A stretch of 33,753 nt of DNA, taken from positions 1 through 33,753 of IMG/VR virus record IMGVR_UViG_3300022407_001572. One strand, written 5' to 3'. Source of the DNA: a virus (lineage: Duplodnaviria > Caudoviricetes). Numbering within the stretch: the stretch's first letter is position 1; every line of letters starts with the position of its first letter. Shown piece after piece: positions 1 through 33,753 of the stretch. The notes under the pieces are model-generated. The model saw nothing but the letters and a program-made list of their open reading frames with translations. It searched no databases and was not told the DNA's origin. Both the position numbers and the translations under genes were made by a program.

Positions 1-918
1 TTAATTCTGCCTGCTCTCTTGTGATTGTTCCTTTTTCAAAGTCGGCAACATACTTTCTGAGGTTGCTAAATTCTTTGCGGCTTAACTTGGTAATGCCTGA
101 ATTAACAGCCGTTACCGCTGTGGCTGCCTGGATAGTATAGGTCTGTTCCTTTATCTTAAAATCTGATGCAATAGGCACATCCCAAAAAGAAAACAGATAC
201 TTTAAAACTCTACTAACCGCTGCCCTTTTGTTCCGTGTAATTGAGTTAAAATAAATGTAAGCCTGCTCCATGTTCTGCTGATTGAACATTCCTGTTTCAG
301 GCCGAACCCCTAGAAGTTCCTTAGGCATCGCGTAGTTTTCCATGATCGCAGCCATAGAAGAACTTTCTGTGTACTGCCATTGAGTATCTACGTTAGTAGG
401 TGAAAGAGTCTTAACCATCTTATCGATGTCAAACTCTCCATCTACTTCAATTCCTAAAATACCGTTGGCACCTGTAGAACCTTTCTTCTTTCTAAGTTCT
501 TCTATAAGATTATTACGCTCCCCGTTAGCATTAGTAGGAGGAACCGCGATAATTGTAGTAGCCATGAACCCGTTCTGTAAAGCAGATACTTTGTAAACAC
601 CGGCTTCATATTGGGTTTGGGCGTGTTCAAAAACTGGATCAAATGTTGACTTAGGATACTGACCTTCTTCAGGAGTCCAATAAAATATTTGGCCTTTGTA
701 GTTTTCAATACCATCGCAGTCGGCTATTTCCTGAGCTACTACTTCTGGATCAGGATTAAAAATATGATAAGACACTACCGTTCTAGTGGTTTGCTGTGCC
801 TTCATGTGATCTTGCTCCCAGTTAGTAGAGTATTTGATTTCATCTACTCTACCGCTTTCGTCTGCCAGCCCAAGCCGGCAATACTCAAAAGGAATGTGGT
901 TGATTGAAGCTATCCGAT
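1..918. repeat. Terminal direct repeat, copy A (imperfect; copy B at 32833-33750)
   Basis: Manual alignment at offset 32832: no indels, about 37 substitutions in 918 nt. Confidence 0.97.
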
Positions 919-1246
919 AATTAAGATTATACTGAACGTGAAAAGCACAAGCCTCATACTTAGAATAAGTCTTTGAAGCCTGATTGAGTAAATCCCTTAG
1001 CGTTCCACCGTATTCGCCTTTATCGTTTACTATCTGAATGTTTAAATTCTGATCCTCAAAACCATCACCGTTAATAAAGTCAGACAAAACCATCAACGCA
1101 CCCTTCAAAGTGTAGGACCTTGAAATAGTCTCCTCACATCTTTGCGGGTATAGGTTATCCCTGTCGTACCCTTGAACGTGATCGAAGTTATCGACTACTG
1201 TGGGTACTCTCTTTAAAAGCGGTTTCTGTTTTTCGTATAGGATCAT
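1..1246 (-). CDS. Portal protein, 5' part (runs off the left edge; continues to 32744 in the circular genome, ~444 aa total)
   Basis: Not in ORF track (no stop before the edge). ATG at 1246: MILYEKQKPLLKRVPTVVDNFDHVQGYDRDNLYPQRCEETISRSYTLKGALMVLSDFINGDGF...HIPFEYCRLG, in frame with the 32744-33637 ORF; DNLYPQ/S-T-L/FI-G-GF pattern typical of Bacteroidota phage portals. Confidence 0.85.
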   Translation of the reverse strand, partial: MILYEKQKPLLKRVPTVVDNFDHVQGYDRDNLYPQRCEETISRSYTLKGALMVLSDFINGDGFEDQNLNIQIVNDKGEYGGTLRDLLNQASKTYSKYEACAFHVQYNLNYRIASINHIPFEYCRLGLADESGRVDEIKYSTNWEQDHMKAQQTTRTVVSYHIFNPDPEVVAQEIADCDGIENYKGQIFYWTPEEGQYPKSTFDPVFEHAQTQYEAGVYKVSALQNGFMATTIIAVPPTNANGERNNLIEELRKKKGSTGANGILGIEVDGEFDIDKMVKTLSPTNVDTQWQYTESSSMAAIMENYAMPKELLGVRPETGMFNQQNMEQAYIYFNSITRNKRAAVSRVLKYLFSFWDVPIASDFKIKEQTYTIQAATAVTAVNSGITKLSRKEFSNLRKYVADFEKGTITREQAEL

Positions 1247-1410
1247 TTACCTTTCTTTTCTTCCTTCACTTCCTCAAAAATGAATAAGTCAGATAGATTA
1301 GGGTGAACCTCTACAATTCTTTTAGCAAGTTCCTCCGTAATGTTCCCTTCGTTGATTTGTCCGAATCCTTTGATGTTCAAAGAGATTCCTGATTGTTTAA
1401 ACTTTACCAT
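1243..1410 (-). CDS. Small hypothetical protein (55 aa)
   Basis: MVKFKQSGISLNIKGFGQINEGNITEELAKRIVEVHPNLSDLFIFEE...; fills the gap exactly, ATGA overlap with the portal start. Confidence 0.7.
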   Translation of the reverse strand: MVKFKQSGISLNIKGFGQINEGNITEELAKRIVEVHPNLSDLFIFEEVKEEKKGK

Positions 1411-1411
1411 A

Positions 1412-1888
1412 CTATGCTTCAAATAAAATGTCGTAACTAAGTGTAACCGCTGTGGCTGGGGCCGCTAAGAATAAAGCGGATATGTTCTCGTTTGTTCCAA
1501 ACAAACTAATGTCTACATCAAAAGAAACGATATTGGGAATACCCGCTGCCGCTGCTGTTGTTGCTTGACCTAATACTCTAACTTCGCTAATCGCTCCAAG
1601 TAATGTGCCTGGCGTTGGTGCTACTGTGTATTGTGCTACCGTTGAACCTGGTAGTGTTGCGTCTGATGAACTTAAAGCTACCAAAGTCGGGGCCGTAGAA
1701 GTTCCACCGCTATGCGCAGTGCTATACTTTGCCAATCCTAAACGTAGGTAAGCTACCGCTGTCAGCGTAAGCCCTGAGATTATAATTTTCTTTACCTTGA
1801 CATTTCTGCCGGCTGCCCCGTTGATGGTAAGAAATGGAGCTGTGCCTGCCGCTGCCACTACGTTACCCGATGCTTTGAATACTGCCAT
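1412..1888 (-). CDS. Putative virion structural/decoration protein (158 aa, Ala/Thr/Gly-rich, beta-rich)
   Basis: ORF track; composition and position in the structural module; function not recognised. Confidence 0.55.
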   Translation of the reverse strand: MAVFKASGNVVAAAGTAPFLTINGAAGRNVKVKKIIISGLTLTAVAYLRLGLAKYSTAHSGGTSTAPTLVALSSSDATLPGSTVAQYTVAPTPGTLLGAISEVRVLGQATTAAAAGIPNIVSFDVDISLFGTNENISALFLAAPATAVTLSYDILFEA

Positions 1889-1902
1889 AATTTTTTACTT
1901 TT

Positions 1903-1936
1903 AAAAATAAAGGGCGTAACCTCCCAATCACGCCCT
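1903..1936 (-). terminator. Rho-independent terminator after the major tail protein gene
   Basis: Minus-strand hairpin AGGGCGTGA...TTACGCCCT followed by TTATTTTT. Confidence 0.7.
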
Positions 1937-1963
1937 CCCTTCCTACTTCACCAAAACCAAATA

Positions 1964-2827
1964 TTAAGTAACTATCAAATTCAAAACGCTATCAACGCTT
2001 CCCTTAGTAGTTTTAAGTCTTAACGTGTAGATACCAGCCGCTAATGCTGCCGCTCCTATCGTTACCGTTGCCCCTGTATCTGTTACTGACGAAATCGCAA
2101 AGCTAGTAGTCGCGCTAGGGAATATTGCACCCGTAGATTTGTTAATAGCTTGTATCGAAGTAACCGCGCTATTAGTACCACCACCAAAGTAGTTAGTTCC
2201 GGTAAACACCGGAGCGCCACCCGAAGCACCTACAAAAGTAGATACTGAGAATGATGTAATAGTAGGCAGTTTCAAGTAACCGGCAATAGCCGTCAATGAT
2301 CCAGCGTAGTCAGTAGCTAAGAAAGTAGCTGGCAACTTTGTCTCAAATTCATTCTCCGGACTAGCCAAAGTAATCGAGAACGCTCCACCGTTTTCCTGTG
2401 GTGCGCGAAGTGCCGCTGTCATTTCTAATCCTACATCTGTTCCTAACACTTCAAAAGCATTTGAATCAGCCTTAGCATTTGAGAACAGCGCCACATAGCG
2501 ACCGTTACCCATTGCCTGGATGTTATTCTTATGATTTTGAGCGTAGTCAAAATAAAAGAAGTCTACCTGATGTCTGTAAACAGATTGACCAGAAGGACTT
2601 ACTACCATCTCATAGCGAGGCTTCAAAGATTGTTTGATGCCATCGATTGAGTACGCTGTCTTTCCAGCCGCCAATGTAAAAGCAGTGACGCGACCTGTCG
2701 TGTCCACTGTAGTAGCTGTAATATCCTTTTTCAAGATAAGAATCAAGCGACTATCGTCACCAACTCCACCCTGAATAATGTTACTACAGTCTAATACGCT
2801 GCTAATTAATAAATCACCGCAAGACAT
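1964..2827 (-). CDS. Major tail (tube) protein with C-terminal Ig-like (IPT/TIG-type) extension
   Basis: N-terminal MSC...DC...GG motif typical of Bacteroidota phage tube proteins; C-terminus PTITSFS...GTNF-like...GIYTLRLKT resembles IPT/TIG. Confidence 0.7.
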   Translation of the reverse strand: MSCGDLLISSVLDCSNIIQGGVGDDSRLILILKKDITATTVDTTGRVTAFTLAAGKTAYSIDGIKQSLKPRYEMVVSPSGQSVYRHQVDFFYFDYAQNHKNNIQAMGNGRYVALFSNAKADSNAFEVLGTDVGLEMTAALRAPQENGGAFSITLASPENEFETKLPATFLATDYAGSLTAIAGYLKLPTITSFSVSTFVGASGGAPVFTGTNYFGGGTNSAVTSIQAINKSTGAIFPSATTSFAISSVTDTGATVTIGAAALAAGIYTLRLKTTKGSVDSVLNLIVT

Positions 2828-3027
2828 TATTTTCTAACTGTTATAATTGTTTTATCATCTAACGATGCTGAATGATTAACTGCCAGGTTCTCACCAAAAG
2901 CATTACCATAAAAAACAGCCCCGTCAGAGGTTACGAATACGTGATCGAAACCAAGACTAGGGAAGTCTACTAAAAATTGTAGACCCCTATCTTGTAGTAA
3001 GTTTGCGTTTGACTTATCCTTCGCCAT
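2827..3027 (-). CDS. Small hypothetical protein downstream of MCP (66 aa)
   Basis: ORF track 2827-3048; start moved to the ATG at 3027 just after the MCP stop; FVTSDGAVF motif. Confidence 0.7.
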   Translation of the reverse strand: MAKDKSNANLLQDRGLQFLVDFPSLGFDHVFVTSDGAVFYGNAFGENLAVNHSASLDDKTIITVRK

Positions 3028-3028
3028 A

Positions 3029-3937
3029 TTATGCGCGGTTAGAAACAAGTGCTAATTGCAAGAAGTTTGTGCTTCTTTGTGGAACGCCTTTAAATCTCAT
3101 TTGGAAACCAACCTCGTCAGCGCGCTGCTCAGGGTTGATGCCTTTCTCCTTGTAGAACATATCCATGCTACCCATAGCCTTCATTACTTCAGACTGGATG
3201 AACACAACAGATGAAATACAATCGTTAGTGTTATCAGCAGCAGCGCCATAAGCAGCCTTAGCCAATGTAGACTTAACGTAGATCGGAGTCTGTGAACTTA
3301 CATAGATTTTGAAACCGTAAAGATCAAGAGCCTGTCCAGTTTTCAAATCTGCAAACTGCTTCTGCAAAGAAACATCTTGAGCTAACAAGTCCTCTCTGTG
3401 GTAAGGAGAAAGAACAAGTATGCGACCATCTTCTGTGAAGTTACGTTGATCTAATTCCTGTTGAGCGCGAGCAATGTCCTTGATCTGCAAAGTAGCAGCT
3501 ACAGTAGTTTGCGCACCAATAACAGCGGCACGGTTAGCACCAGTTACAGCGAAAGCACCAGCCGCAGCAGTTGCAGGGGAATAGTTCCACAAGCACTCAG
3601 AAGAAATACGTGACATCAAAGCTTTCTTGTGCTGATCTGTTACGCTCTTTAGTTTGTCAATAGATGCTTCGATTTCTTCTACGTTGTAAATACGAGTAGT
3701 AGTTGAATCGTAAGTATCTAACACCACGGTAGCATTCGTGTCGGTACGTTGTGCCGCTACGATTGGCCATGATGCGTTATTCTTTAAAATGGTTGGATCA
3801 GAACCCGCTAATGTGAAATTGATTGTATTAGAATCAACCCACTGAGACCAATCGTCAACACCCTTAAGCCACTCATACTTCGCATAGAAGTTATCTTTTA
3901 GCTTATCAATCCAAATTTCTTTATTTACGCCTGCCAT
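3029..3937 (-). CDS. Major capsid protein (HK97 fold)
   Basis: 302 aa; MAGVNKEIW..., GRILVLSP, LYGFKIYVS motifs; directly downstream of the protease/scaffold gene. Confidence 0.85.
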   Translation of the reverse strand: MAGVNKEIWIDKLKDNFYAKYEWLKGVDDWSQWVDSNTINFTLAGSDPTILKNNASWPIVAAQRTDTNATVVLDTYDSTTTRIYNVEEIEASIDKLKSVTDQHKKALMSRISSECLWNYSPATAAAGAFAVTGANRAAVIGAQTTVAATLQIKDIARAQQELDQRNFTEDGRILVLSPYHREDLLAQDVSLQKQFADLKTGQALDLYGFKIYVSSQTPIYVKSTLAKAAYGAAADNTNDCISSVVFIQSEVMKAMGSMDMFYKEKGINPEQRADEVGFQMRFKGVPQRSTNFLQLALVSNRA

Positions 3938-3955
3938 TTTTTTAAAATTTAATTA

Positions 3956-5056
3956 TTACACATTTGCTTCTACACCGTACTTCGCTAGGTATAGGTTCTT
4001 AAAGTCCTCAATTCTTCCCTCAGCCCTTGCCTTTTGAATATCTTCTACTTTAATGTCTTTCTGGCCTACAAACTTTTCTACCTTCTTTAAAGTAGGTTTG
4101 TGGGTTCCAACGATTTGAGATTTCAACGCAGTGATTTCTGCCTGCATCTTCTCTTCATATTTCTTTTCTTGACCTCCCTGAGCTTCGATAAGCATTTGAA
4201 CAGCTTTCGCTAGGGTTGACAATTCACTCTTAATAGAGTCCATTTCAGAAGGTGTTTTATCTTCTTCAACTGGTGCAGCCTCTTTAACCTCTACCACTTT
4301 ACCAGCGGCAACGACTAAGATTTTACCACCTTCTAAAGCGTGTTCACCGTCCGGTGCTGGTTGACCTTCTACCGTTACGCTAGCACCTTCAACGGGTGCG
4401 CCTGGTTCGGCTTCGATCACAACGACCTTACCGTCTGCCAGCTTCATTTCTTGCATGGCCTTAACTCCTAATAGAGCCTTAGCACTTTTTAAAATATCGT
4501 TTACGTTCATTTTTACTTTAGCTAAAATTTGAAATTCTTCACTTACCGATGTGGCAAAACCTAACGAAACCGCTTGTTTTGCGCTCATGGAAGTCTCAAC
4601 ATCCATTAAAGGCTTCAATACGTCCTCCTCAGTGCCTGTTTTTTCTGAATAAAACTTTCTTAGATCGCTTTCAACTTCTGAAACACGTTGCGCGAATGAT
4701 GCCAGTTTGTTAGCATCGGATAGACCTGGATCGACTGCGGGGTTATGGATAAAGAACTCTGAGTAACTTCTCATTTCCCTTTCATCCCCAACTAAAAAAA
4801 TCTTGGTTGCGATTGACCCTACGAGCTTGTCGGCAACCGTTTTGATCTTGTACCCTTTGGCTTTTAAACCTTCGAGATAAGAATATATAGCGTTACCAAC
4901 CTCAACGAATCCGCCAGGACTGTTAATGATAACGCTAATGTCTTTGGAATCACCTGATTGGACCTGAGAGATAACGTCAATAAGCTCTACCCCACGGGTA
5001 TAGCCTCCGTTTTCGTCTACGCCTGAACCTATCTGTCCGGTGATGAAAATATCCAC
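3956..5056 (-). CDS. ClpP-like prohead protease fused to a scaffold domain
   Basis: INSPGG, GSIAT (catalytic Ser), FIHNP (His), ETSMSAKQAVSLGFAT; C-terminal PAPDGEH domain plus coiled coil; GTG start. Confidence 0.9.
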   Translation of the reverse strand: MDIFITGQIGSGVDENGGYTRGVELIDVISQVQSGDSKDISVIINSPGGFVEVGNAIYSYLEGLKAKGYKIKTVADKLVGSIATKIFLVGDEREMRSYSEFFIHNPAVDPGLSDANKLASFAQRVSEVESDLRKFYSEKTGTEEDVLKPLMDVETSMSAKQAVSLGFATSVSEEFQILAKVKMNVNDILKSAKALLGVKAMQEMKLADGKVVVIEAEPGAPVEGASVTVEGQPAPDGEHALEGGKILVVAAGKVVEVKEAAPVEEDKTPSEMDSIKSELSTLAKAVQMLIEAQGGQEKKYEEKMQAEITALKSQIVGTHKPTLKKVEKFVGQKDIKVEDIQKARAEGRIEDFKNLYLAKYGVEANV

Positions 5057-5060
5057 GGAA

Positions 5061-5084
5061 CAAAAGTACTTAGCTATAACTAAG
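5061..5084 (-). promoter_or_regulatory. Putative head-operon promoter (-7 box TACTTTTG) with adjacent palindrome CTTAG-N6-CTAAG
   Basis: Exact match to Bacteroidota TAnnTTTG 4 nt before the GTG start; inverted repeat at 5069-5084. Confidence 0.55.
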
Positions 5085-5097
5085 ACTTTAGGTCATA

Positions 5098-5310
5098 TTA
5101 TTTTATCCTAACCTTCGCCTGTCTTAGTGCAACCTTAACCTTACCCTCACTTGCGCACATCTTATCGGCTGTTAGATAAAGAGCCTCCTCATAACCGTAC
5201 TGCTTTCGGAGTTCCTGAAACGCTCCGTAAATATCGCAGTAGTAAAAAATAGCTTTTCTTGTAACGAATGGGTGAAGTTCACCCGCAATATAAGCTTCGT
5301 ATACCGTCAT
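5098..5310 (-). CDS. Small protein, possible HTH transcriptional regulator (70 aa)
   Basis: C-terminal YEEALYLTADKMCASEGKVKVAL has helix-turn-helix-like spacing; ATGA overlap with the TMP stop. Confidence 0.5.
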   Translation of the reverse strand: MTVYEAYIAGELHPFVTRKAIFYYCDIYGAFQELRKQYGYEEALYLTADKMCASEGKVKVALRQAKVRIK

Positions 5311-7079
5311 ATTACCTGAGCTGTGGTTTGGATTTGAACTTTAGTTTCTTGCTTAATTTCAAAGTCATCGAGAGGTAGAACGATCTTCATCTGTCCGAAC
5401 GCTTGGCGTATCTCCCCGAAAAGTCTATTTGTATTTACTTGTGATGCCGCTGCCTGAGTTTCAAAACCTCCTGTAACACCACCAACGGCAAAGCCTGGAA
5501 CGCCTATTCGGGCAAAGGTAGAAGCCCCGCCTAACCTAGCCTGCTGTGATTGGTTTAGGATTACTTCCCCTGTTTTAACCGTGGCTAACATATTATCACC
5601 GTTGGATCTGTTAATTGGTGAACCCATGCCAGGACCTATACGGGTTCCGGTTAATCCACCGCTGGCAAAGGCAGGTGTTGAATTGATTTTAGCAACGTTG
5701 GCAAGACCTGACGCAATAGCAAGTGCCGCGAAGATGGGGCCAAAGATAGGGCCAGCTCCAGTTGGAGGAGGAGCTAATGCTGCGGCAGCCGCTTGGTATG
5801 TGTTTATAACTGCCCCTGCCGAAGCTATCGCCTTTTGTTCCATCGATCCCCTTTTAAATAGGGCTGATGTTGCATTTATAGCTGCTCCAGTGTTTGCGAC
5901 ATCTTGGTTTAATTGTGCCTTATTAAACTTAGTTTTATCGGACATTCTTTGCGCGTCAAGTTTAGCAGCTTCATCTTTAGCGGCTTCTTCTTCCCCGATG
6001 TCTACTATTATTTCAGCGGTGTAATCTTCACTTGCTTTTTTCCTTTCTTCTAATCTTTTAAGGTCGTTGGCAAATTCCTGATCCGAAACCTGTTGTACTT
6101 TTTCGGCTACTAATTCAATCTGCTTTATCTTTTCCCCTGCCTCTTCTTTGGCAAGTAGAATGTTAATCCGTGTTTGTCTTTCAGCCGATGCCGTTTTTGC
6201 TTCTTCCTGTTCTACAAATACCCGCGTCTCTAATCGCTTTAATTGTGCTAATTCTTCCCCGCTTAAAGTCTTGCCCTTTAGCCTTAATTGTTCGTTGGCT
6301 AATTCCTGACTGGCTAACTCTTCCCTTTTTTTAGCGTTCTGAATTTCTAAGTCTGCAACTTGGTTAGCTATTTTAATACGCTCTTGTTCAGACTTGGTTT
6401 TATCCTTTAAAGACTTTTCTAAAGACTTAACCCTAACCTCGTTAATCTCTATTTGTTGACTGGCTATCGCTGTGGCTTCTGCGAACGCGTCAATACTTTC
6501 AGCAGCTTCATAGCCTGCCTTCGCTGCGTCCGTGGTTCCTTTGGTTAGGTCCGAAAAGAATTGAATAGGACTAAATATTGCCTCCTTTAATTTACTAAAG
6601 CTGGAAACAGTCTCTACAACCGTGTCAATAACAAATCCTAACCCCTTCGTGATACCTGAAAAGATAAAGGAAAGCTTATCAGCGACTACAGCGTTCTGTT
6701 CAAAGATACCTTTCAAAGCAAGAAAGGCCGTAATCGCTAGACCTATCGGGTTTGCTTTAAAAGCTGCACTTATTCCATTGATGCCTCCGGTAAAACCCTT
6801 TAACCCAGGGATCGCGTCAAGTATTCCACGGGTATAGTTACCTACGTTTTGACGCTGTTGTTCAAGCGCGGAGCTATTCTCCTTAATCTTTTTGTTGTTT
6901 ACATCGATCTGAGCGTTTAGTTCTACAGCCCTTTTTCTTCCCTCTTCCGTGGCAAGGTTTAAAGCGTTACGCTCTTGGGTTAATGCCCTCGTACTTTTAC
7001 GGATCGAATCTATTGATTCTACCGCTCCATCATCAACTACCTCTATCTCAAATATGATTTTTTCCTTATCCGTTGCCAT
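5307..7079 (-). CDS. Tail tape measure protein (590 aa)
   Basis: Long Ala/Glu/Lys-rich coiled coils, ANPIGLAI segment, hydrophobic Gly/Ala stretch, FASGG...GEVILNQSQQ C-terminal motif. Confidence 0.85.
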   Translation of the reverse strand: MATDKEKIIFEIEVVDDGAVESIDSIRKSTRALTQERNALNLATEEGRKRAVELNAQIDVNNKKIKENSSALEQQRQNVGNYTRGILDAIPGLKGFTGGINGISAAFKANPIGLAITAFLALKGIFEQNAVVADKLSFIFSGITKGLGFVIDTVVETVSSFSKLKEAIFSPIQFFSDLTKGTTDAAKAGYEAAESIDAFAEATAIASQQIEINEVRVKSLEKSLKDKTKSEQERIKIANQVADLEIQNAKKREELASQELANEQLRLKGKTLSGEELAQLKRLETRVFVEQEEAKTASAERQTRINILLAKEEAGEKIKQIELVAEKVQQVSDQEFANDLKRLEERKKASEDYTAEIIVDIGEEEAAKDEAAKLDAQRMSDKTKFNKAQLNQDVANTGAAINATSALFKRGSMEQKAIASAGAVINTYQAAAAALAPPPTGAGPIFGPIFAALAIASGLANVAKINSTPAFASGGLTGTRIGPGMGSPINRSNGDNMLATVKTGEVILNQSQQARLGGASTFARIGVPGFAVGGVTGGFETQAAASQVNTNRLFGEIRQAFGQMKIVLPLDDFEIKQETKVQIQTTAQVI

Positions 7080-7081
7080 AC

Positions 7082-8953
7082 CTACACTCTAAAAAGTTCC
7101 ACCCTCGTTAATTGACCTGGTACAAAGTTTTCTATCTTGTTAACTAAGTAATATTCACCGTTATCGTAAATCATTTTAAACGGATCGTACTCAAAAATAT
7201 CCTTTTCGGTTAAGTTGTAAAACCGCTTTACTATCTTGTTGTTTTGGAGGGAGTTTTCTAGGATTGAATAGTAGTTATCTATAAAGTATTGAAAGCTGGT
7301 TGACCTTGTAATGGTGCTATCCTCAAAGTATGCCACCTTGTAAGATGTTACTACGCCTGAATAGGTTACTGATGGTTCTTCTGCTAACTTATCGCGTACC
7401 GTTAAAAGTGTAAACGGTACGGCATTTCTAATGTCATAGAAGTCAGCAGAATCGCTTTCATAAAGATTTAACTTTGCACAATTAACCCCAAAGTCATTAA
7501 GTGTGTCGGCTGTTTTAAACACGCTTGTAAACTTTACTAACTCATCCTTTGGAGATTCAGCTAATTGCAAACTACCCCTGCCTCTATTTGTTGTTTCGGT
7601 ATTGTCAGAGTATTGATAGTAATTATTTAACGCGAAACCGTTTGTAAAGTCAGTTGATACATCCGATGAACGTTTAGTGGTCCAATCAATAGAAGTACCG
7701 GTATCTGCGAGAATATCATTTAGTTTCTTAATCCTTAGATACCCAGTTTCGTCTACCTTAAAAATAACCCCAAACCTTACCAACCAATCCTTCATAAAAT
7801 CTAATGGGGATATTGTGTTGGTAATAAGATAATCAAAAAACAATCTTTCTTTGTAAACTCTTGTAGTCGTTTTGGCGTACATAGTTGCCGAGCTTAAAAA
7901 TAAACTCATTGGTGCAAATCCCTGATCGTCAAACGTTAAATAAATCAAATCTCCATCTATTACCTCTATGGTTGCAGATAGTGTCTTGCCTATTATTGTA
8001 TCTGTGGTAAGTGGAGCCACTGAATAGTTAACCGTGAAAGGATAGGTAAAAACCCCGCCTCTATTTCTTGTTAGTCTTACTCTTGATTGTAAAACTAATA
8101 CTGCATCTGTGTTGGTGATCGATCCATTAATAGTGTAGCTGACATTTAATTCAATCGCTGTATTCGATGGGCAAGCTATTCTACCGTTTGCCTGATCGTA
8201 AATGTCTACTGATCCCTCGCTTGTTACGCTTGTGATAAAAGTAATATCCCCGCTTGCCGCTAGACTTTGAGTTCCAGATGATACGGCTGTCATGTCAAAT
8301 ACTTCTGAAATCTCAGACGTGTATTCTAGCTTATCCGAAACGTTGGCGAGTGCTAATTGAGCCACATCACTATTTAATGCGTTACTCCCTGAAATGTCAG
8401 TAGGGGAAACACCTATTGCGGTGCATATTGATTTAATGTAATTGGAGTAATAAAACAAAGGCCAATAAAACAACGTATCAAAACCATTGCCCCAATTTAG
8501 ATAAGGAGCAACTATGCCCGTAGTGTTATTCCTTACACTCTCTATTGTAACCGAGTTCCAAACAGAATCACCAAAGCTATAACCGTTATTGTTTACTATG
8601 TAATTAAGCGTTTGGGTTTTTAATAATGAAAACGAATCTACATCTGAATCGTAAATCTGAATCCTTAAACCTTTTTCTACTCTTGTACAAAACAGTTTAC
8701 CGTAGCTTATAACCTCGTACCCGTTCTGTACTACCCTACATTCCAAAGTTGAATAAACCTTTGTGCTTAATGATTTGTCAGATTGAAGTTCAAAGATAGA
8801 TAGATTGTTTGCCGTTGGTGGTGCAACTATTTCGTTAGTGCTTGACACATACCGACTGGACGGATTGAACACATCGAACCGCTGAACGGTGATGGCCACA
8901 ATCGTTCCAGGCGACAAATCTAAAATACTATCTCCAACGTAGATTAATGTCAT
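7082..8953 (-). CDS. Tail tip/hub-like protein (623 aa)
   Basis: Size, beta-rich composition, N-term LDL...and C-term YYLVNKIENF...TRVEL pattern of siphovirus tail proteins; adjacent to TMP. Confidence 0.65.
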   Translation of the reverse strand: MTLIYVGDSILDLSPGTIVAITVQRFDVFNPSSRYVSSTNEIVAPPTANNLSIFELQSDKSLSTKVYSTLECRVVQNGYEVISYGKLFCTRVEKGLRIQIYDSDVDSFSLLKTQTLNYIVNNNGYSFGDSVWNSVTIESVRNNTTGIVAPYLNWGNGFDTLFYWPLFYYSNYIKSICTAIGVSPTDISGSNALNSDVAQLALANVSDKLEYTSEISEVFDMTAVSSGTQSLAASGDITFITSVTSEGSVDIYDQANGRIACPSNTAIELNVSYTINGSITNTDAVLVLQSRVRLTRNRGGVFTYPFTVNYSVAPLTTDTIIGKTLSATIEVIDGDLIYLTFDDQGFAPMSLFLSSATMYAKTTTRVYKERLFFDYLITNTISPLDFMKDWLVRFGVIFKVDETGYLRIKKLNDILADTGTSIDWTTKRSSDVSTDFTNGFALNNYYQYSDNTETTNRGRGSLQLAESPKDELVKFTSVFKTADTLNDFGVNCAKLNLYESDSADFYDIRNAVPFTLLTVRDKLAEEPSVTYSGVVTSYKVAYFEDSTITRSTSFQYFIDNYYSILENSLQNNKIVKRFYNLTEKDIFEYDPFKMIYDNGEYYLVNKIENFVPGQLTRVELFRV

Positions 8954-10620
8954 GTTGTAAATGTGTCAGGGTATTCAATATCAATAGTAAAGATGTGCCT
9001 TTCTTGTCGCGTATTGGTTGTGTTGGCGTTTGGAATAACTATAACACCAGTCTTATTACCTTCGGAGTCTATTACATAAGCTTGTGATCCAATCCGAGAT
9101 TGTGTTTTGATTACTGAACTTGAAAACTCTACTATTGAATTGTTATAAACTTCTCCAAGTGTTACAAAGTCCTCCAAAGATTCCCACTGATTTATAGTTA
9201 GGTTCTCAGAAAATAATCTCAATCGCTTTCTCTTTACACCGTTGTCATAGGTAAATGTATACTCCTGATTGTAGAAAAAAGGCCAGCTTAATCCACCGCC
9301 TAATGTATTCCTGGCAACTAAAAGAACACTATTATCACAAGGTTCTAAAACAGTTGTTTTGATTGGGACCATACCGGTAGCAAATGAAACATCGTACTCA
9401 TCTAAAACCTGACTAGGCATCTGATACTTTAAATCAACCAAAAGAACTGATGATGTATCTAAATAAGATACAAGAAACGGCCATCCTCTAAAAATTCTAA
9501 ACTCTTCAAATTTAGTAAGTGTTTTTAAAGTTGATTCAATCATCAACATTGTATCAAAATTGTAACTCGATCCTGGTACTGTCTCGTTTAAAATAGACAT
9601 ATCAAAATAAGTACAATCAGCATTCGGTATTATCGTACCAACAATGTAGGTTTCTGTCATTAGGCTTATATTTCCGAAAAATTCTTGCCCTGTTGAAAGA
9701 GTTACCTTTAATTGACCGGTTCCAAATCCAGCGGTGTTAACGTTACCGCTTAAGGTGTATTCAACATATGCTAGCAGCGTAGTTGGCCTTCTAACCCTGT
9801 TTGAGCTTTGCCCAGCGCCTAGTGCCACTTCAATATAGGAAGCGTTAATTGTCCATGCTATGCCGCCTCCGCCTTGATCTACCCATCCAGCGGCTATCCA
9901 GTTTGGCGCTACTGTTGTGAAAGTTGTGCCTGTTTCCTTTCTATATTCCAACATATTACCACCGTATAGTGATGGTATTTGTAAAGCTCCATAAACCGCG
10001 TTAAAGGTATTAGCCGAGTCGTTTGTTTCAACGTTTGCACTACCTATCCACTGTTCGGTATACTTTATGTAAAAGTTTTTGTAAACGTTACTGTCAGTGT
10101 AAGAAGGTATCCCAGTTGTTAAGTCAGCACTAATATCAGGAGACATCGCAGACCAAAGTACCTTACTAATGTCTATCGTTACTAATCCTGTTTTGTCTGG
10201 GCTAACCCTTATCGTTCCAATCAAAGAAGATGTATAAACGCCAACCGATACTTTATAATTTAACCGTTGACTTAAGTTTATATACCCAGTAGTGGCCGGT
10301 GATATGTAAGTACCTGCACTAAACACTACCACACTATTCGCTGCGTTCGTTACTGAAACAACCGTATAAAGTGCATTGTAAATACCGTTATCAGTTGCCA
10401 CCCACATAGTAGCACCGACCAACACCGGACCACCTAAAGCCGTTGATAGTGTTACGAGGTTGGTGTTAACCGTTATCTGTAACGCTCCAGCACTGTTCGC
10501 CACGGCCGTTATATTGTAGTCCTTCCTTACCATCTTGTACAGGATAGGATTACCTACCGCGTTCCATGTACTTGTGAATGGGCTTGTAATTGATGGGCGT
10601 TGTGTTACTGTTAATGCCAT
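8950..10620 (-). CDS. Tail structural protein, distal-tail-like with inserted domains (556 aa)
   Basis: ORF track; RNTLGG-W motif near the C-terminus; located in the tail module. Confidence 0.55.
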   Translation of the reverse strand: MALTVTQRPSITSPFTSTWNAVGNPILYKMVRKDYNITAVANSAGALQITVNTNLVTLSTALGGPVLVGATMWVATDNGIYNALYTVVSVTNAANSVVVFSAGTYISPATTGYINLSQRLNYKVSVGVYTSSLIGTIRVSPDKTGLVTIDISKVLWSAMSPDISADLTTGIPSYTDSNVYKNFYIKYTEQWIGSANVETNDSANTFNAVYGALQIPSLYGGNMLEYRKETGTTFTTVAPNWIAAGWVDQGGGGIAWTINASYIEVALGAGQSSNRVRRPTTLLAYVEYTLSGNVNTAGFGTGQLKVTLSTGQEFFGNISLMTETYIVGTIIPNADCTYFDMSILNETVPGSSYNFDTMLMIESTLKTLTKFEEFRIFRGWPFLVSYLDTSSVLLVDLKYQMPSQVLDEYDVSFATGMVPIKTTVLEPCDNSVLLVARNTLGGGLSWPFFYNQEYTFTYDNGVKRKRLRLFSENLTINQWESLEDFVTLGEVYNNSIVEFSSSVIKTQSRIGSQAYVIDSEGNKTGVIVIPNANTTNTRQERHIFTIDIEYPDTFTT

Positions 10621-11093
10621 TATTCAAATGATGTTTTTAAAATCTTAGTAGTGTTGGTCTTGAACTGATCGAACATAGCTTTGCGTATCTCGTCACGGCT
10701 TGCTTCCATTTCGGCCTCGATTATATCAAGGACTGCTAATCTTGGGGATTCGTTACGCTTTGCCTTGGTTCCTGACTTCTTAATCTTCATGGCAATCGCC
10801 CAAGCTAATGAATCTACTTTGCCGTCCTTTGGTTGGATGCCTTTAGCCTTGATCCATTTCTTTATTGCGTCAACCGGTGGCAAGGTTCCAGGACTTCGCC
10901 CGTACTCCTGCCAGTAGAAATAACCAGCACCAGTTAAGGCCCCAGTTATGTTACCGCTTACTTCTTTGGTTTTGGATTTTAAACTCTTAGCCGACTCACC
11001 GGACGCGCGTATCTTCTTATCCTCTTGGTCCTGAATTATTCCAAGTCGGATGTTATCTAAAAGCTTCTGTATCGCCTCGCGTGTGGTTAGCAT
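10620..11093 (-). CDS. Neck/tail-completion protein (157 aa)
   Basis: ASGESAKSL, EYGRSPG.PP...I..WIK.KGI, LAWAIA.KI...GT motifs typical of phage neck proteins. Confidence 0.7.
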   Translation of the reverse strand: MLTTREAIQKLLDNIRLGIIQDQEDKKIRASGESAKSLKSKTKEVSGNITGALTGAGYFYWQEYGRSPGTLPPVDAIKKWIKAKGIQPKDGKVDSLAWAIAMKIKKSGTKAKRNESPRLAVLDIIEAEMEASRDEIRKAMFDQFKTNTTKILKTSFE

Positions 11094-11551
11094 CCTGTTT
11101 TACCTTCGTAGATTGGAACGGTAGCCTGTAATGAAATGCCGAATAGGTGAATATCTTGCCACGCGTATTCTGCCGTGTATCTCACTTCTTTAATGCCGTC
11201 CGCGTAGTCAGGGTTATAATCGATCACCGATTCGTACCCCAGCTTGTGGATGAAGTTACGCCCTATCTCGCGCGCTTGGTCTACAATCGGCTGCACTTCC
11301 TCAGATCGGTAGTCAGTCGTTGGAGCGTCTACCTTTCTTACAATAAAAGCCTGTAGGGTGAATGATGTGTGGTATTCTCGCTGGGTTCCGATTGTATCGG
11401 TATTCTCAAAAGGAGGGATGTAAACAAAGTACCATCCTGTTTCGCTCGCCAAGTGATCGAGGTCAAAGTTTGATTCGTAAAGGTTAGCGTAAACGAATTG
11501 CACGTTCTGATCTAAATTAGATACTACGCTCTTGATTGTGTCTACTATCAT
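11087..11551 (-). CDS. Putative tail terminator protein (154 aa)
   Basis: Size, acidic composition, position next to the neck gene. Confidence 0.5.
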   Translation of the reverse strand: MIVDTIKSVVSNLDQNVQFVYANLYESNFDLDHLASETGWYFVYIPPFENTDTIGTQREYHTSFTLQAFIVRKVDAPTTDYRSEEVQPIVDQAREIGRNFIHKLGYESVIDYNPDYADGIKEVRYTAEYAWQDIHLFGISLQATVPIYEGKTGC

Positions 11552-11847
11552 TTCGGCCTCATTGCTTTTTCAACTTCAATATACCTTTCTTGGTATTCGT
11601 TCTGCTGGTTCCATAACGCCAAAAACGGCATCACATCACCCATCTTTTCACTTAACACAAGCCTTGGCAATATACCGTAGGCTTTGGCGTACTTATCAAT
11701 CCAACTAAGATTCGTCCAAGGTTCAAGCTTATCAACCCCAGCCTCTTTGGCGTAGAGTTGACGTTCAGCATTAGCGGGCGAATCACTTGCCGCCATGAAA
11801 GAAAGCCACTTCGACCACGCCTTTTCAGCCGATTTAACAAAAAAAAA
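11548..11847 (-). CDS. Tail assembly chaperone, -1 frame extension (gpT-like part of a ~266-aa fusion)
   Basis: -1 frame is open from the T9 run: FFVKSAEKAWSKWLSF-MAASDSP...EKAMRPK; ends with an ATGA overlap on the next gene. Confidence 0.65.
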   Translation of the reverse strand, partial: FFFVKSAEKAWSKWLSFMAASDSPANAERQLYAKEAGVDKLEPWTNLSWIDKYAKAYGILPRLVLSEKMGDVMPFLALWNQQNEYQERYIEVEKAMRPK

Positions 11848-12347
11848 CCAACCGGATAAACGTCTAATATGCTCATCTCCTTAACCATACCCTCCAACAC
11901 TTTCGCGCTGTTAAGACTAAAAGGAGCATCATCATATAGGGGTTGAATATACACAGAAAAGGCGAAACTTAAAAGCTCCCTTAAATCTACGCATCCCTTC
12001 AACGCGTCCTTGATTACTAAGTTCTGTTCGATGGTTAGTTCTTCAATGTCTTTTGGAATTAAGATAGTCCGGTTTCCAACTATCACAACTTTGGGCATCG
12101 GGAGCTTTTCGAAGTCCATAGGATTGTACCAAACATAATCCGTGCAATCGTCAATGATCTGGTCAAGCTTCTCGCTTACCGCTGATCTTACCAAGGCTTC
12201 ATCGTACCCCGTCTGAATGCAGAATAGCTTTATCCGATCCACCTTATCCCATTCCTTTACATAGCGTTGGTATAGGCCAGTAGTGGTTTCTGCCCAGCTT
12301 TGGGGAACCTTGATGATATTGTCGTTAGCGTCCTTTAGCTTAATCAA
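11652..12347 (-). CDS. Tail assembly chaperone (gpG-like), probable TTG start at 12347
   Basis: P.SW.E.T..Y and I.ELT..Q motifs; ...DVYPVGFF slippery run GGT TTT TTT TTG. Confidence 0.65.
   Translation of the reverse strand: MIKLKDANDNIIKVPQSWAETTTGLYQRYVKEWDKVDRIKLFCIQTGYDEALVRSAVSEKLDQIIDDCTDYVWYNPMDFEKLPMPKVVIVGNRTILIPKDIEELTIEQNLVIKDALKGCVDLRELLSFAFSVYIQPLYDDAPFSLNSAKVLEGMVKEMSILDVYPVGFFLLNRLKRRGRSGFLSWRQVIRPLMLNVNSTPKRLGLISLNLGRILVGLISTPKPTVYCQGLC
11839..11847 (-). other. Putative -1 ribosomal frameshift slippery site (T TTT TTT)
   Basis: Nine-T run on the coding strand that joins the two overlapping ORFs by a -1 shift. Confidence 0.65.
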
Positions 12348-12465
12348 TCGCTTTCCAGGTTTCCCGTGAAACAATAAACGCAACCTTAACCAATGAGGTA
12401 ACCAAAGAAACGGGTAGCCAAATAGGGAAGGTTAGAACAAGTGCAATGATTTGTCGTTTGGTCAT
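12340..12465 (-). CDS. Small membrane peptide (41 aa)
   Basis: MTKRQIIALVLTFPIWLPVSLVTSLVKVAFIVSRETWKAID; fills the gap between TerL and the chaperone. Confidence 0.55.
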   Translation of the reverse strand: MTKRQIIALVLTFPIWLPVSLVTSLVKVAFIVSRETWKAID

Positions 12466-12466
12466 A

Positions 12467-13657
12467 TTAAACTGCTTTAGCTGAGAATGCTCTTTTACCT
12501 TTCCGGTGGTTAGCTAGTGCCAACGCGCAAACTATATCATCGTGCATACCATCGGGAGCTGAATACTTTACACCTGACTTTGAATAGATAAACTCGAAAG
12601 ATTCCAATTCATCAACCATATCAGCAAGGATGTAAATTTCACCTTTTTGAATTGAATTTGCAAGACCTTCCATTATTTGTTGTTTGGAATTGGATGTGAA
12701 AACAAACCCCTCCGCCCGTGGACATGATCGGGTTATTTCCTCAACTATCGGATTACCTACCCCAGTGCTATCAATGTAGGCCGGCTTTTGCTTAATCAAA
12801 TCTATTATCCGTTTGGTCGTTTGTCCCCAATCGGACTGCCAGCGGTGAAACTCTGTAACCTGACCGTTAATGTCTAAACCTATAACTACCGTCCAATCGT
12901 GTGACTTCGCCAAGTCTACCCCGTATGATGCTGTAGGGTTTTTAGATAGTGGTCTGATCGCGCTCTTGATAAACTCATGCCCGAACGGGTTGGCATCCTC
13001 GTCTAAGGCATCACCTAAATATAGCTGTCTGAATGCCTTGTCGGGTAAGTCTCGCCTTGCCTGTTCTACTTCGTCAAGTGATAGGATGCCAGCGTCAACC
13101 GCATCGTAGGCCGTTAGCTTGAAGTGCTTATACCCTGGTTCGCCTGATCTTGCCTTTACCCCTAAACGATAACCCCAATTATTCTTCCCCCGAACGTTTC
13201 CGATAAACTTACACTTTCCTTTGGTTGCTGTTAAGGTAGACCGCAAAGCAATCCAAGCCTCCTCCCGCGCCCGTGTGAACTCGTCAAAGACCACCGCGTG
13301 AACATCCTCCCCGTAAAGGTTATCAGGTTTTTCCGCTGATTTGAACCATATTGTCGCTTTCTTGGGTGTTACGATAAACAGATCCGATTCGTTGATTCTA
13401 TACCCAGGCTTGCCGGCTATGGTTCTACGCATCCGAGTGAATGCTATTTTGGCCTGTGAGTAAACAGGAGCAACCCACCAATAGTTAGCCCCTTCTTTTG
13501 GGGGTTTGTGGGCTTCTTCAAATATCCACCAAAGATGTGAATAGGTTTTGCCTACCTTAGTTGATGCCTCGCATACCGTGAAGCGTTCGGGGCAGTAGAG
13601 TATATCCTTTTGGTAACTCGTTAGGTTTGGCCTTATAAGCTTGTAATCACTCTGCAT
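12467..13657 (-). CDS. terL: Terminase large subunit
   Basis: Walker A-like ASTKVGKT, WWVAP, Walker B VVFDE, nuclease GVDLAKSHDWT, IDSTGVG, HDDIVCALALA. Confidence 0.95.
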   Translation of the reverse strand: MQSDYKLIRPNLTSYQKDILYCPERFTVCEASTKVGKTYSHLWWIFEEAHKPPKEGANYWWVAPVYSQAKIAFTRMRRTIAGKPGYRINESDLFIVTPKKATIWFKSAEKPDNLYGEDVHAVVFDEFTRAREEAWIALRSTLTATKGKCKFIGNVRGKNNWGYRLGVKARSGEPGYKHFKLTAYDAVDAGILSLDEVEQARRDLPDKAFRQLYLGDALDEDANPFGHEFIKSAIRPLSKNPTASYGVDLAKSHDWTVVIGLDINGQVTEFHRWQSDWGQTTKRIIDLIKQKPAYIDSTGVGNPIVEEITRSCPRAEGFVFTSNSKQQIMEGLANSIQKGEIYILADMVDELESFEFIYSKSGVKYSAPDGMHDDIVCALALANHRKGKRAFSAKAV

Positions 13658-13901
13658 CCTTAAAGGTTACGACTATTGTCTCCCCTCCGCTAGTAACGTC
13701 AACTTTCTCTTGTGGTTTGCCGAAAGCGTGTTCAAAGACAAACTTTAAAAGTGCCGGCTCTTGTGTAGCCAGTAACGCATTTAAAGCCTCCTCTAAGCCA
13801 CCGTACCTAGCTATAAGTGCTTTCCTTGCTAAGTCCCTTGTGCCTAGCTCCTCGCTTATTGATTTGCGCCCTGCGCCTGGTTGTGGTCCGCCCCGTGGCA
13901 T
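13647..13901 (-). CDS. terS: Terminase small subunit
   Basis: MPRGG.QPGAGRK N-terminus, FGKPQEKVDVTSGGE C-terminus; immediately upstream of terL. Confidence 0.75.
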   Translation of the reverse strand: MPRGGPQPGAGRKSISEELGTRDLARKALIARYGGLEEALNALLATQEPALLKFVFEHAFGKPQEKVDVTSGGETIVVTFKDAE

Positions 13902-13936
13902 AAAATTAGATTTGTTCGATTAAACTAAAACTTTAG

Positions 13937-14116
13937 TTATCCTTTCTTTCTTTTAAAAGATAGCAGCCATTTCCTAACCAGGTAGCCATAGTCTTTTTTT
14001 ACCTGTTCCTTTGGGTTTGGTGTTTCGATTTTGTCAGGATCGCCACTTGGGTCCTCTGGTTGGGCTTGGGCTGATATGCTGATCAGGAGAAATAGCACAA
14101 ATAGTATTCGTTTCAT
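13937..14116 (-). CDS. Small secreted peptide (59 aa) with Sec signal peptide
   Basis: MKRILFVLFLLISISAQA|QPEDPSGDPD...KRKKG; start moved from 14221 to ATG 14116, which follows a TATATTTA box (14134-14141) and an A-rich leader. Confidence 0.65.
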   Translation of the reverse strand: MKRILFVLFLLISISAQAQPEDPSGDPDKIETPNPKEQVKKDYGYLVRKWLLSFKRKKG

Positions 14117-14143
14117 GGTTTTGTTGTTTTGTGTAAATATACG

Positions 14144-14179
14144 AAAAAAAGGGATAAGCCCGTCTGACCTTCCCTTTTT
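14144..14179 (-). terminator. Terminator hairpin, probably bidirectional
   Basis: AAAAAGGGA-AGGTC...GGCTT-A-TCCCTTTTTTT with A/T runs on both sides. Confidence 0.7.
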
Positions 14180-14205
14180 CGATCTAAACCAGTAATACCT
14201 ATGAA
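14144..14205 (-). ncRNA. Candidate ~60-nt small RNA
   Basis: TACATTTA -7-like box at 14209-14216, short non-coding body CATAGGTATTACTGGTTTAG, then the terminator. Confidence 0.4.
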
Positions 14206-14217
14206 TTGTAAATGTAT

Positions 14218-14310
14218 TCATAATCCGAGTAACTTCAAAATAAATATTGTAATAACCAGCACCAAAGCGGCAAGGAAAGTAGATAGCCGGTCTTTGTCTC
14301 GCTGGGTCAT
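14218..14310 (-). CDS. Small membrane peptide (30 aa)
   Basis: MTQRDKDRLSTFLAALVLVITIFILKLLGL; ATGA overlap with the MTase stop. Confidence 0.5.
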   Translation of the reverse strand: MTQRDKDRLSTFLAALVLVITIFILKLLGL

Positions 14311-15182
14311 ATTATTGCTATCGCCTTAAATATCTCATAAGCTACTTGTGGAACTATGGCGTTTCCTCCGGCTTTGATTGATTCGCTTCGCCACTTAGGA
14401 AAGGTAATAGAGTCCAGTTTTCCGGAAAGTCCATCATCTCCATTACAAATCGTGGATTGAGTTGGGAACTTTTCCCAGGTTGATGGAAGGCATCCGGCAA
14501 TGAGTTCGTTTCTGTTCTTCCTGATTGTTTCAGTGCTTCCGTTGATCTCGCACCCTTGTAATCTCGTGTCGCTGGTGTTGGTAAAAACATTTTCCAAATT
14601 TCCGGATTGTAAACTACTTGATGTAGACTTAGTCCGTGATTTATTCCTTCCTTGTAAGATGTTCTTAATGACCCTTTCCTGTCTTGTAAATCTGGTGTTG
14701 GCAGCAATAAACCAAATTCTATCCCTTCTGTGTGGAGCGTTGACGGCACAAGCTGGAAGTAAAAACGGTGTGACTTCGTAGCCTTGAGCTTCCAGGTCAG
14801 CCTGCACTTCATCGAAAACCATTCCCCCGTTCCAATTAGTGAGGCCGCGAACGTTCTCGCCCACAACGTAGGTCGGTTGAATTTCTCGAACTGCTCTAAG
14901 CATCTCCGGCCAGAGGTGGCGGTCATCTTCCTTTCCAAGTCGCTTCCCCGCTGCGCTGTATGGTTGGCATGGAAATCCACCTGTAAGGATGTCGATGGTT
15001 CCTCTGTGAATAGTGAAGTCTGTCTTTGTGATGTCATGGTATGATGTGGCTTTAGGCCAGTAATGTTTTAGTACTCTTTGTCCAAAAGGATTCCACTCGC
15101 AATGAAATACGTTATCCCAACCCATCCACTCGGCAGCTAGATCGAATCCACCTATTCCGGAAAAAAGGCTACCGTGCCTCAT
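14307..15182 (-). CDS. dcm: DNA (cytosine-5) methyltransferase, alpha polypeptide (motifs I-VIII and X, lacks IX)
   Basis: SLFSGIGG (I), GGFPCQ (IV), ENV (VI), PHRRDRIWFIA (VIII), GNAIVPQVA (X). Confidence 0.93.
   Translation of the reverse strand: MRHGSLFSGIGGFDLAAEWMGWDNVFHCEWNPFGQRVLKHYWPKATSYHDITKTDFTIHRGTIDILTGGFPCQPYSAAGKRLGKEDDRHLWPEMLRAVREIQPTYVVGENVRGLTNWNGGMVFDEVQADLEAQGYEVTPFLLPACAVNAPHRRDRIWFIAANTRFTRQERVIKNILQGRNKSRTKSTSSSLQSGNLENVFTNTSDTRLQGCEINGSTETIRKNRNELIAGCLPSTWEKFPTQSTICNGDDGLSGKLDSITFPKWRSESIKAGGNAIVPQVAYEIFKAIAII
14354..15037 (-). CDS. C5-MTase beta polypeptide overprinted in the +1 frame (TRD-like repeats plus motif IX)
   Basis: Nested 227-aa ORF with LLPTP..D.KG twice and LNPRFVMEMMDFPENWT (motif IX) at 14411-14461; true start uncertain. 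Confidence 0.75.
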   Translation of the reverse strand: MTSQRQTSLFTEEPSTSLQVDFHANHTAQRGSDLERKMTATSGRRCLEQFEKFNRPTLWARTFAASLIGTGEWFSMKCRLTWKLKATKSHRFYFQLVPSTLHTEGIEFGLLLPTPDLQDRKGSLRTSYKEGINHGLSLHQVVYNPEIWKMFLPTPATRDYKGARSTEALKQSGRTETNSLPDAFHQPGKSSQLNPRFVMEMMDFPENWTLLPFLSGEANQSKPEETP

Positions 15183-15328
15183 CTTACCTTAAATCCTTTT
15201 AGTTCCATCATCGCCATCCATTCGTTAGGCTTTGCTTTACATGGGTGTTGGTTTCTCGGGAAGTGATAGTCCTCTGCATCCGTGTTGGGCATATTGTTTT
15301 TAATCGGTTTGAGTCTCCTTCTCCCCAT
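15179..15328 (-). CDS. Small hypothetical protein (49 aa; alternative start 15292)
   Basis: MGRRRLKPIKNNMPNTDAEDYHFPRNQHPCKAKPNEWMAMMELKGFKVR; ATGA overlap with dcm. Confidence 0.45.
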   Translation of the reverse strand: MGRRRLKPIKNNMPNTDAEDYHFPRNQHPCKAKPNEWMAMMELKGFKVR

Positions 15329-15728
15329 AAAGTAAATCAGTTATCCAAGTGTTTTGTTTGTTCAAATCCCTGTAGTGTGCTAAAATGGATTGCAATTCCG
15401 GATTAGTCCATTTCTTTGTCTCTCTCCCTACCTTTCGGAGCATATCAGCCGTCCCGGGTCCGTACTTTAAATCGATGCGAAGATGGTAAATTTCTTCGTT
15501 ACCGTCAAGTGTTATGTTACAATAGTTGCAAGCAAGATGGGAATTTTTAGGATGCCATTTTAATCCTGTATTCCTTCGCCTTACAAAGTGTGAGCAGTTT
15601 AGTTCTTCTACCTTATAATCCTTTTGGCAAGTAAAGCATTTACAGTAGTGGGAGCCAGCACTATCCCTTGCCCGAATAAACCGTACGAACTCGTATTCTA
15701 TTGCGTTTTTAAGTGTTGAGTTGCTCAT
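15300..15728 (-). CDS. ninG: NinG/Rap-like recombination endonuclease
   Basis: FIRARD...CFTC...CSHF.RR...W...N.H..C..CN..L.GN...Y...I..KYG pattern. Confidence 0.85.
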   Translation of the reverse strand: MSNSTLKNAIEYEFVRFIRARDSAGSHYCKCFTCQKDYKVEELNCSHFVRRRNTGLKWHPKNSHLACNYCNITLDGNEEIYHLRIDLKYGPGTADMLRKVGRETKKWTNPELQSILAHYRDLNKQNTWITDLLYGEKETQTD

Positions 15729-15833
15729 AGTTTAAATTTAACCCCTTGCCCCACTCGGAGCCACCACCGGAAACCTTTCACCACAAAATGTTAACCGGTC
15801 GGGGGGATGGTGATTATCGTTTAACCCACTCGT

Positions 15834-15841
15834 CAAAGCTA
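15834..15841 (-). promoter_or_regulatory. -7 promoter box TAGCTTTG upstream of a structured ~100-nt leader of ninG
   Basis: Exact TAnnTTTG match in intergenic DNA. Confidence 0.55.
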
Positions 15842-15850
15842 AGGAAATTT

Positions 15851-16801
15851 CTATTTAAGCCAATCATAATTCTTATCAAAACTTACTTGTTTGTAGTCGT
15901 TCAGCTTGCTTTCAAACCCTCCAACAAAGTCAAAGCCTGTACGGTCTACCCTGTACTTAAATCTTAGCGGGCTACTGTAGGGCGTTGGCTCCCCTCCAAA
16001 CTCTTGGTTCCTTACCTTTCTAACGTGTATCTCGGTTATGAACTTCTCCCCGTCCAGCATTGAACTGATCTGTCTGTGGAGTACAATCGTATTGTCAGCC
16101 TTGTTTGGAAACTTACCGCCTCCCTCAACATCGCTATCCATTGGGGCGGGTCGGTGTCCGTTGTTGTCCGGCTTTACCCTTTGCGCTTCCGTTACCGTGT
16201 GGCAGTTTAGATAAATGCTTTTATCGGTATTCATAGCAAAAATACGCATTTCCTCGGCTGCCTGGTAGTGGTAGTCATGGGTGTTTAGCTTAAAAGAGTT
16301 TTCAATCTTTAGGGAATTGTAAGGATCAATAAAGAAGAAATCAAACTCAAAGCCGGCATCCAAAAGGTAGGTAGCTTGGTTTAACATATCCCTGTAGCTA
16401 AAATGCCTTTCGTGTTTAATGTACTTTATGTTCGATCGAAACTTTGCCAAGTCCTCAACCGAGATATTTATATGCCCCGTGCAAAACCTGATTATCTGTT
16501 TGTGAATTGAGCTTATCCTATTTTCAGCCGAATAGATCAAAATACGCTTACCCTGCTTAACCAAAAAAGAAAGCATCCAAAGGATAGCCGTAGTCTTTCC
16601 TACGTTTGTGTGCCCGATTATACAGGTTAGTTCTCCCATCTTGGCCGGACAATACGCGTCTATCTCGTTCCCGTACTTGACAACATCCATCGAATAGCCA
16701 TCCAAAACCTCCTTTTCGTAGTGTCTTGGGTCGGCTATAAAGTGAATGCCTGGGTCTGCAGGCGCGTTAAGAATTTCCCTTAATTCGTTGGCGGACTTCA
16801 T
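15851..16801 (-). CDS. DnaB-like (SF4) replicative helicase, ATPase domain only
   Basis: Walker A GHTNVGKT, YSAEN, FFIDPYN, KADNTIVLHR, KVRN. Confidence 0.85.
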   Translation of the reverse strand: MKSANELREILNAPADPGIHFIADPRHYEKEVLDGYSMDVVKYGNEIDAYCPAKMGELTCIIGHTNVGKTTAILWMLSFLVKQGKRILIYSAENRISSIHKQIIRFCTGHINISVEDLAKFRSNIKYIKHERHFSYRDMLNQATYLLDAGFEFDFFFIDPYNSLKIENSFKLNTHDYHYQAAEEMRIFAMNTDKSIYLNCHTVTEAQRVKPDNNGHRPAPMDSDVEGGGKFPNKADNTIVLHRQISSMLDGEKFITEIHVRKVRNQEFGGEPTPYSSPLRFKYRVDRTGFDFVGGFESKLNDYKQVSFDKNYDWLK

Positions 16802-17171
16802 TTGCGGTGGTTTGGATTAGTTCCTCTCTTTGAAGATTTAAAAAATCTATTGTTTCCGATTGAAACTCTAAGGTGTTGGCTTGCCTCGATGCTTCCACCA
16901 ATTCAAGATCGGATAGTATTTCCTGAAAAGTGTCGCGCCATGATTTTAGGGCGTTTAAGGTGCTTTCGTTGGTTACGGCTACTTTGATACAGAAATCCCG
17001 CAAAGTCTCGTTACGCTCAATCTCTGTACGGTCTGCCGGCCTTGCCGTTGAAAGATACTTGGCTATCCTTTCAATCGTCTTTTGGTTCTGCTTTACTGAT
17101 ATTTCTATCTGGCTGGCCTGATCCCTGAATGATCTACCCAAGTCAAGGTATTTGATAAGTTTATCCTTCAT
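16767..17171 (-). CDS. Hypothetical coiled-coil protein between initiator and helicase (possible loader)
   Basis: ORF track; overlaps both neighbours; function inferred only from position. Confidence 0.5.
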   Translation of the reverse strand: MKDKLIKYLDLGRSFRDQASQIEISVKQNQKTIERIAKYLSTARPADRTEIERNETLRDFCIKVAVTNESTLNALKSWRDTFQEILSDLELVEASRQANTLEFQSETIDFLNLQREELIQTTANEVRQRIKGNS

Positions 17172-17823
17172 TGCAAATTTTTGTTAAGGTGTCTAATTTT
17201 TCCCGTATTAACCAATTCTTGAAGTGCTTTTTTATATCCGACTTCTCGCTTGTAAGGTCGGCCTTGCCCAAAAGAAACACAACCAGTATTTGCATAAGGT
17301 TGACCTTTGTAGCTACCCTCCAGCCTTTACCGGTTATTAACCTATGGCATTCATCAATGTATAGATCGTCTGTTTTAAGTTCTTCAAGGGCTTGTTCTTT
17401 GGATTGGTAGAAGTCATCGGAAAATTTGCGCGGTGTCTTCACCTTCTCTTCTACTTCGTTTCGTTTCGTTTCAGGCGGCCGGTTGCTGTCAACTGTCAGC
17501 GGGTTGTCAGCGGGTTGCGGGAACTTGCTATTCATCTGCCGCAATCGTTGGCCAAAGTTTACTATTTGAACGTATTCTTTGCCATCAATTACATAAACCT
17601 GAATCAATCCAGCGTACTGACATTCATCCCTAAAGACTATAATTTTGTTGAAATTGTAATCCTTTAAAGGAAACAATGCGGCTTTTAATAGCTTTGGGTT
17701 CCCGTAGTAGCACCCGAAGTCATCGGCCTTCATTATCAATCTGGTGAAGAATACCTCCGCACCTTCTGATAGATCATTGACCGTTTCCGATTGTGTCCAG
17801 TCTCTTAATACCCTGTTTGCCAT
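17161..17823 (-). CDS. Phage replication initiator / replisome organiser
   Basis: N-terminal MANRVLRD...LS..AE.FF.RLI..ADDFG...P.LL...LFP domain, low-complexity linker, C-terminal KKHFKNWL domain. Confidence 0.75.
   Translation of the reverse strand: MANRVLRDWTQSETVNDLSEGAEVFFTRLIMKADDFGCYYGNPKLLKAALFPLKDYNFNKIIVFRDECQYAGLIQVYVIDGKEYVQIVNFGQRLRQMNSKFPQPADNPLTVDSNRPPETKRNEVEEKVKTPRKFSDDFYQSKEQALEELKTDDLYIDECHRLITGKGWRVATKVNLMQILVVFLLGKADLTSEKSDIKKHFKNWLIREKLDTLTKICNEG
17455..17521. repeat. Short tandem repeats inside the initiator gene (candidate origin iterons)
   Basis: TGTCAGCGGGT x2 (17494-17515) plus partial TGCGGG; TTTCG-type run at ~17455-17472. Confidence 0.45.
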
Positions 17824-17932
17824 AAACAATAAAGCCTTTACAGGCGTTCGGGTGTCGAGTCCCTACTAACCTATAAAGGCTTTTGATTTCTTGCTGACTT
17901 TTTATCTCGACATCGCCAGCGTGGTAAATGTA
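17824..17932 (-). promoter_or_regulatory. Promoter (TACATTTA) plus structured 5' leader with predicted pseudoknot, before the initiator gene
   Basis: 14-bp stem 17831-17844/17870-17883 (one U-G), AGUA/GAA internal loop, loop CUCGACA complementary to 5' UGUCGAG (17906-17912). Confidence 0.65.
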
Positions 17933-17937
17933 CTAAA

Positions 17938-20103
17938 TTAAATCAAAACAAGCTGCTTTTTTTGCTCAATAGCTGCTTTTAAATTTGCCTTGGCCAGGTC
18001 AAAGTAAGATTCTTTTAATTCAAATCCTATCCCTTTCCTTTCCATTTTTACGGCCTGGTAAACTTCACTACCTATTCCCATGAACGGAGTGAAAACTGTA
18101 TCGCCTTTGTTGCTGTATAGGTGTATCAATCGCTCAATGGTGTCAAGTTGTAAAGGGCAAATATGCTTCTCGTCATTATCTTCTCGACCATTGCGGAAGC
18201 CCTGCAAAGTGTTACCGTAGTCTATGTCCATCCAAACAGGTGATGCGTATTTCTGCCAAAGGTCAACAGGGATATGAGTGTTGGTTACTGGGTTAGTCCT
18301 TTCGCCATCCTTTCTAAATATCATCACGTAGTCAGGAATACCAACACGTGACATAGTGCTATCCTTTTTTACTTGCTTATGTAGCAACCCTAATGCTTTG
18401 GTCCTTTGCATTTCAACAACCGGATCTTTCCATATTGTAACACGTGAAGCATAAACAAATCCGGCATCCTCAAATACTTTTAAAAGCAATCCTGAAAAGT
18501 CACGCAGTCCGATAAATCCATGCTTACCTTTTTGAATAGGTAAGTCCATACAATGAACACACACATTACGTCCTGACATCATTACGCGATACAATTCTTT
18601 TACAAGGAATGAGAACTGGGTTAAAAACTCTTGATAGTCTTTTGAATTACCCATATCCTCAACGTGACTTGAATACGTGTAAAGTTCTGCGAATGGTGGA
18701 CTGAATACAGATAAACCAATTGATTCACTTTCTATCTCAGGAATAAGCTGAACACAATCCCCTCGCTTTATTTGGTACCAGTCGTTTCTTTCTTCGGTAA
18801 TGTCAAATTCGGATGTAGTCATAAGTTGGTTATTTAAGTTTGCGTTTATTGCTTTGGCCATTTCATCCTGCATGATCTTAAATTGATCTTGTTTTCTTTG
18901 GATGGATGCTAGTACGTTTTTCATTGTGTCGGTAGTGATAAGGTAAATAAATACCTCATGCTCTTGTCCGAACCTGTATGATCTACGGATAGCCTGGTAC
19001 AATCCCTCAAAGGAGAAATCTAAAGAGGGGAATATTTGATTGTAACAGTTCTGAAAGTTCATACCGAATGAAGCGATCTTTTGTTTTGTTATAAGAATAC
19101 GGAACTCATTATTTGCAAATCCTAAAAGCTTTTCTTTCTTCCATTGATCCGAATCAGATCCTTTTACTTCGATGGCATCCGGTAATAGTTTTCTAAGATA
19201 CTCCCCTTCTTCATTCTGCTTTATCCATATAATAAAGTTCTCGTTTGGTTTAGAATTAAGTACATCTATAACAGCATCAAGGCGTTCTTTTTTGCTTGCC
19301 CGTAATGCGCTGTTAAAGTTTGTAGCCGAAATGATCGCATCATTAAACAGTTGACCGTTATCCATTTTAGGTGTATTGATTTGTCTCTCAATAAGATTGA
19401 GGTTTGGCAAGGCATAGCCATCCATTTCAAATCCTATATCCTGGGGCTTGTTTAGCATGATTGACCAGGTGCCAACAAACTGATAGAACAATTTAACAGC
19501 ATGGCCTTTCAATCTCCATTTAGCCGTATCTCCTCCATCATGTACAAAGTACATTGCAAGCATTTCATTACGGCTCATTACGTCTAAGAACTCGGAATGA
19601 TTACCTAACTCCATAGGATCGTTGGGGCTTGGTGTAGCCGTACAAGCTAGCTTATACGGTGTCTTTGCAAAACGTTCTAGTATTAACTTCTTAGTTTCGC
19701 CTTCAAAGTTTTTTAGGATTGAGCTTTCATCCAAACAAATACCACCGTATAAACTTGTATCGATGTTATTTAACTGCTCATAGTTATCCTCATCAATAAG
19801 GTCTGCATGAACGTTAAACTTGATAGCCTCGCGCTTGGTTTGTTCAACCACAACCAAAGGAGCAAGTATTAAAACGCGCTTATCGGTTACCTTACTAACT
19901 TGATATGACCATTCAAGCTGCATCAATGTTTTACCAAGTCCACAATCCGCAAAGATGGCATACTTTCCAGCCTTCAATGCTCGCTTAACTATGAACTTTT
20001 GAAACGGAAACATATGCTTGTTTAGCTCCGATTCTTCAATATCAAATCCGCTTAATACATGGCTTTTGTGTTTTTGTTTTAAGAAGTCTTTGTAATCATC
20101 CAT
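17938..20103 (-). CDS. SNF2-like helicase fused to an amino (N4C/N6A, beta-class) DNA methyltransferase (721 aa)
   Basis: DCGLGKT, LDESS, TATPSPND, QAIRRSYRFGQ; then FSPPF (motif IV), HICPLQ, TPFMGIGS (motif I). Confidence 0.9.
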   Translation of the reverse strand: MDDYKDFLKQKHKSHVLSGFDIEESELNKHMFPFQKFIVKRALKAGKYAIFADCGLGKTLMQLEWSYQVSKVTDKRVLILAPLVVVEQTKREAIKFNVHADLIDEDNYEQLNNIDTSLYGGICLDESSILKNFEGETKKLILERFAKTPYKLACTATPSPNDPMELGNHSEFLDVMSRNEMLAMYFVHDGGDTAKWRLKGHAVKLFYQFVGTWSIMLNKPQDIGFEMDGYALPNLNLIERQINTPKMDNGQLFNDAIISATNFNSALRASKKERLDAVIDVLNSKPNENFIIWIKQNEEGEYLRKLLPDAIEVKGSDSDQWKKEKLLGFANNEFRILITKQKIASFGMNFQNCYNQIFPSLDFSFEGLYQAIRRSYRFGQEHEVFIYLITTDTMKNVLASIQRKQDQFKIMQDEMAKAINANLNNQLMTTSEFDITEERNDWYQIKRGDCVQLIPEIESESIGLSVFSPPFAELYTYSSHVEDMGNSKDYQEFLTQFSFLVKELYRVMMSGRNVCVHCMDLPIQKGKHGFIGLRDFSGLLLKVFEDAGFVYASRVTIWKDPVVEMQRTKALGLLHKQVKKDSTMSRVGIPDYVMIFRKDGERTNPVTNTHIPVDLWQKYASPVWMDIDYGNTLQGFRNGREDNDEKHICPLQLDTIERLIHLYSNKGDTVFTPFMGIGSEVYQAVKMERKGIGFELKESYFDLAKANLKAAIEQKKQLVLI

Positions 20104-20224
20104 AAATAAAAATAACCGGTCGGGTTCAAGGTGTCGGCCTCTCCCCCTTCCAGCTCATTTAGTGTTTATTAATCCGCTCCGACAAGCGATAAACAAAGTT
20201 AATAAAAATCCCGAACGTGCCAAA
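20104..20224 (-). promoter_or_regulatory. Promoter (TTTG-N19-TAACTTTG) plus structured 5' leader with predicted pseudoknot, before the helicase-MTase gene
   Basis: -33 at 20221-20224, -7 at 20194-20201; loop CCGACA (20132-20137) complementary to 5' UGUCGG (20179-20184); stems AGG/CCU, GGG/CCC, AGCUGG/CCGGUU. Confidence 0.65.
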
Positions 20225-20257
20225 CACACGCTAAAAATATCGGGGTAGGTTAAAAAG

Positions 20258-20404
20258 TTAGATATGACGTTGGTAAGTCTGTTCTTTACCGTTAGCCTCG
20301 AATCTCCATTCTTCTACGTTAGGTTCAACGTATCGAACGAACTGCATCCAGATGTTAGCGACTAGCCTCCATTCGTTGTGGTAGTAAGTTACGCGACCTT
20401 CCAT
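20258..20404 (-). CDS. Small hypothetical protein (48 aa)
   Basis: MEGRVTYYHNEWRLVANIWMQFVRYVEPNVEEWRFEANGKEQTYQRHI; overlaps the DUF3127 end and fills the gap. Confidence 0.5.
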   Translation of the reverse strand: MEGRVTYYHNEWRLVANIWMQFVRYVEPNVEEWRFEANGKEQTYQRHI

Positions 20405-20649
20405 ACCTTAATAGATGTGTACCATTTATCTTTATACTCCCTGGATGTGGGTTCTACGCTGAAAGTCTTTTCGCCTACTGTGTTTTGCATTTCTGTAATG
20501 GTAGCGTTCCACGCAGTTAAAACTACTTGCTTCTCATAGTTCCCTTCTTTGTAGATAACTAAGAAGTCCTTAGTCTCCTGAGCGTTTACTTTGCCTTGAA
20601 AGGATTTATAATTAAATCCTTGGCCTTTGATTGTTCCGGTAATTGTCAT
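20389..20649 (-). CDS. DUF3127-family protein (Bacteroidota OB-fold, SSB-like)
   Basis: M.ITG.I...SREYKDKWYTSIKVWKV signature. Confidence 0.75.
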   Translation of the reverse strand: MTITGTIKGQGFNYKSFQGKVNAQETKDFLVIYKEGNYEKQVVLTAWNATITEMQNTVGEKTFSVEPTSREYKDKWYTSIKVWKVA

Positions 20650-20894
20650 TTGGTTTTGTGTCTAATGTATAGTGAAATAATAGTAAGAAAGATCAATGTA
20701 CAAGCGAGTTGATACTCCCAGCTTAGTTTAGTCAATGCGTCATCTATTCGCGGTCCAAAGATAAGACTTAAACAAATACCGGCAATACCGATAAGCGTTA
20801 AAGTGATCCAAAGATATACCTCGTTAAGCACCTTTTTACTGTTTAGGTGTTCGGTTGCTTTTCGCCTTCGTTCGGCTATTTCTCGTTCGGTCAT
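20646..20894 (-). CDS. Membrane protein with two TM helices (82 aa)
   Basis: Start moved to ATG 20894 (ATGA overlap); two hydrophobic segments. Confidence 0.6.
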   Translation of the reverse strand: MTEREIAERRRKATEHLNSKKVLNEVYLWITLTLIGIAGICLSLIFGPRIDDALTKLSWEYQLACTLIFLTIISLYIRHKTK

Positions 20895-20995
20895 GCTAAA
20901 AAGTTTAGTGTAAGATAAATAATAATTGCCAGCGCTCCAAGACACGCGCCTATGATTACGTTTCGCGTTGCGGTTTCTTCGTTGTAGTTAGTCAT
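20891..20995 (-). CDS. Small membrane peptide (34 aa)
   Basis: MTNYNEETATRNVIIGACLGALAIIIYLTLNFLA (C-terminal part of track ORF 20891-21100). Confidence 0.55.
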   Translation of the reverse strand: MTNYNEETATRNVIIGACLGALAIIIYLTLNFLA

Positions 20996-21152
20996 TTGTA
21001 ATTTGTCTAATGATTGTAATCTTTCCTTTTTTCCGTATGATCTTAGCCGTTTCCCATTGGTACTTTCTGCCAAGTTCTTTGTCGCGGTTCTTAGCCTCAA
21101 CGATGTAAGGGTGAACGCTTCCTGTATCGCCTGAACTACTTTTTGTCGCCAT
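20988..21152 (-). CDS. Small basic hypothetical protein (54 aa)
   Basis: MATKSSSGDTGSVHPYIVEAKNRDKELGRKYQWETAKIIRKKGKITIIRQITND; overlaps both neighbours. Confidence 0.45.
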   Translation of the reverse strand: MATKSSSGDTGSVHPYIVEAKNRDKELGRKYQWETAKIIRKKGKITIIRQITND

Positions 21153-21360
21153 AAGAATAAACCCCGTAGGTCTTTTTAGTTCGCTTATCGGTTCTCATCT
21201 CGCAATCAATATCCATAGGATTAAATTTGTCGTTTCTAAGCCTACGAATATATTCACTCAATCGCATAGTTCCAAACCTTTTAAGGCCGTCTAACGTGCT
21301 GATCTTTTGCCCTCGAAGTAAAGCTACTTTAAGTCGAGGAAGGACTTGTGAAGTTGTCAT
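21136..21360 (-). CDS. Winged-helix/HTH domain protein (74 aa)
   Basis: LL.G.KIS.LD....FG.MRL...I..LR...DI...YGVY pattern of small phage HTH proteins. Confidence 0.7.
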   Translation of the reverse strand: MTTSQVLPRLKVALLRGQKISTLDGLKRFGTMRLSEYIRRLRNDKFNPMDIDCEMRTDKRTKKTYGVYSYGDKK

Positions 21361-21977
21361 GCTCTTGTTTTGTAAAGTTCGATGTATTCATTTCTAAGTT
21401 CAACTACTTTCGGAAGGTTTGAATTAAACTTTTCAACCCATTCGGCATTAGCCTCGACCTCGTTCAATATCATTCGCTTACTTTCTTCAACCGGATAAAC
21501 TAAACCGTTGTCGGTCATGAACTGCGTTTCAATTAAGTAGGCCGCTATTACCCATTTCGGTTTGCCTGTTAAGACCATGTATAGTTGTGCCTGGTTGTAC
21601 TGGTCATCATCAATACCCTCTAGGTAGTCAAGCCATCCCTGAAGCGATGTAGGGCATTTAAAGTCAACCCCGTAAGCCTCGGCCTCGGCATCGGTAGATC
21701 CTCCTATTTCGCCCTGAGCAATCCACCGACCTTTTTCGATCTGATTATCGAAAAACTTTTCGTAATGCTCAAAAGCGAATTGTTCAGCCAGCTTTCCGTG
21801 TTCAGTTTGCCAGGTGCTTCGCTCATCGTGGAACTCGAATACACGTTCTTTTGCTAAGGTCTTTGCTAAGGTTCTTTGTCCTACGTCCGCAGATCGTTTA
21901 GGAACTAACGATGAACAACGTGAGCCGGTAACTAATCCGAATCTTTCTTGTGGGAAGGTGTCAGTTGCTAGTAACAT
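21357..21977 (-). CDS. YqaJ/lambda-exonuclease-family nuclease
   Basis: RFG.VTGSR, HG...E..A, GGSTD, DFKCP, QAQLYM motifs. Confidence 0.85.
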   Translation of the reverse strand: MLLATDTFPQERFGLVTGSRCSSLVPKRSADVGQRTLAKTLAKERVFEFHDERSTWQTEHGKLAEQFAFEHYEKFFDNQIEKGRWIAQGEIGGSTDAEAEAYGVDFKCPTSLQGWLDYLEGIDDDQYNQAQLYMVLTGKPKWVIAAYLIETQFMTDNGLVYPVEESKRMILNEVEANAEWVEKFNSNLPKVVELRNEYIELYKTRA

Positions 21978-21978
21978 A

Positions 21979-22332
21979 TCAAATAGGTTTAATGTTTTTA
22001 ACTCTCAAGGCTTCTACCATTTCGCCAAAAGCCTTAACCTTTGCCGAGTAGATTAATATGGACTTACCCGCCCATTGTTCAATGTATGGAGTATCGTGGA
22101 TTTTAGCAATGATCTTGCAGTTTGTTTTGTTTAAAATCATTGGCTTTTTTGCGCCTACAATCTTAGCGATAATTGCCATTTCTTCTTTCCCGTCTTGCCC
22201 TTTAATCAATTCCTGACTAACGGACTCAATCGTAATTTTAAGCTCCTGACCTGGTTGCAAATCGTGACTGCCTATGTAGTTAGGGTTGGTCAGTTTCTTC
22301 CAGTGCGTTACTTGTGCCGGTTTAGTTTCCAT
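21979..22332 (-). CDS. Conserved phage protein next to the exonuclease (putative ssDNA-binding/annealing partner)
   Basis: THWKKL.NPNYIGSHDL, KPMILNKTN, IEQWAGK.I, ALRV motifs; function inferred from synteny. Confidence 0.6.
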   Translation of the reverse strand: METKPAQVTHWKKLTNPNYIGSHDLQPGQELKITIESVSQELIKGQDGKEEMAIIAKIVGAKKPMILNKTNCKIIAKIHDTPYIEQWAGKSILIYSAKVKAFGEMVEALRVKNIKPI

Positions 22333-22549
22333 TCTGTAATTGGTCTAAGGTTTCTGTGTTAATTGCATGGCCTATCTCTAAGCCATAAGCGGACCCCAAG
22401 TAAAAACAAGTTGCAGCCGAACCAGTTACAATCTCGTAACGTGTATCGCATTCACGCGCTTCTATCTGATGGTAGATGATTTGCAACTTATCGCAACACT
22501 CTATGAATGTTTTGATATTACGATTTGGAATGTTGATTTGTGTAGTCAT
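22322..22549 (-). CDS. Early hypothetical protein (75 aa)
   Basis: ORF track; tightly packed in the early operon. Confidence 0.6.
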   Translation of the reverse strand: MTTQINIPNRNIKTFIECCDKLQIIYHQIEARECDTRYEIVTGSAATCFYLGSAYGLEIGHAINTETLDQLQNGN

Positions 22550-22553
22550 AGGT

Positions 22554-22778
22554 TTACCAGTTTATTTCTAAAGTTTTACCCGCGTGGATTGTAACATTGA
22601 ATCCTAAATCTAAATATTTAGACTCGCATTCACTTATAAAAGAATCAGGATAGGTAGATAGTTTGATGACTGCATACCTGTTCCCAGCCTCGGCCATCGC
22701 CTTAATTGAAAGGTCTAATTGGTCAATTGCTTTTTGCTGTGCTGCTTTTGTTAGGCTTACTGCTTCTTCTGCGTTCAT
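22554..22778 (-). CDS. Early hypothetical protein (74 aa)
   Basis: ORF track; A-rich leader. Confidence 0.65.
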   Translation of the reverse strand: MNAEEAVSLTKAAQQKAIDQLDLSIKAMAEAGNRYAVIKLSTYPDSFISECESKYLDLGFNVTIHAGKTLEINW

Positions 22779-22790
22779 AATAGTTTTGGT

Positions 22791-22907
22791 TTATTCGTTG
22801 TCTAATTCGTATTCTCTTTCTTTGTCGTACTCTTGTTCGTTGTCTGACTCTGTATAGTCATCCTCAAAAACAGGGTTTAAAAATCGGGGGTAATCGGTAG
22901 GCTCCAT
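22791..22907 (-). CDS. Very acidic 38-aa first early peptide
   Basis: MEPTDYPRFLNPVFEDDYTESDNEQEYDKEREYELDNE; A-rich leader AAACGCAACCAAA-ATG; 15 of 38 residues D/E. Confidence 0.55.
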   Translation of the reverse strand: MEPTDYPRFLNPVFEDDYTESDNEQEYDKEREYELDNE

Positions 22908-22996
22908 TTTGGTTGCGTTTAAATCTTACACAAGTCTATGGTAAAGAATTTTAATATCCTAGTTTTATTTTAATTTATTTTAATGTACGTTTGCGT
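22908..22996. promoter_or_regulatory. Divergent promoter region
   Basis: AT-rich; plus-strand TACGTTTG at 22986-22993; minus-strand variant TAGACTTG at 22931-22938. Confidence 0.6.
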
Positions 22997-23158
22997 ATGA
23001 GCAAAAACATAGCAAAAACGTCCAAAAGAGGCCGGAAACCTATCAAAGATAAGGTAGTGCCACTGACGATATTTGTCAAAGAATCTGTAATAATGAAGTT
23101 CGGGAAGGCCGAATTTGCCCGAGCTTACGCTAAACAATGCCTGGAAGAATGGACTTAA
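22997..23158 (+). CDS. Small DNA-binding protein, RGRKP arm plus ribbon-helix-helix-like (53 aa), leaderless; candidate repressor
   Basis: MSKNIAKTSKRGRKPIKDKVVPLTIFVKESVIMKFGKAEFARAYAKQCLEEWT; ATG 3 nt after the -7 box; divergent from the early operon. Confidence 0.6.
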   Translation: MSKNIAKTSKRGRKPIKDKVVPLTIFVKESVIMKFGKAEFARAYAKQCLEEWT

Positions 23159-23225
23159 CCACCCCTAACCGGCATGATAAAGTACACGTTACCGGACAAA
23201 ACAGCATTTAATGTGTGGTATATTG

Positions 23226-23358
23226 GACATAATGGACATTGGTTTATGAGGGTTGTGATTAGATAAAACTAAACTGTCAAACAAGATGAATAAATTAGAA
23301 GAACTGTTTAATAAGATGTACGATGAACAGAACAACTCGCATAAACCTGTTGTTAGCG
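23226..23358 (+). repeat. attC-like imperfect inverted repeat
   Basis: Arms GGTTTATG-A-GGGTTGT (23241-23256) and ACAACTC-G-CATAAACC (23332-23347), followed by GTTAGCG (23352-23358); degenerate left core ACATAAT. Confidence 0.45.
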
Positions 23359-23597
23359 GTAAAGCGATGGACATAACTAAAGAACAATACCTAAATGCAA
23401 AAAAAATTGTTGATGAATACGAAAGGGATGAGTATGAAACCAACATGAGAATAGCAGAACATGAATTAGATGAAGATGATCCAATCTTTGGAGATGCAGA
23501 TCAGCCATGCTCAGTATGTGGAGAAATTGATGGAATGGTAAACCCATGCTGCCCAGATTATGACCCACTTCATAGAGATAACTGCGGGTATGGCTAA
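23286..23597 (+). CDS. Acidic protein with C-terminal Cys cluster (103 aa; alternative start 23367)
   Basis: ORF track; ITKEQYLNAKKIVDEYE motif; CSVC...CC...H...C. Confidence 0.6.
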   Translation: MNKLEELFNKMYDEQNNSHKPVVSGKAMDITKEQYLNAKKIVDEYERDEYETNMRIAEHELDEDDPIFGDADQPCSVCGEIDGMVNPCCPDYDPLHRDNCGYG

Positions 23598-23661
23598 AAA
23601 AGTTTAAAGTTTGCAATCACAAGTTATGAATAGAAGAACACACGTGACAAGCCAATTCGTT

Positions 23662-23795
23662 TTAGCCGAATATTAGCTGCATGTGTTTTGTTGGGCTTGG
23701 AGTGTGGCGTGAGAATGGGGTTTGAGCAGCGTGAGTTCTGCGGATTAAGGAAGCCACACCTTAGGCCAAAACATTGCCAGCTAATATATCGCTAA
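23662..23795. repeat. Long imperfect inverted repeat (~134-nt hairpin) at the convergence point of transcription
   Basis: TTAGC-cga-ATATTAGCTG...TGTTTTG...GTGTGGC versus GCCACAC...CAAAACA...CAGCTAATAT-atc-GCTAA. Confidence 0.7.
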
Positions 23796-23820
23796 CCGCA
23801 ACGTAACCGTTTGTAAACTT

Positions 23821-24204
23821 TTAGCGCCTTAGCAACCCCATAACGATAAGCCCAGTAACTATACCTATTAGTAGGTACTGCCAAAAGTGGCGTTTAGGCG
23901 GTGCTGTTATTTTTTGAGTAACCAAAACGGGAACTTTTACGGTATCGGGTTTGCAATCTACCTCTTGCCAGATAGTGTCATTCTTTATGTAAATTTTACT
24001 AAGCCATCTCGTAGTATTTACGATTATGGTATCGTTTTTTGTCACCTCACTAAGCAAGGCAACCGTATCGGTAACCGTTCGCTCTGTTATAACATCGACA
24101 TAAGTAGTGTCGGTCTTAACCTTTCCGCCTTTCTTAATCGCTTGCTTTAAGTGGAAAGAAGCGCTGCACGAAGAAAGTAAAATAAGTATTGCTAGGTATT
24201 TCAT
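23821..24204 (-). CDS. Unimolecular spanin (u-spanin)-like lipoprotein
   Basis: Lipobox LSSC at residue 13, beta-rich DT-repeat periplasmic part, C-terminal TM helix ending RR; last gene of the lysis block. Confidence 0.7.
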   Translation of the reverse strand: MKYLAILILLSSCSASFHLKQAIKKGGKVKTDTTYVDVITERTVTDTVALLSEVTKNDTIIVNTTRWLSKIYIKNDTIWQEVDCKPDTVKVPVLVTQKITAPPKRHFWQYLLIGIVTGLIVMGLLRR

Positions 24205-24326
24205 TTTTTACCGCATTTACAATCGTAACACTTCCAGTCTGGTTTCATCTTTAAGTGATGTGGCATATAGCATTCTGGTGCTTTAAAAAATCTTTTGAAT
24301 ACAAGGTAAAAGAAGTAGTAAATCAT
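24201..24326 (-). CDS. Small Cys/His-rich peptide (41 aa)
   Basis: MIYYFFYLVFKRFFKAPECYMPHHLKMKPDWKCYDCKCGKK; ATGA overlaps at both ends. Confidence 0.5.
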   Translation of the reverse strand: MIYYFFYLVFKRFFKAPECYMPHHLKMKPDWKCYDCKCGKK

Positions 24327-24583
24327 AATTTTTTTCTATAACCCAATTTCCAAAGGTTCTTAGCTAAGTAAGTGCCCATCTTTAAAACCGATTGCTCAGG
24401 CATTTCAGGGTACTTCATGTGGATTAACTCGTGTATTTCCGTGTCTAAGATGTTTAAAGGTGTCTGCCTTTTTTCGATCTCAATCAATCCGTACTTGTCG
24501 GCATTGTTGAATTTATCGTTGTAGGCCATACCTAAAGCGTTTTCTTTTTTGGGTATTCGTCTGTGGCATATCTTTGGTATCAT
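24323..24583 (-). CDS. Minimal zincin-like (HExxH) protein (86 aa)
   Basis: ALG.A...G.IEI...LDTEIHELIH...P...E..V. Confidence 0.65.
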   Translation of the reverse strand: MIPKICHRRIPKKENALGMAYNDKFNNADKYGLIEIEKRQTPLNILDTEIHELIHMKYPEMPEQSVLKMGTYLAKNLWKLGYRKKL

Positions 24584-25005
24584 ATCTCGAAGTTTTCAAC
24601 CGATGCAATTCCTCTACTTCTATTTAAAGATCCTCTTCTTGAATTTACAGAATGCGTTACAAATTCCATGTTGTCAATAAAATAACCTAATGAGCTATCA
24701 ATCCGATCAACAGATGGGGCTAATTTTCTATCAAAACCTGACTTCTGATAGACGTCAAAAAGATTGTAAAATGAATCATTATTTATTGCCCATGTATAAA
24801 AATCATCTTTTGACAACAACTCCTTACCGCTGTACAAATGAAACTTTCCTTTTTGAACTCCTGTTATCCGGCTTTTCATATTTCTGTACATCCGCATTAT
24901 AAATCCTTTATGAGTTTTCTCATATTTCTTTGTCGAGATGTTGTCATTCATTCTACGGTAAGCTCTTTGCTTCTCGTTCTTTTTAATTCTATCTTCATTT
25001 TTCAT
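24580..25005 (-). CDS. HNH-like (beta-beta-alpha-metal) endonuclease, homing-type
   Basis: PSVDRIDSSLGYFIDNMEFVTHSVN motif; own -7 box TATCTTTG (25009-25016) 3 nt before ATG 25005. Confidence 0.75.
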   Translation of the reverse strand: MKNEDRIKKNEKQRAYRRMNDNISTKKYEKTHKGFIMRMYRNMKSRITGVQKGKFHLYSGKELLSKDDFYTWAINNDSFYNLFDVYQKSGFDRKLAPSVDRIDSSLGYFIDNMEFVTHSVNSRRGSLNRSRGIASVENFEI

Positions 25006-25036
25006 ACACAAAGATAATCATGTTAATCATGAATAT

Positions 25037-26137
25037 CTAAAATATATGAGTTAATCTTGCAACCTGACCAAACTTATGATGATGTATAAAAGCCTCTACG
25101 GCCTTAGCATTGTGCTGGTAGCCGTTACGATGATGCCAGGAGTCAGTGCCGCTTGGGCTGCGTAAGGTTTCAATAGTTACGCCTACAATCTCCTTGCTTA
25201 CCTTGTGATGTAAATGGTGTAAATACCAATATCTATGATTACACTCATGCCAATAAGCACTCGCTTCGGTTGCCATAAGAATAGGAAGATCTCCCTGCTT
25301 TGCCCCATCACCATGACTTGTGCCTATTAATGAATTACCGTATCTAAAATACTTTCTGTGCGAAGGTGTGATGTTAAATGTAACTCTTTCAACATTTGAA
25401 AACCAAGAACTTATAGTGTCAGCTAAAAAGAACCCGTTTGTAAAATCATGATTGCTAGGATCATATTGAACATGAACCGGTGCAACATACATTAATGTTT
25501 CAATTAATTTTACATAAAGCTCCTTAGCCGCTAAAAAGTTATCATACCACATTCCGTCCGTGTCTTGTGCCGTTCCGCTTGTAGTGGTTCTTTTTGCATT
25601 ATCAACGTGCAAAATATCGTTCCCAATTATCAGTAAAATCTTATCAATATTGAATCCTGCAGACTTTGAAATAAGCCCCGCAACTCCTTCTAAAACTCTA
25701 TTTACCGCTATTTCTGTATTGTATTCTTCCCCTGTTTCGATAGCCCTGGCGAGCTTACCTATATGAATATCAGCTGGATCTAATACGAGTAAATGGGGAT
25801 CAATTGTATCGTTTAAAATGGGTAGTGTGTATGTTGGTGCATGGTCTTTCATGCTTTCAACTACTTGATCTCTAATATCAAAATACCCCTCAGTAGTTCC
25901 GGTTTTAGCAAATATGCTAAAGTGCTTACCCTTACGCCAGTAATGGCTAACGCTTTCTAAAGGTATGCCAACTTCTTTTACCTCTTTGGCTAGGGCTTTG
26001 TGTTTGTGGTAGCGGTGATAAGACCGGTATAGGGTTTTAAAATTCTTTTGATACTTTTCAGATAACCCCTTTAACCATTTTTTAGCGGGTAACCCGTCCG
26101 GCTTTTCTTCTTGTTCGAATATTTCGCCTGGTAGCAT
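25037..26137 (-). CDS. Calcineurin-like metallophosphoesterase (366 aa)
   Basis: DIHIG, GNDILHVD, PSNHD, HGD, HHLHH motifs. Confidence 0.85.
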   Translation of the reverse strand: MLPGEIFEQEEKPDGLPAKKWLKGLSEKYQKNFKTLYRSYHRYHKHKALAKEVKEVGIPLESVSHYWRKGKHFSIFAKTGTTEGYFDIRDQVVESMKDHAPTYTLPILNDTIDPHLLVLDPADIHIGKLARAIETGEEYNTEIAVNRVLEGVAGLISKSAGFNIDKILLIIGNDILHVDNAKRTTTSGTAQDTDGMWYDNFLAAKELYVKLIETLMYVAPVHVQYDPSNHDFTNGFFLADTISSWFSNVERVTFNITPSHRKYFRYGNSLIGTSHGDGAKQGDLPILMATEASAYWHECNHRYWYLHHLHHKVSKEIVGVTIETLRSPSGTDSWHHRNGYQHNAKAVEAFIHHHKFGQVARLTHIF

Positions 26138-26355
26138 TATTTTTCCTTTTCGAAAGTGTCCGCTATTCCGTTGTTGTTATCGTCTTTGATGTTGAATTTT
26201 ATCCAGGCTGCTATTACAAAGCCTGTTACCACCGCGCAATGAAGTAGCCAATGCCCTTCAAATCGTACTATAGCGGCCTCGCCTATTGCTGCCACTGGGG
26301 TAAGAACGTAAGCCGCAAAGTTCCAGAACGGCATTCTGTGTATGTACTTGCTCAT
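26137..26355 (-). CDS. Small membrane protein, holin/antiholin candidate (72 aa)
   Basis: Two hydrophobic segments, C-terminal DDNNNGIAD and charged tail; overlaps the endolysin stop. Confidence 0.5.
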   Translation of the reverse strand: MSKYIHRMPFWNFAAYVLTPVAAIGEAAIVRFEGHWLLHCAVVTGFVIAAWIKFNIKDDNNNGIADTFEKEK

Positions 26356-26843
26356 ATTTTTATAAATCCAATTACTTTTAAACCATCCTGAACGTCTGCT
26401 TTTACGGTCCTTTGCTTTTCGTAAACACCGTCACCCTCACGGCTCCCTGCCCCGTTTGTATTGCCCTCAATGCTTTTGAATGTCTTGCTATCAGTTACCT
26501 CGCTGACTATCCCACAATGCCCCTGCCATTGGCCTATGCCGTCCTTCACGCGCTGCCAGAATACGAAGGCCCCAACCTCCGGTACCATGCTTGATTTATA
26601 GCCGGCTTTTAAAAGGTTCCGGTAAGTATTCACCGCGCTAGGTACAAAATGGCCTTTTAGTTCGGCTATTCGGGTAGGGTAAGCCTTCCAAGCCCAAGCT
26701 TCTATTTGGTACGCGCACCAGCTATGGCCGGCAATCCAACCTACCTCACGCAGTTCTTTTTCGTGCTGTGGATCGACAAAGCCCGTGTTTCCGGACTTCT
26801 CCTTTTTCCCGATATATTGTTTGGCAATCTCAACTATTTGCAT
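26352..26843 (-). CDS. Endolysin, CHAP-domain amidase/peptidase
   Basis: A..YIG.KE, WCAY (Cys), GHCGIV (His), SIEGNT. Confidence 0.88.
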   Translation of the reverse strand: MQIVEIAKQYIGKKEKSGNTGFVDPQHEKELREVGWIAGHSWCAYQIEAWAWKAYPTRIAELKGHFVPSAVNTYRNLLKAGYKSSMVPEVGAFVFWQRVKDGIGQWQGHCGIVSEVTDSKTFKSIEGNTNGAGSREGDGVYEKQRTVKADVQDGLKVIGFIKI

Positions 26844-26884
26844 AACTAACTTTTTAGTTTATAAATTTTAGTTTATATTTGCAA

Positions 26885-26960
26885 CCAGTAGCTTTGTCCT
26901 GGGGTTGGCTGCTCCCCACAATTAAAGATCTTTAGGCCCTGATTCGTTCAGGGCTTTTTT
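26885..26960 (+). ncRNA. Candidate ~75-nt small RNA antisense to the lysis operon
   Basis: TATATTTG -7 box (26874-26881), GGGG/CCCC hairpin, terminator AGGCCCTGA-TTCGT-TCAGGGCTT-TTTT; no ORF. Confidence 0.55.
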
Positions 26961-27144
26961 ATTTGTCTCGGTCTTTCAAAACCGCTATGTCTTGTTTCGC
27001 TTCCGAAATTTCCACCTCGTGTTGATCCAGCTTCGATTCGATCCTGTTCAAGATCCTAACCAAAAGAAACGCCAACACCGCGCTAATAATTACCAGCACC
27101 CAGTTCGCGCTTATCGTTGTGTCTACTGTTAGTTGTGAGATCAT
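26959..27144 (-). CDS. Holin-like protein (single TM plus coiled coil, 61 aa)
   Basis: WVLVIISAVLAFLLVRIL followed by a charged coiled coil; upstream of the endolysin. Confidence 0.6.
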   Translation of the reverse strand: MISQLTVDTTISANWVLVIISAVLAFLLVRILNRIESKLDQHEVEISEAKQDIAVLKDRDK

Positions 27145-27145
27145 G

Positions 27146-28690
27146 CTATTCATTTATAAACGGCAATAAGTAGCTATAGGCTTGACCAGACATTGTTTCA
27201 TAAGTTGTGTAGTGTGTCCCGTCTGCTGCGGCTTCCGAATCTGTGTCAAACCATGTAGACCCAAGGTAGTATGTTGAATAGCTTGGGTGAGCTGTTAAAA
27301 ATGCGCTACCTCCTAAATTCTCCTGTGCCGTCCTTACTAATCCCTGCGCTGTTGCATTGGGGCTAATACCAGTCCCGCTTTTGTATCGAAAAACTACTTG
27401 TCTCATCTTAACTACTGGAATCTGAAAAGCGGGTAGTGCATTAAATGTGTCAATGGTTGCTTTAACAAGCGCAATAACAGCAGATTCGTAGTTAGCACCA
27501 TCACCTATCTGTACATCATTTGCACCATGCCACTGAATCATACTTCTTACAACAGGAGTTCTTCTGTAGATGTGGAATAGATCGTCAACAAAAATAGGGA
27601 TCATATTCAACCATCTTGTGTATTGAGTATTTGGGCTTGTCCACCCAGCAGCGTCAGTGCTACCCTCTCCATATTTTAAAATAGCTCTCCCATAAGGAGA
27701 TGAAGAAAAATTATATCCTAATCTCATCTCACCACCATGAGCGGTTAACAAATTAGAAACATTAAGTATCATTTGATTTCTAGCAATCTGCAATCTTTCA
27801 ATATAATCAACCCTTGATATAGCAGTAGTTGCCATCTTCATTATTAATGTATCTATTGCACCAGATGTTACAGGAGCAGGGAGAGTCGCGTTTAAAGAAA
27901 AGCCACTTGCGTTGCTGTCTCCCCATATTAAATCAACATTTATAGGTGTTGGTGTAATAGATGAAAATGTTCTTGATTGAATTTGGGTCAGTTCACCGGC
28001 TGTAACATTTCGGTCAAATAAAAGAATGTCTTTTAAATACTGAGGCCCACCTGCGCCCATCGTCATAGCGTTAACTGCATTACCAGAAGTAAATGCGTTA
28101 GTCGCTGTCTGTGTTCCAACTTGAACATCATTAACATAAGCCGTCACTGTCAGACCTGTACGCTTAACTCGAATCCTTAATAACGTGTTTGTTGGAAGTG
28201 CATTGTTAGCTGTGATGCTTATAGATAGGTTAGTACCATTACCAATCTTAACAATTAGTGCATTTGTATTTCCCCCTGTGGTTTCCCAATACATTAAGAA
28301 TCCCCGGGCTGAATTACTAAAACCATTGTTTTGCATTAGAGTTCTTGTTGTGCCTCCTCCCGCTCCTGTATGAATAACCCCTGTCCAAAATAACTCAAAA
28401 TCACTAGATGGTATGTGTAAAAAATTATAATCTGATACTGACCCTGTCAATACAGACCCACTCGTTTCAATGTAATATCCTTCTCCATTATTCCATACGG
28501 CTCTTGTACCTCCTACTGATAGTGCTTGTGCTGTTTCTGCTGTAGCACTGGCTACTATCTTGTTGGTATTATCTACACCTGAAACGTAATCGCCACTTAT
28601 AGCATCTATCCATAAATACGGACTTAGCGATAATGGATCAAATGAATTACCACCACTCAACCACCAATTATGTAATATAGATTTTCTCAT
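27146..28690 (-). CDS. Tail fibre/receptor-binding protein: LamG/ConA-like domain plus SGNH (sialate O-acetylesterase-like) domain
   Basis: FDPLSLSPYLWIDA start, AYVNDVQVG and ILLFDRNVT..E LamG cues; GDSNA, G.E, K.G.GST, W.G.ND, DGTHY SGNH blocks. Confidence 0.7.
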   Translation of the reverse strand: MRKSILHNWWLSGGNSFDPLSLSPYLWIDAISGDYVSGVDNTNKIVASATAETAQALSVGGTRAVWNNGEGYYIETSGSVLTGSVSDYNFLHIPSSDFELFWTGVIHTGAGGGTTRTLMQNNGFSNSARGFLMYWETTGGNTNALIVKIGNGTNLSISITANNALPTNTLLRIRVKRTGLTVTAYVNDVQVGTQTATNAFTSGNAVNAMTMGAGGPQYLKDILLFDRNVTAGELTQIQSRTFSSITPTPINVDLIWGDSNASGFSLNATLPAPVTSGAIDTLIMKMATTAISRVDYIERLQIARNQMILNVSNLLTAHGGEMRLGYNFSSSPYGRAILKYGEGSTDAAGWTSPNTQYTRWLNMIPIFVDDLFHIYRRTPVVRSMIQWHGANDVQIGDGANYESAVIALVKATIDTFNALPAFQIPVVKMRQVVFRYKSGTGISPNATAQGLVRTAQENLGGSAFLTAHPSYSTYYLGSTWFDTDSEAAADGTHYTTYETMSGQAYSYLLPFINE

Positions 28691-29157
28691 ACTTCTTCGC
28701 GTGATGCTGTATCGTACACGTTATCAGTAGAGTTGTAAATACAGATCAGATAGATAGTTTTACCTATTACCGTTGTGGTTGGAAGTGCAGCACCGAAAGC
28801 TCTATACCCAGCCCCGTAGCTTATTGCTCTTGCCGTTCCGTTATCAGTTACGCGAATTATAAAGCCGTTGAAGTTTGCAATCGTTCCGGTAGGGTTAGCA
28901 ATTAGCAAAGACGCTGCCTGGGCGGTCAATTCAAAAGAATCATACAAGGCTAAGTTAGGTGTTAATGTTGCCGTACTTGCTACACTTACAACCCGTGAAT
29001 CGCTTTCGTATTTTAAAGAGTTCCAAGCCGTTGAAGCGTCCCCTATCTTCATTAGATTGGTAACCAACTCAATGCCTATTTCACCTTGTGCTAGGACTGG
29101 GTTTGAACTTGTCCAGTTTGCAGCCGTGTCTCTCCTGATTTGTATCTGTGTTGCCAT
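28687..29157 (-). CDS. Tail-fibre-associated protein with Mtd-N/hyaluronidase-N-like domain
   Basis: IQIRRDTAANWTSSNPVLAQGEIGIE...KIGD..TAWNSLKY signature. Confidence 0.8.
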   Translation of the reverse strand: MATQIQIRRDTAANWTSSNPVLAQGEIGIELVTNLMKIGDASTAWNSLKYESDSRVVSVASTATLTPNLALYDSFELTAQAASLLIANPTGTIANFNGFIIRVTDNGTARAISYGAGYRAFGAALPTTTVIGKTIYLICIYNSTDNVYDTASREEV

Positions 29158-29645
29158 TATGAATTGCCTCCGTCAATAAGTTGATAAATTAGATACTGAG
29201 AAGCCGCTGCCCCTCCATCTATAATTGAACTTGCTTGTCCTTGTGAAATAACCACCTCGGTTACTCCACCATTGTAATAGTTATCAAACTTACCAGCGTG
29301 AAAAGTAGCGTTACCACAAAGCCATGTTTGTTTGTCGGTTACGTTGTATAGTTCGTAATAGTAGCTTCTTTCTTGTAAGTATTGAGTCTGTGTTGCCGTT
29401 GGAAGGATTGTGATTGAACTTGTCGCAATCGTTAACCCCGTCCCTGAAAGTAGTTGCAGCGTGTTTGTAGCGCTGTTATATTTCTCTTTGATGTTTAACT
29501 GCCAGGTCTTACCGCTTACCGTGTAAGGTAGTCCGGTTGACTGATCGGTGAAGCTTAAAGTCTGAGCAACCCCGTCACGATTGATCCTAAAGTAAAGATC
29601 TATCTCTCTAGCTGGGTCAAATACTATCGGGTTGATTATTGTCAT
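29157..29645 (-). CDS. Fibre-attachment / BppU-N-like virion protein (162 aa)
   Basis: GD...L.F.D...P...G....L.IK...I.I.PT.T...YYYEL pattern; IDGG repeats at the C-terminus. Confidence 0.5.
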   Translation of the reverse strand: MTIINPIVFDPAREIDLYFRINRDGVAQTLSFTDQSTGLPYTVSGKTWQLNIKEKYNSATNTLQLLSGTGLTIATSSITILPTATQTQYLQERSYYYELYNVTDKQTWLCGNATFHAGKFDNYYNGGVTEVVISQGQASSIIDGGAAASQYLIYQLIDGGNS

Positions 29646-30076
29646 TTCTTTAAAACAAAGTTACTTACAAATGATAAATTGAACTTCTTATCTGATCCTA
29701 AAATTGGAGGAGTAATGTAAACAAGGTCTATATCGTTACCGGTTACGGTGTAATTGCCTTGCTCAAATCCTAAAACAGAAGTTTTGTTAAAGTCAATATT
29801 TGCTCCAGTCAACACGTAAGATCCTTGGTCAAAGCTTAGTGCTGAATTTTTCCGTAGCCCTATGTCATTCCCTGAATAAGAATAAGCCCCTTGATCTACC
29901 TGTAAACGGCTTGCCTTAGTAAGTCCAATATCATTACCCGTAAATGAATAAACTCCTTGGTCTACGTTTAGAATAGAAGTTTTAACTAAGCCTATGTTAT
30001 TACCCACAAAAGAGTAGTTACCCTGATCTATTGATAGGGTGTAACCAGTCGTTTGCGCGGCAAGTAGTAAGCTCAT
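29642..30076 (-). CDS. Virion-associated protein with five 22-aa tandem repeats
   Basis: Repeat consensus L.(V/F)DQG.Y..TGN.I.L.K.S. Confidence 0.7.
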   Translation of the reverse strand: MSLLLAAQTTGYTLSIDQGNYSFVGNNIGLVKTSILNVDQGVYSFTGNDIGLTKASRLQVDQGAYSYSGNDIGLRKNSALSFDQGSYVLTGANIDFNKTSVLGFEQGNYTVTGNDIDLVYITPPILGSDKKFNLSFVSNFVLKK

Positions 30077-31527
30077 TACTCGTGGTAAAGGTTAGGACTA
30101 ACTATCCACTGAAATACTTCTGTAGCTGTTGCAGTTCCTACTAAAATCTTTGCAACCACCTGTAAATATTCACCTGGATTAATTACAATCGGGGCTTCAA
30201 AGTCAAACTGTATAGGATTTGATACCGCGCCAACTGCCGCGCCAACCGGAAAAGAAATAACCCCTAAAGGCTGAATCCTTCGCGCTTTTGCCGTTGCTGT
30301 TACGAATGATCCTGTATCTGCAGTAACAGTTCCTAAAGATAATTGAGTGCCACCCCATGCCAACGCTACTCCAAAAGTTGAAGCGGTTGTGGCTACTGCT
30401 GCGACCGTATTAACGCAATCTATTTTAATACCTCTTAGTTTTATCGTTCGCGGTGTTTGGTTAACACCACCCGCAGGGTTAAGCCATGATGCTATGATTA
30501 CATCTGTAGCACTTGTTGCCGGGGCGTTCATTTGGAAAATACCTCCTAAAAAAGCACCTAATGCCGCTGTGGTGTTTGTTGCCGCTGCCGCTGCTGGTAG
30601 TGCCGCGTTAGCCCATTGTACCTGAGAAGAACCCATTGTACCACCGTTCATACCTTGTAGACCTAAACCAAAAGAGGCCATTTGATCAGCCCATGTTTGG
30701 TTAGTGACAATGTCCATTACAGAAACATTGATGTCTCCAAAACGTGCTATTAAGTTAGGAGAAGCGCCTACTGTACCGTTGTTATATTTTTGAATAAATA
30801 CAGGTAATGATGAAGTAAGGAAAGGTTGCCCTTGACCTACCGGAACGGTTTGTATTCCATAAAGAACATCATCAACCCAAAATTGAATTTCACCTTCTCC
30901 TACTACAATAGTAAAATGCCTTACCTGGTTTATTGATAGCGTAGAAACTAAATCTGTTTTTACTGCCGTTCCTGAGTTGTAGCGTGTTACGCCTTTAAGA
31001 CCGGCCGAGGTATATTCAAACCATACACCATCTATTACATCTACCGCGCCTGTCGGGATTCCTAAACCCCATTGAAGTACCTCGTTAGCGATGGGTAATT
31101 CTGAAAAAGCACATGAAAATTCCGTAGCGATTGGAGCCGTTCCAATAAGAGAAAAGTATCTCCATGATTGTAGGAGAGCAAAGTTACCCGATACCGTTGA
31201 AGTTCCCGCTGCGTTGACATTCAAAAACCCGGCTGATTGGGTCATTGTCATCGTGGTAAATGCGTGTCTCCAGTTCGCAGTATTTTGAGCCGTAGCGTTA
31301 AAGGTATCGTTGAAAACTACTGTGTCAACTCCAACTCTCAATCTATAGTCAAGAGTTGTTTCAGGGGACCTCATGTATTTTGCCGCCCCTACTGCCCCGT
31401 CATGGTTCTCGCTAAAAACGCCAACTTGATTACGGGCTTTATCACCGACTACCAATACTTCGTTACTGGCGTTTACCTCGGCCCCGTTGTTTGATGCGTT
31501 ACCTAATAATTTAAAAAACCAACTCAT
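30076..31527 (-). CDS. Putative virion accessory protein with lectin-like central domain (483 aa)
   Basis: ORF track; beta-rich, IQFWVDDVLYG ConA-like cue; in the fibre cluster. Confidence 0.55.
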   Translation of the reverse strand: MSWFFKLLGNASNNGAEVNASNEVLVVGDKARNQVGVFSENHDGAVGAAKYMRSPETTLDYRLRVGVDTVVFNDTFNATAQNTANWRHAFTTMTMTQSAGFLNVNAAGTSTVSGNFALLQSWRYFSLIGTAPIATEFSCAFSELPIANEVLQWGLGIPTGAVDVIDGVWFEYTSAGLKGVTRYNSGTAVKTDLVSTLSINQVRHFTIVVGEGEIQFWVDDVLYGIQTVPVGQGQPFLTSSLPVFIQKYNNGTVGASPNLIARFGDINVSVMDIVTNQTWADQMASFGLGLQGMNGGTMGSSQVQWANAALPAAAAATNTTAALGAFLGGIFQMNAPATSATDVIIASWLNPAGGVNQTPRTIKLRGIKIDCVNTVAAVATTASTFGVALAWGGTQLSLGTVTADTGSFVTATAKARRIQPLGVISFPVGAAVGAVSNPIQFDFEAPIVINPGEYLQVVAKILVGTATATEVFQWIVSPNLYHE

Positions 31528-31539
31528 ATCTTTTTTATT

Positions 31540-31818
31540 TTAAACCCAAACCCATCTAATACTTAAATCACCTGTGATAAGTCCACTTATAGCCGTGGCG
31601 TAAATAGTAAACCCTACCCCTGCAACTATATCCCCTACTATAATCCTAAGCGATACACCCGCAAACCTCGCATCCGTTACCGTGTTTCCAGCGGCAGCCT
31701 CTACCATTAAGAAAGCCTCCACAAAAGAACCCGACAAAATACCCGTCTGACCGGTTACCGTCACGCTTCCTTCACTTACAGGAGTAGCCCCAAACGATAT
31801 AGTAGCCGTTCCCGTCAT
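31540..31818 (-). CDS. Small virion-associated protein (92 aa)
   Basis: G.ATI.FG...V.VTGQTGI...AGVGFTIYA...W.WV; fibre cluster. Confidence 0.6.
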   Translation of the reverse strand: MTGTATISFGATPVSEGSVTVTGQTGILSGSFVEAFLMVEAAAGNTVTDARFAGVSLRIIVGDIVAGVGFTIYATAISGLITGDLSIRWVWV

Positions 31819-32219
31819 ACGATCGTAATCGCGCCCGCTGGGTTAAAGTCAATTAACAAAGTCTCGCCACTATTCAAAGTGATTGACGATCCATAGTCAG
31901 TCCAACCAATCAATTCGTCATTTGTCGCTGTATCATTAGCGAGAACCACATACCTGAACGGTCCAACCGTACCCGATGAAGTCAATGTCAAATCAGCAAG
32001 AACCAACGAATAAGTACCGGATGTTTGAGTACTCGATACTGTTACTACGTTTCGTGTTGAAAGTCCGGTGTAACTGATCTGCGTGATGTTACTAAGCTGC
32101 GTATTGGTAGCCAATGGCAATGTGTTAGTCAAAGCAACTACGATCTGATCGCTCCCCAGGTTGTGAACCTTCTCGGCCAAAGCCTCTACAAACGAATTGA
32201 ATTTATTGTACGTTGCCAT
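31815..32219 (-). CDS. Virion structural protein (134 aa)
   Basis: MATYNKFNSF...GPFRYVVL.ND...LIGW.DYGSSITL..GET...DF pattern seen in phage fibre/baseplate clusters. Confidence 0.6.
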   Translation of the reverse strand: MATYNKFNSFVEALAEKVHNLGSDQIVVALTNTLPLATNTQLSNITQISYTGLSTRNVVTVSSTQTSGTYSLVLADLTLTSSGTVGPFRYVVLANDTATNDELIGWTDYGSSITLNSGETLLIDFNPAGAITIV

Positions 32220-32220
32220 G

Positions 32221-32751
32221 TTAAATATCTATAAATCTTAAACTTGTCTTAGTCAAAACCTCCCCGTGATAATTAAACAGCGGATAGGTCGTTGCATTGT
32301 CATTCAAAAAGTCTAGCGTAGTTTCTTGATAAGATACCGCTATGCTTTGTAATTCTTTTACGTGTGAGCTTATCTGAATAGCTTCTACTGGTTCAGATTG
32401 TGGGTTAACCTTAGAGGTAACCCCATAGCTCGTTAAATTTAGTTGATTGTTTTTTGTAAGTCTTGCTAATGCGTAATAAGATACAATCGGCTTTAACCCG
32501 TAGTGTTTTTTACTCACTCCATTAATGGTCCACGTGGAACCATTAAGCAAAGCCTGATAAGCCGTGTACATCTGATCGGCCTGAACGAATACCTTAGTAA
32601 TAAAATCAAGATACAGTGGAGCGCCCAAGATCGAGAACAAGTCCAATACCTGAGCCTCGTTAATAAATACCTCTACCCTTTCCTGAGGGATGTTTTTTGA
32701 AATAGGACGGTAAGCCGCCATTTCTTCGCGTGTAACTATTAGGCTATCCAT
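32221..32751 (-). CDS. Head-tail adaptor/connector protein (176 aa)
   Basis: FINEAQ.LDL..ILG..LY, GLK....YYA.AR; immediately downstream of the portal. Confidence 0.65.
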   Translation of the reverse strand: MDSLIVTREEMAAYRPISKNIPQERVEVFINEAQVLDLFSILGAPLYLDFITKVFVQADQMYTAYQALLNGSTWTINGVSKKHYGLKPIVSYYALARLTKNNQLNLTSYGVTSKVNPQSEPVEAIQISSHVKELQSIAVSYQETTLDFLNDNATTYPLFNYHGEVLTKTSLRFIDI

Positions 32752-33753
32752 CTGCTATGTTCGGGTCGTTGTTTGGATCGCTATCTAAAAACAATGCTAT
32801 CTCATCTGATGAAAGGCCAAACTTACCAAGCATTAATTCTGCCTGCTCTCTTGTGATTGTTCCTTTTTCAAAGTCGGCAACATACTTTCTGAGGTTGCTA
32901 AATTCTTTGCGGCTTAACTTGGTAATGCCTGAATTAACAGCCGTTACCGCTGTAGCTGCCTGGACAGTATAGGTCTGCTCCTTTATCTTAAAATCTGATG
33001 CAATAGGCACATCCCAAAAAGAAAACAGGTACTTTAAAACTCTACTAACCGCTGCCCTTTTGTTACGGGTAATTGAGTTAAAATAAATGTAAGCCTGCTC
33101 CATGTTCTGCTGATTGAACATTCCAGTTTCAGGGCGAACCCCTAAAAGTTCCTTAGGCATCGCGTAGTTCTCCATGATTGCAGCCATAGAGGAACTTTCC
33201 GTGTACTGCCATTGAGTATCTACGTTAGTAGGTGAAAGAGTCTTAACCATCTTATCAATGTCAAACTCTCCATCTACTTCAATTCCTAAAATACCATTGG
33301 CACCTGTAGAACCTTTCTTCTTTCTAAGCTCCTCTATAAGATTATTGCGCTCCCCGTTAGCATTGGTAGGAGGTACCGCGATAATTGTAGTAGCCATGAA
33401 CCCATTCTGTAAAGCAGATACTTTGTAAACACCGGCTTCATATTGGGTTTGTGCGTGTTCAAAAACTGGATCAAATGTTGACTTAGGGTACTGTCCTTCT
33501 TCTGGAGTCCAATAGAATATCTGACCTTTGTAGTTTTCAATACCATCGCAGTCGGCTATTTCCTGAGCTACTACTTCTGGATCAGGATTAAAAATATGAT
33601 AAGACACTACCTTTCTAGTGGTATGTTGTGCCTTCATGTGATCTTGTTCCCAGTTGGTAGAGTATTTGATTTCGTCTACTCTACCGCTTTCGTCCGCCAG
33701 TCCAAGCCGGCAATACTCAAAAGGAATGTGATTGATTGAAGCTATCCGATCCT
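32744..33753 (-). CDS. Portal protein, 3' part (second allele; 5' end off the right edge)
   Basis: Frame is open to the window edge; FYWTP..YP, NGFMAT, ELLGV..G motifs; matches the 1-1246 ORF. Confidence 0.85.
   Translation of the reverse strand, partial: DRIASINHIPFEYCRLGLADESGRVDEIKYSTNWEQDHMKAQHTTRKVVSYHIFNPDPEVVAQEIADCDGIENYKGQIFYWTPEEGQYPKSTFDPVFEHAQTQYEAGVYKVSALQNGFMATTIIAVPPTNANGERNNLIEELRKKKGSTGANGILGIEVDGEFDIDKMVKTLSPTNVDTQWQYTESSSMAAIMENYAMPKELLGVRPETGMFNQQNMEQAYIYFNSITRNKRAAVSRVLKYLFSFWDVPIASDFKIKEQTYTVQAATAVTAVNSGITKLSRKEFSNLRKYVADFEKGTITREQAELMLGKFGLSSDEIALFLDSDPNNDPNIADG
32833..33750. repeat. Terminal direct repeat, copy B
   Basis: About 96% identical to 1-918, no indels. Confidence 0.97.

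Follow-up and report, generated by a model that had tools for sequence, protein, structure and literature searches.

A phage C5-methyltransferase split across two overprinted reading frames, with probable recognition modules and a predicted clamp-binding motif in the nested chain

A cytosine C5-methyltransferase gene carried by a phage is split across two overprinted reading frames, and we consider it probable, from comparison with its relatives, that the product is a two-chain enzyme whose hidden chain bears recognition modules and a hook for the sliding clamp. The window analysed here is the whole of a linear viral record of 33,753 bases, estimated to be 85% complete. Its methyltransferase gene encodes a long chain, alpha, and, beginning 145 nt downstream of the alpha start and hence in the +1 frame, a second chain, beta (Table 1). 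This split had been proposed in an initial annotation made from the letters of the window; conservation of the open frame, selection and a start in the beta frame all uphold it, and the coordinates given for the two ORFs were correct, although the minus strand had been left out.

Table 1. Features of the methyltransferase gene, in coordinates of the window
Feature	Position	Strand	Basis or remark
Alpha chain, 291 aa, C5-methyltransferase	14307-15182	-	PF00145 and motifs; no motif IX
Alpha motif I	15147-15170	-	
Alpha motif IV	14964-14981	-	
Alpha motif VI	14850-14858	-	
Alpha motif VIII	14712-14735	-	
Alpha motif X	14349-14366	-	
Alpha segment W..FPTQS, residues 236-244	14451-14477	-	Alpha-frame selection; overlaps start of beta motif IX
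Beta chain, 227 aa, +1 frame, wholly nested in alpha	14354-15037	-	phrog_1008
QTSLF, beta residues 6-10, predicted sliding-clamp (DnaN) binding motif	15008-15022	-	Published consensus
Beta core, about residues 33-100, overprinting alpha motifs IV-VIII	14738-14941	-	Invariant W, L, W, S, C, W
Beta module 1, LPTP head, 40 aa; likely target-recognition unit	14585-14704	-	
Beta module 2, LPTP head, 41 aa; likely target-recognition unit	14462-14584	-	
Motif-IX-like segment of beta	14411-14461	-	Pattern and position

The record encodes terminase, portal, capsid, Clp-type protease, replication initiator, DnaB-like helicase and NinG, almost all of its genes being read from the minus strand. The methyltransferase gene lies on that strand between the NinG and terminase genes, and the alpha ATG overlaps the stop of an upstream 49-aa ORF (ATGA). 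Bacteroidota are the likely host group of the phage, since most of the nearest genomic relatives of beta come from Bacteroidota records. The gene is a dispensable accessory unit, because a related contig from run X2 has identical flanks joined without it, 147 other letters replacing the whole gene (window 14310-15185). Among the runs listed as containing the sequence none is of RNA; in run X9, which is probably DNA, only relatives are present. No restriction endonuclease was found nearby among the window proteins scanned (34 Pfam, 25 PHROGs, 30 PADLOC) in this 85% complete record. A second methyltransferase is encoded in the replication region (17938-20103, minus strand), in a 721-aa protein that joins an SNF2/ResIII-like helicase to an N6/N4 DNA methyltransferase. 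Over the whole window and both strands, several words are strongly avoided (CGCCG/CGGCG 0 versus 29 expected, GAATTC 0 versus 18, AGGCCT 0 versus 15, CTAG 78 versus 220), which suggests restriction pressure; k-mer avoidance does not identify the target of the methyltransferase. The portal gene (32744-33637) and the terminase-to-capsid genes (1412-13657) occupy opposite ends of the record, which suggests that the assembly is circularly permuted and has a gap. A reversal of both GC and AT skew falls at 23000-24000, and the same kilobase holds a plus-strand 103-aa ORF (23286-23597) in a genome otherwise read from the minus strand.

Alpha residues 1-217 match PF00145 (E 2e-45), and the chain resembles M.HhaI and M.HaeIII across about 160 residues in both sequence and fold. 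AlphaFold models motifs I-VIII and the helix of motif X with confidence, and most of residues 182-274 fall below a pLDDT of 50. The family match, the motif patterns and the model confirm the earlier description of a 291-aa frame with motifs I, IV, VI, VIII and X and without motif IX.

Beta matches the PHROGs family phrog_1008, 'DNA methyltransferase' (E 3.9e-21), and no Pfam or NCBIfam family; PF00145 matched none of 67 members of the beta family. Searches of the PDB by sequence and by fold gave no match, the latter with a weak model (pLDDT 58.6 and pTM 0.28 for beta alone) in which the core forms two helices and a beta-hairpin. The fold search returned nothing at E <=0.001 in PDB or BFVD, and the best viral row obtained from BFVD with this poor model was a putative cytosine methyltransferase (E 0.018). 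The open frame itself is far from random expectation. When alpha was recoded synonymously with the codon usage of the phage, the longest +1 run had a median of 54 and a maximum of 160 codons, none of 20,000 trials reached 227, and 11.2 stops were expected in the beta span; in 14 other long genes of the window, +1 runs span 21-73. The initial annotation had named retention of the +1 ORF in homologues as a check, and the frame is open for 193-315 codons in all 80 viral loci fetched with alpha. Over alpha codons 60-259 of 68 non-redundant genes (13 of 81 rows dropped; less than 90% identical; 14,169 codons) we counted no +1 stops versus 1,066 in the +2 frame, +1 stops being frequent on either side of this interval. 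A beta-frame ATG is found upstream of motif IV in 109 of 110 pairs. Neither alpha nor beta is preceded by a Shine-Dalgarno signal, an absence that is uninformative in Bacteroidota.

A genome search starting from beta yielded 84 loci, in 80 of which motif IX was recognised by pattern. Each of those 80 has motif X in the alpha frame and 64 have all five alpha motifs, the remaining 16 having at least one alpha motif missed by the pattern, a contig end or, at L089, an interrupted alpha. A search aimed at long fusions gave only one 440-aa beta, which is weak evidence. Together with the selection described below, open-frame conservation indicates that beta is a real gene under selection. That the +1 ORF is a chance shadow of an alpha that works alone, as beta's want of a Pfam or PDB match might suggest, is next to impossible given the recoding trials, the stop-free homologous codons, alpha silent sites fixed where beta needs them, and a stretch of alpha (182-274) that is mostly unstructured in the model.

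Selection is visible in both frames. Mean entropy at alpha four-fold sites is 1.60 bits before and 1.51 bits after the overlap, and falls inside it to 1.01 bits (alpha 76-163) and to 0.40 bits at motif IX (Mann-Whitney P = 0.001, 12 versus 31 sites). In 97-100% of genes the codons of alpha V107, V111, V126 and L130 end in the only base that yields W, F, C and W in beta. Because alpha silent sites in motifs IV-VIII are fixed for beta residues, about 100 codons of the catalytic core are doubly coded. In the reciprocal test, from which 25 of 110 rows were dropped, beta wobble positions vary freely both at the LPTP heads (148 heads, 1.64-1.85 bits) and in MMGFP (1.69 and 1.83 bits), so alpha is passive at these places. 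Selection on alpha returns around residues 236-244, immediately ahead of beta motif IX and extending into it. The picture drawn at first, in which alpha holds only low-information sequence after motif VIII and conserved information switches from frame 0 to +1 and back to 0, was thus too simple: it missed the dual selection over the catalytic motifs, where beta is selected across alpha IV-VIII, as well as the return of alpha selection before motif IX.

Separate translation of the two chains, followed by their pairing, is very probable by analogy with M.EcoHK31I, a precedent of two chains. A single polypeptide could in principle arise through two programmed frameshifts, from 0 to +1 after motif VIII and back to 0 before motif X; single-frame relatives with the same order exist, and, with slippery-type patterns pooled, 79 of 103 genes have one around alpha codons 93-97. 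We regard this as very unlikely, since the slippery spot precedes motifs VI-VIII, where a shift could not yield the whole enzyme, and coincides with conserved beta residues, while no slippery pattern is conserved near VIII. Furthermore, alpha is open from end to end, beta is selected over some 100 codons (~100) before VIII, and it keeps its own ATG in all but one of the 110 pairs.

Under the two-chain reading, beta would supply the motif that alpha lacks. The earlier claim that the +1 ORF supplies motif IX stands in so far as a conserved IX-like peptide is present at the expected place; its identification rests on pattern and position, plus one weak Pfam match in a single-frame relative (PF00145 profile positions 277-315, E 0.29), and PF00145 gave no match to five other distinct pieces tested; a seventh piece lay in the alpha frame and is uninformative. 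The pattern is strongly conserved and lies directly before motif X in single-frame relatives. As had been noticed, the usual G of MMGFP is D in the window (MMDFP, codon at 14429-14431; silent in alpha), and this proves to be a private change, D occurring in 1 and G in 141 of 142 betas. The codon is real in the assembly, a contig from run X1, from which the window may derive, showing 0 differences over 14250-14776 at a depth of 139. The near-invariance of the glycine, and the dispensability of the gene in the X2 contig, would suit a functional family of which the window copy is weakened or dead; we think this improbable, because N is found at the site in 2 of 120 database proteins and because both frames and all catalytic motifs are intact.

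Ahead of the motif-IX-like segment, beta carries the two LPTP-headed modules. They had been described as LPTP..D.KG units; there are indeed two, although the pattern reads LPTP-xxx-D-x-KG, with three spacer residues. The accompanying nucleotide repeat CTGGTGTTGG is present at 14572 and 14692 as reported, but it encodes P-T-P twice and stands in a kilobase that holds 12 families of short direct repeats, its own among them; this 10-nt repeat was rejected as independent evidence. Among relatives we counted 240 modules in 98 betas, 12 of 110 betas having been dropped for want of a pattern match; median module length is 40 residues, with 1-5 modules per protein and about 35 aa per added unit, and database betas reach about 10 modules (P0163). 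The 98 betas display 75 arrangements, the same types recurring at different positions. Module 2 of the window is of a recurrent type, close copies being unit 1 of 1, 2 of 2, 3 of 3 and 4 of 4 elsewhere; module 1 has no close counterpart among the 240 (best score 46 versus 195 for self). Some long betas (P0149, P0206) have between their modules a further conserved stretch of ~100 residues, which may be a helical DNA-binding domain.

The position of the modules points to a role in DNA reading. The region between motifs VIII and X forms the DNA-reading small domain in solved C5-methyltransferases, according to the accessible text of PMC3404938, and here alpha 164-235 is variable, passive at the module heads and largely unstructured in the model. 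The last module head lies 10-50 residues ahead of motif IX in 93 of 98 betas, and the TL motif, with the consensus P(STCA)PT(ILV)(TASV), likewise stands 10-50 residues before motif IX (PMC2413257). Because they fall in the DNA-reading region, with the last head placed as the TL motif is, the modules are likely recognition units, and we lean towards their acting as target-recognition domains (TRDs). The strict TL consensus PT[ILV][TASV] occurs in 5 of 240 modules, heads reading PTP in 191 of 240. A module-head profile finds the TL site of M.SPbeta and of M.H2 marginally (P about 0.02), as one of several TRDs in each; the beta profile does not match M.SPbeta (E 0.45), and a search of the ESM Atlas with the module region gave no usable match. 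The modular target-recognition units of the initial annotation therefore draw support from position and shuffling, but not from the TL consensus or from profile similarity to multispecific enzymes.

A narrower version of the two-chain enzyme, in which contact with the target is left to the last LPTP module alone, the one next to motif IX, and the rest are duplicates without a function or grip DNA non-specifically, seems to us rather unlikely. It would accommodate the scarcity of the strict TL consensus, the preference of some module types for the last position and of others for the first, the sufficiency of a single module in 5 of 98 betas, and the uniqueness of many module bodies (114 clusters among 240). 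Against it, the commonest type (cluster 0) is found first, in the middle and last, non-terminal modules keep their heads and recur across unrelated alphas, and tandem TRDs are a known design of multispecific phage C5-methyltransferases (PMC2413257).

The beta N-terminus, MTSQRQTSLF, ends in a clamp-type motif that the initial annotation had missed. Beta residues 1-30, the tail in which QTSLF sits, are of low confidence in the model. The published clamp consensus is Q-phi-x-L-F or Q-phi-x-L-x-L (accessible parts of PMC3716654 and bioRxiv 10.64898/2026.05.27.728225); the window has T at position 2, which is not the preferred aliphatic residue, and many relatives have I or L. The motif is QLTLF in Bacillota phages and QLDLF in Omega, and it also occurs in +1 frames of Paenibacillus, Lacticaseibacillus and mycobacteriophages. 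In a set of 110 pairs (37 of 147 dropped as redundant, the window itself among them) a loose form of the motif, chosen post hoc after sight of this first set, was present within the first 32 beta codons of 93, versus 5.2 expected from synonymous recoding; it was found 0 times in the other two frames and 0-3 times in later beta windows. Once the pattern had been fixed, 108 of 112 and 89 of 108 database proteins showed it, versus 0-1 in control windows (0 in all three for the set of 108), these sets having been ranked with a profile that includes the motif, and 9 of 121 and 28 of 136 proteins, respectively, having been dropped for short or unplaced N-termini. Among all proteins of the window the motif has 2 matches in 10,402 residues, one of them that of beta. 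Motif classes are inherited along the tree (19 changes versus 44 when shuffled), so the counts are not independent.

At least four registers are used, the hexamer being found at several separate places on the tree, and a motif in another register is present in 25 of 44 betas where the pentamer is absent, versus 3 of 63. In phage BKO1-TP3, QTSLF lies inside an alpha insertion and beta has no motif; such an insertion, of ~25 residues after motif VI, is seen at L082:1341-2510 and L148, and bears QTSLF in BKO1-TP3. A complex prediction for beta 1-34 with a Bacteroidota DnaN, a stand-in for the host clamp taken from the genome of a prophage-bearing relative, scored 0.51 versus 0.39 for the control, a difference that we enlist on neither side of the binding question. 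No DnaN was found in the record, which does have an initiator and a helicase.

From these distributions, docking on the clamp through the beta N-terminal motif appears somewhat more plausible than its absence. QxSLF might instead be a by-product of the conserved alpha sequence D-I-T-K-T-D-F or of the beta translation start, with no clamp hook; it does overlap a conserved alpha stretch, and it is missing from 17 of 110 betas, 7 of which form a clade. In M.EcoHK31I, moreover, the beta N-terminus can be trimmed by ~35-41 residues with activity falling only gradually (PMC2836561), so that the tail would not be needed for catalysis. This explanation is nevertheless doubtful, because the codons required by the motif far exceed background even in 53 genes with the same alpha residues (ACA in 50, background 0.32; TTC in 46, background 0.36; ATT or GTT in all 53), because the motif turns up in other registers where this one is absent, and because in one phage it sits in alpha.

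The family is large and its frame boundaries move. At E <=0.001 the beta profile finds 16,340 protein clusters (50% identity), 1,415 of them at 1e-30, and the nested layout occurs in phages or plasmids of Bacteroidota, Bacillota, Actinomycetota and Pseudomonadota and of one archaeon, Methanomethylovorans hollandica, on a plasmid (L214:1498-2289). The mycobacteriophages WillSterrel and OldBen encode a single chain in the alpha frame, with modules, IX and X after VIII, and retain a shorter core ORF in +1; the beta profile aligns to the region of WillSterrel between VIII and X (E 1.2e-8). Peaches and phiBT1 have modules, IX and X on the +1 chain, and P0163 likewise has them on a second chain; in Rabbitrun, IX is in frame 0 and a module in +1. 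Gene 9.1 of phiBT1 (L213:1486-2533) is annotated 'may be inactive'; an unannotated +1 ORF of 310 codons supplies its modules, motif IX and motif X.

Nested ORFs in these methyltransferase genes are of more than one type. In Streptococcus phage P0093 and mycobacteriophage Omega, a canonical motif IX stands in frame 0 or in a downstream gene and the +1 ORF is a different one. A canonical motif IX together with a different nested +1 ORF is seen in the methyltransferases at L206:1186-2049 and L210:1495-2799. The beta profile does not significantly match the Omega +1 protein (E 0.49), which we treat as a different or remote type of beta; 524 plasmid records contain relatives of the Omega ORF, in many cases beneath a gene annotated as a Dam-family methyltransferase. 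The expectation that standard annotation would miss beta is mostly right, but the GenBank record of phage Tadhana already lists both nested CDSs and PHROGs has a beta family; other records list only alpha. The accessible text of PMC6070908, on methyltransferases and overlaps, does not discuss nesting, and in the open-access literature we found no survey of the nested family, no LPTP modules and no methyltransferase of a phage as a clamp client.

The layout itself has the precedent that had been cited for it. M.EcoHK31I, from E. coli HK31 (YGGCCR), has an alpha chain with motifs I-VIII, X and a predicted TRD and a beta chain nested in another frame with motif IX, both being required (PMC2836561, PMC3404938, in their accessible text); activity drops gradually as the beta N-terminus is trimmed (PMC2836561). 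By these published descriptions, rather than by sequence, the two enzymes share an alpha with I-VIII and X and without IX, and a wholly nested beta. They differ in that the predicted TRD of M.EcoHK31I lies in alpha, whereas the corresponding region of the window alpha is passive and the candidate modules are in beta; the window enzyme would thus be a variant of M.EcoHK31I and not a plain member of its kind. Betas of the window family carry 1-10 shuffled candidate modules, the window gene is an orphan phage gene, and its beta has a clamp motif, of which the accessible descriptions of M.EcoHK31I make no mention. With the multispecific phage C5-methyltransferases (SPbeta MtbP, phage H2) the family shares tandem exchangeable units of ~40 residues between VIII and IX, each with a P-T-containing core; those enzymes, however, are single chains with PT-L/V cores after a conserved aromatic-x-R segment, while the present units have a PT-P core, sit on a second chain and show no detectable profile similarity to them. 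M.AquI consists of two polypeptides, I-VIII and IX-X (PMC3404938), a split that resembles Peaches, phiBT1 and P0163, whereas in the window motif X remains on alpha and beta is fully nested. Sliding-clamp clients likewise carry Q-x-x-L-F or Q-x-x-L-x-F/L near a flexible terminus, but those listed in the accessible parts of PMC3716654 and bioRxiv 10.64898/2026.05.27.728225 are polymerases, repair and initiation factors, and the motif of the window is a predicted one. As far as our searches of the open-access literature show, the size of the family, the module array on a hidden chain, the moving frame boundaries and the clamp-type motif go beyond what is in print.

In the mechanism that we consider most likely, one message would give two chains, of which alpha would bind SAM and attack the flipped cytosine, while beta would dock through its core and motif IX and show one module at a time to the major groove. 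The host clamp would hold beta close to the fork, and new phage DNA would be marked at one or more sites before host restriction enzymes cut; reliance on the host replisome would follow from the finding of an initiator and a helicase, and of no clamp, in the phage. Alpha between VIII and residue 236 would be a passive spacer that need only stay free of stops, so that modules could be gained, lost and exchanged in three-base steps without harm to either chain. Two methylase genes, which may or may not be of the nested type, are reported to be transcribed early and strongly in mycobacteriophage Kampy (PMC4626039, accessible text). More tentatively, and as a possibility that we hold less likely than not, the overprinted frame may be a combinatorial specificity cassette in a very large phage family, with the catalytic body constant in one frame and, in the other, a clamp-tethered chain of 1-10 shuffled PT-P modules of a new kind, through which several restriction sites would be methylated together as DNA emerges from the host replisome; the boundaries of modules, IX, X and clamp hook would move freely to give monomeric, nested and AquI-like forms.

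The two-frame layout has been treated in the literature as an oddity of one enzyme (PMC2836561, PMC3404938, in their accessible text), yet the beta family comprises the 16,340 clusters reported above. Annotation of alpha alone discards the part that likely sets specificity, and can call an enzyme dead, as with phiBT1. Should the clamp hook prove genuine, phage methylation would be tied to the replication fork, with DNMT1 and PCNA as the functional analogy. The family also allows the tolerance of double coding to be studied in about 100 codons of a catalytic core. If the modules are recognition units, they would constitute a natural library of hundreds of short DNA-reading elements and would offer a direct test of how phages track host restriction.

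Follow-up and report, generated by a model that had tools for sequence, protein, structure and literature searches.

Several described leader RNAs bear comparison with the two leaders analysed here. In guanidine-IV (GGAM-1/mepA), hairpin P1 and a terminator hairpin pair through their loops, which gives an ON switch by steric competition; the proposal is that this kiss pulls the linker taut and keeps the outermost pairs of the terminator from forming (PMC7736828, PMC11611296). P4 CI and Gifsy-1 IsrK set a precedent for a short leader-derived RNA that acts in trans on its own transcript (PMC4825925). For the I-complex rep leaders (ColIb-P9 repZ, IncB/K), single loop changes are reported to alter specificity (PMC10724649). 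Finally, DNAVirus_187 (Fremin et al., 2023; PMC10690425) comprises 122 sequences of 49 nt, mostly from freshwater phages and two with a Bacteroidetes host; it lies upstream of DUF1376 (54) and DUF4373 (36) genes, at most 25 nt away.

The leaders lie in the window, by which we mean the whole stretch analysed, a single virus record of 33,753 bases. Its termini (1–918 and 32836–33753) overlap over 918 nt at 96% identity, and because of this overlap the phage assembly is probably circular and complete; the 96% identity may mean that two strain variants have been joined. The promoter type and the relatives among Flavobacterium phages together point to a Bacteroidota host. Both leaders sit in a minus-strand replication module, in the order SNF2 helicase–methyltransferase, initiator, small ORF and DnaB-like helicase (Table 1). 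The earlier note took the phage to have no CI repressor. Among the 46 window ORFs scanned with PHROGs, a scan that extended to 30076, there was indeed no integrase or CI-type match, although a 53-aa ORF (22997–23158, plus strand) provides a weak lead to a small transcription regulator of RHH type. This ORF diverges from the early operon, with −7-like boxes at 22986 (plus strand) and about 22937 (minus strand), and the named Atlas clusters closest to it hold proteins of CcdA/MobC/NikA type (scores 0.84–0.86). Elsewhere in the window, two long overlapping minus-strand ORFs in different frames (14307–15182 and 14354–15037) both match DNA methyltransferase PHROGs, and the strongest simple terminator-like hairpin of the scanned region is found on the plus strand at 26934–26956, between lysis-region genes.

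Table 1. The two leaders and the genes that they precede, in window coordinates; hairpins and promoters are predicted.
Feature	Positions	Strand	Basis
Replication initiation protein gene (AUG at 17823)	17161..17823	−	PHROGs 1408, E 8e-13
Copy 1 U-rich tail, from last G–C pair to AUG	17824..17833	−	sequence
Copy 1 long hairpin P2, with AGUA/GAA internal loop (17867–17864/17849–17847)	17831..17883	−	fold, sequence
Copy 1 kiss segment L2 CUCGACA, P2 apical loop	17853..17859	−	fold, sequence
Copy 1 A-rich linker	17884..17892	−	fold
Copy 1 hairpin P1, 6 bp, 16-nt loop (arms 17920–17915 and 17898–17893)	17893..17920	−	MFE and centroid fold
Copy 1 kiss segment L1 UGUCGAG	17906..17912	−	exact complement of 17859–17853
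Copy 1 predicted −7 promoter box TACATTTA	17925..17932	−	sequence; consensus
SNF2-type helicase fused to N6/N4 methyltransferase	17938..20103	−	Pfam PF01555 (E 1e-19), PF00271; PHROGs 16
Copy 2 U-rich tail up to AUG	20104..20113	−	sequence
Copy 2 long hairpin P2, with purine-rich GGAG/UGAA internal loop; apical loop L2 CCGACA (20137–20132)	20114..20155	−	fold
Copy 2 A-rich linker	20156..20173	−	sequence, fold
Copy 2 hairpin P1, 5 bp; 6-nt loop is kiss segment L1 UGUCGG (20184–20179)	20174..20189	−	centroid fold
Copy 2 predicted promoter: TTTG (20224–20221), 19 nt, then TAACTTTG (20201–20194)	20194..20224	−	sequence

Every feature that the earlier note had listed for the two leaders was found where it was claimed, on the minus strand, and this orientation is supported by folding z-scores of −4.13 (copy 1) and −2.59 (copy 2), against −1.30 and −0.90 on the plus strand; none of 300 shuffles of each leader passed the descriptor. 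In both copies the apical loop of the long hairpin is, as claimed, exactly complementary to the 5′ segment. The pairing had been called pseudoknot-type, a description that needs refining: in the predicted folds a small hairpin, P1, presents each 5′ segment in its loop, and the pairing is therefore better seen as a loop–loop kiss. The compensatory change said to distinguish the copies amounts to a single pair, five kiss pairs being identical in both, and for this reason we drew the evidence for covariation from homologues. The stem closes 7 nt before the AUG in copy 1 (stem end 17831, last G–C pair 10 nt before) and 10 nt before it in copy 2 (stem end 20114, last G–C pair 12 nt before), within the spacing given previously. 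CC..GAAC and the AGUA/GAA internal loop are present as described but proved to be subfamily traits, not properties of the whole family. The AGUA/GAA loop, which by sequence matches the loop-E/sarcin–ricin motif, occurs in copy 1 and its subfamily, recurring in pattern-matched loci and in phage FCV-1; it is absent from copy 2 and from a further subfamily. The copy 1 −7 box ends in A, against G in the consensus. Upstream of copy 2, a nested hairpin on the minus strand (20205–20245, −14.3 kcal/mol) followed by U residues overlaps the −33 element and is possibly the terminator of the upstream operon.

Searches blind to the kiss place both leaders, on sequence evidence, in a widespread family of Bacteroidota-phage leaders that follow one plan: a promoter, the small hairpin P1, an A/U linker, and a long interrupted hairpin, P2, that stops some 11 nt short of the AUG. 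A pattern search of three collections, which fixed only the outer stem and the AGUA/GAA loop and left the kiss free, gave 24 loci. Sixteen of these, among them a record that duplicates the window and a near-identical relative, have a 6–7 nt upstream complement of the free loop, with seven codes, whereas cross pairs between loci reach at least 6 nt in 11 of 334 cases; the other eight reach just 3–5 nt, which looks like chance. Loci L084 and L096 are set apart by a single compensatory pair in the kiss. Homologues of the initiator and of the SNF2-methyltransferase provided 119 distinct upstream regions, 38 of them with a hairpin and U tract before the AUG, and a complement of at least 6 nt was present in 29 of these 38, compared with 116 of 1406 cross pairs (8%). 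The covariance-model search that had been proposed earlier was run with a model of the nested structure only (R2; 17 seeds, two of them spurious, none from the window). Within the window its two best matches were the two leaders (E 0.006 and 0.09), and it found no third copy there. The matches of R2 in 100 other sources have complementary loop columns in 31 of 37 cases, against 46 of 1332 cross pairs (3%); of the misses, four (window copy 1 included) are genuine elements that were misaligned, and two are one plain hairpin. An initiator homologue search gave one near-identical locus. A first, loose descriptor was too noisy (85 real matches against 32–56 shuffled) and was replaced.

An anatomy scan covered 176 loci and the window, nine loci having been left out beforehand (the window duplicate and the eight kiss-less pattern loci). 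It yielded 180 distinct blind candidates, 87 with a complement; 27 of the 87 were dropped because they had no −7 box or A/U linker, some true members among them, and the 60 remaining elements, which are interrelated and come in about half of cases from one initiator family, carry 48 codes. Loop pairs with loop in 46 elements (type I). The other 14 (type II) often lack P1, and their complement sits in a bulge on the 3′ side, beyond a side hairpin. Loops are mostly 7–8 nt and P2 arms about 20 nt long, and the kiss-to-kiss distance is 36–52 nt (43 elements). A strict TAnnTTTG lies upstream of L1 in 44 of the 60 elements, all of them preselected for a loose box, and in 26 of 58 the −7 box has TTG 18–20 nt upstream. 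The code consensus is biased (GUNGCAG), and YUNR U-turns are uncommon (6 and 10 of 46). MFE-based correlations between linker and stem were distorted by spurious A–U pairs and were dropped. In the type II leaders L005, L007, L008, L013, L046, L109, L122 and L124, an unstructured 5′ segment pairs with the 3′-side bulge, and CAUUGCC and CUUUG are common to several type II leaders; type II may be a separate family nearer P4 CI. The loop-E subfamily (L002, L003, L083, L084, L086, L096, L100 and L103) has an extra tetraloop hairpin of 3–4 bp before P1, at the predicted 5′ end of the leader.

That these are cis-encoded, covarying structured leaders before replication genes, as the earlier note held, is backed by covariation among homologues. 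In the 11-sequence subfamily, 77 of 77 cells of the kiss helix are Watson–Crick, with 18 double changes and no G–U, and all helices jointly scored above every one of 500 shuffles and every slid control, by a statistic that ignores kinship. The per-site difference among the eight closest sequences is 0.33 in the kiss, 0.09 in P1, 0.14 in P2 and 0.21 in unpaired positions; among close relatives, mainly one cluster of about nine related sequences, codes diverge by 0.31–0.33 per site against 0.09–0.14 for stems and 0.21 for the linker. Such acceleration is not general, since three loop-E clusters each keep a single code.

Rfam 15, in which P1 C4 is family RF01695, gave no match with E ≤ 5 in the window, and none over the leaders in 18 loci at the gathering score or in 16 loci at E ≤ 1, so the Rfam check suggested earlier turned up no known family. 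The leaders resemble guanidine-IV in that the P1 loop is complementary to that of P2, itself a candidate terminator. They depart in several ways from guanidine-IV: the nucleotides around its kiss are conserved, whereas the kiss here is hypervariable; the leaders have neither conserved ligand nucleotides nor an Rfam match; their P2 is about 20 bp, interrupted, with the AUG 11 nt downstream; they head phage replication and DNA-metabolism genes and not guanidine exporters; and the GGAM-1 lineage table contains no Bacteroidota. With P4 CI and Gifsy-1 IsrK they share a position as leaders of phage replication or early genes and internal complementary segments (PMC4825925). Unlike P4 CI and P1 C4, they have one kiss and lack a seqC-like site downstream, codes are not shared within a genome, and neither a C4 match nor a sign of lysogeny was seen; downstream L1 and extra code copies show no clear excess of the kind that seqA and seqC targets would produce. 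The I-complex leaders are similar in their loop-based pairing before a replication initiator. They differ in pairing loop to downstream sequence where our leaders pair loop to loop, and ours have no enriched antisense promoter, leader peptide or SD (PMC10724649). DNAVirus_187 fits P2 in length and gene context and on these grounds is probably the P2 half of the family; it differs in being an unnamed list entry, too short for both hairpins and marked 'no' for an RNIE terminator, and the main text of its source does not mention kissing (PMC10690425). The supplementary tables of that source hold further similar entries, and some of the leader family may already be listed there, though neither named nor explained. 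We found no published description of the element in the full-text literature, a scope that takes in a minority of subscription journals. Judged by these comparisons of sequence, the leaders are a real, widespread and undescribed family, which can be likened to kiss-gated attenuators and lies outside each family named.

The leaders have a GC-rich stem followed by a U tract, and their U-rich tails resemble the ordinary terminator tails of one Bacteroidota-phylum chromosome, although they are weaker than in 26 reference hairpins: at least four of the first five tail nucleotides are U in 41 of 60 elements against 24 of 26 ordinary terminators, and the median weighted terminator tail score is 3.3 against 4.65. 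A simple terminator scan of the window called neither copy's P2. The stem ends 10–13 nt before the AUG in 47 of 60 elements, a spacing seen in 18 of 93 candidates that lack a kiss and in 1 of 25 ordinary terminators, and P2 would therefore cover positions −12/−13. In Bacteroidia, adenines and low structure are favoured at these positions, and the adenines promote initiation (PMC9976891). Adenine occupies −3, −6, −12 and −13 in 9, 3, 3 and 2 of 35 leader-bearing genes, against 50, 50, 54 and 45 of 84 other homologues, a comparison in which the U filter biases the −3/−6 counts and U-richness and the 84 include some missed members. Start masking would not be universal, because in some members P2 lies 17–25 nt from an A-rich start. 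By a rough ruler (2.8 Å per pair and 6.5 Å per nucleotide), the ratio of linker contour to required span has a median of 1.42 and exceeds 1 in 44 of 45 elements. On this model the ring appears closable in cis, with a taut linker about 70% stretched, and the kiss and the full P2 need not compete, since the ruler lets both coexist.

We tentatively favour a mechanism in which the base of P2 is both a leaky terminator and a cover over −12/−13 (OFF) that the kiss opposes (ON), much as in guanidine-IV though with no ligand involved, a serious possibility though short of a probable one. Each leader would be transcribed from its own predicted promoter as a self-contained RNA, whose P1 and P2 loops would kiss within one molecule and so strain or delay the base of P2. 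That base would be the OFF element and, in read-through RNA, would mask the ribosome-entry positions; kissing would then mean ON, the direction that the guanidine-IV topology suggests. In the most speculative step, a released short leader RNA with its loop free would capture the loops of nascent same-code leaders, and capture would limit expression as genome copies accumulate. Action of the terminated leader in trans is speculation, suggested by the fast divergence of codes (one cluster); it would be the simplest trans actor because the antisense promoter is not enriched and same-locus copies differ in code. We identified no ligand pocket or regulator for the leader family. Extended further, the scheme would make a ligand-free, RNA-addressed copy counter in repressor-less phages: each replication or nuclease gene would have a private 7-nt kissing code, the terminated leader would accumulate with genome number, intercept same-code nascent leaders and shut the gene off, and codes would diverge so as to avoid being silenced by paralogues and by related phages in the same cell. 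In this full form we think it rather unlikely.

Termination might instead be incidental, the kiss and full P2 forming a compact domain 11 nt before the AUG, which would repress initiation or dock on the platform of the 30S subunit. The fixed spacing of P2 and the adenines missing from leader-bearing starts would fit an effect on translation only, as would the 19 of 60 elements with at most three U in the first five tail nucleotides, given that UUU stands right before the AUG in 46 of 60. We nevertheless hold this to be unlikely, because the element is kept despite long A-rich spacers (L030, L033, L050, L104 and FCV-1 35995) and many tails are like those of ordinary terminators. Alternatively, the kissed fold may be static, setting a fixed low dose, protecting the 5′ end or serving as a processing or protein-binding site, with code changes as neutral drift. 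Closure in cis with a full P2 is feasible, the structure is common to unrelated downstream genes, the code consensus is biased, and P2 measures about two helical turns in most members. Neutral drift sits poorly, however, with the best-sampled cluster, in which codes outpace the unpaired linker without G–U intermediates, and we regard a static role as unlikely.

The earlier note likened the leaders to P4 CI or P1 C4 targets, in which one processed RNA would silence several genome targets. Although five nucleotides are common to the two codes of the window, which cross-pair at −6.0 kcal/mol (against −9.0/−7.8 for their own pairings), type II members place the complement in the 3′ bulge, and CI derives from its own leader (PMC4825925), a shared regulator seems very unlikely: codes differ in all four loci with two scored elements, extra code copies number 16 against 20 expected, a downstream L1 copy is seen in 5 of 57 against 3 (6-mer) or 25 of 57 against 18 (5-mer), and the window has no third family copy and no integrase among its scanned ORFs. 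Regulation by an antisense RNA, also raised earlier, that is read off the opposite strand as in I-complex plasmids is highly improbable. A plus-strand TAGCTTTG at 17689 does face copy 1, but no antisense box faces copy 2 among the matches listed, the leaders contain no leader peptide, and an opposite-strand −7 box occurs in 8 of 57 elements against 8 of 84 control homologues and 3 of 57 in the second control.

The leader was also said to gate replication. Replication genes do lie downstream, but other genes are headed too: below the 60 elements we found 28 initiators of several families and two likely ones, 10 SNF2-type genes, three HNH genes, one helicase, one primase, one methyltransferase and 14 small, unknown or cut genes, a tally biased toward initiator-like and SNF2-type genes because the homologue searches were seeded on them. 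Of 64 distinct DUF1376-like initiator homologues, at least 28 bear the leader. It therefore seems to be one of the chief points at which DNA replication is controlled across a large group of phages of Bacteroidota, hosts that do without Shine–Dalgarno pairing. It provides a testable hypothesis of how repressor-less phages dose initiators and toxic nucleases and, if the codes are orthogonal, would amount to a natural RNA-switch library for Bacteroidota. The family can be tested in cultured phages: FCV-1 (KY979235.1) has two copies, ahead of genes at 35995 and 40457, one of them with AGUA/GAA before a NUMOD4–HNH gene, and 65 Flavobacterium phage records carry one copy.

In regions of 8–12 kb from four further cultured phages (Flavobacterium 1/32, Alistipes AS73P1, Bacteroides VA7 and a Porphyromonas phage), no convincing element was seen. 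The pattern scan of GTDB gave five matches, none with the kiss, and R1, a subfamily model, matched none of 151 Bacteroidota-phylum genomes, a search too narrow to be informative (27 candidates scored per genome). R2 produced 12 weak matches in 11 of the 151, which by eye are plain terminators and were rejected as family members. A small sample, 400 kb of the Bacteroidota-phylum chromosome G338, contained no full element; at about 2377900–2379300 of G338:C1 (L199–L200) we observed a regularly repeated palindromic unit that resembles a CRISPR array.
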